From Candidatus Omnitrophota bacterium (lineage in GTDB: Bacteria; Omnitrophota; Gorgyraeia; Zapsychrales; Zapsychraceae): a DNA stretch of 64,000 nucleotides. Within the stretch, counting starts at the first letter, position 1, and each line of letters opens with the position of its first letter. This document shows positions 1 through 64,000 of the stretch, piece after piece. Location: contig JBFWOS010000001.1 of NCBI GenBank assembly GCA_050250375.1, positions 1,022,361 through 1,086,360 on the forward strand, in the 5' to 3' direction. The position numbers were made by a program, and so were the translations under genes. A model generated the notes under the pieces. The model was not told where the DNA came from. It searched no databases and saw nothing but the letters and a program-made list of their open reading frames with translations.

Positions 1-1374
1 CCCGTCCTTTTTGAATTCTTCCCCGGCAAACAGTTTATACAAATACTCCACCCTGGAATCAGGCAGGACCATTCCCTCAAAAACCACGCGGTTGTAAAAT
101 CCGGAGAGGTACGGCAGTTGAATCCCCTCTTTAAACTGTTTCAGGTTGACCAGGGTGCGTTTGACCGACCGGACCGAACCGCTGAAAGACACATCCTTTT
201 CATAGTTCGGGGAGTAAACATATTTCAGGGCCGATTTTAACGCGGCCTTATCTTGGAAGGCCCGGGATGTAAAATAACCGGGAAGGATGGCACATCCGGC
301 CACGACCAGCACCACAGACAGCAGGGCGCCTCTGGCCCGGCGGCACAGCTGGAAATCATCATGGATTCGTTTGGTGTGCAGCAGAAAAAGAGCGACCGGG
401 ACCATGATCAGGAAGCCTGTCCCGACGGCAAATATGGCCGGAAGAGAAAGCGGCAGAAACGGCAGAAAGACCAGAAAGAAATAAACCGTGAACGGATACG
501 TCACGCTCCGCGCAAATAACAGGTATCCGTGGCTGTCGGTTTTCCTGACGGACGGGATAATCATGATCAGCCCGTTGATAACGGCCAGGACATAAACCCA
601 GGGTGTCTGGAAACTGGCCGGAAACGGGATCGATTGATTGAGCCACAGTCCCGCCAGGGGACCGACGATGGAAACGATGACGGCGAATACACTCTGGGCC
701 GTATCCCCCCTGGAACGGATGAAATTATAGAGCAGCACCACCAGCCGGACCAGGCCGACAAAGGCCGCGACGGTGACTCCGATAAAAAAGAAGGCCGCTA
801 ACTGCGGCGCCCACGCCCACGCGAAAGGACGGGTGAACTTCCCCATAAAAATAAAAACAACATAATAAAGCAGCGGGCCCAGGATTGTCAGTAAAAAGCT
901 GTATCCGATGTCTGACGAATTTTTTATATTCACTTCAAAACAGGCCAGCCGCAGGCCGGCGTAGAACAGGCCCGGCATCATAAACGTAAACTGATAAAAC
1001 ACCAGCATGCCCTGGTCGAGAATCCACGGCTCGACTGTTCCGGGGATGAGCCGCCACACATTCGAACTCACGAACCAGAGATAACCGATATGCGCGGCCA
1101 ACAACAAACCGTTCCAGGCCAGGCCGATCAGTGATTTTCTTAAATGAGAATAAATCCCGATCATAAAGGCCAGCCCCAGTAAACCCAGCTCCATTCCCAG
1201 AATCATGTAGACAATCGGCATTTTCTCCGCCGGGAGGTCATCCCAAACCAGCCAGCCGGACCAGAGGTTGATCAGGAGCAAAATCATTTGCGGAATGATA
1301 TAAACCCACAGCATAAAAATCGGTTTCTTGATAAAATCAGGCAGCAGGGAACGGTTAACGGCGGTGTTATTCAT
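1..1374 (-). CDS. Large polytopic membrane protein, C-terminus beyond window start; last gene of the GntR-ABC operon
   Basis: Open reading frame on the minus strand from the ATG at 1374..1372 to position 1 with no stop. The translation is very hydrophobic with many predicted TM segments. The ATG overlaps the upstream stop (ATGAATAA). It is absent from the ORF track because it is truncated by the window edge. Confidence 0.55.
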   Translation of the reverse strand, partial: MNNTAVNRSLLPDFIKKPIFMLWVYIIPQMILLLINLWSGWLVWDDLPAEKMPIVYMILGMELGLLGLAFMIGIYSHLRKSLIGLAWNGLLLAAHIGYLWFVSSNVWRLIPGTVEPWILDQGMLVFYQFTFMMPGLFYAGLRLACFEVNIKNSSDIGYSFLLTILGPLLYYVVFIFMGKFTRPFAWAWAPQLAAFFFIGVTVAAFVGLVRLVVLLYNFIRSRGDTAQSVFAVIVSIVGPLAGLWLNQSIPFPASFQTPWVYVLAVINGLIMIIPSVRKTDSHGYLLFARSVTYPFTVYFFLVFLPFLPLSLPAIFAVGTGFLIMVPVALFLLHTKRIHDDFQLCRRARGALLSVVLVVAGCAILPGYFTSRAFQDKAALKSALKYVYSPNYEKDVSFSGSVRSVKRTLVNLKQFKEGIQLPYLSGFYNRVVFEGMVLPDSRVEYLYKLFAGEEFKKDG

Positions 1375-1900
1375 GACGGGGAATCCTTTCCAGGATTAAC
1401 GTAACGGCAATTAAAGTGCTGAGAAAAACGGCGATGCCGACACCCTGATGCAGCGCCGGCTGAAAGTTCGGCGGCAGGATCAAGCGGCCGATCCTGTACG
1501 TGTAATAAGCGCAGATAATACGCACGCCATTGGCCGCGACGGTGATCAGGTACGCCGGCGGCAGGGACAAGACTAACGCGGTCAGAATTTTTTGTTTCTG
1601 TAACGACGGAATCATCCGGATCATCAAAACGGCCGACAACAGACAGAAAAAGCCGAACGCGCTGCATTTGGATGTAACATTTATAAACTGATGGGAAACC
1701 GGGATGAGGACCTCTCTTCCTTCCGTAAAAACCGGTGAAACCCCGAGGAACACGGATGAGACATACGCCGACGGGTACGCGAACAACTGCTGAACCGGAC
1801 CGATGATCATCCCTTCCAGGCCGGAACAGACCAGCGCGGTAAAAATGATGCCGCCGTTCATAATTTTTAATCCTGAGATTGTCTTCATGGAATCCTTCAT
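1367..1900 (-). CDS. Small hydrophobic membrane protein (177 aa)
   Basis: The ORF has a hydrophobic TM-rich translation. The alternative overlapping 180-aa frame is Arg-rich and implausible. It overlaps the downstream start by 8 nt. Confidence 0.45.
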   Translation of the reverse strand: MKDSMKTISGLKIMNGGIIFTALVCSGLEGMIIGPVQQLFAYPSAYVSSVFLGVSPVFTEGREVLIPVSHQFINVTSKCSAFGFFCLLSAVLMIRMIPSLQKQKILTALVLSLPPAYLITVAANGVRIICAYYTYRIGRLILPPNFQPALHQGVGIAVFLSTLIAVTLILERIPRHE

Positions 1901-1961
1901 TCGTTTTGATCAAAAGCTTACCAAGTGCCGTCTAGAACAGCACCCGACAAGCTTTGACGTG

Positions 1962-2177
1962 TTATTTACCCGGCTGCATTAATAATGATAAAGCCACCAG
2001 ACCTCCGGTGATCATCACCCCTCCGGCCACAAAATAAATGCCGGCGGTCGTAATGAGGACCAGGTTTGTTGTCAGCGCGTACGGCACGCACAGGATTGAG
2101 CCGAAACCGCCGACGGCCACCGCTATAATGGCCAGGGCCTTTACAAACTGTTTAATCGCGTCTTCTGTCATTGTCAC
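1962..2177 (-). CDS. 71-aa two-TM membrane protein
   Basis: Short ORF with two clear hydrophobic helices, sitting in the operon between permease-like genes. Confidence 0.4.
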   Translation of the reverse strand: MTMTEDAIKQFVKALAIIAVAVGGFGSILCVPYALTTNLVLITTAGIYFVAGGVMITGGLVALSLLMQPGK

Positions 2178-2187
2178 TCACCCCCTT

Positions 2188-3561
2188 TCAAATGAATTCT
2201 TTCCGGCACCAGGCCCAATAAGCGCATCGGAATAAAAACAGGCCCGCACCCAGACAAATCACGTTGTTCCAGACCAAAAGCGGCCCGGCAAACGTTGAGG
2301 CATAATAAAATTGAAAGATCAACAAAGACGAAAGGATAATCCCGTTGATGATGACGACCCTTGAGTCCATGGAACAGCTTAACCAGGCCAGCCAAGCCGT
2401 GACCAGAAATGATACATTCCCCGTCAAGAGAAGATATCCCCAGAATTTCGCGGAAAGATAGATGTCCGGCTGGAACACAATATTCGGCAATAACGCGAAG
2501 CACACGCTGAAAATAATCCAGTACGTCAGCCAATGGGCGATCAACACAAGGCCCCTTTCCTTTATATATTGCGGTTTGGCCACGGGCTTGAGCAGGTCAT
2601 GCCCCGCGTAATCCAGTTTTTTATAGTGGCTGCCGATCACCACCAGGACCGGCGTCATGGACAACAGCAGAAAATTGGAATAGGCATTCCTGAAGAAATC
2701 GGCAAAGGCCGGATTGCTTTTGATAAACAGCAGATACACCGGCGTGCCGAGGATGATCAGCATGCCCACAATCTTGATGTCGGTGTGGTCCGCATAATCC
2801 CAGTGAAACGCCCTTGAAAAAACATTCGCCTCCCGGGGATAGGCGGGGACCTCAGTCTGCCCTTCCTTCACATTCAGAAACCGTTTCAGGGGCGTGATGA
2901 ACTGCTCCGACTTGAGCTGATTGATAAAATAATGTTTCGGCGGCCAGGACAGCAAATAATGATATTCAAAATGATGTTCTTTGAGCGCAGCCAGCCTGTT
3001 CAGGAAAAAGACAATGAACACGCCGGATGACAGGCCCGCGATGTACTTTAAATAAGTGATGGTTTCAAACGCGGCGATGATATTCGTGACATTCACCGCC
3101 ATCACCAGGCCCAGCACGTAAGAATAAATGAAGACCCTGCCGATCGACAGGTACCCCAGATAAGCGATCAGTAAAGACGCGAGGAAACAGGTCACAAACA
3201 TGCCCTGCAGACCGTCCGTCGAGATTTCAAACAGCGGCCTGAGGCCGCGCACCCAGGCGACCGCCGCCAGCAGAAAAAACAGATAAACGCAAACCAGGCA
3301 GCACAGGTGCGACCGGCGGTACCCCGGCCATAACGATGCCCGGTGGTTGGCAAACTGCCGTTTGATCATCAGGCCGAAATAAAACGTCAACCAAAGGGTC
3401 GCCACAAACAGCAGGGTTGAAAAATCTTCGGCAAAACCGGAATGGTTTGTCGCAAACAGGAATTTGGATACAGCCGCGTTGAATAAAAGAACTCCGGACA
3501 AAAGCATGAAGTTCGTATTCAGAAAATATAAGCCGAAGATCTGTCTGCACCTCGTCATCAT
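2188..3561 (-). CDS. Polytopic membrane protein, putative permease partner of the adjacent ABC ATPase
   Basis: 457 aa with more than 8 predicted TM helices. There is an ATGA start/stop overlap with the upstream ABC ATPase gene. Confidence 0.55.
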   Translation of the reverse strand: MMTRCRQIFGLYFLNTNFMLLSGVLLFNAAVSKFLFATNHSGFAEDFSTLLFVATLWLTFYFGLMIKRQFANHRASLWPGYRRSHLCCLVCVYLFFLLAAVAWVRGLRPLFEISTDGLQGMFVTCFLASLLIAYLGYLSIGRVFIYSYVLGLVMAVNVTNIIAAFETITYLKYIAGLSSGVFIVFFLNRLAALKEHHFEYHYLLSWPPKHYFINQLKSEQFITPLKRFLNVKEGQTEVPAYPREANVFSRAFHWDYADHTDIKIVGMLIILGTPVYLLFIKSNPAFADFFRNAYSNFLLLSMTPVLVVIGSHYKKLDYAGHDLLKPVAKPQYIKERGLVLIAHWLTYWIIFSVCFALLPNIVFQPDIYLSAKFWGYLLLTGNVSFLVTAWLAWLSCSMDSRVVIINGIILSSLLIFQFYYASTFAGPLLVWNNVICLGAGLFLFRCAYWAWCRKEFI

Positions 3562-4436
3562 CGGTTCAGCTCCAGGAATATTTCTTCCAGGTTCAGGTCT
3601 TCGACGTCGACCCTGGCGTTATAATCTTTTTCCAGTTTGATTTTAATATGTTCACTAAATCCCCTGACCGAGACGATGGCCTCATGGGTTGATGATTCAC
3701 AATGGAGAAACCCTTCCACATTAAACTGGTCCGGTAAATTTTTTTGGGTGACGATTCTCAGGCGTTTGACCTCGTCCTTCAGCTGGTCCAGCTCGCCGAC
3801 GAACGTGATCGCGCCGTCTTTAAGCAGGGCCACCCGGTCCGCCACCCTCTCCACATCCGATGTGATATGTGTTGAAAAGAAAACGGTGCATTCTCTTTCC
3901 GAAACGATTTTCAAAATCGTCCTGAGGAATTGCCTTCTCGCCGCCGGGTCAAGGCTGGCGACCGGCTCATCCAGCACCAGCAGTTCCGGTTCATGCCCGA
4001 GGGCCAGGATGATCGCCACTTTCTGCGCCTGGCCTTCCGACAAAAGTCCGTATTTGTCCTTCGTCTCGATGCCCCATTCCCCGATGAGTTGTTTCACCAG
4101 CTCGCGGTTCCAGTGTTTATAAAAAGAGGCGGTGTAGTCGATCAGCTGACTGACGGTTAACCACGGATAAACCCGGTCGCTTTGAGGGACATACCCGAGT
4201 TTCTCCTTGGTCTCTTCTTTAAATTCCCACGGGTTGTCACCCAGCACGGAAATAGTCCCGGAGGAAACCTTCATCAGGCCCAGGATACTTTTGATCAGGG
4301 TTGTCTTACCGGCACCGTTCGTGCCCAGCAATCCGAAGACCGAACCGCGAGGGATTTCCAGAGACAAATTGTTAAGGACCTGTTTATCCTTGTAACCTTT
4401 CGTGATGCCGTTCAACGCTATAACCGGGTTATCCAT
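3558..4436 (-). CDS. ABC transporter ATP-binding protein
   Basis: Walker A GLLGTNGAGKTT, signature LSEGQAQKV and Walker B LLVLDEP are present. The start is reset to MDNPVIALNG (ATG 4436..4434), which has a strong SD (GGAAGGAGA) 7 nt upstream. The 12-codon N-terminal extension in the ORF track is rejected. Confidence 0.9.
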   Translation of the reverse strand: MDNPVIALNGITKGYKDKQVLNNLSLEIPRGSVFGLLGTNGAGKTTLIKSILGLMKVSSGTISVLGDNPWEFKEETKEKLGYVPQSDRVYPWLTVSQLIDYTASFYKHWNRELVKQLIGEWGIETKDKYGLLSEGQAQKVAIILALGHEPELLVLDEPVASLDPAARRQFLRTILKIVSERECTVFFSTHITSDVERVADRVALLKDGAITFVGELDQLKDEVKRLRIVTQKNLPDQFNVEGFLHCESSTHEAIVSVRGFSEHIKIKLEKDYNARVDVEDLNLEEIFLELNR

Positions 4437-4832
4437 TTTTATTCTCCTTCCATAAACCTTTAAGCAGTTCAATCACTTTTTCCGGTCCCAAGGACAGCTG
4501 ATTTGATTTGGTGATGACTTCCTTTAACAGCGGGACAATATCTTCATTGCGCTTCTGCATATTATTCTTGGGAATGGACGACTTCTGGACACGCATGCCC
4601 TGCCCGCGCACGAATTCGAGCACGCCTTCCTTCTCTAATAAAGAGTAGGCCTTTGAGACCGTCATCGGATTGACTTCCAGCTCTTTGGACACCTGCCGCA
4701 CGGAAGGTAAAAACACACCCTGCTCCAGGCGCCCGGTGGCGATCAGGGTCTTGACCTGGTCAATGACCTGCCGGTAAATCGGCACGCCGGAAGAAGTGGA
4801 TATCTGAAAATAATAATTGGCTTTTTTATTCA
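4429..4832 (-). CDS. GntR-family (YtrA-like) transcriptional regulator
   Basis: N-terminal winged HTH typical of GntR (GVFLPSVRQVSKELEVNPMTVSKAYSLLEKEGVLEFVRGQGMRV). The true start is MNKKANYY at 4832, so the 34-codon N-terminal extension is rejected. It sits 2 nt upstream of the ABC ATPase. Confidence 0.85.
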
Positions 4833-4962
4833 TCTTTATGACCTGAATGCACCGTGATCCCTGCGGTGTACTACAAATATAATACACTAATACACCGTTG
4901 TCAAGCGGATAAATAAACGGGAGGATTATTAACACGGAAGGTTTTAAAAGGGGATCCCCTTC

Positions 4963-6408
4963 TTACTGTTCGGGAGAATCAATCAGGCACATCGGATTGA
5001 TGACGGGGGTTGTTTCTGTTTTATGGACCAGCTGGTCATTTAACCGCAGCCATTCGACCAAGAGCTGCCTGTACTGCGAGTCATGGGAATTCTTGTTAAA
5101 CCGGTTGTTGTCCAGGTCGTTAAAGGCCTGGATGTAATCATTCAGCGTGACTTTTCCGAAAGAATAATTTTCGCTTTCATCTTTTAAGATGGCCTTCGCC
5201 AGATCAATCCTTTCCTCGGCAATCTCGATCAGTTTCTTTTCCCGCTCAATCTGCAGATGTAAATTCATCAGCTGGGTATATAAACGGTGATAGGTATTCA
5301 GGGTGGCCAGTTTCTGTTTGTCGTTGAGGATCACGGACACCGCGTGTTCGGCCTTGGCAACCTGGTCGGGAAACGGCCACTCCAGGGAAATCCCGGCAAA
5401 CAAAATATTGTCTTCGTGTTTAAGCCCGTAATCATCCCCGCTGGACTCATAACCGGCGATGAGATTAATGGACGGAAGGAGTTTGTCCGCGTCCCGGGAG
5501 ACTTCCAGCGAACTTTTGTTTTCCAGTTTCCTTAAAATGTCAAACGTCCGGCTGCTGACCGTGAACTCCTTAAACAATTCCCTGAAATTTCCGTCGATTT
5601 GGGCCATCGGGTTGGTTTCCTGCGGGAGATGCGTGACACCCTCTTCACTGCGGATAATCCGCTGGATGATGTTCAGGCTGCTGTTATATTTTTCTTCCAG
5701 CTCGGCCACCCGTTCTTTCTTGGACAGGACCTGAAGCCTGACCTTGTTCACGTCGATCGGAAGGGCGATCTTCTGTTGTTCCCTTTCTTTCATGCTGTCG
5801 AGCAGTTTCTGGTTCTCGGTATACGAGGACTGCCCGATCTGAAGGTTCTGGTAGTCTTCATACCAGGTGTAATACGCAAAGATGATGGCCGCCAGATAAT
5901 CCTCGTAAGCCTCCACAATCTGGTGGCCGGCCACCTCGACCTCAAGCCCGACAATCTTGTCCAACAGCCGCGTTGAACGGCCGAACGCGTTTTCGGCGAT
6001 GGGCTGGGTGATGGTAAACGTCAATTCGGATGATTTCTCCGCCGAGGAGATCGACGCCCCCGCGTTATACTCAAGCGACATCTCGGTCCCGCTGTAAGGG
6101 AACAGTTTGCTCAATCCAACGGTCGTGTCCGGGGAATTGCGGTCCTGGTTCAGATAGAACTCATGCTGCTGTTTGACCGACAGGACCAGGTCTTTGGCCG
6201 GGAGCCGGATGCTCTTCTGGTACTTCAAAGTGAGTTCATCAATCAGGATCTGTTCAAACTCCGTGTCGCGCTCCGTGGCCAGCTTCAGGAATTCTTCAAA
6301 CGCCAGGGTCTGTTCTTTTTCCTGGGCCAGCGCATGAACACCCGTTTGTCCGCAGATCACCAAACTGAACAAAACTATTTTCCAAATCCTGGCTGATTTT
6401 ATAGTCAT
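4963..6408 (-). CDS. TolC-like outer membrane efflux protein
   Basis: ~480 aa with a signal-peptide-like N-terminus (MTIKSARIWKIVLFSLVICG), two long coiled-coil-rich repeats, and an OEP-family pattern. It lies immediately downstream of the RND permease. Start set at the ATG 6408..6406, 5 nt after the RND stop. Confidence 0.8.
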   Translation of the reverse strand: MTIKSARIWKIVLFSLVICGQTGVHALAQEKEQTLAFEEFLKLATERDTEFEQILIDELTLKYQKSIRLPAKDLVLSVKQQHEFYLNQDRNSPDTTVGLSKLFPYSGTEMSLEYNAGASISSAEKSSELTFTITQPIAENAFGRSTRLLDKIVGLEVEVAGHQIVEAYEDYLAAIIFAYYTWYEDYQNLQIGQSSYTENQKLLDSMKEREQQKIALPIDVNKVRLQVLSKKERVAELEEKYNSSLNIIQRIIRSEEGVTHLPQETNPMAQIDGNFRELFKEFTVSSRTFDILRKLENKSSLEVSRDADKLLPSINLIAGYESSGDDYGLKHEDNILFAGISLEWPFPDQVAKAEHAVSVILNDKQKLATLNTYHRLYTQLMNLHLQIEREKKLIEIAEERIDLAKAILKDESENYSFGKVTLNDYIQAFNDLDNNRFNKNSHDSQYRQLLVEWLRLNDQLVHKTETTPVINPMCLIDSPEQ

Positions 6409-6413
6409 ATCCG

Positions 6414-9400
6414 TTATCCCATCATGGCTTGAATTTTTATCTTTGATTCCTGCAGCAAACTGTAAAAACACGGGACCAGAAAAAGTGTGATCAACGTGCC
6501 GAAGACCAGTCCCCAGGCCAGGGCGAGCATCATTTCCGCCAGCATCGCATCGTATCCGGCCATCCCGTACGCCGTCGGCAAGACCCCGGCCACGGTTGTC
6601 ACCGTCGTTAAGACAACGGCCCGCAGACGGGTTTTCGCGATATCGGCGATCTGCCTGATAACCTCACCTTTGGTTTTTGCCGAGAACTCACTGTCCAGTT
6701 TCGCGAGCATGATAATCGAATCGTTGATGACGACCCCGGCCAGCCCCAGCGCCCCGATGGCCGCGTAAAATCCGAACAAAACTTTCCCGTGCAGCCAGAA
6801 CGCCAGGATGACACCGACCATCCCGAAGGGAATCGACAGCATGATGATCACCGGCCTCATCAATGAATTATAAAGAACGGCCAGGATCGCAAAGATCAGC
6901 AGGATGACCATAATAATCGCCATACGAAACCCGCCCTGCGCCTCACGCGTGTCAAAGACTTCCCCGGTAAAAGAAAGTGTCGTGGACGGCTGTGACTTTG
7001 TGACCTGCGGGAACACCTTCGCCTCCAGTTCATCGGCAATCTCCAGGGGCGTGAACTTTTTGACCGCCTTGATATCGGCGTATACGGCCGTTGTGCGTTT
7101 ACCTTCCCGCCGGGAGATCGAATTCGGCGTCTGCGTATTTTCGACATTGACCAGGTCCCTTAACGGAACAAGATAATTCCGCTGGTTCTCAACCGGGATG
7201 TCCAGGATTGATTCCAGGTCCCTCTTCGACTCATCTTTCACGGTTAACCGGACATCCACATCTTCATCGCCTTTGGGAAATTCATAAAGGACCGAACCCT
7301 CCAGGGCCGAACGGAAGGTCGTTGTGATATCGGCCGGATTGATGTCGAGCCGTTTGACTTTTTCCCGTTTAAAATCAATTTTGTGTTCAGCGACCTTGAT
7401 CGGCTCTTCGATCTCGACGTTCATCAGCTTCTCGTTCGCTTTCATGAGTTCAGAGAGTTTTTGGGCGGCCGAATCCCGCAGGGCGTCATCATTTTCCTGG
7501 ATCAGAACTTCTATGGCGCTTCCGCTGTCCTGCCCCCAGCGGCTTTTCTGGATGACGAGTTTGTTGAGGCCTTCAATGGACTCGATCTGCGGTTTCCACA
7601 CGCCGATCAGCTGGTCGGCGGATTTTTTCCGTTTCTCCTTGGGAACAATCTCGACAATCATGCTGAAACGGTTCTCCTGCACCTCGCCTCCCCGCCGGCT
7701 CCGGGCAATCTCCGTACGGTATCCGACCACTTCCTTTCCGATGTAGGGGATTAACAGGTCTTCAATTTTTTTGGTCAGATTGGCGGTATCAATGCGGTCG
7801 GCCTGTTTATCCGCAAAGCCGGAAATAACAATGTCCCGTGTCTCCTCGTTGGGAAACATCACGAATTTCATCTGGCTGGTCATGATCCATCCGGACGCTA
7901 AAAGGATAAAAATGAAAAAGGCAAAGACAAAATATTTGTAAGCCAGAACTTTGTGCAGCAGCGCCCCGTATTGATCTTCAACATTTTCAAACCAATGGCG
8001 TTTGACCGGCTTTTCTTTGTTTTTATGGCCGTTCATCAGCTTGCCGATCTTGGGCACTTCAAAATGCATGTGTCCCGGTAAAACCAGCAGGGATTCAAAG
8101 AGGCTCGCCCCCAACATCAGAAAAATAATAGGCGGGATATATTTATTGATCTGCCCGTACCGTCCCTGGAAATAAAACAGCGGGATAAACGCGATGCAGG
8201 TCGTAATGATGCTGGCCAATATGGGAAGAAAGACCTGGGTTGTTCCCTCGATGGCGGCCTCACGGGAATTCATCCCCTTCGAACGCATCCGGCCCACATT
8301 TTCCGCCACCACAATCGCGTCATCGACAACGATCCCCATCACGATAATCACGGCGGCCAGGGTCGTATTGTTAATCGTATACCCCATGAGCCAGCCGCTG
8401 ATCAGGGTAAAACAGATGGTAAAGGGAATCCCCATCGCGACCCAGAAGCCGGATCTCTTGTTGAGAAACAAAAATAAGGCGAGCAGGATCAGGAAAAAAC
8501 CCACGGCCCCGTTCATGGAAATGATCGACAGCCGGTTGCGGACGTCAATGGATTCATCGTCCAGCAGCACAATATCAATCGGGACATCTTTGAGATGGTT
8601 TTCCTTATATTCTTCAACCAGCCGGGTAACCGAATCCAGCGCCTGGAGAATCCCGGCGGAACTGTTTTTAACAACATTGAACATGACGCATTCGTGGCCG
8701 TTGACCTTGATGATCTCCTTTTCCATGTCAAAACCCGGGACAATCTCAGCGATCTCGGAAAGCGGAATGGCCTGGCCTTCAAACCCGGCCTGGATAAATA
8801 ACCGGTTCAGTTTTTCCGGCGTATCCAGCTGGGCGTTGATCGTTACCTTGGGTTCATTCTTGATTTCGATATGCCCGGCGGGCTGGCGGGCGTGATTGTT
8901 GGTGACTTCCCGTTTAACCTGGCTGAGCGGGATGGCGTAGCGGATCAATTTCTCGGGATCAACCTTGATCTGGATCTCTTCCTGAAAGTAAGCGGACTTA
9001 TCAACGCTGTTTACTTCTTTCAGGTTTACCAGCTGGTTTTCCAGTGAATTGGCATATTTCTGCAGGAGCTGCCTTTCCTGCGTGCTTAGAAGGTGGGACC
9101 CTGTATAGATGAGCGCGATATCGAGGATCGCTTTTTTGGAAGTCTCAAATACCCGGACGGTGGGGTCATCCCGCACGTCTTCCGGAAGGTCAACGTCGGA
9201 AACGGCATTGCGGATCTCGGTGATCGCTTCGTCTTTTCGGGGAAAATCCTGTTCCAGTTCAACGGTGATGGATGTGCTGCCCTGGCTGGCCGAGCTGATC
9301 ACCCGGTAAACCCCGTCTATTCCCTCAACGGCCTCTTCGATTTCTTTTGTGACGAAATGTTCGACTTCTTCGGCTGTGGCCCCTGGATAATTCGCGGAAA

Positions 9401-9545
9401 TGCGCACACGGTCAAAGGTGACATCCGGCAGTTCTTCCTTTTTGATATTCTGCCAGCTGACGACCCCGCCTATGAGGATGGAAAGGAAAATAAGGTTGGT
9501 CAATAAGTGACGGTCAACAAAATAAGTGATTACGGCTCGTAACAT
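6414..9545 (-). CDS. RND efflux transporter permease (AcrB/HAE1 family)
   Basis: 1043 aa with 12-TM architecture and two large periplasmic loops. The conserved TM4 motif GIVVDDAIVVAENV matches AcrB GLLVDDAIVVVENV. Confidence 0.9.
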   Translation of the reverse strand: MLRAVITYFVDRHLLTNLIFLSILIGGVVSWQNIKKEELPDVTFDRVRISANYPGATAEEVEHFVTKEIEEAVEGIDGVYRVISSASQGSTSITVELEQDFPRKDEAITEIRNAVSDVDLPEDVRDDPTVRVFETSKKAILDIALIYTGSHLLSTQERQLLQKYANSLENQLVNLKEVNSVDKSAYFQEEIQIKVDPEKLIRYAIPLSQVKREVTNNHARQPAGHIEIKNEPKVTINAQLDTPEKLNRLFIQAGFEGQAIPLSEIAEIVPGFDMEKEIIKVNGHECVMFNVVKNSSAGILQALDSVTRLVEEYKENHLKDVPIDIVLLDDESIDVRNRLSIISMNGAVGFFLILLALFLFLNKRSGFWVAMGIPFTICFTLISGWLMGYTINNTTLAAVIIVMGIVVDDAIVVAENVGRMRSKGMNSREAAIEGTTQVFLPILASIITTCIAFIPLFYFQGRYGQINKYIPPIIFLMLGASLFESLLVLPGHMHFEVPKIGKLMNGHKNKEKPVKRHWFENVEDQYGALLHKVLAYKYFVFAFFIFILLASGWIMTSQMKFVMFPNEETRDIVISGFADKQADRIDTANLTKKIEDLLIPYIGKEVVGYRTEIARSRRGGEVQENRFSMIVEIVPKEKRKKSADQLIGVWKPQIESIEGLNKLVIQKSRWGQDSGSAIEVLIQENDDALRDSAAQKLSELMKANEKLMNVEIEEPIKVAEHKIDFKREKVKRLDINPADITTTFRSALEGSVLYEFPKGDEDVDVRLTVKDESKRDLESILDIPVENQRNYLVPLRDLVNVENTQTPNSISRREGKRTTAVYADIKAVKKFTPLEIADELEAKVFPQVTKSQPSTTLSFTGEVFDTREAQGGFRMAIIMVILLIFAILAVLYNSLMRPVIIMLSIPFGMVGVILAFWLHGKVLFGFYAAIGALGLAGVVINDSIIMLAKLDSEFSAKTKGEVIRQIADIAKTRLRAVVLTTVTTVAGVLPTAYGMAGYDAMLAEMMLALAWGLVFGTLITLFLVPCFYSLLQESKIKIQAMMG

Positions 9546-9906
9546 AAAGTTATTATAACGGTCATTATTAATAATTTCTTTAAAACTTTAGACAATTTGA
9601 GTTTAAAAAAGTTCCCGGAAAATTTTTTATTTTTAAAATTGACCGGGGAACGTGTTTTCATAGGCCGGCGCGGTGATTTAAACGGAAAAACCCGCCCACT
9701 CCTGTTGAGGAATGAACGGGTTTTTTGATTTCTTCTCCCGATCAGAAGAAATTGGTTGCGGCCCGCCCTGAATTACAAGATTCAGGGCGAGGTCTCGCCC
9801 GTTATTTAATTCCGAACGGGCGGAGGGCCAGATTTGTCCGCCCCCATTATTGATGGGGCGAGATCTCGTCCGGCTGATAGCCGGACGGAAACTAACGGCC
9901 TTCAGG

Positions 9907-10971
9907 TTATGGGGCGGAAGCGGTGTCTTCTCTGGAAACCGAATTGATATAGTCCGCCAAGTCATGCACGCGGACATACCAAAGCTTGCCTTTTTTATGC
10001 GCTTTCAGCTGGCCCCGGTTGATCAAATTGCGCAAATAGTCCTGAGAATAATCATAGACTCGTGCAAGCTCCCGCAGAGGCAATACCGCCTCTTGACTTA
10101 AATTGGTCAACCGTCCCTCTTTGAGGCGATTAACAGTTTCTTTCAGTAGTCCGGAGATCATTTCGACAAACGGCTCAAATTCCTCTTTTTTAATTAATTT
10201 GCTGACATCTGAAACGTTGACCGTCTTGCCTTTCTCAAGGGACTTATGAATATTTTCAAAACAATCGTCCGCCCTTTCAAGACAATCATAATATTGATCG
10301 CGCTCTTTTTTTGAGATCCCCTTGATGGCAACGTTGATCAATCCCTGCCCGATAAGAATATAAGACAGTAAAATACGTCCCACTCTTCCATTTCCATCAC
10401 GAAAGGGGTGGATTGTTTCAAACCATATATGGGTGGTAGCCGCAAGTATCACTTCATCAAAACTACGTTTCTTGAGCGACTCATTGAACCACTTGATAAA
10501 AAGCTGCATGGCCGGGCGGACATAATGGACGTCAACGGGCTCGAAACTCGCTTGAGCGACCTGAATATTGGTCTTGCGGAAATCCCCAATTTCACCGTTG
10601 TACGTTCCCATGGCTTTTTCATAGCGCATCAAAAGCGTGTGGATCTGTTTGATGTCCGCCATACGCAACTCAAACTCGTTCTCTTTAAGCTGGTTATTGG
10701 CGTATTCGTACATCGCGCTGGCCGCTTCAAAATAGCCCAAAATGGCTGCGGCTTTTTGTTTGTCCGTACGCTTGTTATTTTCCAGAACATCCATGAGATC
10801 CTGACGGTTAGCAAAAACACCCTCGATAGCGATAGAGTTACGGATTTCATCCTTAAACAGGGAATACCATTCCGCATTGGTTACGTTAATGAGATTTCCG
10901 AACCTTTCACGCAGTTGCTGGATTTGCTCTTTTAACCCTGCTTCATAATTTTTCCGAACTTTCCGAACCAT
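9907..10971 (-). CDS. Fic/Fido-domain protein (class II, intramolecular inhibitory motif) with C-terminal HTH
   Basis: Canonical Fic active-site motif HPFRDGNGRVGR. An N-terminal inhibitory-helix motif SIAIEG ([S/T]xxxE[G/N]) is present. A C-terminal helix-turn-helix-like segment is also present (LRELARVYDYSQDYLRNLINRGQLKAHKKGKLWYV). Confidence 0.85.
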   Translation of the reverse strand: MVRKVRKNYEAGLKEQIQQLRERFGNLINVTNAEWYSLFKDEIRNSIAIEGVFANRQDLMDVLENNKRTDKQKAAAILGYFEAASAMYEYANNQLKENEFELRMADIKQIHTLLMRYEKAMGTYNGEIGDFRKTNIQVAQASFEPVDVHYVRPAMQLFIKWFNESLKKRSFDEVILAATTHIWFETIHPFRDGNGRVGRILLSYILIGQGLINVAIKGISKKERDQYYDCLERADDCFENIHKSLEKGKTVNVSDVSKLIKKEEFEPFVEMISGLLKETVNRLKEGRLTNLSQEAVLPLRELARVYDYSQDYLRNLINRGQLKAHKKGKLWYVRVHDLADYINSVSREDTASAP

Positions 10972-11089
10972 AAATACCTCATTTTATATATAAAATTGTC
11001 CGAACCTTCACAGTTGGTTCGGAAATAAACATACCATGTTCTTGACTGGAAAGCAACAGATTTTCCGAACCATCCGCTTTGGTTCGGAA
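10952..11089. promoter_or_regulatory. Fic upstream region with two operator-like inverted repeats TCCGAACC-N9-GGTTCGGA plus two direct half-sites over the start codon
   Basis: IR1 lies at 10999..11023 and IR2 at 11063..11089, both with perfect 8-9 bp arms and centres ~65 bp apart. TTCCGAAC half-sites occur at 10952..10959 and 10961..10968, overlapping the Fic ATG. Confidence 0.45.
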
Positions 11090-11170
11090 AATCGTTTTTT
11101 CCTTAGGAAACAGCCATTATAGCTAGACTCGCTACCGCGCGTAATATCAGCACTTCATCAAGGCCTGAGA

Positions 11171-11206
11171 CAAATAAAAACCCATCCCCTAAAAAGGGGA
11201 TGGGTT
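11171..11206 (-). terminator. Rho-independent terminator downstream of tRNA-Met
   Basis: Perfect hairpin AACCCATCCCCT-AAAAA-AGGGGATGGGTT, followed on the minus strand by TTTTTATTTG. Confidence 0.8.
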
Positions 11207-11210
11207 CTTA

Positions 11211-11287
<77 letters not shown>

Positions 11288-11341
11288 ATATTGGGTTCTT
11301 TATTTCTGAATTAAATTTTTAGGTTACGTGGAACCCAATAT

Positions 11342-11385
11342 CGCGAGGCTCGCCTCTCAAATCAAACTTGAAACGGCGGCCCGCG
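11342..11385. repeat. 44-bp direct repeat, copy 1, upstream of tRNA-Met; possible tandem promoter P1
   Basis: CGCGAGGCTCGCCTCTCAAATCAAACTTGAAACGGCGGCCCGCG. On the minus strand it carries TTGATT-N17-GATATT (sigma70-like), ~55 nt upstream of the tRNA 5' end. Confidence 0.5.
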
Positions 11386-11418
11386 GCTTGAGCCCACTTC
11401 TAAAAAGATTCAGATAAA

Positions 11419-11462
11419 CGCGAGGCTCGCCCCTCAAATCAAACTTGAAACGGCGGCCCGCG
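11419..11462. repeat. 44-bp direct repeat, copy 2 (1 mismatch), 77 bp from copy 1
   Basis: CGCGAGGCTCGCCCCTCAAATCAAACTTGAAACGGCGGCCCGCG. Confidence 0.5.
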
Positions 11463-11544
11463 TTCTCACGGACTTCTTACAAAAACATCTATTTGAATAC
11501 AAAGAACAAATATTAACTTTAACCGCTTTCCGCTTAAATCTTCA

Positions 11545-11829
11545 CTACTGCTGCTCGTTAGCCACCACCGGAACCGGCGTGATGCGGTAGATCACTTCAC
11601 CGTCCCGGATGATGCCCATTTTTTCCCGGGCAACCTTCTCTAAATAAACGGGATCATCTTCCAGCTTGCGTTTTTCCTCTGTCAGTTCGGCGTTCTGGCG
11701 TTTCAGTTCGTAAATTTCCCTGAGGTATTCCCGGTTCTTCTCCTGAAGCATCTGCTTTTGGGAAAAGGTCGGCAGAAACAGCAACAAAATACCAATGGCA
11801 ACGGCAAATAACAAAAGAGATTTTTTCAT
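11545..11829 (-). CDS. ftsB: Cell division protein FtsB/DivIC (septum formation initiator)
   Basis: 94 aa with an N-terminal TM, a coiled coil (ELKRQNAELTEEKRKLEDDPVYLEKVAREKMGII), and the conserved eno-ftsB synteny. Confidence 0.78.
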   Translation of the reverse strand: MKKSLLLFAVAIGILLLFLPTFSQKQMLQEKNREYLREIYELKRQNAELTEEKRKLEDDPVYLEKVAREKMGIIRDGEVIYRITPVPVVANEQQ

Positions 11830-11890
11830 AACAGCGTCTGGTGTCCGGCGGAAAATATTTTTCTGTTCACTTCGCGCCTACCGCTAAAAT

Positions 11891-13162
11891 CTAATAAATC
11901 TTTCCCCACTTTGATCCAGCATAGACAGCCTTTTTGCCAAGCTCTTCTTCAATCCGCAGGAGTTCATTATATTTACACAAACGGTCCGTCCTTGACAAAG
12001 AACCGGTCTTGATCTGGCCGACTCCCGTGGCCACTGCGATATGCGCGATGGTTGTGTCTTCGGTTTCACCGGACCGGTGAGAAATGATTGAAGTGTACTT
12101 ATTATCCTTGGCCAGGCTGATCGCGTCAAGTGTTTCTGACAATGACCCGATCTGGTTGACCTTGATCAGGATTGAATTCGCCGCCTTTTCGTCGATGCCT
12201 TTCTTGAGCCGCTTGACGTTGGTAACAAAAAAATCGTCGCCGACCAGCTGGACACTGCCGCCGATCTTTTTGGTCATCGCCTTCCAGCCGTCCCAGTCAT
12301 TTTCGTCGAGGCCGTCTTCAATCGAAATCAGCGGCGATGTCTTGAGCATCTTGGCGTATACATCAATCATCTCGGCAACGGACAGTTTCTTTCCGTTGTA
12401 ACCGTATTTTTTATCTTTATAAAATTCACTGGAGGCCGCGTCAAGCGCGATGCAGATATCTTTTTTCGGTTTATAACCGGCTTTCTCGACCGCTTCAAGG
12501 ATAACCGCGATCCCTTCCTCATTGCTCTTTAGATTTGGAGCGAAACCGCCTTCATCCCCGACAGAGGTGGATAACTTGCGGTCATGCAGAATTTTCTTTA
12601 AGGTGTGAAAGACTTCACAGGCCATACGGATAGCTTCGGAAAACGTCTTCGCGCCGACCGGAGCGATCATGAATTCCTGGACATCCAGATTGTTGTCCGC
12701 GTGCGCACCGCCGTTGATAATATTCATTAACGGGACCGGAAGGATATTGGCTTCTTTTCCGCCTAGAAACTTATAAAGCGGTTTGCCTTCTTCTTTGGCC
12801 GCGGCCTGGGCCACCGCCATGGACACGCCTAAAATCGCGTTGGCGCCCAGTTTGCCCTTATTTTCCGTGCCGTCCAGTTTGATCAGTTTTTTATCAATCT
12901 TTTTAAAATCCGGTTCAAGACCAACCACCATATCCGCGATGGCCTTGTTGACATTGGCGACCGCTTTGGAAACGCCTTTGCCCATATATTTTGTTTTGTC
13001 GCCATCCCGTAATTCAATCGCCTCATGCTCACCGGTCGAAGCGCCGGATGGAACAGCCGCACGGCCCATCACCCCTGATTTGAGGATAACATCAACCTCA
13101 ACCGTCGGGTTCCCGCGGGAATCGATGATCTGCCGGCCTTTGATTTTCACTATTTTTGACAT
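11891..13162 (-). CDS. eno: Enolase (phosphopyruvate hydratase)
   Basis: [25 protein letters not shown]..., with catalytic and metal-binding motifs conserved throughout. Start set at 13162 with SD AGGAAACAGG. The 18-codon N-terminal extension is rejected. Confidence 0.96.
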
Positions 13163-13381
13163 AACCTGTTTCCTTATAATTGATTTAATTCCTGAAATAA
13201 ATCGTTTAGAACGCACAATCTATCATAGTTCCAAAACAAAGTCAAGCCCCTGCTGGATGATCCATGTTATTATGTCAAATAAATATAGATGAAAAGCAAT
13301 CGCAAGCTTTACAGGTGAAAATCATTTAATATATGATATACTTAGTTTGTTTAATATTAATAAAAAGATGAGGAGCGACCC

Positions 13382-16300
13382 TTGATCAATAAAATCATCA
13401 AATTCTTTAAAATCTATTGGATCAACCTTCTTTTATCTATTTGCATCATTAGTGTTGTAATTGGCATTGCCGTGTTTACCTGGTTTTGTATCGAAGGATT
13501 TTCCCATATGGAAGGCTTCAGCAAACGACAGGCCGCCGGGCAGATGGCCTTGCTGCTGCCGATGTTCATTATTGTGCATCTCGTTACTTTGCCGATCATG
13601 CTGGGTGCCCAATTCTTTATGCTTCATGGCGGCGGACTGGCTAAAATCCTGGGCGGTTCAGAATCCAGTAAATCCAAATCAAAAGTTCATTGGGATGAAG
13701 TCATCGGCATGGAAATGGCCAAACAGGATTCCTGGGAGATCGTTGAATTTTTAAGGAATAAAAAGAAACTCGCGGTGATCGGCGGGACAAACATGAAAGG
13801 GGCCTTGATGTTCGGCCCTCCGGGATGCGGAAAGACTTATCTGGCCAAGGCCATCGCGACCGAATCCCATTTACCGTTTCTCTCTACTGTCGGCTCAGAA
13901 TTTGTCACCATGCTCCAGGGGATGGGCGCCATGCGTATGAAATCAATGTTTAAAAAAGCCCGTAAACTGGCCAAGGTCGAGGGCGGCTGTATTATTTTTA
14001 TAGACGAAATTGACTCCTTTGCGCGTCCGCGTTCCGAGATTGAAACCGGCGGCGGAGCCACCACCAGTAATAACGCCACCATTAATCAATTTTTGACTGA
14101 GCTGGACGGCATGAAGAAAAAAGATGATAATATTTTTGTCCTGGCTGCCACCAATGTCGATGAATCGAAACTGGATCCGGCCGTTGTTCGTTCCGGACGG
14201 TTCGACCGGAAAATTCATATCGACAAACCCACCACCAGGGAACGCAAGGCCTTATTAAAATTTTATCTGGCAAAAGTTACTTATGATCAGAAAATTAACG
14301 TCGATGAAATCGCCGAACGTCTTCACGGATTTACACCTGCCGATGTTAACAGCCTGATTAAAGAAGCCGGCGCTATCGCTTTACGCAGCAACGCCAACCT
14401 TATAGAAACAAATCATTTTGAAAATGCTATTTCGCGCATGATGACGTCCAAAGAAAAGTCGCGCAGCAGTTCAACAATACAGCCCAAAGGCAAAGTGCGC
14501 TTCGACGATATAATCGGCATTGAAGAAGCAAAACAGCATGCCAAAGAGCTGGTCAATACGCTTAAAGACCGTCACCTGATGGAAAAAATTGGTGATAAAG
14601 CAACCCGCTGTTCCCTTCTTTTAGGACCATCCGGCTCAGGTAAGTCTTATTTGGCCAAGGCCATCGCGACAGAGGCCGATGTTCCGTTTTTAACTGTCAT
14701 GGGCAGTGAATTTATTGACCAGTTTATGAACCAGGGCCCGATAAAGATGCGTGAATTTTTCTCCGAGGCCCGTATGCTCGCTAAAGCTGAAGATGCCTGC
14801 CTGGTTTTTATTGATGAAATTGATGCCTTCGCCCGGAATCGGGAAAAAATGTTCGGTTATATGCAGAACCCTACGCTCGACCAATTTATCAGGGAATTGG
14901 ATGATCTGCGCCACAACAACATTAATATCATCGTTCTGGCGGCGACCAACCTAGCAGAAGAAGACTTAGACCAGGCGATATTAAAAATCGGCCGTTTTGA
15001 TCATAAAATTATCCTTGAATTACCGCGGGCCAAACAAAGAGAAGAAATTCTGCAGTACTTTTTGAAAAAAGAAAAGAAGACCGACGATATCGATTTAAAA
15101 TTATTGGCCAATAAAACACCCTCCTTTTCTCCGGCGGACTTAGAAAGCATGGTCAAAACCGCCAGTTTAAGTGCCTTACGGAATAAACGGGAAATGATCC
15201 ACATGTCGGACTTAAATTCGGCTTTAGTCGAGATTCAGGAAGATGTCAATAAACGCGGCGACATCAGCATGGCCAATACCAAGGTCAACATCCCCTGGAA
15301 TGAGGTCATCGGGATGGATGAAACCAAAAAGAACGCCTGGGAAATCGTTGAACTCTTAAAAGACCGCCGCAAACTTAAAGTGGTCGGCGGTAAGATTATC
15401 AAAGGGCTTCTGATGATTGGCCCTCCGGGTTGCGGTAAAACTTATCTGGCCAAGGCCATCGCGACAGAAGCTGGTTATCCATTTCTCAGCGTCGTCGGCA
15501 GTGAATTTGTGGACAAGTACGTCGGTGAAGGCGCCCGTAAGATCCGCGACCTCTTTGCTGCGGCACGCAGTCTGGCCAAAGCGGAAGGCGGATGCATTGT
15601 CTTTATTGATGAAATCGACGCCTTTATCAAACCGCGCACCAATGAGATGAACGGGAATACGAATTCGGAAAATGCCACGATTAACCAGTTTCTTGCCGAA
15701 CTCGACGGACTTGGACGGGCCGAAGACGGAAACGTCATCATCCTGGCCGCGACGAATATGCCTCCGGAAAGCCTGGACCCGGCGGTCATGCGTTCGGGAC
15801 GATTTGACAGAAAACTGGAAATTGTCAAACCGTCAGCCAAGGACCGTGAAGAACTCCTTAATTTTTATTTAACTAAAGTCGAAACAGACGGCGCGATCGA
15901 TGTAAAACTTTTATCTGAAAAGACAAAATGGTTTTCCGCCGCCGATATTAATAACATGGTCCGCGAGGCCGGAATCTTTGCCTTGCGTGAAAATAGAGAA
16001 AAGTTGTCCATGGATGACCTTAATAAAGGGATGAAACGGGTCATGGATTCGATCGAGAATATGGGAGAAGACAAAATCCTCGGAGACAAGGTAAATGTCA
16101 AATGGGAAGAAGTCATCGGTATGCCTGACGCCAAAGAAGAAGCGTTGGAAATCGTTAAAATGCTGAAAGACCGCAATATTGTTAAAGCCATCGGCGGCAA
16201 GATCGTCAAAGGGGTTGTTCTCTTCGGACCTCCGGGATGCGGAAAAACATATCTCGCCAAAGCCATGGCCACCGAGGCGGGCTTCCCTTTTATCTCTAAA

Positions 16301-17482
16301 GTCGGCAGCGAATTTGTCACGATGTGGGTCGGCGAAGGCGGAAAAAAGATGCGGGATATGTTCAAAGAAGCCCGCGCCTTGGCAAAAACTGAAGGCGGGT
16401 GTATCATCTTCATCGATGAAATAGATGCCTTTGCCAGACCCCGCGGATCCAACCAAAACAGCAGCAGCAACTCGGAAAACGCCACGATCAACCAATTCCT
16501 CACAGAAATGGATGGATTGAAAAACGAAAGCAACAATATCATGATCCTGGCGGCAACCAACGCGCGTGAGAACCAAATCGACCCTGCGGTTATGCGCGCA
16601 GGCCGCATTGAACGCAAAATTTACATCTCCCTGCCGACCCTGGAAGAACGTAAAGAACTGTTCAAGTTCTATTTCAGCCGGGTCAGCATCGCGGACGATG
16701 TAAGCCCGGACCGCTGGGCCCGTATCGCGGTGGGCACTTCTCCGTCGGACATCGACAGCATCGTGCGTGAAGGCGGTCTATTAGCGTTACGCGGCAAACG
16801 AGAATCAATTACCCACAAAGACTTAATGGAAGGTTATGATCGAATCACATTAGGCTCAGTGTCCCGGGAGAAATACAACAAGAAATCAATTATGAAAACA
16901 GCTTATCACGAATCCGGTCATGCAATTCTAACTTACCTTGTTCATCCTTCGAGTGAGGTGATCAAGGCTACGATTAAACCCCGCAAGGGTTCACTGGGCA
17001 TGATTCAAAACCGTCCGATTGAAGAACTCGCGCTGAATTCACCGAACAAAGAACAGTGGCTTTCCGAAATACAAATAATGCTGGCCGGGTACGTCGCCGA
17101 GAAACTCACCTTCGGCACAACCGCCTCCGGAGTTGGCGGCGGGCCGGGCAGTGATTTTCATCGGGCCATGAGCGTGGCCAATTATATGGTCCGCAGCCTT
17201 GGTATGGGGGCTTCCGGGCTGATCGGTGACTTTACCGCCATGGAAGAAGATGCTCTATCGGAAAGGACCAAAGTAATTCTCGAAAACGATGTCCAGGACA
17301 TCCTCCAGAGCTGTTTGAAAAAAACCACCGAAATCCTGACCGAATATAAGGCCGTCCTCGAATATTTTGCGCAGGAATTAATGGAAAAGGGCGATCTGGA
17401 ATATGATGACGTCCAGGACATCTTTAATAAATTTAAACTAAAGCCGGCCGCCGTCCGCCCTTCGACCATTGAGGAAGTTTAA
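13382..17482 (+). CDS. FtsH-like membrane AAA+ metalloprotease with four tandem AAA+ modules and one M41 peptidase domain
   Basis: TTG start with SD GAGGAG 7 nt upstream. Two TM helices at aa ~14-38 and ~55-80 with no periplasmic domain between them. Four FtsH-type units, each with an xxW/F[DE][DE]V/IIGM motif, Walker A, Walker B and SRH:
- aa ~102-370: Walker A GPPGCGKT.
- aa ~372-635: Walker A GPSGSGKS.
- aa ~637-905: Walker A GPPGCGKT.
- aa ~906-1160: Walker A GPPGCGKT.
Walker B is FIDEID in all four. The C-terminal M41 domain has HESGH zinc-binding, a downstream AGYVAEK, and a GSDFHRAMSVANYMV motif aligning to FtsH. Confidence 0.9.
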   Translation: MINKIIKFFKIYWINLLLSICIISVVIGIAVFTWFCIEGFSHMEGFSKRQAAGQMALLLPMFIIVHLVTLPIMLGAQFFMLHGGGLAKILGGSESSKSKSKVHWDEVIGMEMAKQDSWEIVEFLRNKKKLAVIGGTNMKGALMFGPPGCGKTYLAKAIATESHLPFLSTVGSEFVTMLQGMGAMRMKSMFKKARKLAKVEGGCIIFIDEIDSFARPRSEIETGGGATTSNNATINQFLTELDGMKKKDDNIFVLAATNVDESKLDPAVVRSGRFDRKIHIDKPTTRERKALLKFYLAKVTYDQKINVDEIAERLHGFTPADVNSLIKEAGAIALRSNANLIETNHFENAISRMMTSKEKSRSSSTIQPKGKVRFDDIIGIEEAKQHAKELVNTLKDRHLMEKIGDKATRCSLLLGPSGSGKSYLAKAIATEADVPFLTVMGSEFIDQFMNQGPIKMREFFSEARMLAKAEDACLVFIDEIDAFARNREKMFGYMQNPTLDQFIRELDDLRHNNINIIVLAATNLAEEDLDQAILKIGRFDHKIILELPRAKQREEILQYFLKKEKKTDDIDLKLLANKTPSFSPADLESMVKTASLSALRNKREMIHMSDLNSALVEIQEDVNKRGDISMANTKVNIPWNEVIGMDETKKNAWEIVELLKDRRKLKVVGGKIIKGLLMIGPPGCGKTYLAKAIATEAGYPFLSVVGSEFVDKYVGEGARKIRDLFAAARSLAKAEGGCIVFIDEIDAFIKPRTNEMNGNTNSENATINQFLAELDGLGRAEDGNVIILAATNMPPESLDPAVMRSGRFDRKLEIVKPSAKDREELLNFYLTKVETDGAIDVKLLSEKTKWFSAADINNMVREAGIFALRENREKLSMDDLNKGMKRVMDSIENMGEDKILGDKVNVKWEEVIGMPDAKEEALEIVKMLKDRNIVKAIGGKIVKGVVLFGPPGCGKTYLAKAMATEAGFPFISKVGSEFVTMWVGEGGKKMRDMFKEARALAKTEGGCIIFIDEIDAFARPRGSNQNSSSNSENATINQFLTEMDGLKNESNNIMILAATNARENQIDPAVMRAGRIERKIYISLPTLEERKELFKFYFSRVSIADDVSPDRWARIAVGTSPSDIDSIVREGGLLALRGKRESITHKDLMEGYDRITLGSVSREKYNKKSIMKTAYHESGHAILTYLVHPSSEVIKATIKPRKGSLGMIQNRPIEELALNSPNKEQWLSEIQIMLAGYVAEKLTFGTTASGVGGGPGSDFHRAMSVANYMVRSLGMGASGLIGDFTAMEEDALSERTKVILENDVQDILQSCLKKTTEILTEYKAVLEYFAQELMEKGDLEYDDVQDIFNKFKLKPAAVRPSTIEEV

Positions 17483-18561
17483 TGCCCCGGAAAATTCACG
17501 CATTATTCCTCATTGTCAGTCTAGGGAGTGTATTGTATATATCCGGATGCGCGAAAAAAGAAACTGTTGTTGAAGCCCCTACAACACCCGCTCATACCAA
17601 ACTCAGCGAACTCCTCGAAAAGGAATTCAAAATTCACGCCATTACCCGGGCTTTACCAAACACCCTTTGGATTTATATCCCGCTGGAAAAAACATTTTTT
17701 GAAGTTTCTTCCACTGACAAAGGACCGCAAAAGTCGTCCAACGCAACAAAGAGTTTAAACCTGCTTTATCTGGACGGTCAATTTGACGGAAAATACTTTA
17801 ATATAGAGTATGATGTCGGGGAATCAAAGAATTATTCCGATGATAAGGGCATCCAATCCAAGTACTCGGAGGAGTACAGCCGGATCAGCCGCACAATCCC
17901 GACGGCCATCCATACGGCCTATTCGGATATTGAACGCAAGGTCGGCAGCCATGACTACATCGAAAAAATTGCAGGCGACATCGACTTTCAGGATGAGCAC
18001 AAAAACACGACCCATAAGGCCCTGGTTCAATCCAATGTCCTGCAGGAACAAAAGGTTCCTGATTTCTTTGTCGTGGTTATCGCCGATATCGAAAAAGGCA
18101 TCGAATCCCGCTCATTGTTTTATTTACAGGATCTCCGCCGGGCCCACGTTGACCCGAACTTTATGGAAGAGTATGCCAAACGGGTCATCACCGATCAGCC
18201 CATCGGTCATTCGGTCATTATTGGCGATAAAACCGGCCAGTATGTTGACTATCATGATGTGACCTGGAATGAATTTCTGATGAAACAAATCCTAAACCGG
18301 ATCCGATTTCAATATCAGATGAGTTCCCATAAACCTGAATCCGGCGATTTCGATATTCTAAAGGACCTGGCCAATCAGGTCCTTCGGGCATACCCTCACC
18401 GGGATTATCAGGGCGTGAATTTTCTCAACCTTGAAACCAAAAAAGAATCCAGACTAAATGCGGATGCAATTGATGCCTATCAAGATTTTGACAGCAAAGA
18501 TCCAGGACGGATTCGTAATATCAAAGTAAATCTGGACGCCCCGGCCGAAAACGGCATTTAA
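17482..18561 (+). CDS. Lipoprotein of unknown function, translationally coupled to the tetra-AAA FtsH
   Basis: The ATG overlaps the upstream TAA (TAATG). Signal peptide with lipobox ISGC (MPRKIHALFLIVSLGSVLYISGC). 359 aa with no recognisable catalytic motif. Confidence 0.6.
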   Translation: MPRKIHALFLIVSLGSVLYISGCAKKETVVEAPTTPAHTKLSELLEKEFKIHAITRALPNTLWIYIPLEKTFFEVSSTDKGPQKSSNATKSLNLLYLDGQFDGKYFNIEYDVGESKNYSDDKGIQSKYSEEYSRISRTIPTAIHTAYSDIERKVGSHDYIEKIAGDIDFQDEHKNTTHKALVQSNVLQEQKVPDFFVVVIADIEKGIESRSLFYLQDLRRAHVDPNFMEEYAKRVITDQPIGHSVIIGDKTGQYVDYHDVTWNEFLMKQILNRIRFQYQMSSHKPESGDFDILKDLANQVLRAYPHRDYQGVNFLNLETKKESRLNADAIDAYQDFDSKDPGRIRNIKVNLDAPAENGI

Positions 18562-18608
18562 CCAAACCCCTTCCTCCGTTTACCCAATGGAAATGGCTTC
18601 CAGCAAAT

Positions 18609-19220
18609 CTATTTCTCGATAATCTCAACCCGGCGGGCGCTGATCACTTTCAGGCATCCTTTTTCGTGCAGCGCGATGGCTTGTTTGAAAATCTTGTATT
18701 CGACTTTGTGGATTTTTTCGGTGAGAGACTCCAGCGTTTCATCATTGGCCACTTTAACCGTTTCCTGCAGGATGATCGGCCCGTTGTCCATCTTCTCGTT
18801 GACATAATGGACCGTAACCCCGGTCTGTTTGACCCCGTACGTAAACGCGTCTTTAATTCCGTTCGCCCCTTTAAAAGACGGCAATAAAGACGGATGGATA
18901 TTGATGATCCGGTTGGTATATTCCTTGATAAAATACGGTGTAAATATCACCATGTACCCGGCCGTGACAATAAAATCAATATTGGCCTGTTTGAGGTGGA
19001 TAACGACATCCCGTTCAAAACTCTGCGGGTTGGTATAATCTTTCGGATTGAGATGGAGGGTTTCAAGGCCGGCTTCCACGGCGAGTTTTAGCCCGCCGGA
19101 TTTGGGTTTGTTGGAAAATACCATGGCCAACTTGGACGTAATTTCCCCTTTGTTGACCGCCTCGATAATGGCTTTAAGATTGGTTCCTGCTCCTGATACA
19201 AAAACGGCAAATCTTTTCAT
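18609..19220 (-). CDS. purN: Phosphoribosylglycinamide formyltransferase
   Basis: 203 aa with MKRFAVFVSGAGTNL at the N-terminus, the INIHPSLLP motif, and a formyl-transferase fold pattern. Confidence 0.9.
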   Translation of the reverse strand: MKRFAVFVSGAGTNLKAIIEAVNKGEITSKLAMVFSNKPKSGGLKLAVEAGLETLHLNPKDYTNPQSFERDVVIHLKQANIDFIVTAGYMVIFTPYFIKEYTNRIINIHPSLLPSFKGANGIKDAFTYGVKQTGVTVHYVNEKMDNGPIILQETVKVANDETLESLTEKIHKVEYKIFKQAIALHEKGCLKVISARRVEIIEK

Positions 19221-19298
19221 TGAGTTTCACATTCGATCAGTAATTGGTCCGTTAGGCTAAAACTATTCTTACTAAGTATGCCACGTTCTTAAGAAATT

Positions 19299-20882
19299 TC
19301 AATCTTTTGTTGCCTTTATCATTTCCAGCTGACCAGCGATCTCTTTCGCTTTTTCGGTCTGGCCGCTCTCTTCATATTGCTCGATCAACCGGCTGTAAAC
19401 GTACTCTAAATTTCCTTTATACGAACCTTCAAGGATACCTACTTCCTTAACATTGCGATATTGGGCCAGGGCCTCTTCATATTTCCCCTGGTCGGCCAGG
19501 GCCTTGCCCAGACCGATCAGGGCCTTTGTATTATAGGGTTCATAATTCAGGGTCTGGCGGTAATGGTACTCCGCCTCTTCAAATTTTCCGGCATACCCAT
19601 AACATACCGCCAGGGAATTACGCACCCGGTGATTGCCAGGGTTATGTTCCAGGGACCGCTTAAACATGGCGATCTGGTTGGTCGCGTAGACATTCTGCTG
19701 AAGCAGGGTCAAAAATAAAAACAGGATATACCCGCCGACAAGGATTTGTTTGATCGACGGCTTTAAACTGCCGGGCCGTGAAAGAATGTTTTGAGTCACC
19801 GTCACCAGAAGGACGATCGCACCGATAACCGGCAGGTATAAAAAATGGTCGCTGGTCGAAATCCTTCCGCCGGGCGCGCGGATCGGGATGATCTGGGCGA
19901 CTGTGCCGAAATTAAGCACAATCCAGGATATAAAAAACAACAATGCCGCCGGTATCTTGCGGCGGTTCAGGAAAATCGCGGTAAAGACACCCGCCCACAC
20001 ACACAAAGAAAGCATCAATACCGGGTCCCCGGGGCGGACAAACAAAAGTGTCGTATGGTCATAATAAAAGTCAACCGGAAGCAGGATCTGCCGGGTGAAA
20101 TACAGGCAGGTTTTAAGAAATGTGCCTACCCCCAGCCATACTTCCAGCGGCGTATCCCAGGCGGTGACCCGGGTAATCCCCAGGAGGCGGCGGATGATAA
20201 AATAAAATACCATCAAAGCCATATACGGCCACAACAAACCGTACGACCGGCCTTTGTCTTTGTCCCGCATAAAAAAAAGATACCCGGCCAGGACAAACGG
20301 CAGCATGACCGCTGATTCTTTGGACAAAAGCGCCAGGATAAAACAAACCACCGATATATAATAGAAAGGATTCTTTTTATCCTGTGTTTCAAATTTGAGA
20401 AAACTGTAGAACGAAGACAGGAAAAAGAAGGAACACAGCAGGATGGAACGTCCCGGGATGTTGGACACAGCCTCCCAGTGCACGGGATGAATCACAAAGA
20501 TAAACGCGCTGAAAAAACCGGTTCTTTTATCTTTCATCAGCGACGTCACGATCCAAAAAACAAACAATGCATTACCGATGTGTAGAAATAAATTCGTCAA
20601 ATTGTAAAAAAAAGATTTCAGGGCGAACAGGTGAAATTCCGCCATAAAAGACACTAAAACCAGCGGCCGGTAATAAGATCCTTCCATAAAAAATGATGTC
20701 GTGAAAATCTCGCCGATACGGCTGATGTGTTTGATCCGGGGGTTGTTGACGATGGAGACCAGGTCGTCCATGGTCTTGAACTGGGTGGGCAAAACAACGG
20801 CATACCCGGCCAATCCGGCCAAAGCCAGGCACAGGATTATATTGCGGTTACGACTCAGTATTTTGGATAAGAATGAATTCAT
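19299..20882 (-). CDS. Polytopic membrane protein with C-terminal TPR repeats (TMTC/DUF1736-like)
   Basis: ~400 aa with more than 10 TM helices, followed by TPR-like repeats (AVCYGYAGKFEEAEYHYRQTLNYEPYNTKALIGLGKALADQGKYEEALAQY). Confidence 0.55.
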   Translation of the reverse strand: MNSFLSKILSRNRNIILCLALAGLAGYAVVLPTQFKTMDDLVSIVNNPRIKHISRIGEIFTTSFFMEGSYYRPLVLVSFMAEFHLFALKSFFYNLTNLFLHIGNALFVFWIVTSLMKDKRTGFFSAFIFVIHPVHWEAVSNIPGRSILLCSFFFLSSFYSFLKFETQDKKNPFYYISVVCFILALLSKESAVMLPFVLAGYLFFMRDKDKGRSYGLLWPYMALMVFYFIIRRLLGITRVTAWDTPLEVWLGVGTFLKTCLYFTRQILLPVDFYYDHTTLLFVRPGDPVLMLSLCVWAGVFTAIFLNRRKIPAALLFFISWIVLNFGTVAQIIPIRAPGGRISTSDHFLYLPVIGAIVLLVTVTQNILSRPGSLKPSIKQILVGGYILFLFLTLLQQNVYATNQIAMFKRSLEHNPGNHRVRNSLAVCYGYAGKFEEAEYHYRQTLNYEPYNTKALIGLGKALADQGKYEEALAQYRNVKEVGILEGSYKGNLEYVYSRLIEQYEESGQTEKAKEIAGQLEMIKATKD

Positions 20883-20927
20883 GAACGATCGTTCATCAGG
20901 CCGGGCCGCCCGTGATTCCGCCGGCCG

Positions 20928-21329
20928 TTATTCAGGGATGGATAGTTTCTGTGTTGCCTGTCCCTTGCGTTCAAAACGCGGGCCGATCCGGATTTCATCC
21001 AGTTTGTACTGGCCGTCGACCGTTTTAACGATAAAATAAAGCAGATAATTTTCATCCGGGTAACCGAATATATCAACATCCACCATGACGAAATATCCGC
21101 CTTCGGCCTCTTTGATATTGCCGAGAATCCCGTACAGTTCAAACCATTCCTCCTGTCCGGTCTCAGGATGCTGCAGACTGAAAATCCCGCTGTTTTTGGA
21201 CTCATTCATAATGAAATCCTTGGTGAATTTCAGGATTTCCTCGGACTGCTGTTCTGTCAGCGCGGCAGACGCGGTATGTACGCCCAGCACGAATATTAAA
21301 CTTAAAACCAGTAAAATTCGTTTTTTCAT
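20928..21329 (-). CDS. Small secreted protein of unknown function
   Basis: Signal peptide MKKRILLVLSLIFVLGVHTASA. Start reset to 21329; the upstream extension lacks coding character. Confidence 0.4.
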   Translation of the reverse strand: MKKRILLVLSLIFVLGVHTASAALTEQQSEEILKFTKDFIMNESKNSGIFSLQHPETGQEEWFELYGILGNIKEAEGGYFVMVDVDIFGYPDENYLLYFIVKTVDGQYKLDEIRIGPRFERKGQATQKLSIPE

Positions 21330-21475
21330 AGATATCCCCTCGAAGAAGATTTTAATATAATTATTGTCATTATAATCAGAATTGCCGGAAAAACAAGGGC
21401 TATAGGAAGAATTATGGGGAAACAATGTCCCCATTTATCATAGTTATTTTCACAAATTATGTACAAATAAAGACA

Positions 21476-21718
21476 TCAAATCAATCTCTTTTTCAAAAAA
21501 GCCCAACCCGAACCTTTTTTAAGGTATCTTTCAAAGTCTCTGGCCTTATTTTCCGATGTAAATACAAGATATGTGTGAATCTCCCAAGGTGCATACTTTC
21601 TGGAGTAACTTGATTTTTTTGCGTTATGGGCGGTTAGCCTTTTCTTTAGATCTGTCGTAAATCCGACATAATGTTTGTTTGGCATACTTTGGCTGCGCAG
21701 AATATAGACAACATACAT
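21476..21718 (-). CDS. GIY-YIG nuclease-family small protein (UPF0213/YhbQ-like)
   Basis: VYILRS...YVGFTTDLKKRLTAHN is the classic GIY-YIG motif, in an 80-aa protein. Confidence 0.75.
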   Translation of the reverse strand: MYVVYILRSQSMPNKHYVGFTTDLKKRLTAHNAKKSSYSRKYAPWEIHTYLVFTSENKARDFERYLKKGSGWAFLKKRLI

Positions 21719-21760
21719 TGTGGTTTGTTTGGTAATCGAGTGAAATCGGGGGTGGGTTAG

Positions 21761-21888
21761 GCTCTACTTCGCTAAATACTTCGTCGGACTGCGTCCTCCT
21801 TCGTGTTTAGCTGCGTAGAGCATTCTTCGAAGTCAAAACACGAAGTTCTGAGCCAACGGCTCAGAACGAAGAATTTTGACGTAGAAGA
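21761..21888. repeat. Two adjacent long imperfect palindromes (~63 and ~70 nt) abutting the tRNA-Phe 3' end
   Basis: First palindrome: GCTCTAC-TTC-GCTAAA...TTTAGC-TGC-GTAGAGC at 21761..21823. Second: CATTCTTC-GAAGTCAAAA-...TTCTGAGCC-AACG-GGCTCAGAA...TTTTGAC-GTAGAAGAATG at 21819..21888. CGAAG/CTTCG motifs recur throughout. Confidence 0.5.
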
Positions 21889-21889
21889 A

Positions 21890-21967
21890 TGGTGCCGAGA
21901 CCCAGAATTGAACTGGGGACACAAGGCTTTTCAGGCCTCTGCTCTACCAACTGAGCTATCTCGGCAC
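21890..21967 (-). tRNA. tRNA-Phe (GAA)
   Basis: Reverse complement reads GCCGAGATAGCTCAGTTGGTAGAGCAGAGGCCTGAAAAGCCTTGTGTCCCCAGTTCAATTCTGGGTCTCGGCACCA. Cloverleaf with anticodon GAA and CCA encoded. Confidence 0.88.
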
Positions 21968-22054
21968 ATCTACAAAAGTCAGGCGTCAAATCAAAGCCCC
22001 ATTGTATACAACCGCTTCCTCATTGTCAATAGATTCTAAAAGGCTGGATTCGGG

Positions 22055-22453
22055 TTATTCGTTGAGCGTGCTCATGATCTTGACGAACACATTTTGGGCC
22101 GTGGAAATCTTCGGGAAAAGAAATTTTCTGGCCTTCACGCTGATCCGGCAGGTACCGCCGTCCATGGACTGGATCGTGACCCTGACCTTGGCGCGGTCAA
22201 TATTCGCCAGGATAATTCCGGCATCCTCTGATGATTCCTGGACCGTCCCCATGATGGACACGATTTCCAGGGATGTGTCCCAGACGGTTGTCTGGTCATT
22301 GGTCGTAATCCCTTCCACCGTATCCGGACTGACCACGTAACCGCCCAAGGCCCCGATCCCTCCGACCACCAGGTACACACAACCGCTTAAAGAAAAAAGA
22401 ACCGGCAGCATTAATATTTTCTTGATCCATGTGAAACGGGTGCGCCAGTTCAA
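22055..22453 (-). CDS. Lipoprotein of unknown function
   Basis: Signal peptide with lipobox LSGC (MLPVLFSLSGC); 132 aa. Confidence 0.5.
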   Translation of the reverse strand: MNWRTRFTWIKKILMLPVLFSLSGCVYLVVGGIGALGGYVVSPDTVEGITTNDQTTVWDTSLEIVSIMGTVQESSEDAGIILANIDRAKVRVTIQSMDGGTCRISVKARKFLFPKISTAQNVFVKIMSTLNE

Positions 22454-22824
22454 CTCTCTCTCCTTTTTTTAAAAATATTAAAATTTTCCGACGGGTTTAT
22501 GGCCGGATTAACCGTATGGATTTCCTGTCCGCGTTCAAAATAATTCTATCGCCTGAAGAATGGTGCGGGCAGGCGTGTTGTTCTTCACTCAAAAGAATAT
22601 TGAAACATATCTAATATTTAATTAATTTACGGAAAGGCTTAACAACTATGTAGTATTCTACAAAGGATCATTTCTGTTGTCGATGGAATTTGAAATTATT
22701 TTTCGATCAATGGGCGGTTTGGCGGGATTTGAGGACACTTCTTCCGGGTTTCCCCGGATATTTTTCACCTCTACACAATATTTAATATTTCTGACCGTTC
22801 AACGGCATACACCGGAGCCCGCGA

Positions 22825-22905
22825 TTAACCCCGGCAGGGCTTTGTTCCGTGATTGGCCTTTTTTGATCGCCAGTTTAATTTTCCTCGTCTTTTTTTCTTA
22901 CTCAT
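22825..22905 (-). CDS. Candidate 26-aa highly basic small ORF (MSKKKRRGKLNWRSKKANHGTKPCRG)
   Basis: Strong SD GAGGAG 6 nt upstream of the ATG. It sits in a 580-bp otherwise non-coding gap and is not in the ORF track because of its size. There is no homology evidence. Confidence 0.2.
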   Translation of the reverse strand: MSKKKRRGKLNWRSKKANHGTKPCRG

Positions 22906-23007
22906 GATGAACTCCTCATTTCTTTTTTGGTAGTATTTTCAGTATTGACCGCATCCAACCAGCAAAACAAATACCATAATTTTGACTGAATATTTAAGTT
23001 ATAGTTA

Positions 23008-23040
23008 TACCGAAAAACGTCCGGAAAATCAACGTTTTTA
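23008..23040 (-). terminator. Weak intrinsic terminator overlapping the HAD hydrolase stop
   Basis: AAACGT-TGATTTTCCGG-ACGTTT followed by TT on the minus strand. Confidence 0.35.
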
Positions 23041-23706
23041 TTTCTTCAGGCTTAAATCCCCGTTCGCCAGGATTTTAGCCACATCTTTGACGTTTCCGAT
23101 TATGGCCAGGGGGTTATGGCTGACCATATCCTCATAGGTATGTGAGCCGGTGGTAACCCCAACGGTCCTGACGCGGGCATCATTCCCGGCCTGGATGTCG
23201 ATGACCATATCGCCCACATAAAGCGCCTGGTCAGCGGCCAATGAAAATTTCTGCAGAATCTGCACCAGCATGTCCCCGGCCGGTTTGGGGTTTTCGACCT
23301 TGTCCCCGCATAAAATGTAATCAAACTGGTCCTTGAAATTCAGCTGTTTCAGGATCATATGGGTGAAGCGCGTCGGCCGGTTGCTGGCAATGGCCGTCAG
23401 ATAACCTTTTTCTTTCAGAACACCGACCAATTCCTTCGCCCCGGGCAGAAATTTGACCCCGGTCTTGATCGCAAAACGGTGATGCTGGCGGAACACCGAC
23501 AATGTCTTGTCCAGATCCCCTTCACGGACAAACCGGGAGATCAGGACCCGTTCCCCCCAGCCGACATTGCGTTCTATCACATCCTGGCTGACCGTTTCAT
23601 ATCCCATATAACTCAAGGCATGATTGACGCTCTGGGAAACCGCCTTAAAAGCATCAACCAGGGTCCCATCCAGATCAAAAATAACCAGCTTAATGCTGCG
23701 TTCCAT
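23038..23706 (-). CDS. HAD-superfamily hydrolase (phosphoglycolate phosphatase-like)
   Basis: Motif I IFDLDGTLVD, motif II IASN and motif IV GDMVIDIQAGNDA are all present. Confidence 0.85.
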   Translation of the reverse strand: MERSIKLVIFDLDGTLVDAFKAVSQSVNHALSYMGYETVSQDVIERNVGWGERVLISRFVREGDLDKTLSVFRQHHRFAIKTGVKFLPGAKELVGVLKEKGYLTAIASNRPTRFTHMILKQLNFKDQFDYILCGDKVENPKPAGDMLVQILQKFSLAADQALYVGDMVIDIQAGNDARVRTVGVTTGSHTYEDMVSHNPLAIIGNVKDVAKILANGDLSLKK

Positions 23707-23733
23707 TCTAAGAAGACTGCTCCCGTTTTAGGA

Positions 23734-24360
23734 TCATTTCGTGGGGTTAACGACTCCGCCGGAGATCAGGAATTTAAATGCCCCCTCAATCGACATGTTC
23801 AGGAAAATCAGGTCTGTCCGGGGAATAATGGTGGTAAATCCGGTCAAAGGACTGGGTGACGTCGGAATAAACACATTACACACATCCTGTTTCGTTTTAT
23901 CCAGGATTTCTTTCGGTGAATCGTTGGTCAGAAATCCGACCGCGTAAATCCCTTTGCGCGGGTATTCAACCAGGACAACCTGTTTAAAATTCGCCACCTT
24001 GTCCCGGGGAAATAAAAATATGATCATCTCCTTAAATGCGGGATAAACCTGCCTGAAAAACGGCAGTTTGACCAGCGTCTGTTCAAACAGTTCATAAACT
24101 TTCTTCCCGATAAAATTGCGGGCGAGGATCCCGATCAGGATGATTAGAAACACGCCGATCAGCGCGCACAGGAAATGGAACGCGAAACGGTGGACCCCTT
24201 CAAAATAATACCCGTACTTTTCAAAAATGATCGGTTCAATGAACTTGGCGATCTGGCCGTCCAGAAAATTGAGCGTGAGGATAAAAAGGTAAGCCGTCAG
24301 GGCCATCGGCAAAAAAATGACCAGACCCGATATAAAATAATTTCTTATTTTAGTCAACAT
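23734..24360 (-). CDS. DUF502-family membrane protein
   Basis: N-terminal TM pair followed by a conserved DUF502-like core (KVYELFEQTLVKLPFFRQVY...VGFLT). Confidence 0.65.
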   Translation of the reverse strand: MLTKIRNYFISGLVIFLPMALTAYLFILTLNFLDGQIAKFIEPIIFEKYGYYFEGVHRFAFHFLCALIGVFLIILIGILARNFIGKKVYELFEQTLVKLPFFRQVYPAFKEMIIFLFPRDKVANFKQVVLVEYPRKGIYAVGFLTNDSPKEILDKTKQDVCNVFIPTSPSPLTGFTTIIPRTDLIFLNMSIEGAFKFLISGGVVNPTK

Positions 24361-24430
24361 GCAACAACTCCCGGTTTGTACCTAATCTGTTTTAAATAAC
24401 TCAACCGTTTACCGCTTTAAAAATAAAACT

Positions 24431-24625
24431 TCATTTCTTTAAAGAATAAAGAACCAATAATCCGCCGACAGCGATGATAAACCCGATGGAACCCCGGACG
24501 ATCGTTGCCAGGTCGTCAAACCAGACCAGGATCAATGTCACTCCGACCAGAACGGCAAAACATCCGGCCAAAAACTTGATATACGTCTTGTCCTGCAATT
24601 TGTCTTCTGCCTTTTTCATAATCAT
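24431..24625 (-). CDS. 64-aa two-TM small membrane protein
   Basis: Hydrophobic translation. Its start overlaps the LpxL-like stop (ATGA coupling). Confidence 0.4.
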   Translation of the reverse strand: MIMKKAEDKLQDKTYIKFLAGCFAVLVGVTLILVWFDDLATIVRGSIGFIIAVGGLLVLYSLKK

Positions 24626-25569
24626 CCTGCCTTTTTCTGTTTACGTGTGTTATGAGCTGTCGGCCGGCTTTTCCAGCGCCGGTGCATCCAGCCCCATTCA
24701 TGCGGATACCGGCGCACATACTGTTCGATGATCTGCGTGATCTTGCAAATATTGACTTGCAGCATCTCTTCGTTGTCTACATTGTCCGATATGGTCAGCT
24801 CCGGTTCAACAATTATTTTATGCATCCCGTTTTCCTGACGAATGATAAACATCAGGATAATCGGCGCCCCGGTGCGTTTGGACAATATGACCGGGCCGGT
24901 GGCCGTCGCAGCTTTCTGGCCGAAAAAATCCACGAACACCGAACCGGCGCTGCCCGCGTTCTGGTCCAGCGGAACAAACAGCACTTCGTTCTTGCGCAGC
25001 GCCTCCAGGGATTGTGAAACACATTGCTGGCGGGGCACGGCATAAATGGTATTCAAACCCGCGTCTGTTCTTTTCTGTAAAAGATATTCTTCGATCTTTT
25101 CATCCCTGGCCGGACGGATGATGGAATTGACCTTGTAACCCCGCAGAGCGCAAAAAAACATCATCAACGGAAAATTCCCGAAATGGGCGGTGACCGCGAT
25201 CACCCCCTTCCCCTTCTTGAGGGCCTCATCAAGGTGTTCTTTGCCGTCGATATAAACCGTTTGGGTCACTTTTTCCGGATTTGCCAGATAATAGGACATC
25301 TCGATCATGGCCAGCCCGAAATTGCGGAAACATTTTTTGGTAATCGCCGTTAATTCTTCCTTGGTCTTGTCCTTGCCGAACGCGATCTCCAGGCTTTCGG
25401 CGGCGATGCGCCGATGCCGGATCGTAAACTGATACCCGATGCTGATCGCAACGATCGCCAGACCGCGCACCATCCAATACGGAAGGTATTTCAGCAGCCA
25501 CGAAAAAAAATAAAGCCCCTGCCGGGCCATGGCCCGCTGGAACGTTTTAACATATTTATTCTTGCTCAT
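24622..25569 (-). CDS. Lipid A biosynthesis late acyltransferase (LpxL/HtrB family, LPLAT superfamily)
   Basis: N-terminal TM anchor, AHFGNFP acyltransferase motif region, and length/order typical of LpxL. Confidence 0.75.
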   Translation of the reverse strand: MSKNKYVKTFQRAMARQGLYFFSWLLKYLPYWMVRGLAIVAISIGYQFTIRHRRIAAESLEIAFGKDKTKEELTAITKKCFRNFGLAMIEMSYYLANPEKVTQTVYIDGKEHLDEALKKGKGVIAVTAHFGNFPLMMFFCALRGYKVNSIIRPARDEKIEEYLLQKRTDAGLNTIYAVPRQQCVSQSLEALRKNEVLFVPLDQNAGSAGSVFVDFFGQKAATATGPVILSKRTGAPIILMFIIRQENGMHKIIVEPELTISDNVDNEEMLQVNICKITQIIEQYVRRYPHEWGWMHRRWKSRPTAHNTRKQKKAG

Positions 25570-25606
25570 ATTAAATTTAAAACTCGGAAATGGTGTCGTT
25601 CTAAGA

Positions 25607-26338
25607 TCAACGATTTAGGACGCCCTGAATCGTGACAATCAAACTTTCGGCATTAACGGGTTTGGTCAGATGCGCTTCGGCGCCTGCGCTCATCTCCGCG
25701 TCAATATCATCCTGGGAATCCTTCGCCGTCAAGAAAATGACCGGAATATCCCTGGTCTCGGCGTCTTCTTTGAGCCGTTTGCAAACGTCCCGCCCCTTGA
25801 TCCCGGGCAGAATGACATCCAGCAGGATCAGGTTAGGCCTTTGATGTTTGGCAATATGCAGTCCGTCTTCACCGACATTCGCCGTCAACACCGAGTACCC
25901 GTGTGAAATCAGGATCGGACGGACCGTCCGGACCAGGACTTCATCATCATCCACGATCAGGATACTCTGCCATTTCCGTTTCAAAGAACGGAAATGCAGT
26001 TTGATATCCGGCTGGATAAAATAGGCGCCGAAAATAAAAGCGCCCAGGACATAGGCGACGGAAACGATATCAGGAAATTGAAACAGCAGGACCAGCATGT
26101 AAACGCCCAGGGCCAGATTCCCCATGACCAGGATTTTTCTGGCCGATTCACTTTTCCGGTATATGCCCAGCGCAGCCAGGAACAGCAGGCCGAATAAAAC
26201 GACCAGGCACCAGGCGTGGACAGAAAAATTCCCAATCCGGGTATAAAGGGCGAACAGCGACAATGAAGTCACGTACAGCAACGCCAACGTGAAACCGACT
26301 ATTTTGATCGCCTGGTACCTTTTTTTCATCGTCACCAT
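25607..26338 (-). CDS. Membrane-anchored response-regulator receiver protein (multi-TM N-domain + REC, no output domain)
   Basis: The REC domain has a DDDE acidic pocket, phospho-acceptor D in LILLDVILPG, T/K in IFLTAKD. The N-terminal ~120 aa TM domain is homologous to the genes at 27931..28512 and 33476..33997. Confidence 0.75.
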   Translation of the reverse strand: MVTMKKRYQAIKIVGFTLALLYVTSLSLFALYTRIGNFSVHAWCLVVLFGLLFLAALGIYRKSESARKILVMGNLALGVYMLVLLFQFPDIVSVAYVLGAFIFGAYFIQPDIKLHFRSLKRKWQSILIVDDDEVLVRTVRPILISHGYSVLTANVGEDGLHIAKHQRPNLILLDVILPGIKGRDVCKRLKEDAETRDIPVIFLTAKDSQDDIDAEMSAGAEAHLTKPVNAESLIVTIQGVLNR

Positions 26339-26440
26339 ATCATTAACCTCATTGTAGATTTATTTTAATTGGACGTTCGGCTGTCTGAAGCGGAATCCAC
26401 GCTTATGATCATTATAAATAATACTGATATATATAAAAGT

Positions 26441-27934
26441 TTATTTTCTTCTTTTTAAAAGGAACAAACTTATTATATATCCGAGACATAAAAAGACAAA
26501 CGCATTGCCGAATTTCGTATAAAATGTCGTCCGTCCGTTCAGGGGGACATCAACAACCGCATACCCCTGGATATTGACTGACTTTCCGTGCTGATCAGCG
26601 ATCTGGGTTATGATGCGGCCGTAAGGATCAATGGCATTGCTGAGGCCGGTATTGGCCGAACGGACCAGGCTCCGGCGGTTTTCAACGGTACGGAATATTG
26701 ACGAACTCAGATGCAGGGTTGATGCCTTTGAGTCTCTGAACCAGGCGTCGTTCGTCATATTGACCAATAGTTTTGCGCCCCGCCGGACAAACGGCCTGGC
26801 CATGCCCGCGATGGTGTCTTCAAAACAGATCAAGACGCTGAAGGCCTTTGCGCCGGACGCGTTAAAAATCGCGTAATCTGACCCGCGGGTAAAATCGTCA
26901 ATCGGCACCCATTTCGCCAGGGGACCAATCAAATTCCGCCCGGGAAAAAATTCCCCGAAGGGCACCAGATGAATTTTGCTGTATTTCCGGACGATGTTAC
27001 CGTCGGCATCCGTCAGCATCACCGTATTAAAATAATCTTTATCTTTACGTTCAATCGCCCCGAGCAGGATCGGTCGTTTGACTTCACGGGCCAGATCTTC
27101 AATCTCGCTGAACAGCTGATCATCTTCCCCCAGGATCCCCGGGAAAGAAGTCTCCGGCCAAATAATCAATTCCGGCTGTTTTAAAGCCGTCTGGCGGGTC
27201 AGGGTCTTATGGGCCTTCATGATCATCGGCCAGGCAAATTCCTGCCACTTCATGTCCTGGTCGACGTTGCCCTGGACAATGCCCACCCTTAATGTTTCAG
27301 GCGGCAGAGGTTCGCGCAGCCGGACAACTCCGTACAGGAGATGGCTGATGAATACCGCGTAAAAAACACAACGAAACATGAACGGTTGACGGCGCCGCCG
27401 GATCTCCTTCAGAAAATAATTGGTCATAACGATAATAAAGGAAACCCCGAAAACACCGCTGAAATCAGCCATTTGGATGCTGCACAAATTTCTGAATTGT
27501 GAATGCCCCAGGCTGATCCAGTCAAATCCGGTAAATAAATGCGCGCGGACAAATTCCAGAACGGCCCATACCGACGGTAAAAAAAACAAACGCCTGACCG
27601 GAGACATGGCATGTGAAGAGCAATAAAAGAATCCAAACAGGGCGTAATACACGGCCAGATAGAAAAACAGGATAATCACACCGGCCCCGGCCACGACCGA
27701 AAACCATTCCGTAATATGGAACAGCCAGTACAGCGCCCCGAAAAATGTCAAAAACCCGCAGACAAATCCCGTCCTGAATCCCTGCCAGGGTGTTTTCCCG
27801 TCCAGGACGATCATAAACGGGACCAGGGCAATCCAGGCCAGCCCCCAGACTTCCAGACGGGGAAAGGCCATCGTTGTCAAAAGGGCCGTTAAAAAACAGC
27901 GTCCGAAATCCTTTAACCGGGTATGTGTGTTCAT
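26441..27934 (-). CDS. lnt: Apolipoprotein N-acyltransferase
   Basis: N-terminal multi-TM domain plus a C-terminal CN-hydrolase domain (VLICFEDT...NMTNDAWF). Confidence 0.9.
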   Translation of the reverse strand: MNTHTRLKDFGRCFLTALLTTMAFPRLEVWGLAWIALVPFMIVLDGKTPWQGFRTGFVCGFLTFFGALYWLFHITEWFSVVAGAGVIILFFYLAVYYALFGFFYCSSHAMSPVRRLFFLPSVWAVLEFVRAHLFTGFDWISLGHSQFRNLCSIQMADFSGVFGVSFIIVMTNYFLKEIRRRRQPFMFRCVFYAVFISHLLYGVVRLREPLPPETLRVGIVQGNVDQDMKWQEFAWPMIMKAHKTLTRQTALKQPELIIWPETSFPGILGEDDQLFSEIEDLAREVKRPILLGAIERKDKDYFNTVMLTDADGNIVRKYSKIHLVPFGEFFPGRNLIGPLAKWVPIDDFTRGSDYAIFNASGAKAFSVLICFEDTIAGMARPFVRRGAKLLVNMTNDAWFRDSKASTLHLSSSIFRTVENRRSLVRSANTGLSNAIDPYGRIITQIADQHGKSVNIQGYAVVDVPLNGRTTFYTKFGNAFVFLCLGYIISLFLLKRRK

Positions 27935-28512
27935 TTGTCTTTTTTATGGGTGGACATAAATAATTCCCTGATCCTTCTACGGCTGAAATAATATATAAAA
28001 GCCGAACAGAAAACGAAATCAATCAGCATATAGAAAAATCGTGATATTTTCGGATGCCAGGGATAAACCAGTTTGTATCCCTGCATATCCGGAGGATACA
28101 ACGGGTAGGCAAACTTGTCTAAGATCGTTCCCGCCGGAAAGGTGTTAATGCCGCGCTGGTATTCACTGTAAATAGAGATATTTTCAAAAACATAAAACGG
28201 ATGCCTCCAGTGAATTGTAAGCAGCGAGATACTGAATAACACAATGAGCGTCTGCCGGGCCGTTTCTTTTCGCGCGAACAGTCCGACAGCAATGAAGATC
28301 CCGGCAATCCTTGATCCGACGGAAATGATAAATCGATCATTGATCATCCCGGTGGGCATCTGCTGGAACATAAAAACGTAATAATCATAATTAAGAAACC
28401 CGTAGAGATTATAAATCGATCCGGCGATCAGCAGGGCAGAGAAAACGGCGATCCCCCTGGGTTTTGAATTTATTCCCCGCAGCATTTTTTGTATTTTTTT
28501 CCGCTGCCGCAC
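27931..28512 (-). CDS. Membrane protein of unknown function (paralogous family member B)
   Basis: 4-TM protein whose start overlaps the lnt stop (ATGA). It is homologous to the 33476..33997 product ([11 protein letters not shown] vs YWKHPYEAFVNW; IYYFSRRR vs IIYYFTRPP). Confidence 0.5.
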
Positions 28513-31445
28513 GGGCAGGGGTCGTTGCGTCCGACCTTAGGCCCGTCATTTCGGGCAGGAACCGCCTTGGGAACCTCTTGCGGATGAGGTTGTGAAATCG
28601 GCTGGCGGGGAGCGGCATTGCGGGCAGCATGCCGGATATCTTCCGCGTCGTCATGCACCAGATTCTGAGGCAGGGAACCGAACACACTCTTGATCCGGCG
28701 TCCCGGCGTGATCGGCTGGAGTTTAAAGATCAGTTCGGCGACTTCCTGGTTGACAGACATATGCATGGACTCAAACATAAAAAACCCCTCTTTTTTATAT
28801 TCGATCAGCGGATCGCGCTGCCCGTAAGAGCGCAAACCGATCCCGTCCTTGAGCAGGTCCATCGCGTAAAGGTGGTCTTTCCACTTGGAATCGATGGTGT
28901 TGAGCATCAGCATTCTTTCCAGATAACGCATCTCTTCAGCGCCGAACTCTTCCTCTTTCCTGCTGTACATCTGATTCAGGTCATCCATGATGATCTTGAC
29001 GATTTCTTCCTGCGTTTTTTCCCTGATCTGGTCTTTGTGCCCAATCATATCGTAATAAAAACCGGTCTTTAAATAAGCGTTCAACCCGTCAAAATTCCAT
29101 TCGTCTTCCTTGCCCGGAGTAAACAGATGTTCATTCACCGCCGGGGAAATGACGCTTTGAATAGCGTCAAAAATGAGATATTTGATATCGGAACTTTCCA
29201 GCACCAGGCGGCGCAAATCGTAAATCACTTCACGCTGGCGGTTCATGACATCGTCATATTCCAGCAGGTGTTTACGGATTTCAAAGTTGTGGTTCTCCAC
29301 CCGCTTCTGGGCGTTTTCAAGCGCCTTGTTCAGCCACGGATGTTCCAGCACCTGACCTTCTTCCATCCCGAGCTTTTCCATCACGCTGATAATCCGCTCC
29401 GAGGCAAACAGACGCATCAGATCATCTTCAAGGGACACGTAAAACTTTGACGCGCCCGGGTCGCCCTGACGGCCCTGTCGTCCGCGCAGCTGGTTATCAA
29501 TGCGGCGGGATTCATGCCGTTCGGTCCCCAATACGAATAATCCGCCCTGCTCGATGACCTTTTTCTGCTCCGCCTGACATTGTTCCCGGAACTGATTGAT
29601 AAATTTTTGCGTCATCTCGTTGCGCTCGGCTTCATCCGCCCCGTCTTTAAGTTTCTGACTGACCAGGTTGACGGCCAGATAAGCGGCGTTTCCTCCCAGG
29701 ACAATGTCGGTACCGCGGCCGGCCATGTTCGTCGCGATCGTTACCGCCCCGAATCGTCCGGCCTGGGCGATGATGTTCGCTTCCTGCATGTGAAACTTCG
29801 CGTTGAGGACATTATGCGGGACACCTTTTTGTTTCAAATAGGTCGACAGCAATTCTGATTTTTCAATGGAGATCGTCCCGACCAAAACGGGCTGCCCCCT
29901 CTTGTGGCACTCCGCGATATCGTTAACAACGGCGGTATATTTTTCTTTCTGGGTCTTATAAATGGCATCCGGATGGTTGAGCCGCTGCAGGCGTTTGTTG
30001 GTCGGGATTGCCACACAATCAAGCTTATAGATCTGTTTAAATTCCGTGGCCTCGGTATAGGCTGTACCGGTCATGCCGGATAATTTCTCGTACAGACGGA
30101 AATAGTTCTGGAACGTGATGGTGGACAGGGTCTGTGTTTCCCGTTCGATCTTGATGCCTTCCTTGGCCTCCACCGCCTGGTGCAGACCATCGGACCAGCG
30201 ACGGCCGGGCATCATACGACCGGTAAATTCATCGACGATAATGACCTCGCCTTCCTGGACCACGTAGTCAACATCCTTCTGGAAAAATTCCTTGGCCTTA
30301 AGAGCGGCAAGGATATGGTGCCGGTGCTCAATCGTTTCCATGTCATGCAGATTATCAATGCCAAGCATCTTGGCCGCTTTTTCTTCTCCGGCATCTGTCA
30401 TTGCGATCGACTTATTCTTCTCGTCCGCCATGTAATCATAACCAACGCTTAAATCAATCTCTTTATGTTTGGCATCAATCTCGTCATTTTCCGTGATGCG
30501 GCGTCCTTTTAACGCCTTGCTGATATCAAACGCCTTGTAATATTTGTCGGTCGCCTGTTCAGACGGACCTGAAATGATCAGCGGTGTACGGGCCTCGTCA
30601 ACAAGGATGCTGTCGACTTCGTCCACAATCGCAAAATGATGCGGACGCTGGACCATCTGTTCCTTGAAACTGACCATGTTGTCTCGCAGATAATCAAAAC
30701 CGAATTCATTGTTGGTCCCGTAAGTGATGTCGCAGCCGTACGCCTGCTGGCGCTGGGCCGGAACCAAATCATGCAGGATCACGCCGACGGTCAGGCCTAA
30801 AAACTTAAAAATCGGCTCCATCCACTCCATGTCTCTTTTCGCCAGGTAATCATTCACCGTGACAATGTGAACCCCTTCACCGGTCAAGGCATTGAGATAC
30901 GCCGGCAGGGTGGCGCACAGGGTCTTTCCTTCTCCGGTCGTCATTTCCGAAATGTTTCCTCCGTTAAGGACGATCCCCCCGACCATCTGGACGTCGAAAT
31001 GACGCATTTTCAAAACCCGCCAGGACGTTTCCCGGACCACCGCGAACGCCTCCGGCAATATTTCCTTCAGGGCATCCTGTTTGGTTTTGCGGTATTTTTC
31101 CTCGGCTTCATCAATCTTGTTATTCAAATCCGTCTTCTCGGCATTATCCGTCGAAGTGTTGTATTTTTCCCGCAGGTCATCGTATGCCTTTTTATCCGGT
31201 TCAATGGCCTTGTTATACCGGGCCTTGAATGCCGGGGTGTACGCTTTAAGCTGTTCATCGGTCAGGCTTTTCATTTTTTCTTCAAAAGAATTGATCTGGC
31301 TGACAACCGGAACCATTTTCTTGAGCATCCGGATCGACGGCAAAGGCAGATCCTCCGGGACATGCAGATTAACCTTGGGGGTCTGCCTGTCAATCAGTTT
31401 CTGGGTGGATTTAGCCGCCGCTTTTTGAAAAATAAAATCTAACAT
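28470..31445 (-). CDS. secA: Preprotein translocase ATPase SecA
   Basis: 991 aa with DEAD-like motor motifs and a C-terminal zinc-binding [14 protein letters not shown] tail. Confidence 0.97.
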
Positions 31446-31503
31446 GATAAATTATCCTTATGGTTTGTCTTGCTTTTAATCTCTCGCTTCTAAAAGCCCA
31501 ATG

Positions 31504-32599
31504 TTATTTTTTTGCCTTTTCACGCAAAAATGCCTCGATAAACATATCGATCCCCCCGTCCATCACCTTGGTGACATTGCCGGTTTCCGCATCCGTGCGG
31601 TGATCTTTAACCAGAGAATACGGATGCATGACGTAGGACCGGATCTGGGAACCCCATTCGATCTTCTGTTTGACACCGTACTCATCCGCCATGCGCTCTT
31701 CCTTTTCCTTGGCTTTCAGTTCATACAAGCGCGCCCGTAAAATCTTCATCGCCGTCTGGCGGTTGTGCAGCTGTGAGCGTTCATTTTGACATTGTACCAC
31801 AATGTTGGTCGGCAAATGCGTAATCCTCACCGCCGAATCAGTCGTGTTAACGCTCTGCCCTCCCGGGCCTGACGAACGGAAAATATCAATCCTCAGTTCG
31901 TCGGGATTAATCTGGACCTCCACATCATCTTCGATTTCGGGGATCACATCCACCGAAGCGAAAGAAGTATGCCGGCGTTTGTTTGAATCAAACGGGGAGA
32001 TGCGCACCAGCCGGTGCACCCCTTTTTCCGCTTTCAGATATCCGTAAGCCATGTCGCCCTCGATCTCCAGGGTGACGTTTTTCACCCCGGCCTCTTCACC
32101 GGGCAGGATGTCGATCGTCTTAACGGCGTAACCCTTTTCATCGGCATACCGGGTGTACATCCGCAAAAGCATATTGGTCCAGTCACAGGATTCGGTGCCG
32201 CCGGCCCCGGCATTGATACTGAGAATCGCGTTGTTGCGGTCAAACGGCCCGGACAGGATCGTCTTGAGCTCAAGGTCATCGACGGTTTTCTCCAGCGTTT
32301 CCAGTTCGGCCTGGACCTGGCCCAGGAACTCCTGGTCCCCTTCCGACATTTCCGCCAGTTCTTTGAGTTCGGTCAATTTCTCAAGGCCATTATTAAAGGG
32401 ATCCACACAGCCTTTCAGATATTTCAATTCCTTCATCAGTTTGTTGGATTGTTCGGAGTCATCCCAAAAATTGGGCTGGCTCATCTTGTCCTGGATACTT
32501 TTGATGGACTCTACCTTGTTGGAAAGGTCAAAGATACCCCCTGAGATTGTGGAGTTTATCTTCTATATCGGCGATTCTATCTTTGATTTCGGCAAGCAT
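31504..32599 (-). CDS. prfB: Peptide chain release factor 2 with programmed +1 frameshift
   Basis: SPF tripeptide and GGQ motif are present. Frame 0 reads MLAEIKDRIADIEDKLHNLRGYL then TGA in the context AGGGGGTATCTTTGAC (minus strand, ~32542..32527). The +1 frame continues DLSNKVESIKSIQDKMSQPNFWDD. Confidence 0.93.
32527..32542 (-). promoter_or_regulatory. RF2 autoregulatory +1 frameshift site (SD-like AGGGGG + CUU UGA C)
   Basis: Exact match to the canonical prfB recoding cassette. Confidence 0.9.
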
Positions 32600-32705
32600 A
32601 TAAATAAGTAATATTATTAGTATTCAGATTTAATAAAGGCGTATTATAACACAACCGATCTTGATTGCAATAAGGCTGATTATCCCGCAAAATCAACCCA
32701 TTTTT

Positions 32706-33392
32706 TTAAAACCGGTATTTGAAAATGCCACCGAACATGGAAATGGCTTTAGGCCAGCTGATCTTTTTTCCTTCTTTGGATGTTCGGGCCACATAGTGAA
32801 TCGGGATTTCCATGATCCTTCGCTTCTGGCGGATCAATTTGGCGGTGATCTCGGTCTCAAACGTAAAATGCCTGGACTCAATGGTCAACGGTTTGACAAT
32901 TTCACTCCTGAACAGTTTGTAACACGTATTGATATCCGTCAGTTTGACCGGATACAGGAGATTGAAGACGGTATTTGAAAGAATATTCGCCCAGCGGTTA
33001 ATCGGCCGCATTTGCCGGATCTGCCCCAAAAACCTGGAACCGTAAACAGCGTCCGCCCGGCCCTGTAAAATCGGATGAAGTAACAAAGGATATTGGCCCG
33101 GATCATATTCCAGGTCCGCGTCCTGGATGATAATTAATTCACCGGTCGCTTCTTTGATCCCGCGGGCCACGGCTGATGTTTTTCCAAGATTTTGCTGCTG
33201 ACGGATCATCCGGACGGAAGAAGACCGCTGGCATTCTATTATATTCCGGTTTGTATTGTCGGTCGAACCATCGTCAACGACCAGGATTTCCAGCTCCATC
33301 TTTTCCGGCAATTCTACCGCCAGCACACGGTTAATAATCGCCCGGACTGTGTTCTCTTCATTATAAACCGGGATGATGACCGATAATTTCAT
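32706..33392 (-). CDS. GT2-family glycosyltransferase (polyprenyl-phosphate sugar synthase, DPM1/ArnC-like)
   Basis: MKLSVIIPVYNEE...VVDDGSTDNT...IIQDADLEYDP, followed by a C-terminal TM. Confidence 0.85.
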   Translation of the reverse strand: MKLSVIIPVYNEENTVRAIINRVLAVELPEKMELEILVVDDGSTDNTNRNIIECQRSSSVRMIRQQQNLGKTSAVARGIKEATGELIIIQDADLEYDPGQYPLLLHPILQGRADAVYGSRFLGQIRQMRPINRWANILSNTVFNLLYPVKLTDINTCYKLFRSEIVKPLTIESRHFTFETEITAKLIRQKRRIMEIPIHYVARTSKEGKKISWPKAISMFGGIFKYRF

Positions 33393-33475
33393 ATAAAATC
33401 TCCCAATTAATCAACAAATGCTTTACAAGAGAAATCCATTTTATACAATAGTGTCAGCCTTAAATTATCTATGTC

Positions 33476-33997
33476 TTGGCCGTCCGCAAAGAGAAAACAA
33501 TGAAAATGAATGATCAAAAGAAACTTCAGGGGGTCACACTTTTTTCAGTGCTGCTGATCGTCTACAGCCTTTGGCAGTTAGCGCTCATTTTGGATTTTCC
33601 CAGGTATAAATATATTTTTCAATTCTTGCCCGATACAAGCCTGTTGATCCGATTCTCCGGATCAATCACCTTACGGATTCTGACAATCATCCTGGCAGCC
33701 GGTATACTGTCCTACAAAAATCGTTTTCGAAAGGCGTTGATCTTTCTCAGCATTTACAACATCCTTACCGTCTATTGGAAACACCCGTATGAAGCCTTTG
33801 TCAACTGGGACCGTTATTATCAAATCTCACCGGAAAAGATCAACACCCTGATTTATCGGATTCTTGGAAACATGGCGATTGATTATCAGACCATTAAAAT
33901 AATCTCTGTGGCGGCCGCCTGTATTTCCGACGTGCTGTTTTATGGTGCTATCATCTATTATTTCACCCGTCCGCCAGTGAAGCAACGATTCACATAA
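33476..33997 (+). CDS. Membrane protein of unknown function (paralogous family member C)
   Basis: Homologous to 27931..28512 and to the N-domain of the TM-REC protein. Confidence 0.5.
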   Translation: MAVRKEKTMKMNDQKKLQGVTLFSVLLIVYSLWQLALILDFPRYKYIFQFLPDTSLLIRFSGSITLRILTIILAAGILSYKNRFRKALIFLSIYNILTVYWKHPYEAFVNWDRYYQISPEKINTLIYRILGNMAIDYQTIKIISVAAACISDVLFYGAIIYYFTRPPVKQRFT

Positions 33998-34024
33998 TTC
34001 CCGGTTTATATTTCCATAACAGGA

Positions 34025-34630
34025 TCACGCATACCGGCAAACCGCCACCAGCGATTGACCGAACGGCAACCTCAATTTTGATTCGAGCCGGCTGATGGCC
34101 GGTACACCCGCGTCAAGCCAGCGGCAAATACGCGGATTGAACCGGCGGCTTTTCAAGACCCGTCCGGAAATAAACCATGAAACTGTTCCAAGAATGTTCA
34201 TATAATATTGTTTTTCTGTCCTGAGACCGGCCCTGGTTACGCAATCTTCCAATGTTTTTTTATCGTACCTTCGGCAATGGCCCACCAACGCGTCTAATGA
34301 ACCATACAAACAATCCAGTGCCGGCACCAGCAACACGATCCGTCCGCTTTTTTTCAGCAGCCGTTTCATATTTTCCAACGCCTTAACATCCTCTTTAATG
34401 TGTTCCAGTACGTTGACGCATGTGATCGTATCAATGGACTGCAGGGGGATCTGCGATAACAATTCTTCCTGAAGAATAGAATTTTTCAAAACCCGGACAT
34501 TTTCCTGCCGTTCAAACATTTGTCTGAGATTTTCCGTCATGACTTCATCTTCATCCACGAGAATAATCTCCTCTGCCGTACTCTCAGGATAATATTGAAC
34601 GATATTGCCTATCCCGCTGCCAATGTCCAT
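34025..34630 (-). CDS. Class I SAM-dependent methyltransferase
   Basis: Methyltransf_11-like motif region (DTITCVNVLEHIKEDVKALENMKRLLKKSGRIVLLVP). Confidence 0.7.
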   Translation of the reverse strand: MDIGSGIGNIVQYYPESTAEEIILVDEDEVMTENLRQMFERQENVRVLKNSILQEELLSQIPLQSIDTITCVNVLEHIKEDVKALENMKRLLKKSGRIVLLVPALDCLYGSLDALVGHCRRYDKKTLEDCVTRAGLRTEKQYYMNILGTVSWFISGRVLKSRRFNPRICRWLDAGVPAISRLESKLRLPFGQSLVAVCRYA

Positions 34631-34734
34631 GACCCGGCCCTGCAGGTAGCTGCTGATTTTCTGAAAAATCCAGAAATTATAATTTCTGGAATCACGGATG
34701 GTTTCTAATGTTTCTAAAATAAAAAAGCTCCTGT

Positions 34735-36249
34735 TTAGGGGATACTGCCCTGAATGTTTACTTTCTTTTTTCTTACCCGGTACAATGAATTTTGGACAAC
34801 CGAATGCACCAGGACATCATTGTACCAATCCTCAATCATGCGATCGCCCATATGTTCAAATTCAAAATTGGCGTGCATAAATTCATCGAATTTCAAATGG
34901 TCTGGAAATCCGTTCAGGCCGGTGTCAGTAATATACACGGGAATATTATTTCCCAGCAGAAAATCAATCCGGTTTTTGTATTTTAACAGTTCGTTTGGGC
35001 GGGCTTCAAAAAGGGTTACCGGCACCCCCAGCGGGATCCGGCGCGCGTAATATTTGATAAAAAGAGAATGGTCTCGTTCGATGATCGTGGCCCCGGGTTC
35101 TGTCACCAGATTCATCCAGCGGTAAAAGTCCGGCAGAAGTGCATAATCATGACGGAATTTTACGGTCTGGTAAATCCCGATTCCATTTATACTGAGCGAC
35201 ACGATCAAACACGCCATCACGACTTTGAATTGTTTAGGATTGATATTATTGAAAAGCGAAGCGGCGTAACTCAACGGAATGATGAGCATAATCGCCGGAA
35301 TCAGGTAGATCCGTGGAAGGCTGTACCAGAACAGGGCAAAAACCAGCATCGGAAGAAAGACCAGCCCCATAATACAGACAAACCACGGCCGGTCTCTTTT
35401 GGCCAACAGCCAGAATCCCGCCACTGCCCCCAGGCAGCCCAGCAGAGAAACCGACGTAAACATCCACTTGAGAACAATGCGGATGGTATTCAGATCGACC
35501 CGGCCCAATGTCTGTGAAATCATCATCATATAATGCGGAAGGAAATCCGCGGCCACAAAATTTTTCCGGTTGACCAGAGAGGGGATATAAAAAATCGTAC
35601 TCACCGCAAGAACGATTAAAAAGAATACAAACAGGTCTTTGACCGGGAGTTTTCTTTCAGCCATACCGGGCCGGGTCCATAGAAGGAGCGCTAGCGCCGG
35701 GGCCGTTGCCACCAGGTCCTGCAACCGGGCTGCCCCCAGCAGGCCGAAAATTATCCCCGAGAAAAAAAGATTCAATCTATTTCCGGTCTGGAAATACTGA
35801 ACCATCCATAACAATCCCGCCAAAAACAACAAGGCCGCCAGGACCTGGCTGTTACCGAACGTTGATACTCCCAAAAATATGGTGTTAAACGACAAGACCA
35901 GAGCGCCGACCAATGCGGCTTGGCGACCAAACAGTTTGTGTAAAAAAAGATAAAAGACGGGAACGCACAGAGAGCTTAAAACAACGTTCATAAAGTTGAC
36001 GGCCAATACGATATCCGTCATGCCTAGCCACTTTCCAAATCCGACAAAAACCGCCCCCATAATCGTTGTGAACGGCAAGCCGGTTCCTTCCAGATAGTGA
36101 ACTCGGAACGTTTCCAAGGTGGATTTGGACTGGACCGCGAGCAAAAGACAATCGGCGTAAAACGGACCCTTGCTGATTAAAGAGAGCCTGAATAGGAAAT
36201 TCAACAAGAATAAAAAAAACAGGATAAACGTCTGCCGGGATATTTTCAT
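34735..36249 (-). CDS. GT-C fold glycosyltransferase (ArnT/PMT-like polytopic membrane protein)
   Basis: 504 aa with ~12 TM helices. It is adjacent to the GT2 polyprenyl-P-sugar synthase, a typical pairing. Confidence 0.6.
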   Translation of the reverse strand: MKISRQTFILFFLFLLNFLFRLSLISKGPFYADCLLLAVQSKSTLETFRVHYLEGTGLPFTTIMGAVFVGFGKWLGMTDIVLAVNFMNVVLSSLCVPVFYLFLHKLFGRQAALVGALVLSFNTIFLGVSTFGNSQVLAALLFLAGLLWMVQYFQTGNRLNLFFSGIIFGLLGAARLQDLVATAPALALLLWTRPGMAERKLPVKDLFVFFLIVLAVSTIFYIPSLVNRKNFVAADFLPHYMMMISQTLGRVDLNTIRIVLKWMFTSVSLLGCLGAVAGFWLLAKRDRPWFVCIMGLVFLPMLVFALFWYSLPRIYLIPAIMLIIPLSYAASLFNNINPKQFKVVMACLIVSLSINGIGIYQTVKFRHDYALLPDFYRWMNLVTEPGATIIERDHSLFIKYYARRIPLGVPVTLFEARPNELLKYKNRIDFLLGNNIPVYITDTGLNGFPDHLKFDEFMHANFEFEHMGDRMIEDWYNDVLVHSVVQNSLYRVRKKKVNIQGSIP

Positions 36250-36276
36250 CGGTTCATATTAGCAGTACCGCTTCAT

Positions 36277-37356
36277 TTAGTCCAGATTCCGCTTAAGCCC
36301 CTTCAACTCAAGGTTAAAATCGTCCTTGCTGTCCGCGTAACGGCGGGCGACCGATTCATCAACAATCCCTTTCCTGACTTTCTCAACCAGGGACTGCTTG
36401 AACGAACGCATCCCGAACAATTCTCCGTCATCAATATAATTCTGGATTTCCCGGATACGTCCTTCCCGGATCAGGCGGGCAATCGTCGGAGTGACCACCA
36501 TCGTCTCGTAAGCCGGGATGCGGCCTTTTCCGTCTTTACAGGGAAGAAGCCTTAAGGAAATGGTCCCCTTCAAGATCATTGAGAGCTGCATGCGGATCTC
36601 ATCGTGCAGATGCGGGGGGAAAAAATTTACAATCCGGATGATCGTCTGCACCGCGTTAATCGTGTGGAAGGTGGTCATGACAAATGTCCCCAGCTCCGTC
36701 GCGGTAATGGCGGCCCGCATCGTTTCCGTGTCCCGGATGTTGCCGATATAAATGATATCCGGACTCTGCTGGGTCACGTGTTTGAGCGCCTTGGGATAAC
36801 TCACGACATCAATCTCGAGTTCGCGCTGGTTGATGATGCATTTGTTATCTCTAAAAAGGTATTCAATCGGGTCTTCGATGGTGACAATGTGCTGGGAGGT
36901 GATGTCGTTAATGTACTGGATCATACTGGCGATCGTCGTTGATTTCCCGTTCCCGGCCGGGCCGCTCACAATAAACAACCCCTTGCACTCTTCGCAAAAC
37001 AGCTTGCAGATTTCCACAGGAAGATTGAGTTCATCGAATGAACGGATCTTGGAATGGACATACCGCGCGACTAGGGCCGGTGTTCCGCGCTGGGTAAAAA
37101 TATTGATTCTGAAGCGTCCGATCTCCGGTTCTTCGTGGATAAAATCAATATCCAGTTCTTCCTTGAACTGTTTGCGGCGTTTATCATTGGCCAGCAGGAC
37201 GGTGACGATTTGCTCCATCTCATCCCGTGAAATTTCATGGTCACTCAAGATATCCACCCGGCCGTTGATCCTTGCCCGCGGCTTGGCCTTGGTGCGCAGA
37301 TAAAGATCGGAGGCGTCTTTCTTGACCATCAATTGAAAAAGCACCGATACATTCAT
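36277..37356 (-). CDS. pilT: Type IV pilus retraction ATPase PilT/PilU family
   Basis: Walker A GPAGNGKST, Asp box, and a His box region typical of PilT. Confidence 0.9.
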   Translation of the reverse strand: MNVSVLFQLMVKKDASDLYLRTKAKPRARINGRVDILSDHEISRDEMEQIVTVLLANDKRRKQFKEELDIDFIHEEPEIGRFRINIFTQRGTPALVARYVHSKIRSFDELNLPVEICKLFCEECKGLFIVSGPAGNGKSTTIASMIQYINDITSQHIVTIEDPIEYLFRDNKCIINQRELEIDVVSYPKALKHVTQQSPDIIYIGNIRDTETMRAAITATELGTFVMTTFHTINAVQTIIRIVNFFPPHLHDEIRMQLSMILKGTISLRLLPCKDGKGRIPAYETMVVTPTIARLIREGRIREIQNYIDDGELFGMRSFKQSLVEKVRKGIVDESVARRYADSKDDFNLELKGLKRNLD

Positions 37357-37367
37357 ATGATTTCTCC

Positions 37368-38654
37368 CTATTGGCTGTATTTTTTTTCCAAATCCAGCAA
37401 GATTTTTTTGGATGATTCCTTTTTCGTAAATACGTTTTTGCCCCTGAGGTGTCGGTGGTAGTTGAGTGCGAAACGGTGGGCTTCATCCCGGGTCCTCTGC
37501 AGCAGCTTCAGTCCCAGGGAATCTAATGATAGTTTAACAGGATTCTTTTTGTTCGGTACATAAATCTCTTCTTCTTTTTTGGCCAGCGAGACCATCGGGA
37601 CATCAATGCCGATCTTGATCAGTTCGGCCCGGGCCGCCGAGAGCTGGCCTTTCCCCCCGTCGATCACGATCAGGTCCGGAAACATTTTCCCTTCCCTTTT
37701 GAGCCGGCGGTAACGCCGCCGGACAACCTCCGCCATCATTTTAAAATCATCAATCCCTTCGGTTTCTTTAATCTTGAAACGCCGGTAATTATTCTTGTCC
37801 GGTTTTCCGTTTAAAAAAGAAACCATCGATCCGACGGCCTGGTTCCCCATGATGTTGGAGATATCAAACGTTTCGATCCGGTTCGGCAATCTGGGCAGGT
37901 TCAGCACGCGTTGCAATTGTTCGGCCTCCTTGTAATAATTGATATCCCCGGTTCCGGAATATAACGCGCCGATGGCCCGCAGCTGGTCACGCACCTTGGC
38001 GGCCTGCTCAAACCGTTTGGCCATGGCATGCGCTTCCATCTCATTGTGAAGTTTCTTGTACAGGTCATCTTTACGCCCTTCCAGGATAAGCTTGATGATT
38101 TTGATATTGCGCGCGTATTCTTTTTTGGTGATTTTCTTGATGCAGGGCGCGTCGCATAAACCGATGTGGAAATCCAGGCATTCCTTTTCAGGAAACGGGT
38201 CGCAGGTGCGAAAGTGGAATATCTTGCGAAGCAGGGCCAGCGCTTCACGGATCAACCCGGGATTGATATAAGGCCCGAAATAAGTATACCCTATTTTTCG
38301 GCGGTTTGGTCGTTCAACGGAAATCCGCGGGAACTCTTCATCCGTAATCTGGATCAGCGGAAAAGTCTTGTCATCCCTCAATTCCACATTGAACTTGGGA
38401 TCATATTTCTTGATAAGACTGGCTTCCAGGATCAGCGCTTCAGCCTCGCTGGCGGTCTCGATATAATCAATATCATCAATATTCTCAACCAGGATATCGG
38501 TTTTGGACATTGTCTTTCTGGTCCGGAAATACGACTGGACCCGTTTCCTGATCGAGATGGCCTTGCCGACATAGATGACTGTGCCGTCTTTATCCTTCAT
38601 CAGGTAAACCCCGCTGGTCAGCGGCAGGGACTTAACTTTTTCTTCCAAATCCAT
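37368..38654 (-). CDS. uvrC: UvrC-like excinuclease (GIY-YIG + UVR + RNaseH-like endonuclease domains, lacks the C-terminal (HhH)2 domain)
   Basis: GIY-YIG motif (SGVYLMKDKDGTVIYVGKAISIRKRV), a UVR-like motif region (EAHAMAKRFEQAAKVRDQL), and an endonuclease domain with DISNIMG...DGGKGQ. Only 428 aa. Confidence 0.78.
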   Translation of the reverse strand: MDLEEKVKSLPLTSGVYLMKDKDGTVIYVGKAISIRKRVQSYFRTRKTMSKTDILVENIDDIDYIETASEAEALILEASLIKKYDPKFNVELRDDKTFPLIQITDEEFPRISVERPNRRKIGYTYFGPYINPGLIREALALLRKIFHFRTCDPFPEKECLDFHIGLCDAPCIKKITKKEYARNIKIIKLILEGRKDDLYKKLHNEMEAHAMAKRFEQAAKVRDQLRAIGALYSGTGDINYYKEAEQLQRVLNLPRLPNRIETFDISNIMGNQAVGSMVSFLNGKPDKNNYRRFKIKETEGIDDFKMMAEVVRRRYRRLKREGKMFPDLIVIDGGKGQLSAARAELIKIGIDVPMVSLAKKEEEIYVPNKKNPVKLSLDSLGLKLLQRTRDEAHRFALNYHRHLRGKNVFTKKESSKKILLDLEKKYSQ

Positions 38655-40236
38655 AGTTGAAATAACTCCAGATCCGGCGGGCCTGATCGATGTTCAGCAT
38701 AAAGCAGACAATCCCGTAGAACATAAAACCGGCCGCGCCCACCACGGCGATCTTGATCTCTTCAAAAGGAAGGGACACATATTTCCATCCCGCATAAACC
38801 AGGCCGCCGGTCAAAGCAGAAGCGCAGACAATCTTTATAAAGTATCTGAACAATCCGTCAGACATCCCGCCCAGCCGTTTGTTCATGACATAAAACAGGA
38901 TGAGAAAATCTAGCGTCCCGGCCAAACTGCTGGCCAAGGTGATCCCGCCGATCTTTAACGGCCCCATTAAAAGAAAATTTAGTCCGGCATTGACCAGAAG
39001 ACATATGCCGGCCACCTTGACCGGCGTCTTCGTATCCTGCAGTGAATGAAACGCGGTCACCAAAATCTTGATCCCGCCGAAACTGAACAGCCCGAGTGAA
39101 GAAAAGGTCAGCGCGAGCGTCGTGATATCGGTCGAATAACCGCTGAATTCACCCCGCTGAAAAAGGACCCGGATAATCGGTTCGGAAAGAAACAACAGCA
39201 TCACGGTCATCGGACACATAATAAACAAAATGTTCTCCAGGAAAAAAACCAGGGTCTTCCTGATCCCGGGGATGTCGTTTTTGCTGGACATTCCCGACAA
39301 GGTCGGCAACAAAACCGAGGCCATAGCCACCCCGAAAATCCCCATCGGGAACTGGATGATCCGGTTGGCGTAATAAATCGCCGAGATCCCGCCCGCGCCA
39401 ACAATAGAAGACATGGACGCGCAGAACGTATCAATCAGCACCGTTAACTGGTAAACCCCGCTGCCGATCATCCGCGGGATCAATAACTTTCCGATTCTTT
39501 TTGCCCCCGGATGGGATAACGACACCGGACATTTCCAGATAAAACCCAATTTTTTAGTCGCCGGCCATTGAAAAATCAACTGCAGCACCCCTCCGGCCAG
39601 AACCCCGAGAGCCAGTCCGAAAACCGGTTCATTCATGGTCCGGGCAGAAATAAACGCGCTGATAATGACCGCAATATTTAACAGGCAGGGCGTAAAGGCC
39701 GGGACCGTAAACGAACGGAACGTATACAGGATGGCCATGCTGTAGGACGTCAGCCCGATCAGGATCAGATAAGGAAACATCAGTTTGGTCAAGGCCACGG
39801 TCAACGAGACTTTATCCGGATCAGCCATAAACCCGGGGGCGATGACCCGGACAATCCCTTCGGCAAAGATGATCCCCACGATCGTAATGACGCTCAAAAC
39901 AATAAACGCCAGGGCCAGGACGATGCTGACAAAACTCCAAAACCGCTCCTTATCCTCCTTTTGTTTATATTCGGATAAAATAGGAACAATGGCCGCGTTC
40001 GTTGCCCCTTCTCCCACCAGATCCCTGAAAAGGTTGGGGATCTTTAAGGCGACAAAAAACGCATCCGCCCGGAAACCTGTCCCGAGCAGTTTGGCCAGGA
40101 TGATATCCCGGATAAAACCGAGAATTCGGGAACTGAGCGTTCCCAGAGAAATGACCGAAGTCGACCGGATCAGGGAGCGGTGCGAATCAGCCTCACGGGA
40201 CGGCTCTTTCGGCCGGTGGAAATTATCAGTTGACAT
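38632..40236 (-). CDS. murJ: Lipid II flippase MurJ
   Basis: 14-TM MOP-family protein, with conserved ILGFIRDIILAKLLGTGFRADAFFVALKIPNLFR at the N-terminus. Confidence 0.88.
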   Translation of the reverse strand: MSTDNFHRPKEPSREADSHRSLIRSTSVISLGTLSSRILGFIRDIILAKLLGTGFRADAFFVALKIPNLFRDLVGEGATNAAIVPILSEYKQKEDKERFWSFVSIVLALAFIVLSVITIVGIIFAEGIVRVIAPGFMADPDKVSLTVALTKLMFPYLILIGLTSYSMAILYTFRSFTVPAFTPCLLNIAVIISAFISARTMNEPVFGLALGVLAGGVLQLIFQWPATKKLGFIWKCPVSLSHPGAKRIGKLLIPRMIGSGVYQLTVLIDTFCASMSSIVGAGGISAIYYANRIIQFPMGIFGVAMASVLLPTLSGMSSKNDIPGIRKTLVFFLENILFIMCPMTVMLLFLSEPIIRVLFQRGEFSGYSTDITTLALTFSSLGLFSFGGIKILVTAFHSLQDTKTPVKVAGICLLVNAGLNFLLMGPLKIGGITLASSLAGTLDFLILFYVMNKRLGGMSDGLFRYFIKIVCASALTGGLVYAGWKYVSLPFEEIKIAVVGAAGFMFYGIVCFMLNIDQARRIWSYFNYGFGRKS

Positions 40237-40316
40237 ACTGAACCCTTTTTGTTATATTTATCGCTCACTCACGGTTGAATATGATCTAAGACATTTTATT
40301 AAAAGGAGTTATTGCT

Positions 40317-40583
40317 GTGCCACAACGTTATTCAAGTGTAAAAGAATTAAGAAAAAGCCACAAACGACATATGCATAATTTGGACATCAAGACTGATTTG
40401 AAAAAGACAATCAAAGCCTATATGAGTAAAGTCAATCAGAAAAACAAAGAAGAGGCCCAGACAAGTCTTAAATTGGTCTATAAGAAATTGGATAAAGCAT
40501 CCAAAAGAGGCATTGTTCAGAAAAATACGGCTGCTCGACGAAAATCCCGCTTCACTAAACTGCTAACAAGCATAGCTTCGTAA
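40317..40583 (+). CDS. rpsT: 30S ribosomal protein S20
   Basis: 88-aa basic helical protein matching the S20 pattern (KSHKRHMHN...KNTAARRKSR). Confidence 0.85.
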   Translation: MPQRYSSVKELRKSHKRHMHNLDIKTDLKKTIKAYMSKVNQKNKEEAQTSLKLVYKKLDKASKRGIVQKNTAARRKSRFTKLLTSIAS

Positions 40584-41202
40584 CCAGCACTTCAAGCGCA
40601 TATTCCGGCGGCAGGCGGCTGCGTTTTATGTTTAAATCCGCTTCCTGCAATTCTTTCAGTCCTTTTTGAAAATTATCCGGTGAAATTTTCGTTTTATTCT
40701 TTCCCCAGAACCACACCAAACCGCCCATCAATTGCAGCGGATGGTTCCCTTCATTGAACAAAGACGTTAACATCGCCAGCGCCTCACGCGGATTCCTGGC
40801 CCCGATTGCGTTGGTCATATCAAACACGTTTAACTTTTTTTTCCCGCCGAACGCAAGAACTTTCGCCTTGATTTCAAGTTTGCTCAAGAAACCTTTCTGC
40901 GACGCTTCCGAACAGTCTGCGATCAGGATACAGTAATCACTGGAAGAGTTGGAAAAATCTATCAGTATGTTCTGGTTTTGAGGATTAGCTTTCTGAACCT
41001 GACGGATAAGAACCAGGCGTTGTTTGACGATAACGGGCAGGGTCATGAGGGATTTCTTTAGATCTTCCGGCGTTACTTTCGCGGCATCCAGGATATCGTA
41101 ATCAAACCGCCGGGCGTCAGGATGCGACAAAATCTTGTTTCTCAATTCATCGATCTTTTGTTCCTTGGCCTGATAATCATCACCTTTTAATATGTAGATC
41201 AT
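40555..41202 (-). CDS. holA: DNA polymerase III delta subunit (HolA), short form
   Basis: Start reset to MIYILKGDDY (41202); the upstream extension overlaps lptE. N-terminal delta-like fold signature. Supported by lptE-holA synteny. Only ~216 aa. The 3' end overlaps rpsT convergently by 29 bp. Confidence 0.55.
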   Translation of the reverse strand: MIYILKGDDYQAKEQKIDELRNKILSHPDARRFDYDILDAAKVTPEDLKKSLMTLPVIVKQRLVLIRQVQKANPQNQNILIDFSNSSSDYCILIADCSEASQKGFLSKLEIKAKVLAFGGKKKLNVFDMTNAIGARNPREALAMLTSLFNEGNHPLQLMGGLVWFWGKNKTKISPDNFQKGLKELQEADLNIKRSRLPPEYALEVLVTKLCLLAV

Positions 41203-41230
41203 AGGATTAACATCAGGGACAACGCCCTGT

Positions 41231-41761
41231 TTACCAGGCTTCCACGGTGCGCTCGACAATCCGGCGGGCCAAATCTTCAATCGCTTCCCTGACGGCCGAT
41301 TCTTCCGATGAGGATTGCGGCCCGGAGACAAAATACGTCGCTTCACCGACAAACGATTCTTCGGTCCACATCAATTCCTGGGTGTCGTTGTTGTACAGTT
41401 CCAGCCGGACCGTAATATAAACCCGATATTCTTCAACGTCGTCGTTGTCGGTAAAACGCAGGCCGATCCTGCGGTAACTCAGCAGTTCGCCTTTGAGGAA
41501 AAGATCCGCCGAGTCTTCCCCTCCGATCTTCAGATTCCCGTCAAACAGGAACCTGTCCGTGATCGCGTTATGCACATTGACTTCCAGCAGCGGAAGATAC
41601 AAGTTCCGCCTGGCTTCATTTGTAAAATCAATCTTGTTGATAAATTTATCAACGTAGATCGTATGGATATGCTCCGGCAGGGTTGAACTGGTGGTATACC
41701 CGCACCCGAAGAGATAAAGGCAGCCGATGACGGCCAAGGTTAAACGCTGGATAGCTTTCAT
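41231..41761 (-). CDS. lptE: LPS-assembly lipoprotein LptE-like
   Basis: Signal peptide with lipobox LFGC, ~175 aa, immediately upstream of holA as in proteobacterial leuS-lptE-holA. Confidence 0.55.
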   Translation of the reverse strand: MKAIQRLTLAVIGCLYLFGCGYTTSSTLPEHIHTIYVDKFINKIDFTNEARRNLYLPLLEVNVHNAITDRFLFDGNLKIGGEDSADLFLKGELLSYRRIGLRFTDNDDVEEYRVYITVRLELYNNDTQELMWTEESFVGEATYFVSGPQSSSEESAVREAIEDLARRIVERTVEAW

Positions 41762-42717
41762 TATTTTTTATTGATCAGTTCGCGGATCTTGTTTAATGAT
41801 TTCGATGACCACGGTGAATTCGGATATTCATCCACCACGATCTGGTAGTATAGTTTGGCCGATTGATACTGTTTTTGTTTTTCATAAAACTGGGCGATCA
41901 CAAAATTGTTTTCGGCCTCCTTGTTGCGCAGCTTCTGGATCTCGGCCTTGGCATTTTCGGACAGCTCCGCGTCCGGATAAATCTCAACGAACTCTTTAAA
42001 TTCTTCAACCGCGGATTGTGTGACCTTCTGGTCATACTCGGCCCGGGTCGAACGTTTAGAGTCAGAAACCGCGATCTGGTACTGGGCCGGTTTGACCCAC
42101 TCACTGTTGGGGTAATCGTTGATCACCTTTTCAAATTCATCGCGTGCTTCCGGATAAAGCTGTTTTTCCTGGAGATAAAGGCCGATCTTGTATTGAGACA
42201 CAGCCGCCAGCGGCCCATAGGGAGCATTTTTGATTACGGCCCGGAACACTTCAATGACATTATAGTCTGTTCCGGTCAGGGCATCGCGGATCTTGCCCTT
42301 GTTCCGTTCCCCGTCCAAAAGTTTCCCGCCGATATCATACTGTCTTTGGACCACTTCCGAGGAACGTTCGCTGAACGGATAACGATCGACCACCTTTTGA
42401 TATTCCTTATGCGCCCCGAACAGGTTTCCCTGATCTTCCAGGATCTTCGCGATATAAAATTGGGCATCAGGGGCTTCGACGGAACGCGGATAATGCTTGA
42501 GGAGTTTGTTAAATTCGTTGGACGCGTCTTTATATTCCTTAGCGTCATAGGCCTCCATGGCCACATCAAACTGTTCTTTAGGGGTATCTTTGACAGCGAA
42601 TTTCGGGTTGACCCATTTGTTGGTTTCCGGGGTCCATACCCAGAAAGCCATCGACGTCCCAACGCCCGAGAATATGAATATTATTAAAAATAATAGTCTT
42701 GTTATAAGTCGAAACAT
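41761..42717 (-). CDS. TPR-repeat protein, BamD/YfiO-like
   Basis: Signal peptide followed by repeated TPR-like helices with an ...YP-S/N... pattern (KHYPRSVEAPDAQFYIAKI; DRYPFSERSSEV; NDYPNSEWVKPAQYQIA; DEYPNSPWSSKS). Confidence 0.5.
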   Translation of the reverse strand: MFRLITRLLFLIIFIFSGVGTSMAFWVWTPETNKWVNPKFAVKDTPKEQFDVAMEAYDAKEYKDASNEFNKLLKHYPRSVEAPDAQFYIAKILEDQGNLFGAHKEYQKVVDRYPFSERSSEVVQRQYDIGGKLLDGERNKGKIRDALTGTDYNVIEVFRAVIKNAPYGPLAAVSQYKIGLYLQEKQLYPEARDEFEKVINDYPNSEWVKPAQYQIAVSDSKRSTRAEYDQKVTQSAVEEFKEFVEIYPDAELSENAKAEIQKLRNKEAENNFVIAQFYEKQKQYQSAKLYYQIVVDEYPNSPWSSKSLNKIRELINKK

Positions 42718-42840
42718 AAAGCCAAATTTAGCACAGCCGTCTGTTTTTGTCAATTCCTGTGCCGGGGTAGGAGGTTAATCAAATTTGTAGCTATTATACC
42801 CCAAGGACAAAAATAAATCATGTTTTAAATTAAGAATTCA

Positions 42841-44430
42841 TTAAGTCTTTCGCCCCAGATGAAAAACGGACCAAGCCAATCCGGTCAACCCATAATAAAG
42901 AAAAACGGCCCACAGGGGAAACGCCTTCCATTCAAAATAAGCCCCCGGAATCCAGGTAAAAAAAACGACCATGGCCACCATCAAATTGAGCAAAACGGTA
43001 ATACAGCTGGCAAATGTGAACGCGATCACAGGACAAATAATCCCCGTGATCAAAAGCCCCATCCCGAAATAAATGAGAAGGGACGAGATCGGGACAATGA
43101 CCAGATTCGCCAGCACAACAACCGGCGTGACAAACTGAAAATAATAAACAACCAGCGGGAACACCCCCAGGTACGCCACCAGCGAAAACGCGGTCGATTG
43201 TAATAAATACCGGACAGCCTTGTGTTTGAACGTGTTTTTACCCTGGCCTTCCCTGAACGCCGGAAAAATTTTATAAAAGACCTGCATCAGCCTTGGATAA
43301 AAAAGGATAATCGCCAGGACACTGATGAACGACAGTTGAAATCCCGCATCAAAGAGGTTCAGCGGGTTCATCAATAAAAGGATCAGAGCGGCCAGGGACA
43401 ACGTATTGATTGATTCCTGGTCCCGTTCGACTAAAAAACTGGCCAGAAAAACGACCGCCATGATCGTCGCCCGGACAACCGGCGGCTGCCCTCCGGTGAG
43501 AAACGCGTAAAAAACAAGGAATGCCATTGTCAGAATATACTGCGCCTGCCGCGGGATCGGAAACATCTTGAGGATCAAAAAAATCATATAAGCCACAATA
43601 CCCACATTAAACCCGGAAATGGCGATGATGTGCGCGACCCCGGACAGCTTGCACAGATCATAAAAATATTTTGGGATATCATACCGGTCTCCCAGCAAAA
43701 AGGCCTGCATGATCCCGGCCTCATGTTTGAAAAGATACGTTCGAATAATCTTAATCAGCCGGTGTTTGAACCGGAATGACCATTCGCCGATCCAATGACC
43801 CTGATTGCGGCGCAACAACTCGGTCCGTCCGGATTTCTTTACACTCAGAATATATGTGATCCCCCTTCGATAAAGATAATCCCGGTAAGAAAAAAGCCCG
43901 CCTTCTGAAAAATTAAACGGCCGGTGTAATTTTCCTTCGATTAATAAATAATCACCATACTGAATGTCTTCGTCCCTGAACAGGTTAACCAGGACAGGCC
44001 CGGACTTTTCTTTCCAGCCCCATTTTGTTTTGATGCGTTTAACCTTGAGCGTAAAGACCGTTTTTCTTCCTTTAAAGAACTTGCGCGGTTCGACATCGGA
44101 CACAACCAGCCCTTCGACGGCCACAGGTTCTTTTCGGTACCCGTATGCAATCTGACTGATATGATCGGACGGGAACGTTTCGTAATTCTGCCGGTACATT
44201 GAACCGATCACTCCAAATGTCATCAGCAATAAAACGACGGATATCTTTTTTTGTCGGGACATGAACCATCCCAGGAACAACAAAACGACGGCCCCCCCGA
44301 ACAGGATGAAAAACGGAATCTTGATATATGGAGACAATATAATTCCAAAGATAAAACAAAGACAAACCCACAAAGCCGGCCGGTGGGTGTAACCTTTCCC
44401 CGGGGATGAAGAATCGAATATCTCCATCAT
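42841..44430 (-). CDS. comEC: ComEC/Rec2-family DNA internalisation channel protein (no C-terminal metallo-beta-lactamase domain)
   Basis: An N-terminal DUF4131-like segment plus a competence domain with a multi-TM core (GVAHIIAISGFNVGIV). Confidence 0.78.
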   Translation of the reverse strand: MMEIFDSSSPGKGYTHRPALWVCLCFIFGIILSPYIKIPFFILFGGAVVLLFLGWFMSRQKKISVVLLLMTFGVIGSMYRQNYETFPSDHISQIAYGYRKEPVAVEGLVVSDVEPRKFFKGRKTVFTLKVKRIKTKWGWKEKSGPVLVNLFRDEDIQYGDYLLIEGKLHRPFNFSEGGLFSYRDYLYRRGITYILSVKKSGRTELLRRNQGHWIGEWSFRFKHRLIKIIRTYLFKHEAGIMQAFLLGDRYDIPKYFYDLCKLSGVAHIIAISGFNVGIVAYMIFLILKMFPIPRQAQYILTMAFLVFYAFLTGGQPPVVRATIMAVVFLASFLVERDQESINTLSLAALILLLMNPLNLFDAGFQLSFISVLAIILFYPRLMQVFYKIFPAFREGQGKNTFKHKAVRYLLQSTAFSLVAYLGVFPLVVYYFQFVTPVVVLANLVIVPISSLLIYFGMGLLITGIICPVIAFTFASCITVLLNLMVAMVVFFTWIPGAYFEWKAFPLWAVFLYYGLTGLAWSVFHLGRKT

Positions 44431-44771
44431 CGGACACCCGCCTTTAAAAACGGCGAAAACCGTTTGAAATTATTTTCACGGATTCCCCTGATCCGTTTTA
44501 ACTGGTCGAGTGTTTCAAAATGGCCGTGCGTTTGACGATACTCAAGGATGGCCGCAGCGGTGTAATCGCCGATGTAAGGAACACTCTTTAACTCTTCTTT
44601 ATCCGCGGTATTGATGTCAATCTTATGAGGGACATATCCTGTCTCCAGGCGGTCGGTAAAATTAATCAGGCGGGGATATTTCTTGATGATCACATGAAAG
44701 GCCGAACCGAAACATAACACGGCCGCGAAAACAGCCAGCACACTGGCTTCATTCTTTGTCAGATTTAACAT
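44427..44771 (-). CDS. comEA: ComEA-like helix-hairpin-helix DNA-binding protein
   Basis: An N-terminal TM plus a C-terminal (HhH)2 domain (DINTADKEELKSVPYIGDYTAAAILEYRQTHGHFETLDQL). Confidence 0.75.
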   Translation of the reverse strand: MLNLTKNEASVLAVFAAVLCFGSAFHVIIKKYPRLINFTDRLETGYVPHKIDINTADKEELKSVPYIGDYTAAAILEYRQTHGHFETLDQLKRIRGIRENNFKRFSPFLKAGVR

Positions 44772-44813
44772 GTGTTTCCCGACGGGAAACCGAGTGAGGG
44801 GCGGGGGAGCCGG

Positions 44814-47294
44814 TTAAATAACGATGTTGGCTAATTTGCCTGGGATATATACAAACCGTTTGATTTCTTTTCCTTCAAGGTAAGTCTTGATCTTGTCATC
44901 GGACACGATCAGCGCCTTCAGGTCTCCGTCAGTGATATCAGAAGCGACCTGGAAACGTCCTCTTAACTTTCCATTGATCTGTACGATGACCTGGATCTCA
45001 TCCTGTACCAGCGCGGATTCATCACACACCGGCCACTGCGTTTGAACGACACAGCCGGATTGCCCCAGCTTTTCCCACAGCTCTTCGCACATGTGCGGCG
45101 CAATCGGCGCTAACAAAAGCACCACGGTCCGGGCGATGTGGTTTAACAAGGCCTGTTTATTGGTCTGACCTTCCGCGGGAAGATATTTATCCAGGCTGTT
45201 CATCAGGATCATCAGACTGCTGATCGCGGTATTAAATTTGTAACTCTGGAAATCTTCCGTGACTTTTTTGACAGACACATTCAGTTCCCGGTAAATGTCC
45301 CGGTCCTCTTTGTCAAAATCTTTCACCTGCATGGAACCATTAACCGGCTGGACGCGTTTTTCCACCAGGTTCCAGATCCGGGTCAGGAATTTCCAGGAGC
45401 CTTCAATGGCCTGGTCGTTCCACTCCAGCTGATCTTCCGGCGGCGCGGCGAACAGGATAAACACCCGCATGGAATCCGAACCGTATTTCTTGACGATGGC
45501 GTCCGGATCAACGACATTGCCTTTGGATTTGGACATAACCTCCCCGTGCAAAAGGACCATGCCCTGGGTCAATAAACGGTAGAACGGTTCTTCGGTGTTG
45601 ACCAGCCCGATACTTTTAAAAAATTTGGTAAAAAACCGCGAATACAACAAATGCAGGATCGCGTGTTCAATCCCGCCGATATACTGGTCGACCGGCAGCC
45701 AGTAATTCGCCTTCTCTTTATTAAAGATCTCGTTCTTGTTCTTCGCGTCCGTGTAACGGATGTAATACCAGCTCGAATCAAAAAACGTGTCCATCGTATC
45801 CGTTTCCCGGCGGTATTTCTTTCCCGTCCTGGGATCTGTATAAAACTTGAAGTCTTCTGATGTCTCGAGCGGATTGCCTTTGCCGAATTCAATATCATCC
45901 GGAAGCGTGACCGGTAATTGATCTTCAGGAATCGGTACCGGATTCCCATGGTCATCATAATACATCGGGATCGGGGTCCCCCAATACCGCTGACGGGAGA
46001 TCAGCCAGTCTTTCAGCCGGAAAGTGATGGTCCTTTTGCCGGTTCCCTGCTGTTCCATCCATTCAGAAATCTTCGTGATCGCTTCGGTGCTGGTGATCCC
46101 GTCGAATTGAGATGAATTCACCATGACGCCCGGCTCCACAAACGCTTCGTTCATCTCTTCGGCTTTAAGATCATTCACATTCTCCGGCCGGATCACGACT
46201 GAAATAGGAAGATTATATTTTTTAGCAAATAGAAAATCACGCTGGTCGTGCGCAGGGACCGCCATGACAGCTCCGGTCCCGTAATCCATCAGCACATAAT
46301 CCGCCGCCCACAAGGGAACGGTTTTTCCGTTGACCGGATTCCTGGCGAATACGCCCAGTGAGCGGCCTGTTTTTTCCCGGCCTTCCCCCATGCGTTCAAC
46401 CATTGATTCCTTCTCAGTGCTCGCGATATATTTCAGGACGTCCTGTTCATTCGGCTGGCCTTTGATCCACTCCCGGCATTTGGGATGTTCCGGCGCCAGC
46501 ACCAGGTATTCAATCCCGAACACCGTATCCGGCCGGGTGGTGAATGTCTCGATCTCATCGATTTTCTTTCCGTGAGAATCAACGATATCAAACCGGATCG
46601 TGGTCCCGTGGCTCTTGCCGATCCAGTTTCTCTGCATCGACTTGACCCGTTCCGGCCAATAGTCCAGTTTGTCTAAATCCGCCAGCAGTTCTTCCGCGAA
46701 CGCGGTGATCCTGATGAACCACTGTTCGATCTCTTTTTTCTCGACCTCAGCGCCCGACCGCCAGCCCTTGCCGTCGATGACCTGTTCATTCGCCAGAACG
46801 GTATTGTCCACCGGGTCCCAGTTGACCAGCGATTTCTTTTTATAGACCAGGCCTTTTTTGTACAGCTGGATAAAAACCCACTGGTTCCAGCGGTAATAGT
46901 CCGGATCGTGGCTGTACAAAAACCTCGACCAGTCATAACTCATGCCGAGCATCTTCATCTGTTCGACCATGTCGTTCATGCGCAGGTCGGTCCAGCGGCG
47001 CGGGTGATCGTTATTCTTGATCGCGGCGTTTTCCGCCGGCAGCCCGAACGAATCAAAACCCATCGGATAAAGCACATTATAACCCTGCATACGGCGGAAA
47101 CGCGCGAGCACATCACCGATCGTATAGTTGCGCACATGGCCCATATGCAGTTTTCCCGAGGGGTACGGATACATCTCCAGGACATAAAATTTCTTTTTGG
47201 ACAAGTCAGAGCCGGCCTCAAAGACTTTATGGTCTCTCCAGTATTGCTGCCACTTCTCTTCTAATTTCCTGATCTCGTGAATGACGTAAGGCAT
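44814..47294 (-). CDS. leuS: Leucyl-tRNA synthetase
   Basis: 826 aa with HMGH and KMSKS motifs ([15 protein letters not shown]...VMSKSKGN). Confidence 0.97.
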
Positions 47295-47395
47295 AATGAT
47301 AAATTTAATATGTTTGATACAAACAATTGAATACTTTTTATACTACAAAACCTCTCAAAAAGCTATTTTTTTATATCCAGGAAGTGGTCATGTGA

Positions 47396-47540
47396 ATTTA
47401 TGCCCGCGGGCATAAATCTCGAAGAAAATGAACCGGTCGCAAATTGCGTCCGCGCGGTCGCAATTGGGGGTTCAGGTGTCGATCACTTTTGACAATTGTC
47501 GGCCCGGGCCAACAATTGGTGCCGGCCGGCACCAATTGTA
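47396..47540. repeat. Array of GC-rich perfect palindromes with CAATTG cores phased 20 bp apart
   Basis: TTTATGCCCGCGGGCATAAA at 47396..47415. Direct repeat GGTCGCAA(A)TTG twice. CAATTG at 47461, 47493, 47513 and 47533. Two abutting 26-bp palindromes: CAATTGTCGGCCCGGGCCAACAATTG and CAATTGGTGCCGGCCGGCACCAATTG. Confidence 0.6.
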
Positions 47541-47583
47541 GCATAAAACGAAAAAGTGACTGGGATTGACATCAAATAAAAAA

Positions 47584-47657
47584 TCGGGGAGGCGGGATTT
47601 GAACCCGCGACCTCAACGTCCCGAACGTTGCACGCTAGCCAACTGCGCTACTCCCCG
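47584..47657 (-). tRNA. tRNA-Pro (CGG)
   Basis: Reverse complement reads CGGGGAGTAGCGCAGTTGGCTAGCGTGCAACGTTCGGGACGTTGAGGTCGCGGGTTCAAATCCCGCCTCCCCGA. Cloverleaf with anticodon CGG; CCA is not encoded. Confidence 0.85.
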
Positions 47658-47670
47658 TAAAGGAATGATC

Positions 47671-47868
47671 TTAGTGGACAAACAGCATCACGAGCGCCAC
47701 TGCCAGGACCGCGCCCAGGATATACCAGCCGATCCGGTTTGATCCATACCTAAGATTACTGATGAACCCTTTCCCGACACGGTCCAGGGATTCGCCGCAA
47801 AAATGGCAGGACAGCGCGTCTTCATCATAAATTGGATTTTGGCAATGGGGGCAAATATACTCGTTCAA
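47671..47868 (-). CDS. Small zinc-ribbon protein with C-terminal TM helix
   Basis: CPHC...CHFC pairs followed by a hydrophobic tail; 65 aa. Confidence 0.35.
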   Translation of the reverse strand: MNEYICPHCQNPIYDEDALSCHFCGESLDRVGKGFISNLRYGSNRIGWYILGAVLAVALVMLFVH

Positions 47869-47976
47869 AGCAAGATATTATGCCATTGGATTGCCTGTCC
47901 GTCAAAAAAAATGTTTTCTGTTCACAGACTGTCCGCGTTTTAGAATTATTTGATTTTTAAAGTGATTTGGTCTAAG

Positions 47977-48186
47977 ATGATGTCCATGAACATCAGGATC
48001 AACGGGTCGGAACGGACGTTTACCGGGACTAAAAACCTTAACGAAATCATCCTTCAGTTTCGCAAGGACAACCGGCGGGTTATCGCTGAATTAAACGGTG
48101 AAATCATTAAAAGCCCCCGTTGGGAAGAAATTGTCATGAAAGACGGGGACACGCTGGAACTTGTCACATTTGTCGGGGGCGGATAA
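47977..48186 (+). CDS. thiS: Sulfur carrier protein ThiS
   Basis: ~66-70 aa ending in GG, upstream of thiG. The exact start is uncertain among ATGs at 47950..47986. Confidence 0.7.
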   Translation: MMSMNIRINGSERTFTGTKNLNEIILQFRKDNRRVIAELNGEIIKSPRWEEIVMKDGDTLELVTFVGGG

Positions 48187-48268
48187 CCAAACGCCTTCTC
48201 CCTCTCTATGTGATCCACTGGCCGGGAGAACGTCCCCGGAACAATCAACTTAATTAAAGACGACATAG

Positions 48269-49093
48269 ATGAACGATAAAACCATCACTCCCATCGGCCA
48301 ACAGCCAACCAGCCTCACTCACGATACACCTTTGGTGATCGCGGGCAAGACGTTTACCAACCGTTTTTTTCTGGGCACGGGCAAATTTAAAAATAAAACT
48401 GATCTGGCCGAAAGCATTAAAGAAAGCGGCTCGCAGATCGTCACCGTGGCCCTGCGGCGCATTGACCTAGAACGGCATGAAGACAATATTCTCGAATATA
48501 TTCCCGAAGGGGTCACGCTTTTGACCAACACCTCCGGGGCGCGTAACGCCGCCGAAGCGGTACGCATTGCGCGTCTCGCCGAATCTTCGGGCTGCGGGAA
48601 GTGGGTCAAGATCGAGGTCATCAACGATTCCAAATACCTGCTTCCGGATAATCAGGAAACGATCAAAGCGACGGAGATCCTGGCCGCCGAAGGTTTTGTT
48701 GTCCTGCCTTATGTCACGCCGGATCTGTATGTCGCGCGCGCGCTGGTCAAGGCCGGGGCCGCGACCGTCATGCCGCTGGGTTCTTTGATCGGCAGCAATC
48801 AGGGATTGAAGACCGAAGAAATGATCCGCATCCTGGTGGATGAAATCGACCTGCCGATTGTGGTTGATGCCGGGATCGGCGCGCCGTCACAGGCCGCGCA
48901 GGCGATGGAACTCGGGGCTGATGCGGTGTTAGTCAACACCGCTGTGGCTACCGCAGGAAATCCGGCCGGTTTAGCCAAGGCCTTCTCCCTGGCCGTCGAA
49001 GCCGGACGGCTGGCGTATTGCAGCCGTTTACCTCTCAAAAAAAATACCGCTGAAACCTCGTCTCCTTTGACGGGATTTCTTTACGACTCATGA
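48269..49093 (+). CDS. thiG: Thiazole synthase ThiG
   Basis: TIM-barrel ThiG pattern (LGTGKF...VLPY...VMPLGS...IGS...VDAGIG...[14 protein letters not shown]). Confidence 0.92.
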
Positions 49094-50115
49094 TCACCTT
49101 AGATTACATTCAGTCAATCCTCAACGAAGACCGGCGGGACAAGATTGAAGAACTCGCGGTTCAGTCGAAAAAAATCACCGAACAATATTTTGGACGCACG
49201 ATCACGCTTTACGCGCCGCTCTATTTATCCAACTATTGTTCGAGTCACTGCACGTACTGCGGATTTCACAGCAAGAACCGCATCCGGCGGTTCAAACTGA
49301 ACGTTGAACAGATGCGCCAAGAAATGTCTTTTGTCGCCGGACAAGGCATTGAAAATATCCTGATGCTGACCGGCGAGTCTTATTCCGTCACCCCTTTGTC
49401 TTATTTAAAAGAAGCCGTTATGGTCGCCCGGGATTATTTCCCTAATATAGCGCTTGAAGTCCATCCGATGGAAGAAGACCAATACCGCGAACTGTTCTCC
49501 TCAGGAGTTGACGGGATCACCGTCTACCAGGAAACATACGACCGGCCCATTTATAAAAAGGTCCACCTGTCAGGGATCAAATCTGATTATGACTTCCGCT
49601 ATCATGCCCCGGCCCGGGCCGCTGCCGGCGGTATCCGTACCATTTCCATGGGTATCCTGCTGGGGTTGTCGGAAGTGAATGCCGATCTGCTTGCTCTTTA
49701 TCAGCATTTGCAATGGATGGAAAAAAAATTTCCGGGCGTGGAATACAGCCTGTCCTTTCCGCGGCTGCAACCGGTTAAAGAGATCAACTTCGCGCAGTCG
49801 AACATTGATGATAAAATGTTCCTGAAAATCATCTGCCTGACCAGAATTTTGTTTCCCCGGGTCGGCATAAATTTATCCACGCGTGAACGTCCGCAATTAA
49901 GGGACCACCTTCTGGAACTGGGCATCACACGCATGTCCGCCGGATCAAATACCTCCGTTGGCGGTTACACCCTGGTCTCTGAACAGGAACAGGACCCGCA
50001 ATTTGACATTGAAGACTCGCGCAGTGTTAAACAAATTGTAGAACTTCTGAAGAATAACGATTTTGACCCTGTCTTCACCGACTGGAGAAGGATTGCGCAG
50101 GAACCCGCCAATTAA
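49090..50115 (+). CDS. thiH: 2-iminoacetate synthase ThiH (radical SAM tyrosine lyase)
   Basis: Radical SAM motif [14 protein letters not shown] overlap with thiG. Confidence 0.88.
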
Positions 50116-50220
50116 CCCTGATAAAATCAAAATTACTTTATTGTGGATGGAACACGGAATTGCCCGGCGCAGCAATAATGACCGAAATTCCCCTTGATTG
50201 GACTTGTCAAATAAATGCGG

Positions 50221-50808
50221 TTAGAATAAACCCTTCTTGATCACCATTGAATCTTTTGTTTTTTCAAAGTCTGCCCTGTATTTATCAAAACTGGACCTTA
50301 ACGCTGTATAAGAAATTTTATAAAACATGTTTCCTTCCGTGATCATATAAAACTCGAAACTGACCGCATTGTCTTCCGGTCGGCTTTCATAAAAAATCCA
50401 TTTTGCGAGGACATCATCAATCTTGATTTCCCCCTTGTCAATAAGCTTATTGCCATACTCTATGATTGAGGCCACAATTTTTCCCCATTCATCCTCAATC
50501 CAGGCACTGGCTGAAAGCTTCAGCGAGGTAATACTTATACTAGCTGCAAAAGCCCCGGTTTCGTAATCGACTTCTTCGGTAACATAAGTCACTGTTTTAG
50601 CCGCCGTCTTGTCTTCAACGGAAAATTTCTTCTTTTTCTTCTTCTGCGGGTTAACGTCTTCGTAATCATTCCACCCCACTGGAAACATGATAGTATAACC
50701 AGGCCCTCGGTAAACATCCGATCCGCGGGTAAACCATAATTTAAGGCCATACGATACAAATAGTATGGCTACAATAATACGCATTATTTTTGCTGCTTCA
50801 TCATCCAT
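50221..50808 (-). CDS. Membrane-anchored protein of unknown function
   Basis: N-terminal TM and a poly-Lys tract (QKKKKKKF); 195 aa. Confidence 0.4.
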   Translation of the reverse strand: MDDEAAKIMRIIVAILFVSYGLKLWFTRGSDVYRGPGYTIMFPVGWNDYEDVNPQKKKKKKFSVEDKTAAKTVTYVTEEVDYETGAFAASISITSLKLSASAWIEDEWGKIVASIIEYGNKLIDKGEIKIDDVLAKWIFYESRPEDNAVSFEFYMITEGNMFYKISYTALRSSFDKYRADFEKTKDSMVIKKGLF

Positions 50809-50811
50809 AAT

Positions 50812-51519
50812 TTATTCCCTACTTTTTTGTCGTTTGAATTTTTGTCTTCCAGCTAAAATGGATATGACCATAACGATCAACATATATACCAAAGTATACC
50901 GGGCGAAAAACGTGTTCTCCAAAAAATAATTGACTGACGCGTTGAAATCTTTCGCAAACGTTATGCCTAAATCAGATAAAATATATTGCTGCCAGTAAAT
51001 CCGCGGTAGATTGGCCAATGCGGCCGGGACAACATACCGGCGAAACGAAATATTTGTTAGTCCATACCCCAGATCGGTAAATCGTCCCGGGATAAATGGA
51101 TTGATCTTCCAGGCCACAACACCCAAGACGGAATGGTCCTGCCCCACCTGATCCAGTTTCTCCGGATTTATTTTCGTGCGTCGTTCCACATAATCCCTGC
51201 CCAAAAAACGGCTCAGGTGGAACATCACGAACGAATTTAGGATCTCACCAATCCAGATAAATAAAGTACTCGTATTAGCGCCGAAGAGAATCGCCGCCGC
51301 AATCCTTAGAACATCATGCGGACCGAACCAGATAAGGCTTGTCAGCCCGACATAAGAAACGATAAATATCAAACCGGATGCAGCCAGCGGATATTCAGAG
51401 AACTTCTGCCGGATCTGTTCGACATCCAGATTAAAACGCCGCCCCAAATACCAGAAAAAAATAAATAATATTATGAATATTATAAATTTAACTAAGGAAC
51501 GGATTTTAGACTGATGCAT
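50812..51519 (-). CDS. DedA/TVP38/TMEM64-family membrane protein
   Basis: Matches the SNARE-associated/DedA pattern (GPHDVLRIAAAILFG...FHLSRFLGRDYVE). Confidence 0.72.
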   Translation of the reverse strand: MHQSKIRSLVKFIIFIILFIFFWYLGRRFNLDVEQIRQKFSEYPLAASGLIFIVSYVGLTSLIWFGPHDVLRIAAAILFGANTSTLFIWIGEILNSFVMFHLSRFLGRDYVERRTKINPEKLDQVGQDHSVLGVVAWKINPFIPGRFTDLGYGLTNISFRRYVVPAALANLPRIYWQQYILSDLGITFAKDFNASVNYFLENTFFARYTLVYMLIVMVISILAGRQKFKRQKSRE

Positions 51520-51540
51520 TCATTAATTCTACTATAATTG

Positions 51541-51597
51541 CAAAAGAGGGAACAGCGGCAAATAGACTATTTCCATATTTGCAGCGTTCCCTCATTA
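51541..51597 (-). terminator. Intrinsic terminator downstream of cysK
   Basis: ~18-bp imperfect stem GAGGGAACAGCGGCAAATA...TATTTGCAGCGTTCCCTC, followed on the minus strand by TTTTG. Confidence 0.5.
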
Positions 51598-51601
51598 AAA
51601 A

Positions 51602-52564
51602 CTAACTGCGGTATTCCGCAAAAAGATCCGTACTTAAATACCGTTCCCCGGTGCTGGGGATAATCGCGACAATGATCTTGCCTTTATTTTCCGGACGGCG
51701 GGCCACCTGAAGCGCGGCGTAAATAGCCGCTCCGGATGAAATCCCGCAAAGAATCCCTTCTTCACGGATAGCCCGTTTCGCGTATTCAAAGGCCTCTTCA
51801 TTATCGACCTGAATGATTTCATCAATAATTTTTGTGTTAAGAATGCCGGGAACAAACCCTGCCCCGAGCCCCTGTATTTTATGGGGCCCGGGTTTTCCTC
51901 CAGACAAGACCGGTGAGCCTTTGGGTTCAACGGCAATCGTCTTAAATCCGGGTTTCTTTTTCTTGATGACTTCCGACACCCCGGTTATCGTCCCGCCCGT
52001 TCCGATCCCGGAAATCAGAAAATCCACCTTGCCGTTTGTGTCTTTCCATATTTCCTCGGCGGTTGTATTTCGATGAATTTCAGGGTTAGCCGGATTTTCA
52101 AATTGCTGGGGAATAAAATAACTGCTGTCACTCTCAGCCAGTTCCTTAGCCTTATTGATCGCTCCGCGCATGCCTTCTGCCCCGGGAGTCAAAATCAAAT
52201 TTGCCCCGAACGCTTTTAAAAGCGCCCGGCGTTCCATACTCATCGTTTCCGGCATCGTCAAGGTGCACTTATACCCTTTGACCGCGGCCACGAAAGCCAG
52301 GGCTATCCCGGTGTTGCCGGATGTCGGTTCAAGGATAACCGTTTTATTTTTATTGATCTTCCCCTGTTTTTCAGCCGCTTCAATCATGGCTAAACCGATC
52401 CGGTCTTTAACAGATCCCAGCGGATTAAAAAATTCCAATTTAAGAAGGATTTCCGCGTGGCAGCCTTCACTCAATTTATTAAGCCTGACCAGGGGGGTTT
52501 TTCCGATTAATTCTGTGATGTCATTGGCGACATTCATGGTTGAGTCAATGACTGATGAACTCAT
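51602..52564 (-). CDS. cysK: Cysteine synthase A (O-acetylserine sulfhydrylase)
   Basis: PLP-lysine motif [11 protein letters not shown] and the glycine-rich GTGGT loop. Confidence 0.93.
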
Positions 52565-52713
52565 AATGAATCCTCCATGGGGTGATTGGATGGTTGAACT
52601 AAAATTTATTGAGATTGTTGTTCTTATAAAAAAACAAAATATGCCTGAGAAAAACCGATTATATCACCGGGACAAAGAAACTGTCAATCAATATAAAAAC
52701 TAGGACAGGAGTT

Positions 52714-54603
52714 TTAACCGGATTGGACCGAATTGGCCTGATGGAATTTCTTCAGATAGACCATCAGCAGGGAAATCGCTGAGGGCGTGACCCCGGAGAT
52801 ACGGTTGGCCTGGCCAAGGTTTATGGGAGAGAACCGTTTCAGTTTCTGACGGATTTCGATGGATAACCCCTGGATATCATCATAATTGATCCCGGCCGGC
52901 ATTTTGATGTTTTCGATATGTTTGAACTTGTCCACATCCTTAAGCTGACGAAGAATAAACCCTTCATATTTGATCTCATATTCCACCTGTTCAATGACAC
53001 CCTTTTCGCAATGCTTCAGGTCGCCGTCATAGGGGGCGATGGCCTGGTAGTTTAATTCCGGACGTTTTAAAAGATCACTCAGCGTGGCCGGATAAAGCAA
53101 TGGACTGCTGTTATACTTGGCCAGGTGCGCGTTGATTTCTTTATTCGGGTAAACCCGGGTTGACCGCAGATGTTTGATTTCACGGTCTATGGTTTCATAT
53201 TTCTTCTGTACAGCCCGGTATACGTCTTCATTCAGAATGCCATACTGATAACCCAGCCGGGATAATCGGAAATCGGCGTTATCTTCCCGGACAATCAAAC
53301 GGTACTCAACCCTTGAGGTAAACATCCGGTAAGGTTCTTCCGTCCCTTTCGTCGTGAGGTCATCAATCAGGACCCCGATATAAGCCTCATCCCGGCGTAA
53401 AATAAACGGTGGTTCTTGCCGGCCGTACAAAACGGCATTGATCCCGGCCATAATGCCCTGGGCTCCGGCCTCTTCATACCCGGTCGTCCCGTTGATCTGG
53501 CCGGCCAAAAACAATCCGTTAATCTTTTTGGTTTCCAGATTTGGCTTAAGCCCCGTCGGAAGAACGACGCCGTGTTCAATGGAATACCCGGGTTTGGTCA
53601 ATACCGCTTTTTCCAGCCCTGGAATGGAGTGGACAAACTGTTCCTGAACGTCCGCCGGAAGGCCGGTGGAAATCCCGTTCGGGTAATATTCATCGGTATC
53701 CAGGCCTTCAGGTTCTAGAAAAATCTGGTGGCTGTTTTTACCTGAAAATTTATCCAGCTTGTCTTCGATCGACGGGCAATACCGCACACCGGTGGCCTTG
53801 ATCTGTCCGGAATACATCGGGGACATATGCATATTCGCTTTAATGATTTCATGCGTGCGTTCATTCGTATGCGTGATATGACAGGGTAATAATTTCTGCT
53901 CTTTGGGAATAAACGGCGTGCGAAACGAAAACGGGACCGGGACATCATCCGAATATTGCGGGGTTAATTGTGAGAAATCGATTGTTTTTCCATCAAGACG
54001 CGGGGGAGTTCCGGTCTTGAAAAAAACGACCTCCAGGCCAAGATCCGTAAAATTGTCAGCCAGCTGTGTCGAATTTGGTTCCCCCACCCGGCCGGCCGGA
54101 GTAATTTCCTTACCAATATGGATACGGCCTTTCAAGAATGTCCCGGTCGTGACAACTACACTTTGACAGTCAAAAAGCAGTCCGGCCTCCGTCTTGATCC
54201 CTTTTATTTTTCCGTTCGCTACAATTAATTCCGCGACCTTATCTTCCAGGACATCCAGATTAGTCTGATTCCTGACAACGTCCTGAATATAAAGTTTGTA
54301 TAACTTGCGGTCGGATTGACAGCGGGACGATCGGACAGCCTGGCCTTTTGAAGAGTTCAGCTGACGGAACTGAATCCCCGTCCGGTCAGCGGCCAAACCC
54401 ATTTCCCCGCCCAAGGCGTCGATTTCTTTGACCAGCTGGCCTTTTCCGACTCCGCCGATGGCGGGATTACAGCTCATCTGCCCGATGGTGTCCCAATAAA
54501 AGGTCACCATCAGGGTCTTGGCCCCCATCCGGCTGGCAGCCAGCGAGGCTTCTACTCCGGCATGACCTCCGCCAATGACTATGACATCATAAAATTGACT
54601 CAT
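52714..54603 (-). CDS. mnmG: tRNA uridine-5-carboxymethylaminomethyl modification enzyme MnmG (GidA)
   Basis: 629 aa, with FAD-binding DVIVIGGGHAGVEA at the N-terminus. Confidence 0.95.
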   Translation of the reverse strand: MSQFYDVIVIGGGHAGVEASLAASRMGAKTLMVTFYWDTIGQMSCNPAIGGVGKGQLVKEIDALGGEMGLAADRTGIQFRQLNSSKGQAVRSSRCQSDRKLYKLYIQDVVRNQTNLDVLEDKVAELIVANGKIKGIKTEAGLLFDCQSVVVTTGTFLKGRIHIGKEITPAGRVGEPNSTQLADNFTDLGLEVVFFKTGTPPRLDGKTIDFSQLTPQYSDDVPVPFSFRTPFIPKEQKLLPCHITHTNERTHEIIKANMHMSPMYSGQIKATGVRYCPSIEDKLDKFSGKNSHQIFLEPEGLDTDEYYPNGISTGLPADVQEQFVHSIPGLEKAVLTKPGYSIEHGVVLPTGLKPNLETKKINGLFLAGQINGTTGYEEAGAQGIMAGINAVLYGRQEPPFILRRDEAYIGVLIDDLTTKGTEEPYRMFTSRVEYRLIVREDNADFRLSRLGYQYGILNEDVYRAVQKKYETIDREIKHLRSTRVYPNKEINAHLAKYNSSPLLYPATLSDLLKRPELNYQAIAPYDGDLKHCEKGVIEQVEYEIKYEGFILRQLKDVDKFKHIENIKMPAGINYDDIQGLSIEIRQKLKRFSPINLGQANRISGVTPSAISLLMVYLKKFHQANSVQSG

Positions 54604-54692
54604 TTTTGTGCACTTTTCCTCATTTTTAATATTGCAAATATGTTATAAGATACCCGCAAACAGCTGAATTGTCAACTTCAATCAAGGCCGGG

Positions 54693-55709
54693 TCAATTGG
54701 ATTTATCTGGGCGGGGTGGACAACAGGTTTCCCGGACTACCAGTTCAGGGGCCAGGGTTTTTTTGGTTTTGACGTCTGTCTTTTTGACTATTATATTCAA
54801 TAAAGCCTTAACAGCCTCTTCGGCCATCTGAAATAACGGCTGGCGTATAGTCGTTAAAGCAACCGGACCGAACAAACAGGCCGGGTTATCATCAAAGCCG
54901 ATCACGGAAATATCCTCAGGGATCCTCAGACCTTTTTCAAGAAATACGGCAATGGCTTCAAGGGCCATATCATCACTGGCCGCAAATATGGCCGTCGGAC
55001 GGTCCTCCATTTTTAGAAAATCTTCCGCCGCCAGCCGTGCGCTCCGTCTCGAATAATCCCCTTCGATGATATAATGCGCGGGCAAACCACCGTTTTTGCT
55101 TTCCAAATATTCTTTAAATCCCTCCAGCCTGTGCTGTCCGGCCTGGGTGGTTAATTTTCCCGAAATGGTGGCTATTCGTTTATGTCCGAAACCGGTTAAA
55201 TAGTCCGCCACGATCTGGCCGCCGAGCCTGTTATTAACGGCAATATAATTCACATCAATATCATGAACCTCATTATTAATGATCATGGCCGGTGTTCCCA
55301 TGGTCAGCGCGGATTCAACCTGTTTGCGGTTTTCAATAATATCCGCAAAAATGATCCCGTCCACGTTATTAGTATTAATCGGATTGTTTCCGTCGGTGAT
55401 GTGAAAAACCATATCCATCCTGGCCGATTCACAGGCATGGCCGATCCCGCGGATCAGTTCGACGGCGTAAAAGGAATGGAAAATCCCGGGGTATCCGGGG
55501 ATGACAAGACCGATGGCGTTATTGTGGCCGCGGGCCAGCCGCTGGGCGCTGACATTCGGCCTGTATTTTAAAGCGGCGACGGCCTCTTCGACCCTCGCCC
55601 GGTTTTTATCAGAAACGGTCGATATGTTGTTGATGACCCGGGAGACGGTGGTAATGGAGACTTTAGCCCTTTTGGCGACGTCATTGATGCTGATTTTTTT
55701 CTTGGCCAT
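54693..55709 (-). CDS. LacI-family transcriptional regulator
   Basis: N-terminal HTH (ISINDVAKRAKVSITTVSRVIN) plus a periplasmic-binding-protein-like sugar-binding core. Confidence 0.9.
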   Translation of the reverse strand: MAKKKISINDVAKRAKVSITTVSRVINNISTVSDKNRARVEEAVAALKYRPNVSAQRLARGHNNAIGLVIPGYPGIFHSFYAVELIRGIGHACESARMDMVFHITDGNNPINTNNVDGIIFADIIENRKQVESALTMGTPAMIINNEVHDIDVNYIAVNNRLGGQIVADYLTGFGHKRIATISGKLTTQAGQHRLEGFKEYLESKNGGLPAHYIIEGDYSRRSARLAAEDFLKMEDRPTAIFAASDDMALEAIAVFLEKGLRIPEDISVIGFDDNPACLFGPVALTTIRQPLFQMAEEAVKALLNIIVKKTDVKTKKTLAPELVVRETCCPPRPDKSN

Positions 55710-55748
55710 ACCTTTGCCGAAAGGGACAACGTCCCATTTTAAAGATGA

Positions 55749-57095
55749 TTACCGGATTGTGTCTCCGACCCTGACTTTGGACCATTGGTCTTTGATGTCG
55801 GCGGCCGAAATATCCTTGCGAACCTGGATAATTTCCAGACGGGCGATATATTCTGAATCGCGGTAAACGCTCAAACCATCTCCCAAAGAAATACCCGATC
55901 CTTCGCCGATGTCCACGATCACAAAATTATTCTCTTCGTTAATGCTGACAATTCGGCCGTGGAATCCGGGTTCAGAAGAGCCGACATTAAATTCGATGGC
56001 CGTATTATTATTCGAACTGACCATAATGGGAGGCAATTCCACGGAACTCGGATTTTGAAAATTCTTTGAAGATTCCTTGAACGAACGGTCCAGGCTGTCT
56101 TTGATTTCCCAGATTTCATCAATTTTACTCTGGATCAGATTTTCCGCGCTGCCCAATTCACGTTCCACTTTATTTTTATCCTGAGTCAACCGGACGATTG
56201 ATTTCTGCAAAGAACTTTTAGCAGATACAAGCTGTTTCATCTCTCCGCGCAGATTGCTGTTTTCTTCCTGGATCTTGGCCATCCGGTCTGCGATAAATTT
56301 TTTATCATTTTTAGTTCTGGCCAATTCCAGCGAAAGGTTATTGATCATATTGCTTTTATATTTAATTTCCTGGGCAAGGTCATCACTTTGAGCCCTTAAG
56401 ACATCCAATTCTAACTTCATCCCGTCGTTAAATTGTTTAAGTTCTACGATCTCAATAGAACTTTTGGCCAGCGTCTCTTCCATCTGCTGGATCTTGACTT
56501 CAAGAGCGGCCTTTTCTTTCAATATGGAAGCCCAATACATTTCATCGCTCGCCGGGGGGATATTCTGCTTTAAAGGATTGGGAGTAATTTCTAATACTCC
56601 GGGTATGGAGGACTTAGCTGATTTTCCATTGGCCTGCCCGTCTGCATCTTGAGAACCGGCCTCTGCGTTTTCCTTAGCCTGCGCTAACTGATATCTTTGT
56701 GATGCCGACGTGGCTTCTTCTTTTAGAGCCTTGACCTGCAAATCCAGTTGGTCACGCATCTGGGACACAGCGGCCAATTCTTCTTTCCACTTGTTCCGTT
56801 CCTTCGTAACATCGTCAACCCGCAACTGCAGCCCAATGGATTTCTTCTGCGCCATGTCCAATGTTTTTTCAAGATCATCGCGTTCTAATTTTAATTTTTC
56901 AAGATCGGCCGTTAATTGTTTGGTTTGCGCTATTTGCTTATGCATTCTTTCTTCGGAATCTTCCAATTCATTCTCGACGAGAACCTTTTCATCACTTATT
57001 TTCTGCAAACTCACCAGAACGTAACCTAAAAATCCGATCACACCGATAATAAGTACGATGAGTATTATATAGCCTAATTTTGTGGATTTAGACAT
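55749..57095 (-). CDS. Membrane-anchored long coiled-coil protein with C-terminal beta-rich domain
   Basis: N-terminal TM, ~330 aa of heptad-rich sequence, and a C-terminal ~90-aa non-helical domain. Confidence 0.5.
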   Translation of the reverse strand: MSKSTKLGYIILIVLIIGVIGFLGYVLVSLQKISDEKVLVENELEDSEERMHKQIAQTKQLTADLEKLKLERDDLEKTLDMAQKKSIGLQLRVDDVTKERNKWKEELAAVSQMRDQLDLQVKALKEEATSASQRYQLAQAKENAEAGSQDADGQANGKSAKSSIPGVLEITPNPLKQNIPPASDEMYWASILKEKAALEVKIQQMEETLAKSSIEIVELKQFNDGMKLELDVLRAQSDDLAQEIKYKSNMINNLSLELARTKNDKKFIADRMAKIQEENSNLRGEMKQLVSAKSSLQKSIVRLTQDKNKVERELGSAENLIQSKIDEIWEIKDSLDRSFKESSKNFQNPSSVELPPIMVSSNNNTAIEFNVGSSEPGFHGRIVSINEENNFVIVDIGEGSGISLGDGLSVYRDSEYIARLEIIQVRKDISAADIKDQWSKVRVGDTIR

Positions 57096-57225
57096 AACTC
57101 CTCTATTGTTAATAATTTAATTATGAATATAACAAAGTATTATATTTTAAACAAGAAGAATTACCTTTTTTTTGATCTAAACTTCGATATGTTATTGCTT
57201 TATAAAAAAATATTAAAGAACGCAC

Positions 57226-57262
57226 AAAAAAAAAGAGGCAGAACAAAAATGATCTGCCTCTT
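57226..57262 (-). terminator. Strong intrinsic terminator downstream of the lipoprotein gene
   Basis: AGAGGCAGA-N11-TCTGCCTCT, followed on the minus strand by TTTTTTTTT. Confidence 0.8.
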
Positions 57263-57282
57263 TAAAATGGTGTTCCCAGCGA

Positions 57283-57966
57283 CTACTCAAATTTTATTTC
57301 ATCCAGAAAAAACACACACGACTCCGGGTTGACCGCCACCTCGGTTGTCCATGCAAAACCGCCGCTGATATAGGATAAATCTTTGCCTTGAAGATCAATG
57401 GAATATTCTTTCCATTGGTCGGACAAAATGACCGGTCCGATCACAATCTTATCGGAGTCCGGATAATCGCCTTCCACTCCGCCGATCGTAAATTCCTGTA
57501 TCTGCTCCCCGCCTATTTCACCTTTGGCCCAAAAGGTCAGTCTTTTTGCTCCCGTAAGATTGTATCCTCCTTTACGGCGCCCCCAATTATTCGCCGGATT
57601 AAGCCAATACACACCCGCCCACTCCTGATTCTCTTTCGAACATTCAATATCATAAACAACTTTTATGCAGGTCTTTCCGTTCTGGCATTTTTCCTGCCAC
57701 CGGTCATTAAATGAGACGCATTTACCGTCAGGCATAAATCCGGACGGTATAAAATGATTGTTCCGTGCCCCTTTGTCGGAATACACATAAAACGACACGA
57801 ACGAAGAATCCTCGGGAGGCGTTGACGGCACAGGATCCGCCGGTTGGGTTGTCTCGGCTGATTCTGCCTGATTTTCCGTCGCTATCGAAATTTTTTGTTT
57901 TACCGGCGGCTCACCGCAAGCTGATAAAAAACATATGCATGATAGTAAAATACACCACCTTGTCAT
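57283..57966 (-). CDS. Lipoprotein with beta-sandwich-like (putative carbohydrate-binding) domain
   Basis: Lipobox LSAC, a Pro/Ser/Thr linker, then an aromatic/Gly-rich domain. It lies in the glycan-utilisation locus. Confidence 0.45.
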   Translation of the reverse strand: MTRWCILLSCICFLSACGEPPVKQKISIATENQAESAETTQPADPVPSTPPEDSSFVSFYVYSDKGARNNHFIPSGFMPDGKCVSFNDRWQEKCQNGKTCIKVVYDIECSKENQEWAGVYWLNPANNWGRRKGGYNLTGAKRLTFWAKGEIGGEQIQEFTIGGVEGDYPDSDKIVIGPVILSDQWKEYSIDLQGKDLSYISGGFAWTTEVAVNPESCVFFLDEIKFE

Positions 57967-58099
57967 TGTTGATTTTGCCTTCCTAAGAATCGTTTAATTG
58001 ATTTGAAAATGAGTTTGATGAAATGTTCCATCCCGGTACAACATACAATTGTACCGGGATGGAGAAAAAATGAAAGAAGATTTTTAAAAAATAACCCGA

Positions 58100-58957
58100 T
58101 TAGCTGTTATCGAGTTCTTCCAATGCTTGTTGAGCCGCTTCAGCCGGTTTCCAGAACCAACCATTGGGATCCCAGCATTGCGCGTAATAAAAATCATCCA
58201 CCAATTTCTTATAGGCGGCACGGGCTTTCTGAGGATCTCCCGCCTTCTTATATGCTTCCCCGCGGATAAATAATGCGGTGCCTACATCATTCAACGCCCA
58301 ATAGCTGAAAATCTTGTCTTTGGATTCCCAGGCGTATTCCGTCAAGGAATTCTGCATTTCAACAGCTTTTTCCCCGTATAACTCTAAAACCTTGTCCGTA
58401 TAAATCATGACAGAGTCTTTTTCGTTGCTACTCAGAGATTTCCATGCCTGTGTGGTTAAGAATGAAGATGTGTAATCACCGAAATCAATGTTTGAACCTG
58501 TTTCAATCATCAATAACTTTTCTTTGGCCGCATCAGCCGGTTTCCAAAACCATCCTTTGGTATCCCAAGCCTGACCGTATGTATATTCATTCACAACTTT
58601 CATAAAAGCTTCTTTAGCTTCATCCTGCATGCTGGCCTGGCGGTATGCCTCACCTTGGATGAATAAAGATGTCGCCACATCATTCAAAGCCCAAAAACCG
58701 AAAATCTCATCATTAGAACCTTGAGGATAGGCCTGAAGACTTTCCTGCATTTTCTTGGCCTGTTCCCCATACAATTCAAGACATTTATTCGTATAAGCCA
58801 GCACCGCTTCAATATCACCCTCTTTCAACGCGATCCATGCCTTGGTGGTTAAAGTTTCGGACCGGAAATCCCCGAAATTATAGGCAGCTGCAAGTTTTGG
58901 GTTGATAAACCCTATCGTCGCCGCCAGAAAGGTTAATATGAACACAAACTTTTTCAT
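58100..58957 (-). CDS. Secreted protein built from two tandem copies of a novel ~115-aa helical domain
   Basis: Start reset to MKKFVFILTFLAATIGF (SD AGGAGGAAAA). The first repeat matches the second along W..AW..L......D....YT.K.LELYG..A..MQ.SL..Y......IF..WALNDV.T.LFI.GEAY.......A..A...L...Y..AQ.WD..GWFWKPA.AA...L. Confidence 0.6.
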   Translation of the reverse strand: MKKFVFILTFLAATIGFINPKLAAAYNFGDFRSETLTTKAWIALKEGDIEAVLAYTNKCLELYGEQAKKMQESLQAYPQGSNDEIFGFWALNDVATSLFIQGEAYRQASMQDEAKEAFMKVVNEYTYGQAWDTKGWFWKPADAAKEKLLMIETGSNIDFGDYTSSFLTTQAWKSLSSNEKDSVMIYTDKVLELYGEKAVEMQNSLTEYAWESKDKIFSYWALNDVGTALFIRGEAYKKAGDPQKARAAYKKLVDDFYYAQCWDPNGWFWKPAEAAQQALEELDNS

Positions 58958-59202
58958 TACGTTTTCCTCCTTGGATGAATGTTTCCTTATTAGTGTGCCA
59001 AATCCTACAAACATTATATGATCTAAAGCAAACCGTATTTTACATTTTGCTCTTAAGAATATATTAGATTGTCAAATTGGAAGAACTAATATTATCTGTA
59101 GTGAAATAAGTATACTATATTTGTCTTTTATTGCCAATCAATCTAAACCAGCAATAGAGACACAATATATTGATACATAATAACTTGTAGATTTGAGAAA
59201 AA

Positions 59203-61545
59203 TTATATGCCTTTATTCCATAATTCTTTATAAAGGTAGTAACTTTTCCGGGGTTGACGCAAGAAAGGACTGTTTTGACCGTTTCCCTGCCCGACCAGTC
59301 CAAACCATTCCTCGTAATAATACCCGCCTGGAAATGGTCCGACGGTGTCAGACTTCTTATCATGACGGAAGGGTTCGTAATTTTTCCACCACTCATCCAA
59401 ATATTCAAAAGCAACTCCTCCGATCGCATTTCCAACCCCACGAGCCTGGCCGGCAGAATTTTCATAAATATCAAGCCAATTACCCCGATGATAGTCGGCT
59501 TGAGCCTTCTCGGCTTCTTCCAGCTTCATATGCCGGGCAAAGGCCGGCGCGCCGTATTCGCTGATAAATGCCGGTTTAGAATTATTGGTCGCATCTGAAA
59601 TCTGTTCCCAGTATGATCCGAATCCATAATCACCCCGATAGACGTTGGCCGCAAATATATCAATATTCGGCGTGTTTTCGGCAAAAATATCTAAAAACAG
59701 CGTGTCTCCGTTACTGATCGCAACAGGGTGATTTTTGTCAACAGACTTAATCCATTGGGCAACTTCATCCGCGAACCGGAAATAGGCGGCCGGTTTTTTG
59801 TCGGCGTTACAGGCCACTCCGTAATTGTTCTCATTTCCCAATAACCACATAAGGATATAAGGTTCATCTTTATGTTCCATAACCATCTTTTTGACCTGCT
59901 CGAGCATATTTTTCTGATGCTCTTCATTCTCGTAATCTGTCCCTTCAACCCATGTTGCTCCTGAGCCAATCGCATATTTACCGAGAAAATCTCCCATGAT
60001 GACCCTGATCCCGTAATCATTATAAAGTTTTCGAAGGACTTCTTTATTCGGAGTGGTGGGAACATGGTAAAAACGGATTGTGTTGACCCCCATGTCTTTC
60101 ATGATCTTAAAATCGCCGACAACAGGTTCATTCTTATCTTGCTCATTATTCAAATTGGCATCAATATATGAATCAAACGGGCCGTCAGGAAGACCATTGC
60201 CGTTCGTATCTTCTTCCATCCAGTTTTCAAGCGTACCTTTATCCGGCGACTGTCCGACCTTTGTCGGATCATAGGTAATCCCTTTGATCATGTATGGCGC
60301 ACCCTTTACCCTTAACTGCCAGTGTCCGTTGTCATACTTGACCAGCTGCACTTCCCCTTCGCCTTTCGTCTCGACAATCTTATCAAGCTCGATCTTTTTA
60401 TCATTCCACGGAAGCAGTCCGTCAAATTTCTCCGAAATGCCTTTCTTGACAATCTTCCCCGGCCAGGTATTGATGGCGTCATTTTTGATATCATTGTCAA
60501 AACCTTTTTTGACTTCAATCTTGATCCATTTGTCTTCCAGGTTCAATTCCGGGTGAGTCCGCAGGATATGCCGAATTTTGGCGATCGCCGCTTGACCGGG
60601 ATACCATGGTGTCTGCCAATAGGTATATCCGACGGTTTTAGGATAATGGACAATAAGTGCGTGATACGACTTGAGCGCTTCATAATACATCCCGGCCTTT
60701 TCAAAAATCAATCCGACATAAAACATCCTGACACCCCATGGTTCCGGGGCGGTGAACCATTTATAATACGCCGCCTCGAGGTCCTCCGTATTAACAAAAT
60801 CCCAATGGCTTCCGTTTAGTCGGCCTTCGGCCTTCGCCTTTTTATAACCGGGATTCTTATAAATGTCACCGGTGTTCGGATAAATCCCTTCGCCCAACGC
60901 CTTCTTTAAACCGTCCACATCCGTCATCCGGTAATGATAATTTTCTGTGCCGACATTTGCGAATTTTCCGTATTTAGTATAGTTGACTATTTTTTCCGTC
61001 CCTTTGGTATGCAATACCGGAACAGTCCGCAGCACATTTGAAAAATCAAAAACTTCAACCTCTTCTTTTCCCAGCATAACGTCAATACTCTGCTGGCTCT
61101 TTTCCGCTATCGACCAATACGCGCCGGTCCTCGGGTCCCATGATTGAGCCCACTTATAATTATCAATGATCGATTGAAATTTGCTGATCGCTTCTTCCTT
61201 CTTCCCTGAATTCATTAAATACTCTGCCTGGATAAAAAGGCATGTACCAACATCATTCAACGGCTGGTATTTTTTGGCCTCTGTCATTTTCGGGAAAACA
61301 ATCAGGCCTTCCTGTAATGTCTTTGCCTGATCCTGGTAACGGTCGAGACATTGGCCGATGAGTTCGTTGACTTTCTCTTCCTTGCGCTGGCTGGATGCGG
61401 CCCAGGCTTCGTTAACAATTTTGTCAGTCACATCCACCGGATTGTCCTGAGCCTGAGCGAATGGACAAACAAGAAACAGACATAAACAAATAAGCGAAAG
61501 TTGAAAAAACTGAGATGAAAATTTGTTAGATTTTTTAAGAATCAT
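59203..61545 (-). CDS. Glycoside hydrolase (clan GH-A-like TIM barrel) with an N-terminal copy of the novel ~115-aa domain
   Basis: Signal peptide. The N-terminal domain is homologous to the 304-aa protein repeats. TIM-barrel motifs LLGNENNYG (acid/base NE) and ISEYGAPAF (nucleophile E). ATGA overlap with the upstream permease gene. Confidence 0.75.
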   Translation of the reverse strand: MILKKSNKFSSQFFQLSLICLCLFLVCPFAQAQDNPVDVTDKIVNEAWAASSQRKEEKVNELIGQCLDRYQDQAKTLQEGLIVFPKMTEAKKYQPLNDVGTCLFIQAEYLMNSGKKEEAISKFQSIIDNYKWAQSWDPRTGAYWSIAEKSQQSIDVMLGKEEVEVFDFSNVLRTVPVLHTKGTEKIVNYTKYGKFANVGTENYHYRMTDVDGLKKALGEGIYPNTGDIYKNPGYKKAKAEGRLNGSHWDFVNTEDLEAAYYKWFTAPEPWGVRMFYVGLIFEKAGMYYEALKSYHALIVHYPKTVGYTYWQTPWYPGQAAIAKIRHILRTHPELNLEDKWIKIEVKKGFDNDIKNDAINTWPGKIVKKGISEKFDGLLPWNDKKIELDKIVETKGEGEVQLVKYDNGHWQLRVKGAPYMIKGITYDPTKVGQSPDKGTLENWMEEDTNGNGLPDGPFDSYIDANLNNEQDKNEPVVGDFKIMKDMGVNTIRFYHVPTTPNKEVLRKLYNDYGIRVIMGDFLGKYAIGSGATWVEGTDYENEEHQKNMLEQVKKMVMEHKDEPYILMWLLGNENNYGVACNADKKPAAYFRFADEVAQWIKSVDKNHPVAISNGDTLFLDIFAENTPNIDIFAANVYRGDYGFGSYWEQISDATNNSKPAFISEYGAPAFARHMKLEEAEKAQADYHRGNWLDIYENSAGQARGVGNAIGGVAFEYLDEWWKNYEPFRHDKKSDTVGPFPGGYYYEEWFGLVGQGNGQNSPFLRQPRKSYYLYKELWNKGI

Positions 61546-62381
61546 CCGACAACGGCTCCTGAAGACAGTCCTTTAATGATGTGTTTCTGCATGGCCAGAT
61601 AGAGAAGAATGATCGGGACTGCCGCGATCGTCAACCCGGCCATCAACATCGGGTAATTGGTATTGTGAACACCGGCGAATTCCATCAGCCCCTTTTGAAG
61701 CGGCATATGTTTCGTGTCGCTTAAGAGCAGCTGGGCCAAAATGAATTCGTTCCAGACATTCAATGAATTGAAAATGACTATAACCGCCACCGCCGGCCTG
61801 GCCAGCGGCAACGCAACGTTCCACCAGATCTGCCATTTATTGCACCCATCAATGCGGGCGGCGTCTTCAAGATCTGACGGCATCTTGTCAAAAAATGTTT
61901 TTAAAAGGATTATACTCAACGACAAACCCACATTGATCATACAAAGGATATAACCGATCTTTGTATTCGCCAAATGCAATTTATTCATCAGGACGAACAA
62001 CGGAACAAAGCTGCCCGGCAGCGGGATCATCATCGCGATGACAAACATATAAAAAAAGAAATTTTTACCGGGAAACTTTAACCGTGAAAAGGCAAACGCC
62101 GCCAACGAGGATATCACGACGATCCCTAAAACGACGAAGGTCGTATAAATGAGACTATTAAAAAAATATGTTCCGAAATTACCCTGGATCCAGGCATTCG
62201 GATAATTACTGAAATCGATGACGCTGGGGATGACGGCCTTATCCGTAAAGACGGTCTGGTTGTCCATCAACGAACAGCGGAACATCCAGAACAAGGGGAA
62301 TAAACACGTGGCCGCGACGGTCAACAAGAATATGTGCAGAAAGAAATATTTGACCATTCTTTTAAGCACGTATTGGTTCAT
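61542..62381 (-). CDS. Carbohydrate ABC transporter permease (MalG-like)
   Basis: 6 TM helices and the EAA loop motif DLEDAARIDGCNKWQIWWNVALPLARPA. Confidence 0.88.
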   Translation of the reverse strand: MNQYVLKRMVKYFFLHIFLLTVAATCLFPLFWMFRCSLMDNQTVFTDKAVIPSVIDFSNYPNAWIQGNFGTYFFNSLIYTTFVVLGIVVISSLAAFAFSRLKFPGKNFFFYMFVIAMMIPLPGSFVPLFVLMNKLHLANTKIGYILCMINVGLSLSIILLKTFFDKMPSDLEDAARIDGCNKWQIWWNVALPLARPAVAVIVIFNSLNVWNEFILAQLLLSDTKHMPLQKGLMEFAGVHNTNYPMLMAGLTIAAVPIILLYLAMQKHIIKGLSSGAVVG

Positions 62382-62406
62382 ATGATTTTCCTTCCTTAAT
62401 ATGTGG

Positions 62407-63336
62407 TTACGCCTGCTGCGCTTTATTTGAAACCATTTTCATAACCGCTGAAACCGAAATCAGGATCATCGCAAAATTAATCCCCATGGCGCAGGCATAG
62501 CCGAACTGTTTAGTCCCCTGCATAGCGGCCAGAATGCGGGTGACCGGAACTTCCGTATGATACACCAGCCCCTGACTCACCATAGAGAGGACCAGAATAA
62601 AGGCCTGCATAGCCCCGAGTACCGTCAGGATAACAACCACCAAAATGACCGGAACCATCATCGGGATGGTGACGTTCCAGAACGTCGACCAGTTGTTGGC
62701 CCCGTCCACTTTCGCTGATTCATACAACTGTTTATCAATCGTCTGCAACCCGGCCAGCAGCATAATAAATCCCCATCCGAAGCCCTGCCAGCAATGGACG
62801 ATCGCGATCGACGTCAAAGCGGTCTTTGGATTAGACAACCAATTATTCGTTAAATGATTCAATCCGACATAATCAAGATAATAATTCAACAGCCCGATCT
62901 GTTGTCCGTCCTGTGTGCCCGCATATAAAATCCACCGCCAGATCAAACCGACAACGACTTGTGACAAAACCGGCGGGATGAAAAAAACAACCCGGTAGAA
63001 TTTCTTGAACCTGATTTCGCGGTCACACGCCAGGGCCAGCATGAACGCCAAGACATTCTGAAATGTCAAAGCCCACAATGTGATATACGTGGCGTTCCAG
63101 ATCGACTTCCACCAGATCTTGTCCCCCATGAGTTCTTTGAAATTCTGAAGCCCGACAAAAGTCTTGGGACCGATCCCTTTCCATTCATGCAGTGAAAGAA
63201 TGATGATGTCAATAAACGGATAGATATAGAAAATGGAAAAAATAATAACGGCAGGGATAATAAAAATATAGTTCTCGGAAGTATTCTTTAATCTGGAATA
63301 GTTGATTGTTTTGGTTGCGGTGTTTGTATTAGCCAT
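62407..63336 (-). CDS. Carbohydrate ABC transporter permease (MalF-like)
   Basis: EAA motif ESAKVDGANNWSTFWNVTIPMMVP. Confidence 0.88.
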   Translation of the reverse strand: MANTNTATKTINYSRLKNTSENYIFIIPAVIIFSIFYIYPFIDIIILSLHEWKGIGPKTFVGLQNFKELMGDKIWWKSIWNATYITLWALTFQNVLAFMLALACDREIRFKKFYRVVFFIPPVLSQVVVGLIWRWILYAGTQDGQQIGLLNYYLDYVGLNHLTNNWLSNPKTALTSIAIVHCWQGFGWGFIMLLAGLQTIDKQLYESAKVDGANNWSTFWNVTIPMMVPVILVVVILTVLGAMQAFILVLSMVSQGLVYHTEVPVTRILAAMQGTKQFGYACAMGINFAMILISVSAVMKMVSNKAQQA

Positions 63337-63341
63337 AATTT

Positions 63342-64000
63342 TTATTTAAGCCTGTTGGCCGCTTTTTCCAACTCACGGGTTTTGACCTGCTGAACTTCTT
63401 TGGCCACTTCTTCCGGAGTCTTTTCGCCAATAATAATTGATTGGATGCCTTTATCAAAGGCCTCGGTAACCGCCGGCATCTCATTATATTTCCATAAAGT
63501 CGGATGGGTCGTATTGTCCATGACCTTGGCGAAATCCGAAAGAACCTCCGGGATCGCGGTTAATGCCTTGCGGTTAGCCGGAAGATTCCGCGTCTCATTC
63601 GCCAGATAAATCTGCTGCTGTTCAGACGACAACCATTTTAAAAAGGCAATCGCCTGATCTTTATTCTTTGAATTTTTATTCACAACAAAAGATGATCCCG
63701 CCCCGCCCCAGATTTTCATTGGAAATTTGGAATTGATGGGAGGCGGAAGCATGGCGCTGTATTCAAGATCCGGATTCATGCCATGATAAACGTTCACACA
63801 CCAGGAACCGTTGTAAGCAAACGCCGCCCGTTCAAGAGCGAAATCCTGCTCTGCCTCCTTGTTCGGTTTCGTGACAATCCCTTCAATGAACGCTCCTTCT
63901 TTGCTGAGCGTTTTAAAGATGGAAAGAACCTTGATCCAGTCCTCATCCGTATAGGGAACATCACCACGATAGGTGGCCATAATCTTTTCTTCGCCCATGA
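63342..64000 (-). CDS. Sugar ABC transporter substrate-binding protein, partial (N-terminus beyond window end)
   Basis: C-terminal SBP-like sequence. The ORF is open to the window edge, with operon context alongside the two permeases. Confidence 0.65.
   Translation of the reverse strand, partial: MGEEKIMATYRGDVPYTDEDWIKVLSIFKTLSKEGAFIEGIVTKPNKEAEQDFALERAAFAYNGSWCVNVYHGMNPDLEYSAMLPPPINSKFPMKIWGGAGSSFVVNKNSKNKDQAIAFLKWLSSEQQQIYLANETRNLPANRKALTAIPEVLSDFAKVMDNTTHPTLWKYNEMPAVTEAFDKGIQSIIIGEKTPEEVAKEVQQVKTRELEKAANRLK

Follow-up and report, generated by a model that had tools for sequence, protein, structure and literature searches.

The window analysed here is a 64-kb stretch of DNA from an uncultivated Omnitrophota bacterium, in which a Fic-HTH gene stands between an intact tRNA-Met gene and a degenerate second copy of the 3' half of that tRNA. 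Four operator-like elements, which we call O1 to O4, are distributed over the promoter and the early codons of this gene (Table 1).

Table 1. Features of the Fic-HTH locus in window coordinates, listed in the direction of transcription of the gene
Feature	Position	Strand	Basis or remark
tRNA-Met (CAT), intact, directly upstream	11211..11287	-	ARAGORN; Rfam tRNA, 59.4 bits
Terminator-like hairpin after the tRNA, 12-bp stem, then T run	11179..11206	-	Repeat/hairpin scan
O1, perfect inverted repeat GATTTTCCGAACCA-N7-TGGTTCGGAAAATC, 14-bp arms	11059..11093	.	Just upstream of -35
-35-like hexamer TTGCTT (orthologs TTGCyT)	11051..11056	-	Conserved column block
Extended -10 TGGTATGTT (orthologs TGnTATATT)	11028..11036	-	17 nt after -35; conserved
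O2, inverted repeat ATTTCCGAACCA-N7-AGGTTCGGA	10999..11026	.	Begins 2 nt past -10; spans predicted transcription start
Ribosome-binding site GAGG in conserved leader TTTATATATAAAATGAGG	10977..10980	-	Sequence and ortholog alignment
Fic-HTH_17 coding sequence	9907..10971	-	354 aa; ORF translation, Pfam, predicted model
O3, direct half-sites ATGGTTCGGAAA and GTTCGGAAA, 9 bp apart	10951..10971	-	Overlaps start codon and codons 2-7
O4, lone half-site AGGTTCGGAAAT in codons 23-26	10895..10906	-	Octamer scan; codon conservation
Inhibitory-motif codons, SIAIEG, residues 46-51	10819..10836	-	Read from sequence; aligned to FICD TVAIEG
Fic active-site motif codons, HPFRDGNGRVGR, residues 188-199	10375..10410	-	Sequence, Pfam, family alignment
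HTH_17 winged helix-turn-helix, residues 300-344	9940..10074	-	Pfam, model, Foldseek, family alignment
Degenerate second copy of tRNA-Met 3' half, from the anticodon loop on	9825..9918	-	Repeat search

Judging from its motifs, the protein is a class II Fic enzyme with the inhibitory helix in cis. Pfam places a Fic domain at residues 103-206 (E 4e-18, 66 bits), and the active-site motif conforms to the general form HxFx(D/E)GN(G/K)RxxR, with H188, P189, G193, R196, G198 and R199 invariant among 50 homologs. The same chain carries, ahead of the Fic core, an inhibitory motif of the form (S/T)xxxE(G/N); within it S46, A48 and G51 are invariant in the family alignment and E50 is at least 90% conserved. 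The AF2 model (pLDDT 82, pTM 0.81) adopts the all-helical Fic fold, for which Foldseek returns BtFic (3cuc), FICD, CbFic2 and SoFic with E-values of 1e-9 to 1e-5. The layout of class I Fic toxin-antitoxin pairs (VbhT/VbhA, FicT/FicA) is not found here, the inhibitory motif being in cis and none of the neighbouring ORFs being conserved across loci.

The C-terminus is, on the evidence of profile and model, a DNA-binding winged helix of the HTH_17 excisionase/MerR type. The Pfam HTH_17 (PF12728) match reaches 37.9 bits against a cut-off of 27, and the modelled topology is β-α-α-β-β (strand 296-298, helices 299-305 and 310-318, strands 324-327 and 330-334). Every Foldseek match to this domain is a DNA-binding winged helix, at weak E-values (0.04-0.3), and the neighbours of highest probability are RdfS, BldC and P2 Cox (E 0.13-0.16). 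A search of PDB sequences with the C-terminal 67 residues returned nothing significant. The putative recognition helix YSQDYLRNLINR is invariant across the family. The earlier note had read the gene as a class II Fic protein with the motif SIAIEG and a C-terminal HTH. Both readings stand: SIAIEG aligns with TVAIEG of FICD and the model has the Fic fold, while the Pfam search of the C-terminus for HTH families finds HTH_17, so that a DNA-binding fold is not lacking.

The same note had described two perfect palindromes and direct half-sites at the start codon, and these are indeed present. The repeat TCCGAACC-N9-GGTTCGGA occurs without mismatch at 10999-11023 and 11064-11088, the upstream copy forming part of the longer 14-bp-arm palindrome O1, and ATGGTTCGGAAAGTTCGGAAA lies at the start codon. 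The 64-kb window holds no other match to TCCGAACC-N9-GGTTCGGA, even with three mismatches allowed, and seven of its nine GTTCGGAA octamers fall within 9810-11089. In 492 kb of sequence from the window and the loci together, the palindrome is essentially confined to Fic-HTH promoters, at these positions, and a scan of viral contigs gave 0 matches. The possibility that it is a generic repeat is thus set aside. A strict sigma-70 scan gave no call for the promoter; its assignment is based on conservation in orthologs.

The layout of these sites is retained to within a base or two in approximately 45 non-redundant orthologous loci, with CGAAC at -115 and -50 and GTTCG at -99, -34, +3 and +12. The distance from O1 to O2 is a constant 65 bp, or about six helical turns. 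As the flanks of these loci differ or are unrelated, the recurrence of the same sites at the same positions is beyond chance. In an alignment of 44 non-redundant promoters, similarity starts exactly at O1. Conservation extends over the arms, the -35, the extended -10 and the leader but not over the spacers and upstream flanks, and O1 and O2 bracket the conserved -35 and -10 in every ortholog.

Conservation of the sites inside the gene is independent of coding. For codons 2-5 in O3, 93-100% of orthologs share one codon, the background value being 0.5-0.74, and in O4 the Arg codon AGG (92%) and the Phe codon TTC (97%) reach the gene-wide maxima for these residues. Synonymous-site conservation of this kind is found at O3 and O4 only. 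In distant clades, represented by two loci, the O3 repeat is found in the 5' UTR, in a frame other than that of the main ORF. These clades also show a short upstream ORF (MVRKVR..), which we treat as incidental: its ATG lacks a preceding ribosome-binding site and is probably part of an extended half-site (CCAT/ATGG).

We further note that no neighbouring gene is conserved across the loci. The Fic-HTH gene alone is retained, so that among trans-acting factors its product alone accompanies the sites. Neither the putative recognition helix nor the half-site core varies, even where protein identity falls to 57-60%. Since both are almost invariant, no clean covariation of HTH residues with half-site variants is seen; a loose association of RG[N]321 with GGTTCGCAAA (5/6 against 7/44) was set aside, the pattern not being clean and the loci not being phylogenetically independent. 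An outward search with a 60%-identical member returned, among its best 120 matches, only proteins of the same architecture and at least 57% identity. The family is thus a tight clade, and relatives with a different operator were not reached.

Negative autoregulation by the protein's own HTH, which we infer from these patterns, best explains the locus, and we consider it likely that the gene is a one-gene, self-repressing Fic module. The earlier note had proposed autoregulation by the Fic-HTH protein; the conserved bracketing of the -35 and -10, the onset of similarity at the first site and the status of Fic-HTH as the sole conserved gene strongly suggest it. In such a module, a FICD/SoFic-like class II enzyme, predicted to be an AMP-transferase and possibly a de-AMPylase, would have its active site obstructed by its own N-terminal SxxxEG helix and would be joined through a long helix to the excisionase/MerR-type winged helix (HTH_17). 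This HTH would recognise the half-site GGTTCGGAAA. The two inverted-repeat operators would bracket the promoter, with O1 abutting the -35 and O2 covering the predicted transcription start, and two further elements, O3 at the start codon and O4 from codon 23 to codon 26, would lie inside the transcribed region. The protein would bind, probably as a dimer or higher oligomer, and occlude RNA polymerase, and the bound protein may also block elongation. A potentially toxic enzyme would in this way be held at a low, self-limiting level. The half-site spacing counts against the model: the centres of neighbouring half-sites are 18 bp apart in the inverted repeats and 9 bp apart in the direct repeat, which is unusual for a simple HTH dimer.

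The autoregulatory logic itself is not new in principle, as judged by analogy with characterized Fic proteins. CccR of Yersinia pseudotuberculosis is a class II Fic protein with a C-terminal HTH that represses its own promoter through inverted repeats near -35 and -10, as demonstrated by footprinting, EMSA and lacZ fusions (PMC9755527). Like the Omnitrophota protein, CccR is a single polypeptide that combines an N-terminal inhibitory helix (SARIEG, here SIAIEG), a Fic core and a C-terminal DNA-binding domain, and both have inverted repeats at their own -35 and -10. Sequence similarity between the two is restricted to the Fic core, however, as CccR has a SoFic-type winged helix in place of HTH_17. 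CccR also has one operator with 10-bp arms and a 26-bp spacer, whereas there are four elements here, with 11-bp arms, a 7-bp spacer and direct half-sites inside the ORF. Finally, CccR is a T6SS effector encoded in an effector cluster, while the Fic-HTH_17 gene stands alone.

Autoregulation has also been suggested for SoFic of Shewanella oneidensis, likewise a class II Fic, which binds its own promoter DNA and targets EF-Tu (bioRxiv 10.64898/2026.07.09.737422). SoFic is a single-gene anti-phage defence system in PADLOC, and abortive infection is the mode of action of a Sofic protein (PMC12249575). On our protein, the match to the PADLOC SoFic profile is limited to residues 18-236 (E 7e-38), and that to the NCBIfam SoFic equivalog, limited to residues 157-233, reaches 50.5 bits where the cut-off is 550. 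With a C-terminal domain of another family, HTH_17, the protein falls outside the full-length SoFic/CccR type. Its Fic core is in fact closer in sequence to FICD than to SoFic (1e-13 against 7e-07). FICD/HYPE is the best match of solved structure, over residues 41-236 and including the TVAIEG/SIAIEG helix (Foldseek TM-score approximately 0.5), but it is a eukaryotic protein with TPR repeats and a membrane anchor that lacks a DNA-binding domain and regulates BiP. What is new here is the different HTH class together with the multi-site operator, in an apparently mobile form. If autoregulation holds, this would be an unusually clean natural example of an enzyme and its repressor in a single polypeptide, with an operator array that is both fully defined and deeply conserved and places half-sites in the first codons, and the fusion of a Fic enzyme to its own repressor would have arisen at least twice with unrelated HTH classes.

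An alternative that we regard as improbable is that the repeats work mainly at the RNA level, with O2 forming a 5'-terminal hairpin or, alternatively, with the left arm of O2 (UUUCCGAACCA) pairing with the start-codon region (AUGGUUCGGAAA) or with O4 to make a translational switch or a stability element. Both O3 and O4 are located in the mRNA. Across 42 orthologs, 98% of cells preserve the 11-bp complementarity between the left arm of O2 and O3 and 87% preserve the local O2 hairpin, and in the minimum-free-energy fold of the window's leader the 5' end pairs with O4. Such complementarity, however, is expected automatically of any repeated operator half-sites. Compensatory changes are absent, the pairs being either invariant or broken on one side with nothing above shuffles, and the leader fold is about as stable as shuffled sequence (z = -0.94). 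O1, moreover, lies outside the transcript, upstream of the -35, and yet is conserved equally to O2. An Rfam search of 9400-11900 passed the tRNA alone.

It is likewise doubtful that DNA binding mainly controls the enzyme, with the sites acting as a docking platform or sensor that drives dimerisation and switches between AMPylation and de-AMPylation, and with promoter feedback secondary. The precedent is CbFic2 of Coxiella burnetii, a class II Fic that ends in a winged HTH and is a structural neighbour of our protein (8cil). DNA binding modulates the activity of CbFic2; binding through the HTH stimulates both this activity and dimerisation (PMC10628234). AMPylation by SoFic also requires dimerisation (bioRxiv 10.64898/2026.07.09.737422), and several protomers would be brought close together on four sites that lie within about 200 bp. 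CbFic2 differs, however, in its DeoR-like HTH and in being a secreted protein that targets histone H3, and its DNA binding has no known sequence specificity (PMC10628234), whereas the Omnitrophota promoters carry a precise motif whose position with respect to -35, -10 and transcription start does not change. Such placement is a requirement for a repressor and not for an allosteric platform, and one locus per genome would be a poor activator of a cytoplasmic enzyme pool.

The fold of the HTH raises a further alternative, in which the repeats are att-like or accessory cis sites for movement or maintenance of a cassette and promoter control is secondary. RdfS, BldC and P2 Cox, the most probable structural neighbours of this excisionase/MerR-type domain, assemble on repeated sites; O1 forms the 5' edge of the conserved unit, and the cassettes are enriched for flanking target duplications. 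We nevertheless find this very unlikely: no matching site marks the 3' edge, the distance from duplication to cassette edge varies from 0 to 150 nt, there is no recombinase nearby, and control of transcription fully accounts for where the sites lie with respect to -35, -10, transcription start and ATG. Equally hard to credit is a host transcription factor, LexA-like or a global regulator, that would bind the palindromes and hold the gene in a host regulon, as the sites accompany the gene across MAG lineages and between unrelated contexts and are found neither upstream of other genes in 492 kb nor elsewhere in the 64-kb window, and as the half-site CGAAC/GTTCG, although it may resemble Gram-positive LexA boxes, has a GAAC-N11-GTTC spacing that presumably differs from that of known ones.

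Self-repression, our preferred reading of the promoter, concerns a gene that occurs widely and in many contexts. The family comprises about 500 protein clusters at 90% identity and is found almost entirely in Omnitrophota, a group that has received little study. Fic-HTH identity between two genomes is 75%, against 74% for enolase. Its size and enolase-like conservation point to an important cellular or anti-phage role. A unit of about 1.2 kb stands alone in unrelated housekeeping contexts. Imperfect flanking target duplications (22-128 bp, 83-95% identical) are present in about 8-10 of about 50 loci, seven of which have duplications of 32-128 bp, and such duplications are enriched over control intervals (8/45 against 3/288, p = 7e-6).

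In the window, the target is the tRNA-Met gene. The second copy begins at the stop codon of the Fic gene and contains an interruption of about 51 nt; 9890-9918 matches 11232-11260 at 83% and 9825-9836 matches 11220-11231 at 100%, giving a repeat of 22 + 12 bp. In blastn comparisons with three loci, similarity to close relatives ends at the 3' end of tRNA-Met, and relatives with 87-94% identical enolase have other cargo behind the same tRNA-Met. As in tRNA islands, direct repeats of the 3' part of the tRNA thus lie at both ends and occupancy varies among relatives. This comparison with Fic-less relatives covers the tRNA-Met locus of the window only, and each of these relatives carries other DNA there, so that no truly unoccupied site is seen. 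No integrase or recombinase lies between the repeats, where the Fic-HTH ORF is alone, and at three other loci Pfam gives no integrase or transposase match within 8 kb on either side. The partial tRNA-Met duplication and the cassette-like scattering are additional to what the earlier note described, as are the fourth site and the synonymous-site constraint.

These features resemble those of restriction-modification systems, whose genes have been found inserted with long target duplication under the criteria of an insert below 20 kb, a duplication above 30 bp, no other mobile element and an empty-site alignment (Furuta et al., 2010, PMC2853133). The likeness to such inserts and to integrase-less tRNA-flanked islets lies in a short, self-contained unit with duplications above 30 bp and no mobility gene, and in the targets duplicated, which are often the 3' end of a gene or the part of a tRNA that runs from its anticodon loop to its 3' end. 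Differences lie in the cargo, which is Fic-HTH here and a restriction-modification system there, and in the duplications, which are imperfect here and present in about 8-10 of about 50 loci. Scattering with long duplications and free of a recombinase recalls an old unexplained form of gene mobility, described mostly for restriction-modification genes.

That the approximately 1.2-kb unit (O1, the promoter, O2 and the Fic-HTH_17 gene) is a minimal selfish mobile gene within Omnitrophota strikes us as unlikely, though worth setting out. Such a unit would use the 3' ends of tRNA genes and protein genes as insertion targets and leave long, variable target duplications. As it encodes no known recombinase, the HTH and the repeat array might take part in the movement, or recombinases might act in trans. 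The self-repressed toxic enzyme would make the unit hard to lose. A circular element, considered from many contigs of 1.2-1.4 kb, was rejected. Two of these contigs (L096, L098) are without terminal overlap, and the 22-nt terminal overlap of a third (L097), more like a flanking repeat, is shorter than expected of a circular assembly artefact. The short contigs are better explained by assemblies that break at the edges of a conserved gene present in multiple contexts.

Two perfect palindromes lie upstream of the Fic-HTH gene, as the earlier note had reported from the sequence, and they are the sole copies in the 64-kb window at up to three mismatches. The upstream palindrome exceeds the length first given for it, and seven of the nine GTTCGGAA octamers in the window sit at 9810-11089. 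The encoded protein also agrees with that description, since the inhibitory motif SIAIEG and the active-site motif can both be read in one class II Fic chain. Pfam finds a Fic domain (E 4e-18) and, at the C-terminus that had been likened to a DNA-binding HTH, an HTH_17 domain (residues 300-344) scoring 37.9 bits against a curated cut-off of 27. The nearest solved structures by sequence are FICD/HYPE, with an alignment that spans the inhibitory helix (TVAIEG compared to SIAIEG here) and the Fic core. The AlphaFold model (50 homologs; pLDDT 82, pTM 0.81) matches BtFic, FICD, CbFic2 and SoFic in a structure search and ends in a winged helix with a beta-alpha-alpha-beta-beta-alpha fold. All Foldseek neighbours of this isolated domain are DNA-binding winged helices, with RdfS excisionase, BldC on DNA and P2 Cox at top probability and weak E-values (0.13-0.16).

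An identical protein is annotated on a 1.2-Mb contig of a Candidatus Omnitrophota MAG. Two protein searches for homologs returned about 435 and 531 cluster representatives; among the matches listed, identity is at least 57% and nearly all combine Fic with HTH_17. Of the 21 full-length genome loci and about 40 metagenome loci fetched (handles such as L002), about 45 were usable once duplicates were dropped. The upstream flanks of these loci are unrelated up to a sharp boundary, where a common block starts. This block comprises two inverted-repeat elements flanking the promoter (O1 and O2), a leader and two direct half-sites at the start codon (O3). CGAAC at -115 and -50 and GTTCG at -99, -34, +3 and +12 shift by at most 1-2 bases in almost all loci, and the O1 and O2 arms are conserved while their 7-nt spacers vary. 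A small subclade (L018, L059 and L073) has lost O1 and retained O2 and O3. Distant clades (59-63% identity) retain both an inverted repeat directly after the -10 and a second element adjoining the start codon.

Features of the Fic-HTH locus in the window, of the common block in the fetched loci, and target duplications
Feature	Location	Sequence or description
Fic-HTH ORF	9907-10971	minus strand; 354 residues
Inhibitory motif	residues 46-51	SIAIEG
Fic active-site motif	residues 188-199	HPFRDGNGRVGR
Putative recognition helix	residues 308-319	YSQDYLRNLINR
Upstream palindrome	11059-11093	14-bp perfect arms
O1	first element of common block	ATTTCCGAACCA-N7-TGGTTCGGAAAAT
-35	3-4 nt after O1	TTGCyT
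Extended -10	17 nt past -35	TGnTATATT
O2	3 nt past extended -10	TTTCCGAACCA-N7-TGGTTCGG
Leader	between O2 and O3	A/T-rich, conserved, GAGG at its end
O3	after GAGG leader	ATGGTTCGGAAAGTTCG
O4	10895-10906	AGGTTCGG
tRNA-Met	11209-11287	after enolase and DivIC
Degenerate tRNA-Met 3' half	9918-9825	CATAACCTGAAGGCCGTTAGTT, about 51 nt, CAAATCTGGCCC; counterpart 11260-11220 in intact upstream tRNA
Direct repeat, 44 nt	11342-11385, 11419-11462	between DivIC and tRNA-Met; 98% identical, 77-nt period
Inverted repeat, 18 nt	11281-11298, 11331-11348	overlaps tRNA 5' end
Short palindromes	9785-9801, 9856-9872, 11343, 11420	GCGAG-N(1-5)-CTCGC
Multi-AAA protein	13382-17482	plus strand; 1366 aa
Target duplication	L002	66 bp
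Target duplication	L005	32 bp
Target duplication	L009	77 bp
Target duplication	L011	128 bp
Target duplication	L017	64 bp
Target duplication	L020	62 bp
Target duplication	L056	70 bp

The half-sites extend into the coding region as nucleic-acid elements. When 40 orthologs are aligned by codon, positions 2-5 read GTT (100%), CGG (95%), AAA (97%) and GTT (93%), whereas the mean share of the commonest codon at conserved positions elsewhere is 52% for Val, 52% for Arg and 74% for Lys, and at most 65% at any other Arg position. The same test exposed a further half-site in codons 23-26 (O4), absent from the elements listed earlier, where AGG (92%) and TTC (97%) occupy codons 23-24; the remaining highly conserved Phe codons listed for the gene are TTT. 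Two distant loci, L019 and L060, have the direct repeat GGTTCGGAA(A/G)GTTCG in their 5' UTR, in a different frame from the main ORF. Because the codons are frozen, the repeat can lie out of frame and residues 1-8 are disordered in the model, the N-terminal MVRKVR is set by the motif at the DNA or RNA level, not by protein function. Ahead of the main start codon in distant clades (L019, L060, L071 and L061), a short ORF, MVRKVR..., begins with ATGGTTCGGAA.. and either stops at the main ATG or runs over it. This ORF is probably incidental, since its ATGG belongs to the extended half-site, with no ribosome-binding site ahead of it.

The motif CGAACy-N9-rGTTCG is nearly confined to two promoter positions of Fic-HTH genes in 492 kb (the window plus all loci), and within that sequence it is therefore not the generic genome-wide repeat that would have spoken against the earlier note. 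The few extra matches lie beside cassettes (the ~1.2-kb unit of O1, promoter, O2 and gene) in L035 and L076, and at L075, a locus with an irregular match to the gene; the viral contig collection contains none. Partial additional operator/promoter blocks adjoin complete cassettes at L060:1000-1220, L035:3663 and L076:529, suggesting nested or tandem insertions, or decayed copies. No neighbour gene is conserved across the loci examined, and the contexts include a glycosyltransferase cluster, a position between cytochrome c biogenesis genes and multihaem cytochromes, one adjoining DUF1016 and, in the window, the end of tRNA-Met. The Fic-HTH protein is thus the sole trans-acting candidate that constantly accompanies the sites, and hence their candidate binder. 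The half-site core is invariant, like the putative recognition helix, which does not vary across the sampled sequences; this is co-conservation and not covariation. The homolog searches, whose listed matches all share 57% identity or above, reached no relatives with a different operator, and a single loose association of an HTH residue with half-site variants is not clean. Some genomes carry two Fic-HTH_17 paralogs each (L010 and L014 in MAG JABDGZ01; L013 and L016 in MAG CAZASA01), 72-75% identical to the window protein and with identical operator sequence, so that cross-regulation is possible.

O2, O3 and O4 may also act at the RNA level. However, the O2/O3 pairings show no compensatory variation, the leader fold is of no unusual stability, and O1 falls outside the transcript predicted from the conserved -35 and -10. 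The autoregulation proposed earlier is supported as an interpretation. Fic-HTH would bind O1 and O2, fixed 65 bp apart with the promoter between them, and probably O3 and O4 too, thereby repressing its own transcription and keeping a self-inhibited, potentially toxic AMP-transferase at a low level. Since inverted half-sites (18 bp centre to centre) are mixed with direct ones (9 bp), we infer that every winged helix reads one half-site while attached to an oligomeric Fic core. On direct repeats, winged helices of the excisionase type, among them BldC and Xis, assemble head-to-tail.

Self-repression of this kind is already known. CccR of Yersinia pseudotuberculosis, a class II Fic protein (S59ARIEG) with a C-terminal HTH, represses its own promoter via AGATAATCAT-N26-ATGATAATCT near -35 and -10, as established by footprinting, EMSA, ITC and lacZ fusions (PMC9755527), and the window protein has a like order of domains and likewise carries inverted repeats at its own promoter. 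SoFic binds 100 bp ahead of its own start codon and AMPylates EF-Tu, with dimerisation required for both (bioRxiv 10.64898/2026.07.09.737422); CbFic2 is activated by DNA (PMC10628234), and one Sofic protein serves in defence through abortive infection (PMC12249575). The window protein falls outside the SoFic/CccR family: for the NCBIfam SoFic equivalog it reaches 50.5 bits where the cut-off is 550, the PADLOC SoFic profile aligns with its Fic part only, and its DNA-binding domain is from another Pfam family. These differences point to an independent fusion that shares this logic but has a more elaborate set of operators. What is new is the family itself, its class of HTH, an operator of four elements with half-sites embedded in coding sequence, and a distribution like that of a cassette; we found no publication in the searchable literature on Fic and HTH_17 fusions or on Fic in Omnitrophota.

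Several cassettes outside the window are bordered by imperfect direct duplications of the target, 32-128 bp drawn from upstream of the cassette. The duplicated stretch is closed by a stop codon in L005, L009 and L011, which would fit the 3' end of the gene upstream. Flanking repeats occur in a minority of loci only (8 of 45 cassettes), against 3 of 288 same-sized control intervals in the same loci (~17-fold; Fisher p = 7e-6). Pieces of tRNA-Met, tRNA-Thr and tRNA-Ser recur beside cassettes, the GC content of which (0.44) is slightly under that of the flanks (0.48-0.53), and no integrase or transposase lies in the neighbourhoods of three loci examined. The pattern resembles both the "insertion with long target duplication" reported for restriction-modification genes (PMC2853133) and integrase-less islets at tRNA hot spots, with neither favoured. 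A tandem motif, GTGCTAGCACTGTGCTAGCA, occurs at cassette edges, directly past the Fic stop in L023 (about 135-160) and L096:1149 and upstream in L001:859 and L035:2064; in L023 and L035 a tRNA-Met 3' half comes about 120 nt after it. Possibly this motif is one arm of an att-like site.

In the window, the tRNA-Met 3' half is present a second time in degenerate form, and the stop codon of Fic falls within this copy. Three relatives with enolases 94%, 92% and 87% identical have enolase, DivIC and tRNA-Met in common with the window, and similarity ends exactly at the tRNA 3' end; Fic is absent there in all three, each holding different genes. In L039, the arrangement from tRNA-Met to Fic is homologous throughout at 74% enolase and 75% Fic identity, so the insertion at this locus is old and under purifying selection. 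The tRNA-Met is a variable integration hot spot in the window and in the relatives L106, L107 and L108 (enolase 87-94% identical), where the cargo is either MarR with a desaturase, an HTH_17-DEAD helicase together with an XRE regulator, or 23S_rRNA_IVP; in L106 the tRNA 3' end recurs 145 nt downstream. L107 keeps both copies of the 44-nt repeat (94-96%). The short palindromes, restricted within the window to the tRNA-Met/Fic locus, may be miniature inserted elements, and two lie inside roughly 51-nt stretches splitting the degenerate tRNA half. The multi-AAA protein has an unusual FtsH-like architecture, in which four AAA modules precede an FtsH-type M41 peptidase domain, and such a protein adjoins enolase in L107 and L108 too.

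Follow-up and report, generated by a model that had tools for sequence, protein, structure and literature searches.

The 64,000-nucleotide stretch of a Candidatus Omnitrophota genome analyzed here (hereinafter the window) carries on its plus strand a gene for an FtsH-like protease, immediately followed by a lipoprotein gene. The features of this locus, with M1 to M4 denoting the consecutive AAA modules of the protease, are:

13308..13337, plus strand: promoter-like site TTTACA-18-TATGAT upstream of the protease gene (consensus scan, 10/12 matches; weak evidence, as the scanned region holds 16 such sites against a chance expectation of 8.7)
13370..13375, plus strand: Shine-Dalgarno sequence GAGGAG, read from the sequence
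13382..17482, plus strand: FtsH-like protease gene with four AAA modules (ORF listing; Pfam and NCBIfam domain matches)
13418..13621, plus strand: predicted membrane anchor, with TM1 at aa ~13-35, an 18-aa periplasmic loop and TM2 at aa ~54-80 (hydropathy scan)
13682..14491, plus strand: M1 (aa 101-370), Walker A GPPGCGKT at 145, Walker B at 204, SRH RSGRFDR, pore loop TMLQG
14492..15286, plus strand: M2 (aa 371-635), Walker A GPSGSGKS at 415, Walker B at 474, SRH KIGRFDH, pore loop DQFMN
15287..16093, plus strand: M3 (aa 636-904), Walker A at 680, Walker B at 739, SRH RSGRFDR, pore loop DKYVG
16094..16852, plus strand: M4 (aa 905-1157), Walker A at 949, Walker B at 1008, SRH RAGRIER, pore loop TMWVG
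16853..17479, plus strand: M41 zinc peptidase domain (aa 1158-1366; Pfam PF01434, alignment to solved structures)
17471..17477, plus strand: internal Shine-Dalgarno sequence GAGGAAG for the lipoprotein gene, read from the sequence
17482..18561, plus strand: gene for a 359-aa lipoprotein of an Omnitrophota-restricted family, with a signal peptide and the lipobox YISG-C23

The protease gene is a single open reading frame of 1366 residues (the coordinates include the stop codon), unbroken across 4.1 kb. The preceding in-frame stop leaves room for only six codons before the TTG start, and the Shine-Dalgarno sequence lies 6 nt upstream of that start, in keeping with an earlier note on this DNA that had described an intact gene with a good ribosome-binding site. 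The same note had singled out the only long plus-strand operon of the neighborhood, and nearly all other window ORFs of at least 300 aa indeed lie on the minus strand. All the elements it named were recovered at the positions given. The NCBI entry of the identical protein reads 'MAG: AAA family ATPase [Candidatus Omnitrophota bacterium]'.

A Pfam/HMMER search recovers four AAA (PF00004), four AAA_lid_3 (PF17862) and one Peptidase_M41 (PF01434) domains, i.e. no fewer than the four complete AAA+ units that had been proposed for this polypeptide. The best curated model for the protein is FtsH, by a wide margin over others: the NCBIfam FtsH model TIGR01241 aligns to it in four stretches. Its whole-protein score of 1155 bits (equivalog cut-off 600) is reached only by adding the four modules; taken by itself, the M4+M41 unit reaches 375 bits, and the score of a single-module orthologue is 407 bits.

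The whole protein contains just two hydrophobic segments. As only ~18 residues separate them, we conclude that there is no periplasmic domain, which bears out the prediction of a two-TM anchor with essentially nothing on the periplasmic side. The N-terminus is Lys-rich, with a predicted N-in orientation of the anchor. The short inter-TM loop is common to all relatives, and its motif (L/M)ExFS(R/K)(K/R)Q (E43 and F45 in this protein) is kept in at least 85% of both the single- and multi-module forms. M1 directly follows the anchor, leaving no soluble N-terminal substrate- or adaptor-binding domain.

Each module opens with the signature W/F-[DNE]-[DE]-[VI]-I-G (at 104, 374, 639 and 908) and retains Walker A, a Walker B of the pattern hhhhDEID, and sensor 1; of these, the signature and the two Walker motifs, together with the SRH, are the per-unit motifs that the earlier note had read from the sequence. 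Arginine fingers and pore loops are canonical in M3 (K-Y-V-G in the pore loop) and M4. In M1 a Leu replaces the aromatic residue of the pore loop, while in M2 a Lys replaces the first arginine finger and the pore loop has no Gly. M2 is the most divergent module and M4, which adjoins the protease, the most conserved: its identity to the L001 orthologue is 92.5%, as against 68-80% for M1-M3. In comparison with the orthologue, every module shows pN values of 0.04-0.20 and pS values of 0.65-0.84 (0.15 and 0.73, respectively, for M1), indicating that purifying selection acts on each of them.

These patterns bear on the possibility that only M4 and the M41 domain form an FtsH-like hexamer, with M1-M3 forming no coaxial translocating rings and serving instead as flexible arms driven by ATP, as spacers, or as modules for regulation or substrate capture between the membrane and this core. 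The far higher conservation of M4, the degenerate pore loops of M1 and M2, the altered first finger of M2 and the low global confidence of the structural model described below would all be accommodated by such an arrangement. On the other hand, no module in the family has lost Walker A, Walker B or sensor 1, and each has one arginine finger or more, residues of a kind that matter only in an oligomeric ring; moreover, the pore loop of M3 is canonical and the purifying selection extends to all modules. Accordingly, we regard this arrangement as unlikely, while noting that, if all modules do form rings, the upper two may not be full translocases given the alterations in M1 and M2.

The M41 domain matches PF01434 over residues 1167-1347 with 112 bits (cut-off 29.9 bits) and aligns over its full length with solved FtsH and YME1 structures. 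The intact HESGH motif noted earlier lies at 1176-1180, and H1176, E1177, H1180 and the third zinc ligand D1258 align residue by residue with those structures. The HExxH and the Asp ligand are invariant in family sequences (n=82). The M41/AAA divergence ratio is 1.26 for the multi-module proteins versus 1.41 and 1.33 for the single-module groups. The peptidase is thus predicted to be catalytically intact, and the constraint on it appears not to have been relaxed in the multi-module proteins.

Tandem repeats in a metagenome-assembled genome are a classic setting for misassembly, and we considered whether the gene might be a collapsed or expanded repeat, a chimeric contig, an annotation error or a decaying pseudogene. 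However, the modules are old paralogues sharing only 39-54% protein and 50-60% DNA identity, with no long exact repeats; the frame is uninterrupted; and each module has a pN well under its pS. Further, four-module orthologues with 57-89% identity form six protein clusters drawn from NCBI, JGI, ENA and Logan, and come from at least six independent datasets and from independent assemblers: the P0003 gene was recovered in two independent assemblies, as was the six-module P0004 gene. The low DNA identity of the modules, the independent assemblies and the selection on each module lead us to reject misassembly, and we consider an artefact of any of these kinds exceedingly improbable. The sequence evidence hence shows a genuine, selected Omnitrophota gene and not the chimeric ORF that had been named as a potential pitfall.

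To place the protein among its relatives, we scanned a genome collection with the family-specific pattern PPGCGKTY, searched a representative library with aa 371-1366 as query and counted the modules of each relative by HMM. The results delineate a divergent FtsH-like family that is Omnitrophota-wide and characterized by the Walker A GPPGCGKTY and the lack of a periplasmic domain. Most members have a single AAA module. The multi-module forms constitute one clade nested within the single-module forms, with two, three, four or six modules; no five-module form was seen among the relatives so counted. The four-module protein is thus not a one-off, but a member of this clade. M4 has its orthologue in the final module of every family member, whereas the M2-like module is confined to the four- and six-module proteins. 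In the six-module orthologue the M3-type module occurs three times, giving the order M1, M2, M3, M3, M3, M4. These relationships indicate descent from an FtsH-like protein that had one AAA module and already this lipoprotein partner, and that the extra modules were gained by internal AAA duplication within one clade at the same locus. Fusions of the form TM-AAA-M41-AAA-M41 also occur in Omnitrophota.

The protease stop and the lipoprotein start overlap as TAATG (17480-17484), and this overlap, along with the internal Shine-Dalgarno sequence, indicates that the two genes are translationally coupled. The single-module relatives have the lipoprotein gene too (53/59 loci). Hence, of the earlier proposal of a coupled lipoprotein gene marking a dedicated system, the coupling and the lipoprotein nature stand, while the dedicated system gives way to the FtsH-like system of the lineage at large. 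The synteny eno-divIC, ftsH-like-lipoprotein, purN is kept for the two-, three-, four- and six-module forms. The neighboring genes are core genes (eno, divIC, purN, secA, leuS, mnmG and murJ), and as nothing supports a mobile-element or defence-system origin, we rejected it; a match to the IteA anti-phage model lies far under the model cut-off and reflects generic AAA similarity. A '4+2' hetero-hexamer with a two-module paralogue was likewise dropped because the two-, three-, four- and six-module genes occupy one syntenic locus as orthologues, and because the 64-kb window holds no second FtsH-like gene.

How the modules are arranged in the assembled protein was approached through an AlphaFold2 model of aa 95-1166, which is a monomer of low global confidence (pTM 0.41). 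In Foldseek comparisons, the model superposes on D1-D2 chains of p97/Cdc48/NVL over ~560 columns with target-normalized TM scores of 0.72-0.77, consecutive modules at one or more of the three junctions of this low-confidence monomer being placed as in the D1-D2 of NVL/Rix7/p97. This pose might be a learned default, as the AlphaFold training set included p97-type structures. Among the top Foldseek matches, none spans several modules of a dynein- or midasin-type motor ring; the dynein-associated entries are single-module matches only (e.g. rank 38, 8j07_11, 265 residues). The linkers between the modules in the model measure ~20 residues, comparable to the 22 given for the D1-D2 linker of p97 in a passage of PMC4730245. 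Since consecutive modules superpose on D1-D2 pairs, the model favors a hexamer with four stacked rings over one protease chamber as the likeliest assembly.

In a different geometry, modules that follow one another along a chain would be neighbors within a single ring, as is the case in dynein, midasin and covalently linked ClpX. It predicts that two-module chains trimerize, three-module chains dimerize and a six-module chain closes the ring alone; the four-module protein would form two rings from three chains (12 modules) or an open spiral, and no ring would hold a full set of six M41 domains. Two, three and six are divisors of six, in line with the lack of five-module forms among the relatives counted; the TM-AAA-M41-AAA-M41 fusions of the phylum are most easily read as in-ring pseudo-heterodimers like the m-AAA proteases; and a ~20-residue linker could reach a neighboring subunit. 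However, four modules cannot tile a single hexameric ring, while stacking fits any number, and the four-module protein is orthologous to the two-, three- and six-module forms, with which it shares locus and clade. Moreover, the constraint on M41 matches that in the single-module relatives, though the M41 ring would be broken in this geometry, and the model is D1-D2-like with no multi-module motor-ring match listed. Together, these observations render the side-by-side geometry quite improbable.

On balance, we lean slightly toward the view that the intact four-module FtsH-family protease, with its lipoprotein partner, works as a six-chain, four-tier stacked-ring machine. In such a machine, six chains would assemble via the M41 ring in the manner of FtsH, with the modules of each index forming their own hexameric ring and consecutive modules being related like D1 and D2 of p97/NVL. 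This would set four coaxial ATPase rings, with 24 ATP sites, between the membrane and the protease chamber in a tower with a cytoplasmic height of ~20 nm. The substrates might be membrane or membrane-proximal proteins that are caught at the membrane-facing M1 ring and then threaded hand-over-hand by M2, M3 and finally M4 until they enter the M41 chamber; additional rings could conceivably supply more grip, protection against backsliding and unfolding power. The periplasmic lipoprotein probably binds to the ExF motif conserved in the loop, taking over as regulator or adaptor from the absent periplasmic domain.

Textbook AAA+ unfoldases have one ring or two, and for ClpA, ClpB and p97 the contribution of the second ring (grip, processivity or regulation) is a matter of ongoing debate. 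Full-text literature searches and Omnitrophota genome papers yielded no description of a multi-AAA FtsH, in agreement with the initial impression of an undescribed architecture. If the rings are stacked, they would constitute an unprecedented tower of ~20-28 nm beneath the membrane. We consider it possible, at slightly short of even chances, that this is the first case of an AAA+ machine whose coaxial ATPase tiers number more than two: a membrane-anchored hexameric protease with four active stacked rings (six in an orthologue), a tier number that evolution can tune within one bacterial lineage (1, 2, 3, 4, 6) and an undescribed periplasmic lipoprotein replacing the periplasmic domain of FtsH. 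Extraordinarily long inner-membrane-anchored proteins are typical of Omnitrophota, and such a machine may serve in their extraction and degradation.

The orthologues form a natural series in which anchor, protease and locus stay the same and the number of near-canonical AAA modules is 1, 2, 3, 4 or 6. This series offers a ready-made system for studying the dependence of unfolding force, processivity and ATP cost on the number of rings. FtsH is known to unfold proteins only weakly, and a version with several tiers would test whether this weakness is architectural. More generally, the analysis defines a phylum-wide family of divergent FtsH-like proteins that lack a periplasmic domain and are paired with a lipoprotein, and whose nature is hidden by the public annotation 'AAA family ATPase'.

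Among known systems, the canonical FtsH, i-AAA and m-AAA proteases (MEROPS M41; TIGR01241) share with this protein the N-terminal anchor, the classical-clade AAA with an SRH and the C-terminal M41 domain with HExxH and Asp ligands. FtsH itself works as a homohexamer whose proteolysis of membrane and cytosolic substrates is processive and depends on ATP. FtsH has one AAA module, as do the single-module relatives, in contrast to the four found here, and a folded periplasmic domain of ~70-100 aa between its TM helices in place of the 18-aa loop. The Walker A GPPGCGKT and pore loop TMW(V)GE of the present protein are p97 D2-like, as opposed to GPPGTGKT and MFVG in FtsH, and the obligatory-looking lipoprotein gene partner sets it further apart. 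The type II AAA+ unfoldases of the classical clade (p97/Cdc48/VAT, NVL/Rix7, Afg2/SPATA5 and Pex1/Pex6) likewise carry tandem AAA modules per chain, with p97 D2 showing sequence similarity to M4 at 155 bits, and the double-ring proteases (ClpAP, ClpCP and the archaeal Cdc48-20S) embody the concept proposed here of stacked rings feeding a protease. In both groups, however, the rings number exactly two, the N-domains are soluble and the protease is a separate protein or missing, unlike the four modules (up to six in an orthologue), membrane anchor and covalently joined M41 seen here. Single-chain rings (the dynein heavy chain, midasin/Rea1 and RNF213) have four to six AAA modules per polypeptide, and the six-module orthologue would have the right number for a one-chain ring, while the window protein has four; yet they belong to other AAA+ clades and form one ring from highly diverged, partly inactive modules, whereas the modules here are near-canonical and all have catalytic motifs. 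Finally, in the Ycf2-FtsHi chloroplast import motor, separate chains of different kinds build one ring tier and their proteases are inactivated, in contrast to the tandem modules and intact M41 of the Omnitrophota protein.

The open reading frame at 13382..17482 (+) is unbroken and encodes a protein of 1366 residues from a TTG start, which lies only six codons beyond the preceding in-frame stop and has the Shine-Dalgarno sequence GAGGAG 6 nt upstream, in keeping with the good ribosome-binding site reported in the earlier note. Pfam searches recover four AAA domains (PF00004, 480 bits) and four PF17862 lid domains, together with a single Peptidase_M41 domain (PF01434; residues 1167-1347, 112 bits), which bears out the reading of four FtsH-like AAA+ units on one polypeptide. 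The NCBIfam FtsH model TIGR01241 matches four stretches of the protein, the last of which extends through the protease. With the modules cut at residues 101-370 (M1), 371-635 (M2), 636-904 (M3) and 905-1157 (M4), each has an N-terminal W/F-x-[DE]-[VI]-I-G motif, a Walker A, a Walker B of the form hhhhDEID, a sensor-1 Asn and an SRH. There are just two hydrophobic segments, at aa ~13-35 and ~54-80; since only ~18 residues separate them, the protein has a two-TM anchor and lacks a periplasmic domain, as had been claimed. The HESGH site, likewise described as intact, is indeed so: when the protease is aligned to solved structures of FtsH and YME1, H1176-E-S-G-H1180 and D1258 fall on their zinc ligands.

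The concern that the ORF might be chimeric can be put aside: an assembly artefact as the source of the four-module gene is rejected on the grounds of module divergence, selection, database orthologues and independent contigs. The modules share only 39-54% identity as protein and 50-60% as DNA, and because there are no long exact repeats among them, they could not have misled an assembler; they are old paralogues. Comparison with a 78%-identical orthologue (locus L001) gives pN of 0.04-0.20 against a saturated pS of 0.65-0.84 in every region, with M4 being the most conserved module (92.5% amino acid identity) and M2 the least (68%). Protein searches recovered an identical sequence on a 1.2-Mb contig of an Omnitrophota MAG in NCBI, and five more four-module proteins of 57-89% identity from NCBI, JGI, ENA and Logan assemblies. 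A four-module orthologue (P0003) and a six-module one (P0004) are each present on two independently assembled contigs.

Modules were counted by means of an HMM derived from M1-M4: among the best 120 database matches, 73 proteins have two modules, 40 have three, six have four and one has six; 16 of the 73 belong to a distinct class with a TM-AAA-M41-AAA-M41 architecture. Shifting the start of the six-module protein upstream shows that it, too, carries the two-TM anchor. Genes with two, three, four and six modules occupy a shared syntenic slot, with enolase and divIC upstream on the opposite strand, followed by the protease gene, an unannotated gene of 300-360 aa and purN on the opposite strand. 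In species-representative genomes, PPGCGKTY, a Walker A word specific to the family, retrieves at least 571 relatives, nearly all of them in Omnitrophota MAGs; at 59 of the best 80 such loci the product is a single-module protein of 550-600 aa whose anchor has the same short loop. In a neighbor-joining tree of the last AAA module plus M41, which carries no support values, the multi-module proteins form one clade nested among the single-module ones, and module number shifts repeatedly within it. Module-level comparison indicates that the last module is orthologous across all forms, while the M2 type is restricted to the four- and six-module proteins. The same comparison gives the order M1-M2-M3-M3-M3-M4 for the six-module protein, which therefore grew through internal duplication. 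A two-module member (locus L020, DYOU01000030.1) comes from a MAG named 'Candidatus Elulimicrobium sp.' in the NCBI Patescibacteria group, and a few further loci are labelled 'uncultured Planctomycetales', Elusimicrobiota or Chloroflexi; such titles probably stem from problems of binning or labelling.

The window itself is an ordinary core chromosomal region, with the following features:

4963-9545 (-), adjoining genes for an outer-membrane efflux protein and an AcrB-type RND transporter
13487-13540, periplasmic loop of the protease (aa 36-53), with the motif (L/M)-E-x-F-S-(R/K)-(K/R)-Q despite a length of only ~18 residues
19299-20882 (-), polytopic membrane protein of 527 aa with C-terminal TPR repeats, just past purN
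28470-31445, secA
38632-40236, murJ
42841-44430, comEC
44814-47294, leuS
52714-54603, mnmG

A TPR-bearing protein is found at the matching position in both orthologous loci that were checked (L001 and L005/L006), and is PMT_2-like in one of them. The ORF at 17482..18561 overlaps the protease stop as TAATG, has its own ribosome-binding site (GAGGAAG) and encodes a product with an N-terminal signal peptide and a lipobox Cys23, confirming the coupled lipoprotein gene that the earlier note had proposed. The same gene lies directly 3' of the protease in 53 of the 59 single-module loci, and at least 85% of the relatives, single- and multi-module alike, keep the loop motif. We suggest that this motif is a putative docking site for the lipoprotein, which would then stand in for the missing periplasmic domain.

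The Walker A Lys, Walker B DE, sensor-1 Asn and arginine fingers are kept at every module position across the two-, three-, four- and six-module classes, with systematic deviations in M2 only (GPSGSGKS/T, and Lys as the first finger). M3 (K-Y-V-G) and M4 (M-W-V-G) have a canonical pore-loop-1, while that of M2 (Q-F-M-N) retains the aromatic residue and has lost the Gly, and that of M1 (M-L-Q-G) has a Leu. As arginine fingers are relevant solely at subunit interfaces, their retention argues that every module is part of an oligomeric ring.

How the modules are arranged in such rings allows two readings: each module index might form a separate hexameric ring, like those of p97 or ClpA, or neighboring modules of one chain might adjoin within a single ring, as in dynein. 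In the latter case the four modules of the window protein could not tile a hexamer, though the protein is an orthologue of the two-, three- and six-module forms, whereas stacking suits any module number. An in-ring arrangement would also cost M41 its six-fold ring, yet the constraint on M41 is not lower in the multi-module proteins: their M41/AAA divergence ratio is 1.26, versus 1.41 and 1.33 in the single-module groups, and all 82 sequences compared have the same M41 catalytic residues. An AlphaFold2 monomer model of residues 95-1166 (pLDDT 77, pTM only 0.41) appears to place consecutive modules in a D1-D2-like pose, and the best 50 PDB matches of this model by Foldseek are all p97/Cdc48/NVL chains (~560 aligned columns, target-normalized TM 0.72-0.77), and none of the top matches aligns several modules with the motor ring of dynein or midasin. 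This pose may be a p97 default learned by AlphaFold. The low-confidence linkers of the model span ~20 residues from the lid helix to the next helix; the p97 D1-D2 linker is 22 residues long (PMC4730245). Taken together, the four-module count, the M41 constraint, the pose and the linker length favor stacked rings, for which we judge the chances somewhat better than even.

The protein has a membrane anchor, four modules with their ATPase motifs kept and an intact protease, and its gene is coupled to that of a lipoprotein. With stacked rings, the M41 ring would hold the hexamer together, and four coaxial AAA rings would lie between the membrane and the protease; the membrane-proximal M1 ring would engage the substrate, which would be threaded via M2-M4 into the M41 chamber. 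An AAA tier is ~35-40 A high in known structures, which would give a cytoplasmic tower ~20 nm tall, or ~28 nm in the six-module form. FtsH is a weak unfoldase, and a role in grip and against back-slipping has been proposed for the ClpA D1 ring; by analogy, the extra tiers plausibly add grip and stop back-slipping. Omnitrophota encode proteins, anchored in the inner membrane, whose length runs to tens of thousands of amino acids (bioRxiv 10.1101/2023.11.21.568195; 10.64898/2026.06.07.730766), and it is a matter of speculation that tier number is tied to such giant substrates.

When 1.84 billion representative proteins were searched with aa 371-1366, four or more AAA modules plus M41 occurred solely in the window protein's own cluster among the best 150 representatives, of which 37 have two AAA modules plus M41, eight have three plus M41 and 21 have four to five without M41. 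The three-module proteins P0163/P0309 (~1184 aa), from MAGs of Thermoleophilaceae (Actinomycetota), are ~37% identical to the window protein and apparently represent an independent origin, which would mean that FtsH forms with AAA modules in tandem evolved repeatedly. We found no description of multi-AAA FtsH-like proteins in open-access papers or bioRxiv, and within that literature the architecture is undescribed, in line with the earlier note, which did not recognize it as described; as far as we can tell, these proteins have been deposited under generic names yet neither recognized nor studied.

The TM-AAA-M41-AAA-M41 proteins constitute a second Omnitrophota fusion class (~1010-1027 aa) at a different locus, adjoining a TPR protein (e.g. 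L008 6001-9042; L085 2622-5663). Some have two HExxH motifs (P0060, P0068, P0074, P0086, P0089, P0113), whereas others have the second only, the first protease site being lost (P0076, P0092, P0095, P0100); they resemble covalently linked FtsH pseudo-heterodimers. Locus L053 has two tandem single-module FtsH-like genes 34 nt apart (966-2771 and 2805-4496), followed by a weak lipoprotein-family match, and may represent a precursor state of these fusions. Metagenomic proteins that have four to five or more tandem AAA modules of the classical clade and lack M41 show ~30% identity (P0161, 2124 aa; P0171, 2055 aa; P0253, 1895 aa; P0282, 2350 aa with 7 Walker A motifs), and where named are labelled just 'SpoVK/Ycf46/Vps4 family'.

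The family is FtsH-like yet divergent. Against TIGR01241, whose equivalog cut-off is 600 bits, a single AAA+M41 unit reaches 375 bits and a single-module orthologue 407 bits, which accounts for the NCBI name 'AAA family ATPase'. In sequence, the AAA modules are about as similar to p97 D2 as to FtsH: M4 scores 155 bits against p97 D2 and about equally against the FtsH AAA domain. In place of the GPPGTGKT and MFVG of canonical FtsH, M4 (16094-16852) has GPPGCGKT and TMWVGE, and thus has the Walker A and TMW-x-GE pore loop in common with p97/Cdc48 D2. The window protein would work like an FtsH, but departs from it in two defining features, namely the AAA number (four, not one) and the lack of a periplasmic domain; its module geometry, as modelled, appears to resemble that of type II AAA+ proteins, whose defining two rings it exceeds.

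What the first reader, a model, noticed from the sequence alone, without database searches (positions are those of the whole stretch)
13685..16890. The four AAA modules are not equivalent: alternating degeneration of pore loops and arginine fingers
Aligning each module to FtsH GSEFVEMFVGVGA and ...LDPALLRPGRFDR:
- Pore loop 1 aromatic: module 1 TMLQGMGA (F replaced by L), module 2 DQFMNQGP (F kept, G lost), module 3 DKYVGEGA (canonical Y-V-G), module 4 TMWVGEGG (canonical W-V-G).
- SRH: modules 1 and 3 keep LDPAV(V/M)RSGRFDRK. Module 2 has LDQAILKIGRFDHK (first R replaced by K). Module 4 has IDPAVMRAGRIERK (FD replaced by IE).
- Walker A: module 2 is GPSGSGKS rather than GPPGCGKT.
This suggests a division of labour: the two rings next to the protease are substrate-threading, and the membrane-proximal modules are regulatory or recognition. 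It also argues that the repeats are old and under distinct selection, not an assembly artefact.
Basis: seen in the sequence. Interest (0 to 1): 0.6.

Follow-up and report, generated by a model that had tools for sequence, protein, structure and literature searches.

The report
Four-ATPase-module FtsH-like membrane protease
An uncultured Omnitrophota bacterium encodes a membrane-anchored FtsH-type protease with four different ATPase motor modules in a row instead of one; the two nearest the membrane have altered substrate-gripping loops, and related bacteria carry 1-, 2-, 3- and 6-module versions at the same genomic spot.

Summary
The ORF (13382-17482, +, 1366 aa) is TM hairpin, four AAA+lid modules, then an intact M41 zinc protease.

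The modules are 39-54% identical in protein and at most 77% in DNA. Orthologues come from independent metagenomes, and all four modules are under purifying selection. It is not an assembly artefact.

"Alternating degeneration" is wrong. The pattern is polar:
- Module 1 has Leu at the pore-1 aromatic position.
- Module 2 has lost the pore-1 Gly and the Gly of the inter-subunit signalling (ISS) motif (DGL), has a shorter pore-2 loop, and has Lys at the first arginine of the RxxR pair.
- Modules 3 and 4 are canonical.
- Module 4's "GRIERK" is the signature of the protease-proximal module across the whole family. Both arginines are kept.
- The second arginine is intact in all four modules. The R-to-K change occurs only in the closest clade.

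A module tree gives four positional classes, A-B-C-D. Positional orthologues in the same slot (divIC-eno | gene | lipoprotein | purN) carry 1, 2, 3, 4 or 6 modules.

The most likely mechanism is four stacked hexameric rings. Rings C and D would be the core translocase. Ring A would be a weak-grip entry ring. Ring B would be a slow or structural ring. All of this is inferred and untested.

The parts
13382..17482 (+). Whole gene: 1366-aa FtsH-like protease with four AAA modules. TTG start with GAGGAG 8 nt upstream.
   Evidence: ORF list. Pfam finds 4x AAA, 4x AAA_lid_3 and 1x Peptidase_M41. TIGR01241 FtsH_fam scores 1155 bits. A 100% identical database protein is labelled MAG Candidatus Omnitrophota. 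The start agrees with orthologues P0002 and P0003.
13418..13621 (+). Membrane anchor: two hydrophobic segments (about aa 13-35 and 55-80) joined by a loop of about 15 aa. There is no periplasmic domain.
   Evidence: Kyte-Doolittle scan. E. coli FtsH has about 70 aa between its two segments. The same hairpin is present in relatives.
13679..14488 (+). AAA module 1 (class A, aa 100-369). Full ATPase motifs. Pore-1 is TM-L-Q-G, with Leu in place of the aromatic residue.
14489..15283 (+). AAA module 2 (class B, aa 370-634), the most divergent module. Walker A is GPSGSGKS. Pore-1 is Q-F-M-N (Gly lost). Pore-2 loop is 3-5 aa shorter than in modules 1, 3 and 4. ISS motif is LDDL (Gly lost). SRH is K-I-G-R (first Arg changed to Lys).
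   Evidence: The class B clade has 100% bootstrap.
15284..16090 (+). AAA module 3 (class C, aa 635-903). Fully canonical: pore-1 K-Y-V-G, SRH RSGRFDRK.
   Evidence: The class C clade has 98% bootstrap.
16091..16876 (+). AAA module 4 (class D, protease-proximal, aa 904-1165). Pore-1 is M-W-V-G. SRH is RAGRIERK, the class-D signature, with both Arg kept.
   Evidence: It aligns with p97 D2 TMWFGESE and RPGRLDQ.
16877..17479 (+). Peptidase M41 domain. HESGH lies at aa 1176-1180 (nt 16907-16921). The third-ligand Asp aligns with the Asp of the E. coli FtsH 'SNDI' motif.
   Evidence: Pfam PF01434, E=3e-32. Alignment with E. coli FtsH.
13907..13930 (+). Pore-1 loop of module 1 (TMLQGMGA).
14717..14740 (+). 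Pore-1 loop of module 2 (DQFMNQGP).
15512..15535 (+). Pore-1 loop of module 3 (DKYVGEGA).
16319..16342 (+). Pore-1 loop of module 4 (TMWVGEGG).
14966..15007 (+). SRH of module 2 (LDQAILKIGRFDHK). This is the only SRH with an Arg substitution.
17482..18561 (+). Co-oriented partner gene: a 359-aa predicted lipoprotein (lipobox ISGC). Its ATG overlaps the protease stop codon (TAATG).
   Evidence: Homologues (27-76% identity) sit downstream of the 2-, 3-, 4- and 6-module genes. A 324-aa unannotated ORF occupies the same position after the single-module gene (its sequence was not compared). No Pfam hit. No PDB fold match.

Best explanation
The gene encodes a membrane-anchored, ATP-dependent zinc protease of the FtsH lineage. 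Serial internal duplication has expanded its single AAA ring into four positionally specialised modules, A-B-C-D.

Inferred model:
- Six chains assemble so that each module class forms its own homotypic hexameric ring. This gives a four-tier stack between the membrane and the M41 chamber.
- Substrate enters at ring A and is pulled mainly by rings C and D. These keep the canonical aromatic-hydrophobic-Gly pore loops and are the slowest-evolving modules. Ring D is docked on the protease.
- Ring A keeps a complete ATPase site but has an aliphatic pore-1 residue, as in Cdc48/p97 D1. It would act as a lower-grip entry or engagement ring.
- Ring B keeps nucleotide-binding and Walker B residues. It has lost the pore-1 Gly and the ISS Gly, has a shorter pore-2 loop and, in this lineage, has Lys for the first SRH Arg. 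It would act as a slow-hydrolysing structural, spacer or regulatory ring.

Shown: architecture, motif states, their conservation, module classes, purifying selection and synteny.
Inferred: hexamer formation, stacking, which rings thread, and ATPase rates.
For: - Architecture and intact protease site.
- Motif registration against E. coli FtsH.
- Status of catalytic and pore residues in 120 relatives. Walker A Lys, Walker B DE and the R315-position Arg are intact in every module of all 4- and 6-module proteins. The last module is always canonical. First-module aromatic: 52/58 in 2-module proteins, 23/39 in 3-module, 0/7 in 4- and 6-module. Class B lacks the pore Gly and the ISS Gly in 7/7.
- Module tree: class B 100% bootstrap, class C 98%, last modules 66%.
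- Conservation gradient M1 63, M2 59, M3 73, M4 73%, with dN far below dS in all modules.
- Cis and trans elements of an ATP site degenerate together within the same module, in two independent events. The first is class B in the close clade, where Walker A changes and R312 becomes K. The second is the dead middle module of a distant 3-module clade: Walker B changes to SN, sensor-1 is lost, and the Arg and Asp of the SRH are lost, while its neighbours stay 39/39 intact. This is what homotypic ring interfaces predict.
- Precedent: eukaryotic Cdc48 D1 lacks the pore aromatic while D2 keeps it, and changing the first or third pore-loop residue of FtsH to Ala abolishes unfolding (PMC5511170).
- p97 D1 SKLAGESE and D2 TMWFGESE align with modules 2 and 4; module 1 shares the Leu of p97 D1 at that position.
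Against: - No experimental data exist.
- AF2 of the four-module stack gave pTM 0.33 with all linkers below pLDDT 50. p97 D1-D2 superposed only at 12-14 A rmsd. The stacking geometry is therefore unverified.
- An aliphatic pore-1 residue does not preclude threading. Paraplegin, a bona fide m-AAA protease subunit, has Ile there (PMC2734466).
- The R-to-K change is conservative, affects only the first Arg of RxxR, and is absent from distant four-module orthologues. Ring B may be a normal ATPase in most lineages.
- Only 6 four-module sequence clusters exist, and 4 of them are closely related.
- The bootstrap support for the first-module class is weak (21%).
Confidence: 0.55

Rival explanations
1. 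All four rings are active, cooperating translocases in a stacked hexamer. The pore-loop and SRH differences only tune grip. There is no qualitative division into threading and regulatory rings.
For: - Every module keeps Walker A Lys, Walker B DE, sensor-1 Asn (one His exception) and the R315-position Arg.
- All four modules are under strong purifying selection.
- Hydrophobic non-aromatic pore residues occur in functional m-AAA subunits, for example paraplegin Ile.
- Module 2 keeps an aromatic residue (F/Y in 7/7).
- Distant four-module orthologues keep both arginines in module 2.
Against: - Pore-1 Gly is needed for unfolding by FtsH (PMC5511170 citing Yamada-Inagawa 2003), and it is lost in 7/7 class B modules.
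- Class B has also lost the ISS Gly and 3-5 aa of the pore-2 loop.
- Modules 1 and 2 evolve faster than modules 3 and 4.
- Loss of the first-module aromatic tracks the number of modules. This suggests relaxed need for grip at the entry ring once more rings are present.
Confidence: 0.27
2. The modules are not stacked as four homotypic rings. Consecutive modules of one chain sit side by side in a ring, as in dynein or midasin, or as covalently fused Pex1/Pex6-like alternation. Fewer chains would then build one or two pseudo-hexameric rings, with fewer than six protease domains.
For: - Module numbers 1, 2, 3 and 6 at the same locus all divide six.
- The AF2 model does not give a p97-like D1-D2 protomer.
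- Inter-module linkers of about 10-15 disordered residues could span either arrangement.
Against: - Four does not divide six.
- In FtsH the AAA N-terminus faces the membrane and the lid C-terminus faces the protease, so tandem repeats naturally stack (established FtsH structures, from my own knowledge).
- Cis and trans active-site elements co-degenerate within one module while neighbouring modules keep perfectly conserved arginines and Walker B. That fits homotypic interfaces, not heterotypic ones.
- M41 proteases are known only as six-fold rings.
Confidence: 0.12
3. The four-module gene is an assembly or gene-calling artefact, or a decaying pseudogene.
For: Tandem repeats can be mis-assembled from metagenomes. 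The data come from MAGs.
Against: - The repeats are at most 77% identical in DNA even in their best stretches.
- The reading frame is uninterrupted over 1366 codons.
- The identical protein occurs on 2 contigs. Orthologues of 89, 78, 59 and 57% identity and the same length come from independent samples.
- dN/dS is about 0.01-0.07.
- Synteny is conserved.
Confidence: 0.01

Closest known systems
FtsH / YME1 / AFG3L2 (membrane-anchored AAA + M41 zinc proteases)
   Same: - N-terminal membrane anchor, classic-clade AAA module with SRH RxxR, AAA_lid_3, and a C-terminal M41 domain with HExxH and a third-ligand Asp.
- Module 4 plus M41 aligns end to end with solved FtsH and AFG3L2 chains (7zbh, 4ww0, 6nyy, 2dhr; E about 1e-72 to 1e-79).
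- TIGR01241 scores above its cutoff.
   Different: - Four AAA+lid modules per chain instead of one.
- No periplasmic domain; the TM hairpin has a loop of about 15 aa.
- The ISS motif is DG(L/M) rather than DGF.
- A dedicated downstream lipoprotein partner.
p97 / Cdc48 / VAT / NVL / Rix7 (type II classic-clade tandem AAA unfoldases)
   Same: - Best overall sequence and fold matches, because two modules align at once.
- The N-terminal module has a non-aromatic pore-1 residue (p97 D1 L-A-G; module 1 here is L-Q-G). The C-terminal module has W-x-G (p97 D2 TMWFGES; module 4 here is TMWVGEG).
- Cdc48 D1 has lost the aromatic during evolution, and D2 is the main motor (PMC5511170).
   Different: - No CDC48-type N domain.
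- Membrane anchored.
- Four modules rather than two.
- A covalently attached protease.
- TIGR01243 scores 697 bits, below its 802 cutoff.
NSF D2 / ClpA-ClpB-type two-ring machines
   Same: The concept of one ring specialised for assembly or slow hydrolysis and another for work. This is my own knowledge and was not tested here.
   Different: Those machines have two rings only. The Clp rings belong to different AAA+ clades. Here all four modules are classic-clade paralogues.
Omnitrophota multi-AAA FtsH-like relatives (1-, 2-, 3- and 6-module, and (AAA-M41)x2 forms)
   Same: - Same syntenic slot, TM hairpin, partner lipoprotein, class A first module and class D last module with RAGR(I/L)ERK.
- I found no publication describing them.
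   Different: - Module number differs.
- Class B occurs only in the 4- and 6-module forms.
- A distant 3-module clade has a fully dead middle module.
- 16 relatives duplicate the whole AAA-M41 unit.
Dynein / midasin (several AAA modules in one chain forming one ring)
   Same: Several non-equivalent AAA modules in one polypeptide, some of them degenerate.
   Different: They belong to a different AAA+ clade, form a single ring from one chain, and have no protease. The co-degeneration pattern here argues for homotypic rings.

Membership tests
FtsH family (AAA + peptidase M41; TIGR01241) | C-terminal M41 metalloprotease domain with HExxH and a third zinc ligand Asp | tested here: met
   PF01434 at aa 1167-1347, E=3e-32. 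HESGH at aa 1176. An Asp aligns with the Asp of E. coli 'SNDI'.
FtsH family (AAA + peptidase M41; TIGR01241) | Classic-clade AAA module with Walker A, Walker B, sensor-1 Asn and the SRH RxxR pair | tested here: met
   Present four times. The only change in these residues is module 2's first Arg, which is Lys.
FtsH family (AAA + peptidase M41; TIGR01241) | N-terminal transmembrane anchor | tested here: met
   Two hydrophobic segments within aa 5-82. This is a hydropathy scan only, not a dedicated TM predictor.
FtsH family (AAA + peptidase M41; TIGR01241) | Curated whole-protein score cutoff | tested here: met
   TIGR01241 scores 1155 bits against a cutoff of 600, but the score is inflated by four AAA stretches. 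NF008004 (E. coli-type FtsH equivalog) scores 832, below its 1008 cutoff.
FtsH family (AAA + peptidase M41; TIGR01241) | One AAA module per chain, giving a single AAA ring on a protease ring | tested here: not met
   Four AAA+lid modules.
FtsH family (AAA + peptidase M41; TIGR01241) | Periplasmic/extracytoplasmic domain between TM1 and TM2 | tested here: not met
   The loop between the hydrophobic segments is about 15 aa, against about 70 aa in E. coli.
FtsH family (AAA + peptidase M41; TIGR01241) | Homo-hexameric assembly with ATP-dependent proteolysis | not testable with these tools
   Needs biochemistry or cryo-EM.
Cdc48/p97 family (TIGR01243) | Curated score cutoff, CDC48-type N domain, and exactly two AAA modules | tested here: not met
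   697 bits against a cutoff of 802. No CDC48_N among the 25 best Pfam hits shown, and the region before module 1 (aa 1-99) is taken up by the TM hairpin and a short linker. Four modules plus M41.
Type II (stacked tandem-ring) AAA+ unfoldases, as a working analogy | Consecutive modules of a protomer sit in successive stacked rings (D1-over-D2 geometry) | tested here: inconclusive
   AF2 pTM 0.33. p97, NVL and Rix7 align over about 560 columns but at 12-14 A rmsd. Indirect support comes from cis/trans co-degeneration within one module.

The most novel reading that the evidence does not exclude
This protein and its positional orthologues form a natural series of one AAA+ protease built with 1, 2, 3, 4 or 6 stacked hexameric ATPase rings. 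A four-ring machine has 24 ATP sites and a six-ring machine has 36. These would be the first AAA+ machines with more than two stacked rings. Rings added internally would be specialised, or progressively inactivated, as spacers or regulators, and the machine would work with a dedicated lipoprotein of unknown fold.
Probability: 0.45. Interest if true: 0.8.

Novelty: new variant of a known kind. Interest (0 to 1): 0.6.

Why it matters
All well-studied AAA+ unfoldases and proteases have one or two ATPase rings. How extra rings change grip, processivity and unfolding force is an open mechanistic question, usually addressed with engineered mutants. Here evolution supplies an orthologous series with 1, 2, 3, 4 and 6 modules. 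The series is in the same genomic slot and has the same anchor, protease and partner. The modules fall into clear positional classes and show graded loss of pore-loop and active-site elements in the internal and entry modules. That makes the question directly testable by expressing the series and mutating ring by ring. It also shows that database labels such as 'AAA family ATPase' hide a distinctive Omnitrophota protease family, which has a conserved lipoprotein partner of unknown fold.

Tried and rejected
- **AF2 of aa 100-1165 with a six-sequence orthologue alignment.** The modules fold (pLDDT 70-90), but pTM is 0.33 and the linkers are below 50. Foldseek against PDB superposes p97 D1-D2 only at 12-14 A rmsd. 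This gives no information on stacking.
- **Genome-contig scan with module 2.** It found no hit because the patterns were too specific. It says nothing about the taxonomic spread of class B.
- **Per-module dN/dS.** dS is saturated (pS 0.56-0.86) even for the closest pair. Only 'dN far below dS in all modules' is reliable, and ratios between modules are not.
- **The search of protein representatives with module 2.** The 50% clustering collapses all four-module proteins into one representative, so it adds no new class-B sequences. It did show many other 2- and 3-AAA + M41 clusters.
- **Literature.** Searches for multi-AAA FtsH and for Omnitrophota FtsH found no description.
- **Rejected: assembly artefact or pseudogene.** See the rival explanations.
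- **Rejected: the reading of module 4 'IE' as degeneration.** It is the class-D signature in 2of2, 3of3, 4of4 and 6of6.

Full report
**What is there**

The finding lies inside one uninterrupted ORF, window 13382..17482 on the + strand, 1366 aa. The start is TTG with GAGGAG 8 nt upstream.

- Pfam finds four AAA cores (PF00004), four AAA_lid_3 domains and one C-terminal Peptidase_M41 at aa 1167-1347.
- NCBIfam's FtsH family model TIGR01241 scores 1155 bits in four stretches.
- The N-terminus has two hydrophobic segments within aa 5-82, joined by a loop of only about 15 residues. E. coli FtsH has about 70 residues there, so this protein has no periplasmic domain.
- The protease site is intact: HESGH plus an Asp aligned with the third-ligand Asp of E. 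coli FtsH.
- tblastn with E. coli FtsH finds no other FtsH homologue in the window.
- A 100% identical database protein is labelled 'MAG: AAA family ATPase [Candidatus Omnitrophota bacterium]'.

**Checking the observation**

It fails.

- MAFFT aligns the four modules without gaps through Walker A, pore-1, Walker B, ISS (the DGF/DGL inter-subunit signalling motif), sensor-1 and SRH.
- An HMM alignment that includes E. coli K-12 FtsH (fetched) puts TMLQGMGA, DQFMNQGP, DKYVGEGA and TMWVGEGG opposite EMFVGVGA. It puts the four SRH strings opposite LDPALLRPGRFDRQ.
- The RefSeq FtsH numbering is three lower than the classical numbering F228, G230, D307, R312, R315.

At the F228 position the four modules have L, F, Y and W. 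At G230 they have G, N, G and G. At R312 they have R, K, R and R. At R315 they have R in all four.

**Not an artefact**

- The modules are 39-54% identical in protein, and module 2 is the outlier. They are at most 77% identical in DNA even in their best-conserved stretches.
- Four-module orthologues of 89, 78, 59 and 57% identity and nearly the same length (1367-1379 aa) come from independent JGI, Logan and NCBI assemblies.
- Nei-Gojobori estimates give dN far below dS in every module. For the closest pair dN/dS is about 0.01-0.07, but dS is saturated, so only the qualitative result is reliable.

**Where 'alternating degeneration' goes wrong**

I segmented all 120 best database relatives into AAA modules. 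This gave 74 two-module, 39 three-module, 6 four-module and 1 six-module protein. I then tabulated the catalytic and pore residues by position.

- *Module 4.* 'GRIERK' is not degeneration. RAGR(I/L/F)ERK is the signature of the last, protease-proximal module in the 2-, 3-, 4- and 6-module proteins alike, and both arginines are present. p97 D2 likewise has RPGRLDQ.
- *Arginines.* The only arginine change in the protein is Lys at the R312 position of module 2. The R315-position Arg, which the paraplegin structure paper calls the arginine finger of the RxxR pair (PMC2734466), is intact in all four modules.
- *Lineage restriction.* The R-to-K change and the unusual Walker A (GPSGSGKS or GPTGAGKT) are confined to the close clade P0001/2/3/5. 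The more distant four-module orthologues P0006 and P0011 and the six-module P0004 have R and a standard P-loop (GPPGCGKT in P0006 and P0011, GAPGVGKT in P0004).
- *What is conserved.* Module 1 has an aliphatic residue (L, V or I) at the aromatic position in 7/7 four- and six-module proteins. In module 2 the pore-1 Gly and the Gly of the ISS motif (DGL changed to D-D/E-L) are lost in 7/7. Its pore-2 loop is 3-5 residues shorter than in modules 1, 3 and 4 of the same protein.

Modules 3 and 4 are canonical throughout. The pattern is therefore polar, with modules 1 and 2 deviant and modules 3 and 4 canonical. It does not alternate.

**Module classes and the family**

A neighbour-joining tree of 93 modules with 200 bootstraps, rooted on E. 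coli FtsH, groups modules by position rather than by protein.

| Class | Members | Bootstrap |
|---|---|---|
| B | 2of4 + 2of6 | 100% |
| C | 3of4 + 3of6 + 4of6 + 5of6 + most 2of3 | 98% |
| D | all last modules | 66% |
| A | all first modules | 21% |

The architectures therefore read A-D, A-C-D, A-B-C-D and A-B-C-C-C-D. Modules 3 and 4 of the six-module protein are 78% identical, which indicates a recent class-C duplication.

All these genes occupy the same slot: divIC-like and enolase on the minus strand, then the protease, then an unannotated ORF of about 290-360 aa, then purN. A 564-aa single-AAA member (P0176) sits there too. The locus thus gives a natural series of positional orthologues with 1, 2, 3, 4 and 6 modules.

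- The aromatic pore residue of the first module is kept in 52/58 two-module proteins, 23/39 three-module proteins and 0/7 four- and six-module proteins. Fisher p is 3e-5, not corrected for phylogeny.
- Among the five full-length four-module orthologues, mean pairwise identity is 63, 59, 73 and 73% for modules 1 to 4. The protease-proximal pair is the more constrained.

**How it most likely works (inferred)**

In FtsH the AAA N-terminus faces the membrane and the lid C-terminus leads down into the protease (my own knowledge of FtsH structures). Tandem repeats joined by short linkers would therefore be expected to stack. The linkers here are about 10-15 disordered residues.

I could not confirm this structurally. 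AF2 of aa 100-1165 folds each module (pLDDT 70-90) but gives pTM 0.33. p97, NVL and Rix7 D1-D2 protomers superpose only at 12-14 A rmsd.

Indirect support for homotypic stacked rings comes from two independent evolutionary events. In each, the cis and trans halves of an ATP site change together in one module while the neighbouring modules stay intact.

- In class B of the close clade, Walker A changes and R312 becomes K.
- In the middle module of a distant three-module clade, Walker B DE changes to SN, the sensor-1 Asn is lost, and the SRH loses D307 and R312. Its first and last modules keep Walker B, sensor-1 and both arginines in essentially all 39 proteins.

If modules of one chain were neighbours within a ring, a dead module's lost arginine would cripple an otherwise perfectly conserved neighbour.

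On this basis I propose a four-tier hexamer.

- Rings C and D are the core translocase. They have canonical aromatic-hydrophobic-Gly loops and are the most conserved.
- Ring A is a complete ATPase with a weak-grip entry pore.
- Ring B binds nucleotide but is a poor threader, and in this lineage probably a slow hydrolyser.

The closest functional precedent is Cdc48/p97. D1 has lost the pore aromatic in evolution, D2 is the main motor, and alanine substitution of the first or third pore-loop residue of FtsH abolishes unfolding (PMC5511170). Module 1's L-Q-G and module 4's TMWVGEG mirror p97 D1 L-A-G and D2 TMWFGES.

**Caveats and rivals**

- An aliphatic pore residue does not exclude threading; paraplegin has Ile at that position.
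- K for R is conservative and is restricted to one lineage.
- All modules keep Walker A Lys and Walker B Asp-Glu.

A model in which all four rings translocate, with tuned grip, therefore remains plausible (about 0.27). An in-ring arrangement is less likely (about 0.12). An artefact is excluded.

**Comparison with what is known**

The protein passes the FtsH-family tests for the M41 site, AAA motifs, membrane anchor and the TIGR01241 cutoff. It fails 'one AAA module per chain' and 'periplasmic domain'. It falls below the E. coli-type FtsH equivalog cutoff and the CDC48 cutoff. It is best described as a new architectural variant within the FtsH lineage that works like a type II (tandem) AAA unfoldase fused to a protease.

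- Among the best-scoring 147 representatives of the 1.84-billion-protein library, 30 have two AAA modules plus M41 and 8 have three plus M41. Some of the three-module ones come from Thermoleophilaceae. The only one with four plus M41 is the single cluster that holds this protein.
- Full-text searches found no paper describing multi-AAA FtsH proteins or the Omnitrophota family. That library is incomplete, so prior description cannot be excluded.

**Verdict**

- The sequence facts are right.
- The summary word 'alternating' and the reading of module 4 are wrong.
- The core idea is supported by comparative data: ancient, non-equivalent modules, with the protease-proximal pair as the canonical motor. 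It remains mechanistically untested.

Noticed in passing
window 17482-18561 (+): A 359-aa predicted lipoprotein (lipobox ISGC) whose ATG overlaps the protease stop codon (TAATG). Homologues (27-76% identity, invariant Cys) follow the 2-, 3-, 4- and 6-module genes, and a 324-aa unannotated ORF follows the single-module gene. There are 36 database homologues; none has a functional annotation and the few that are named are Omnitrophota hypothetical proteins. No Pfam hit. The AF2 model is confident (pLDDT 84.5, pTM 0.78) but has no PDB Foldseek match (best E=0.1, TM at most 0.18). It may be a periplasmic partner of a protease that lacks its own periplasmic domain.
   Followed up: partly
window 16091-16876 (module 4) compared with L002 and L004: Mosaic signal. 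The window protein is 91-97% identical to P0002 in modules 1-3 and M41, but only 80.5% in module 4. It is 68-80% identical to P0003 elsewhere, but 92.4% in module 4. This suggests recombination or gene conversion of the module-4 segment between lineages.
   Followed up: no
relatives P0060, P0068, P0074, P0076, P0086, P0089, P0092, P0095, P0100, P0107, P0109, P0111-P0113, P0116, P0120 (1008-1027 aa): A different architecture in the same family: TM - AAA - M41 - AAA - M41. The roughly 185-aa 'insert' between the two AAA modules begins AYHESGH, so it is a second, internal protease domain.
   Followed up: partly
relatives P0051, P0058, P0059, P0061, P0063, P0067, P0070, P0075, P0087 (3-module, 42-45% identity): The middle module is catalytically dead although Walker A is kept. 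Walker B IDEID becomes I/VSNID, sensor-1 ATN becomes ETC or ETS, the pore-1 motif is lost, and the SRH is LSKQLIKPNRFSQK. The first and last modules stay canonical.
   Followed up: partly
L007 6001-11586 (P0004, 1861 aa, GCA_029261065.1): A six-AAA-module orthologue in the same syntenic slot, with architecture A-B-C-C-C-D. Modules 3 and 4 are 78% identical, indicating a recent internal duplication.
   Followed up: partly
L090 3671-5365 (P0176, 564 aa): A single-AAA member of the same family in the same slot (divIC-eno | gene | 324-aa ORF). It completes a 1-2-3-4-6 module series.
   Followed up: partly
proteins P0125 and P0273-P0275: Three AAA modules plus M41 also occur in Thermoleophilaceae (Actinomycetota) MAGs. 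Multi-AAA FtsH-like proteins are therefore not confined to Omnitrophota.
   Followed up: no
window 11545-13216 (-) and 18609-20882 (-): Conserved neighbours: a DivIC/FtsB-like gene and enolase upstream on the opposite strand; purN (Formyl_trans_N) and a PMT_2/TPR membrane protein downstream. The order is kept across orthologous loci.
   Followed up: partly

Follow-up and report, generated by a model that had tools for sequence, protein, structure and literature searches.

A lipoprotein family linked to ftsH genes lacking the periplasmic domain in Omnitrophota, with a possible role as FtsH accessory subunit

Results

A lipoprotein gene overlaps the stop codon of a tetra-AAA ftsH gene

The window analyzed here, a stretch of 64,000 nucleotides from a Candidatus Omnitrophota bacterium (contig JBFWOS010000001.1, positions 1,022,361 to 1,086,360), encodes a 359-aa lipoprotein directly downstream of an FtsH-like protease (Table 1). 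The ORF was predicted originally to begin on the last base of the upstream stop codon, and this was confirmed in the sequence: the TAA of the upstream ORF occupies positions 17480-17482, and the A at 17482 is base 1 of the lipoprotein ATG. A GAGGA Shine-Dalgarno-like motif is found ~8 nt 5' of this start, within the coding end of FtsH, and we infer that the two genes are co-translated. They form an isolated two-gene unit, flanked by a divergently oriented enolase gene upstream and a convergently oriented purN gene downstream. The best sigma-70-like match of a consensus scan was located upstream of the FtsH start and is possibly the promoter of a two-gene operon, while the same scan detected no promoter-like site within ftsH over the ~900 nt preceding the lipoprotein start, in agreement with the expectation that the lipoprotein gene has no independent promoter.

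Table 1 Features of the ftsH-lipoprotein locus (positions within the window).
Feature	Position	Strand	Basis
Enolase gene	11891..13216	-	
Best sigma-70-like match, TTTACA-18-TATGAT	13308..13337	+	Consensus scan only
FtsH-like protease gene, four tandem AAA + M41 peptidase (HESGH)	13382..17482	+	Profile matches
FtsH N-terminal membrane region, TM1 / loop / TM2	13382..13630	+	Alignment of 15 FtsH N-termini
Stop/start overlap TAATG, FtsH gene to lipoprotein gene	17480..17484	+	Sequence
Lipoprotein gene, 359 aa	17482..18561	+	ATG start; ORF call and translation, homologues
Signal peptide and lipobox I-S-G-C	17482..17550	+	Sequence; Cys conserved in alignments
Tether AKKETVVEAPTT, ~12 residues, putatively lipidated Cys to first helix	17551..17586	+	DSSP of models
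Most conserved core, residues ~192-278	18055..18315	+	Alignments A1 and A3; pLDDT >90 there
Short motif P-G-R-I-R-N-I-K-V, C-terminal tail	18505..18534	+	A1 alignment; sub-clade feature
purN gene	18609..19220	-	

The N-terminus of the lipoprotein (MPRKIHALFLIVSLGSVLYISGC) consists of a positively charged n-region and a hydrophobic h-region followed by I-S-G-C23. With the layout MPRK-IHALFLIVSLGSVLY-ISG-C23 it fits the consensus [LVI][ASTVI][GAS]C exactly, so that the lipobox is as clean as had been claimed, and Cys23 is the predicted lipidation site, with signal peptidase II (SPase II) cutting before it. According to DSSP, the first helix begins at residue 36 of the window protein in its AF2 model and at residue 38 in P0036, whose invariant lipobox Cys is residue 28 (alignment). 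A tether as short as this (9-12 residues in both models) would keep the globular domain near the membrane in which it is anchored.

The upstream FtsH has a short conserved loop instead of a periplasmic domain

The upstream protein contains four AAA modules (PF00004) and a Peptidase_M41 domain (PF01434), and its score against the FtsH model TIGR01241 (1155 bits) was above the cutoff of 600. Other FtsH homologues of Omnitrophota contain between 1 and 6 AAA modules. The periplasmic domain of canonical FtsH comprises ~75 residues (PMC12067869). We confirmed the predicted lack of this domain: FtsH_ext (PF06480) was not detected in the upstream FtsH at E<=10, and the two hydrophobic segments TM1 and TM2 are joined by a loop of only ~15 residues in the 15 aligned orthologues. 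The motif of this loop, (L/M)E-F-(S/T)(R/K)(R/K)Q---Q, is better conserved than the TM helices beside it, making the loop a candidate docking site for the lipoprotein as judged from the alignment. All taxon-named matches of the short-loop FtsH belong to Omnitrophota, the same taxonomic range as that of the lipoprotein family, and within this phylum the lipoprotein goes together with the loss of FtsH_ext. A reading as a defence system was rejected; the model of the anti-phage ATPase IteA gave 377.5 bits, below its cutoff of 510, the pair lies among housekeeping genes and PADLOC gave no match for the lipoprotein.

The lipoprotein family is restricted to Omnitrophota and has a conserved core

We found 36 close homologues of the 359-aa lipoprotein and 613 cluster representatives of its family at E<=1e-3, with conserved columns throughout, which excludes a chance ORF. 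All taxon-named members belong to Omnitrophota; the family is real, previously undescribed and restricted to this phylum. Its lipobox Cys is invariant in alignments A2 and A3 and nearly invariant in A1. In the recommended check for an SPase II site, the lipobox proved to be kept in ~99% of the N-complete members (228 of 234 by regular expression and 5 more by eye). Among the 228, the residue at -1 is Gly in 176, Ser in 32 and Ala in 20, whereas the residue at +2 after the Cys varies, with S in 74, A in 33, G in 26, T in 21 and D in 11 among others.

The most conserved part of the protein carries the motifs VPDFFVVVIADI-KGIE, YLQDLRRA, EEY-KR, IIGDK-G and TW-EFL-KQI--RI (A1, A3), with F195, D217, E230, R234, D249, F265 and R273 invariant, and from this pattern it is a candidate interaction or ligand site. 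The short C-terminal motif was found in 37 of 263 family members, and the tail of the model has a pLDDT <50 at residues 340-352. Neither this motif nor the length of the lipoprotein was consistently related to the AAA copy number of the neighboring FtsH. In one divergent homologue (locus L019) the family domain is naturally fused to ~300 aa of TPR repeats and the GD of the IIGDK-G motif is missing; a check of the longer family members for additional domains found none apart from this fusion.

No known family or fold matches the lipoprotein

Searches with the window protein and all 27 members of A1 against Pfam, NCBIfam, PADLOC, PHROGs and PDB sequences gave no match above threshold, the best profile match being GerPC (E 0.04-0.08, well under the GerPC cutoff). 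The profile and PDB-sequence results bear out the original prediction that the protein has no recognizable enzymatic motif. AlphaFold models of the window lipoprotein (AF2, pLDDT 84.6, pTM 0.77) and of a minimal family member (pLDDT 86, pTM 0.83) were both confident and both showed an unusually long beta-hairpin with 17-24 residues per strand. Neither model had a significant PDB neighbor, and a Foldseek search of PDB and BFVD with the window model returned nothing at E<=1e-3. Weak Foldseek matches to the cGAS/Mab21/MiD51 nucleotidyltransferase fold recurred with this model (best E 0.039, TM 0.19). This lead was rejected because the second, better model gave no such matches and the catalytic motif G[GS]...[DE]h[DE] is absent (no GS motif, and E204 is not conserved in A1). 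Descent from known FtsH parts or partners was likewise rejected: hhalign of A3 gave a probability of 2.4% to residues 1-130 of E. coli FtsH, as would apply to a split-off periplasmic domain, and of 0.1% each to HflK and HflC. In a literature search we found no paper connecting an Omnitrophota FtsH with a lipoprotein, and no description of an FtsH without periplasmic domain together with such a lipoprotein partner.

The linkage to ftsH holds across the phylum and across FtsH forms

Co-conservation of the two genes was defined beforehand as a test of the pairing, and 18 other Omnitrophota loci were examined, 12 reached via the lipoprotein, in part by an alignment-based locus search built on 11 closer sequences, and 6 via FtsH. 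A family member lies directly 3' of a short-loop ftsH on the same strand in all 18, so the FtsH orthologues are accompanied by the lipoprotein throughout and the adjacency is found in 19/19 loci with the window included. The downstream genes were confirmed by the A1 profile (E 1e-89 to 2.5e-18), except that P0237 was judged on the gene table only. The gap between the two genes ranges from -53 to +7 nt in 16 of the 18 tabulated loci (window included), with the 1-nt overlap of the window recurring in L001 and L003 and larger gaps of 114 and 219 nt in L009 and L012. Stop and start codons that overlap or lie almost next to each other persist even at ~25% identity between the proteins.

The FtsH partners in these loci contain 1, 2, 3, 4 or 6 AAA modules or an AAA-M41-AAA-M41 arrangement, and a single-AAA form is the partner in half of the other loci (9/18; 10/18 of the tabulated loci). 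Because the linkage holds over 1-6 AAA modules, the pairing is not specific to tetra-AAA proteins. The predicted pairing with the tetra-AAA FtsH thus stands as a linkage but not as a restriction, since short-loop FtsH proteins with 1-6 AAA modules are paired phylum-wide.

The order enolase, ftsH, lipoprotein, purN and MFS is itself mostly syntenic across the phylum, and part of the linkage could therefore be inherited gene order. The linkage is nevertheless kept where both flanks differ (L017, with smpB and radical SAM genes, and L019, with ABC-transporter genes) and where the upstream side differs (L016 and L018). A mirror-tree analysis with partial correlation over 14 loci gave values of 0.34-0.40 for the lipoprotein against the FtsH N-terminus, the FtsH C-terminus and PurN alike (r = 0.38 with the FtsH N-terminus and r = 0.40 with the neighboring PurN), and hence no specific lipoprotein-FtsH co-evolution signal in these loci.

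Discussion

We propose, with slightly less than even confidence, that the SPase II-processed lipoprotein is translated from an mRNA shared with the Omnitrophota FtsH and serves as its dedicated periplasmic accessory subunit; for this we infer an inner-membrane location, a contact with FtsH and the function described here. The usual periplasmic domain of ~75 residues has been cut down in this FtsH lineage to the conserved loop of ~15 residues, and the short tether would hold the lipoprotein near the outer face of the inner membrane. There it may bind the FtsH hexamer or sit next to it, with the conserved loop as the probable docking site, and provide in trans the periplasm-facing functions given elsewhere by the built-in domain together with HflK/HflC: keeping the hexamer stable or in position, and governing the access of membrane proteins or proteins exposed to the periplasm to the protease. 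The natural TPR-fused variant suggests a module that works via protein-protein contacts rather than catalysis.

In weighing the role of an accessory subunit, we counted in its favor the overlap and tight gaps, the linkage, the isolated two-gene unit with no promoter-like match late in ftsH, the conserved loop, the lipobox with its short tether, the TPR fusion and the shared taxonomic range. Counted against it were the distance correlation resembling that of PurN, the synteny, the +2 residues, the charged residues and the gaps in L009 and L012. By E. coli Lol rules, which may not be those of Omnitrophota, most family members would be sorted to the outer membrane (Asp at +2 in only 11/228), and from there the short tether could not reach an inner-membrane FtsH. 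The invariant D217, E230, R234, D249 and R273 could equally be marks of a ligand or catalytic site, judging by conservation.

An alternative explanation is that the lipoprotein is linked to FtsH in function without being a stable subunit of it, acting as a substrate, which had been suggested originally besides an adaptor or a substrate-delivery factor, as a substrate-like inhibitor such as YccA in E. coli, as a sensor of the envelope state whose level FtsH sets, or as a reporter of envelope defects to the protease in the manner of the lipoproteins RcsF and NlpE, which signal envelope stress to inner-membrane partners. The same linkage data apply to this explanation, and a surface loop with invariant residues, acidic as well as basic (IIGDK-G, D217, E230, R234, R273), would suit a ligand sensor. 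The organism also makes lipid A (acyltransferase gene at 24622..25569), and LPS synthesis is reportedly under FtsH control in Proteobacteria. However, FtsH would find no cytoplasmic tail to engage on a periplasmic lipoprotein, which is therefore unlikely to be a classical substrate after its export; translational coupling at equimolar levels is commoner for subunits than for regulators or substrates, and no ligand-binding fold was recognized in the models. Taken together, we regard a functional tie of this kind as rather improbable. It is also unlikely, and slightly more so, that the gene is a passenger of the operon, coding for an envelope lipoprotein whose role has nothing to do with FtsH and whose place beside ftsH is due to gene order inherited within one phylum. 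Here, the largely whole conservation of the block from enolase to MFS, a distance correlation with FtsH no better than with PurN, and the precedent of E. coli, where folP and glmM, two genes of unrelated function, lie in one operon with ftsH, have to be set against the persistence of the linkage in the four loci with altered flanks, the codon overlaps kept in distant homologues and a family range that coincides with that of the FtsH form without periplasmic domain.

A periplasmic enzyme with a new fold, for example a cell-wall or lipid hydrolase using the carboxylates D217, E230 and D249, appears very unlikely. Its invariant Asp, Glu and Arg residues are clustered in a 60-residue stretch that is modeled at high confidence, but no enzyme family matched by sequence or structure, the faint cGAS/Mab21 similarity (E 0.04, TM 0.19) did not recur and G[GS]...D-x-[DE] is absent, and the TPR-fused member has lost the GD of IIGDK-G. 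The boldest version of an accessory subunit is also the least probable of all, and we mention it as speculation: six lipoproteins, each contributing its long beta-hairpin, would sit on the FtsH hexamer as a periplasmic cap or receptor, and the complex would capture periplasmic or outer-membrane-destined proteins and retro-translocate them across the inner membrane into the 1-6 AAA rings as a bacterial counterpart of ERAD, with the number of rings tuned to the pulling force and the lipoprotein as the invariant receptor.

Known systems resemble the proposed accessory subunit in some respects. HflKC touches FtsH from the periplasmic side, where it restricts or presents membrane substrates (PMC12067869), and this is the role proposed for the lipoprotein. 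HflK and HflC of E. coli are dedicated to FtsH, membrane-anchored and mostly periplasmic, as we propose for the lipoprotein. They belong to the SPFH/Band-7 proteins and are not homologous to it, as the lipoprotein has no Band-7 Pfam match and no SPFH chain appeared among the Foldseek top 50. Moreover, HflKC is anchored by TM helices, docks on the FtsH periplasmic domain and is encoded away from ftsH, whereas the lipoprotein has a predicted lipid anchor, its FtsH has lost that domain and its gene adjoins ftsH. The FtsH_ext domain of canonical FtsH sits on the periplasmic face of the hexamer, which is the position proposed for the lipoprotein in trans. The lipoprotein is not a split-off copy of FtsH_ext, because the two differ in size (~75 aa against ~270-340 aa for the mature lipoprotein) and share no sequence similarity or structural match.

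The accessory envelope proteins LapB (YciM) and YejM (LapC), which in LPS homeostasis are said to direct FtsH to particular substrates depending on conditions at the outer face of the inner membrane, are comparable to the proposed role in that they steer FtsH. LapB is, however, a TPR protein facing the cytoplasm and YejM a polytopic membrane protein whose periplasmic domain resembles a sulfatase. Neither of them is a lipoprotein or matches the family in Pfam or NCBIfam. Lipid-anchored periplasmic proteins that switch or inform inner-membrane enzymes are exemplified by LpoA/LpoB, which act on PBPs, and by RcsF and NlpE, which act on stress sensors. As a matter of general knowledge, these share the logic proposed here; they are outer-membrane lipoproteins encoded apart from their targets, the linker of LpoB is long and flexible, and no similarity of the family to any of them was found (Pfam, Foldseek).

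To our knowledge, FtsH is the only membrane-anchored AAA protease universal in bacteria, and its periplasmic domain is the handle through which HflKC and other factors control it. Omnitrophota as a phylum have discarded this handle, and every examined locus pairs the 3' end of ftsH with a lipoprotein of unknown fold. If the pairing reflects gene order only, what remains is a "conserved hypothetical" lipoprotein that is well documented. If a complex forms, it would represent a second, independent solution to the control of FtsH from the periplasmic side and would assign a function to a family of >600 sequence clusters. The pair also provides a fixed reference for the expansion of AAA rings from 1 to 6 modules, in which the partner stays constant while the motor changes.

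Gene overlap, lipobox and family of the lipoprotein

The lipoprotein gene starts on the stop codon of the ftsH-like gene, the final A of the FtsH TAA being the A of its ATG (TAATG), with a GAGGA motif about 8 nt 5' of this start. Its product begins with MPRKIHALFLIVSLGSVLYISGC, in which a basic n-region and a hydrophobic h-region precede I-S-G-C23, an exact fit to the lipobox consensus. Sequence and domain checks bore out all these elements of the original prediction, namely the 359-codon ORF, the TAATG overlap, the lipobox and the upstream tetra-AAA FtsH. An identical database entry bears the annotation 'hypothetical protein, Candidatus Omnitrophota bacterium'.

A first search returned 36 homologues. 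With a profile, 613 members were recovered at E<=1e-3 (429 at E<=1e-10) from 1.84 billion cluster representatives, nearly all of these members measuring 280-360 aa. In a name-returning profile search, all taxon-named members were Omnitrophota or Omnitrophica, with one exception labelled just 'bacterium'. Four of the homologous loci (L006, L009, L011, L014) come from MAGs titled 'uncultured Planctomycetales bacterium' with an Omnitrophota-type block of enolase, short-loop ftsH, lipoprotein and purN; either these titles were loosely assigned or the family is slightly wider than Omnitrophota. A strict regular expression found a [GAS]-C lipobox behind a hydrophobic stretch in 228 of 234 N-terminally complete members, and five of the other six show one by inspection, so the lipoprotein status predicted for the window protein is a property of the family and not an accident of one sequence. 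Alignments of 27 or 74 members contained ten invariant residues (Y65, P67, F195, D217, E230, R234, D249, F265, R273 and Y304), with the densest conservation in residues 192-278. The C-terminal motif listed in the table, a potential short linear docking motif, was found in only 37 of 263 members.

Coordinates of the gene pair and of neighbouring or variant features (L numbers, homologous loci in other genomes)
Locus	Feature	Position	Strand	Detail
Window	FtsH-like ORF	13382..17482	+	3' end '...gaa gtt TAA'
Window	Lipoprotein ORF	17482..18561	+	ATG start, 359 codons
Window	Lipoprotein C-terminal motif G-[RK]-x-[LIV]-x-x-[LIV]-[KR]-[FVY]	18505..18534		Within an otherwise low-confidence modelled tail
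Window	AcrB-family transporter	6414..9545		
Window	Fic/DOC plus HTH_17 gene	9907..10971	-	Between AcrB-family transporter and DivIC/enolase
Window	purN side of the pair	18609..20882	-	MFS gene absent; TPR/PMT_2-like gene directly after purN
L001	ParE/PhD toxin-antitoxin pair	9856..10446		Between purN and MFS gene; one lineage
L012	FtsH-lipoprotein spacer	6740..6958		219 nt, unusually long; short direct repeats acaagatacaagaaacaagatacaagaaac at its start
L015	Start of six-AAA FtsH gene	~3875..4000		Public gene call (1861 aa) begins within the periplasmic-loop motif
L017	FtsH gene	4001..7054		AAA-M41-AAA-M41; one HExxH site
L018	Lipoprotein homologue	6300..7583		427 aa; insertion of ~95 residues behind first helix
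L019	FtsH gene	3001..6042		AAA-M41-AAA-M41; two HExxH sites
L019	TPR-fused lipoprotein gene	6008..8005		665 aa; overlaps FtsH gene by 35 nt

The FtsH partner and its architectures

The upstream product has PF00004 (AAA) four times, as many AAA lids and a single PF01434 (M41 peptidase) bearing HESGH, and scored 1155 bits against TIGR01241 FtsH. The four modules are mutually 39-53% identical and all retain Walker A (GPSGSGKS in module 2) and a DEID Walker B; the canonical aromatic-hydrophobic-Gly pore loop is present only in modules 3 (K-Y-V-G) and 4 (M-W-V-G), the corresponding positions being M-L-Q-G in module 1 and Q-F-M-N-Q-G in module 2. In an alignment of 15 orthologous N-termini, TM1 and TM2 are separated by a segment of only about 15 residues, and FtsH_ext gave no match to the partner even at E<=10, in agreement with the predicted loss of the periplasmic domain. 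In canonical FtsH, the periplasmic region of about 75 residues is the docking site of HflKC (PMC12067869). Within the short segment, the motif (L/M)E-F-(S/T)(R/K)(R/K)Q---Q is more conserved than the flanking helices, and the positive-inside charge distribution predicts that this loop is periplasmic.

Most loci encode a partner FtsH with one AAA module; there are two modules in L010, three in L005, L016 and L018 and six in L015. The tandem series of 1, 2, 3, 4 and 6 modules corresponds to proteins of ~560, ~830, ~1100, ~1367 and 1861 aa, while the forms with a duplicated AAA-M41 unit measure ~1010-1025 aa. As 273 FtsH homologues were recovered at E<=1e-100, the tetra-AAA protein is one step in a phylum-wide expansion, not a one-off. 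The L017 protein has a single HExxH site and so, probably, an inactive first peptidase domain. In L015, an in-frame ATG further upstream adds 'MPNKIGILFKHYRTKILISTFLIVSFLCIVLMLFF...' and recovers TM1, hence the public gene call is truncated.

Linkage of the two genes across loci

The pairing was examined from both sides. Starting from the lipoprotein, an FtsH-like gene (AAA, M41 and HExxH) lay directly 5' on the same strand in 12 of 12 independent loci (L001, L003, L005-L014; Omnitrophota MAGs, some labelled 'uncultured Planctomycetales'). Starting from six FtsH homologues of differing architecture, a gene without Pfam match directly followed ftsH in all six, and the lipoprotein profile matched it in 5/5 loci with DNA (E 1e-89, 5e-73, 2e-26, 5e-65 and 2.5e-18 for L015 to L019, respectively); for the sixth, P0237, the gene table alone lists a 339-aa product without Pfam match whose gene overlaps ftsH by 4 nt. 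The predicted pairing thus holds and extends beyond the tetra-AAA form, the linkage being independent of FtsH architecture. In 16 of 18 loci (the window and 17 others), the lipoprotein gene starts between -53 and +7 nt from the FtsH stop; the remaining two have gaps of 114 and 219 nt. A consensus scan found no promoter-like match in the last ~900 nt of the window ftsH.

The pair is usually flanked by enolase upstream and by purN and an MFS transporter downstream, in the window by divergent enolase and convergent purN; in L017 and L019, it is intact though the usual flanks are replaced on both sides. Most related loci have the order purN, MFS gene, gene for a TPR/PMT_2-like membrane protein. 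The other loci examined contained nothing comparable to the Fic/DOC gene at its position, and the gene 5' of ftsH in L018 is a giant glucan-synthase-like gene (product of 2982 residues).

Comparison with known proteins and folds

The original prediction of no recognisable enzymatic motif was confirmed, as the lipoprotein had no above-threshold match in Pfam, NCBIfam, PADLOC, PHROGs or, by profile search, all PDB sequences. AlphaFold2 was run independently on the window protein (pLDDT 84.6, pTM 0.77, from 27 aligned sequences) and on a minimal family member of 295 aa at 23-27% identity (pLDDT 86.1, pTM 0.83, from 74 aligned sequences). Both models begin with a helix and a small sheet that includes a very long beta-hairpin; a second helix and a three-stranded unit come next, then four helices and a terminal hairpin. 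At E<=1e-3, neither model had PDB neighbours and the window model had none in BFVD. Repeated weak cGAS/MiD51 matches of the window model (E 0.04, TM 0.19) were taken as noise, since the second model gave none and the family lacks the nucleotidyltransferase motif. Profile-profile probabilities of 2.4% to E. coli FtsH residues 1-130 and of 0.1% each to HflK and HflC rule out both a detached FtsH periplasmic domain and an SPFH protein. HflK/HflC are the nearest functional analogue, and FtsH's own periplasmic domain the nearest positional one, both unrelated by sequence or fold. In the literature searched, no paper describes an FtsH-linked lipoprotein in Omnitrophota, nor an FtsH that combines such a partner with the absence of its periplasmic domain.

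Possible role of the lipoprotein

We tentatively favour, at slightly less than even odds, the lipoprotein as a periplasmic accessory subunit dedicated to FtsH. The gene coupling remains tight at identities as low as ~25%, suggesting that interacting products are made in equimolar amounts; the tether is 9-12 residues in both models and would hold the globular part close to its anchoring membrane; and the domain missing from FtsH is exactly the one that normally faces the compartment of the lipoprotein. TPR repeats are protein-binding scaffolds, and the divergent L019 member has a C-terminal fusion to ~300 aa of them and has lost part of the IIGDK-G motif, from which we lean towards a binding over a catalytic role. 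The invariant carboxylates and arginines could also belong to a ligand or active site; we consider a new periplasmic enzyme improbable.

From coupling, short tether, domain loss and the TPR-fused variant, we propose docking on the periplasmic face of FtsH, with the conserved loop as candidate site. In this position, the protein could stabilise the hexamer or hold it in place, and could act as a gate for membrane and periplasm-exposed clients or recruit them, doing the job of the built-in domain plus HflKC elsewhere. A looser relation to FtsH, as sensor, regulator or substrate, would fit the same linkage and is an unlikely but appreciable alternative. Only 11 of 228 members have Asp as the +2 residue after the lipobox Cys, and by E. 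coli sorting rules, which may not be those of this phylum, most copies would go to the outer membrane, beyond the reach of FtsH. A mirror-tree comparison did not single out FtsH, as lipoprotein distances correlated about as well with PurN (r = 0.40) as with the N-terminus (r = 0.38) and the C-terminus (r = 0.34) of FtsH. A passenger in a conserved operon is slightly less likely again, the pair being intact in the two loci with replaced flanks.

As an accessory subunit, the lipoprotein would represent a known principle, that of proteases with a membrane-anchored accessory protein of their own, here from an unrelated, apparently new fold. Linkage, lipobox and domain loss are observed in the sequences, whereas we infer contact with FtsH, membrane location and function from this genomic evidence. 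The gene pair itself is robust and phylum-wide.
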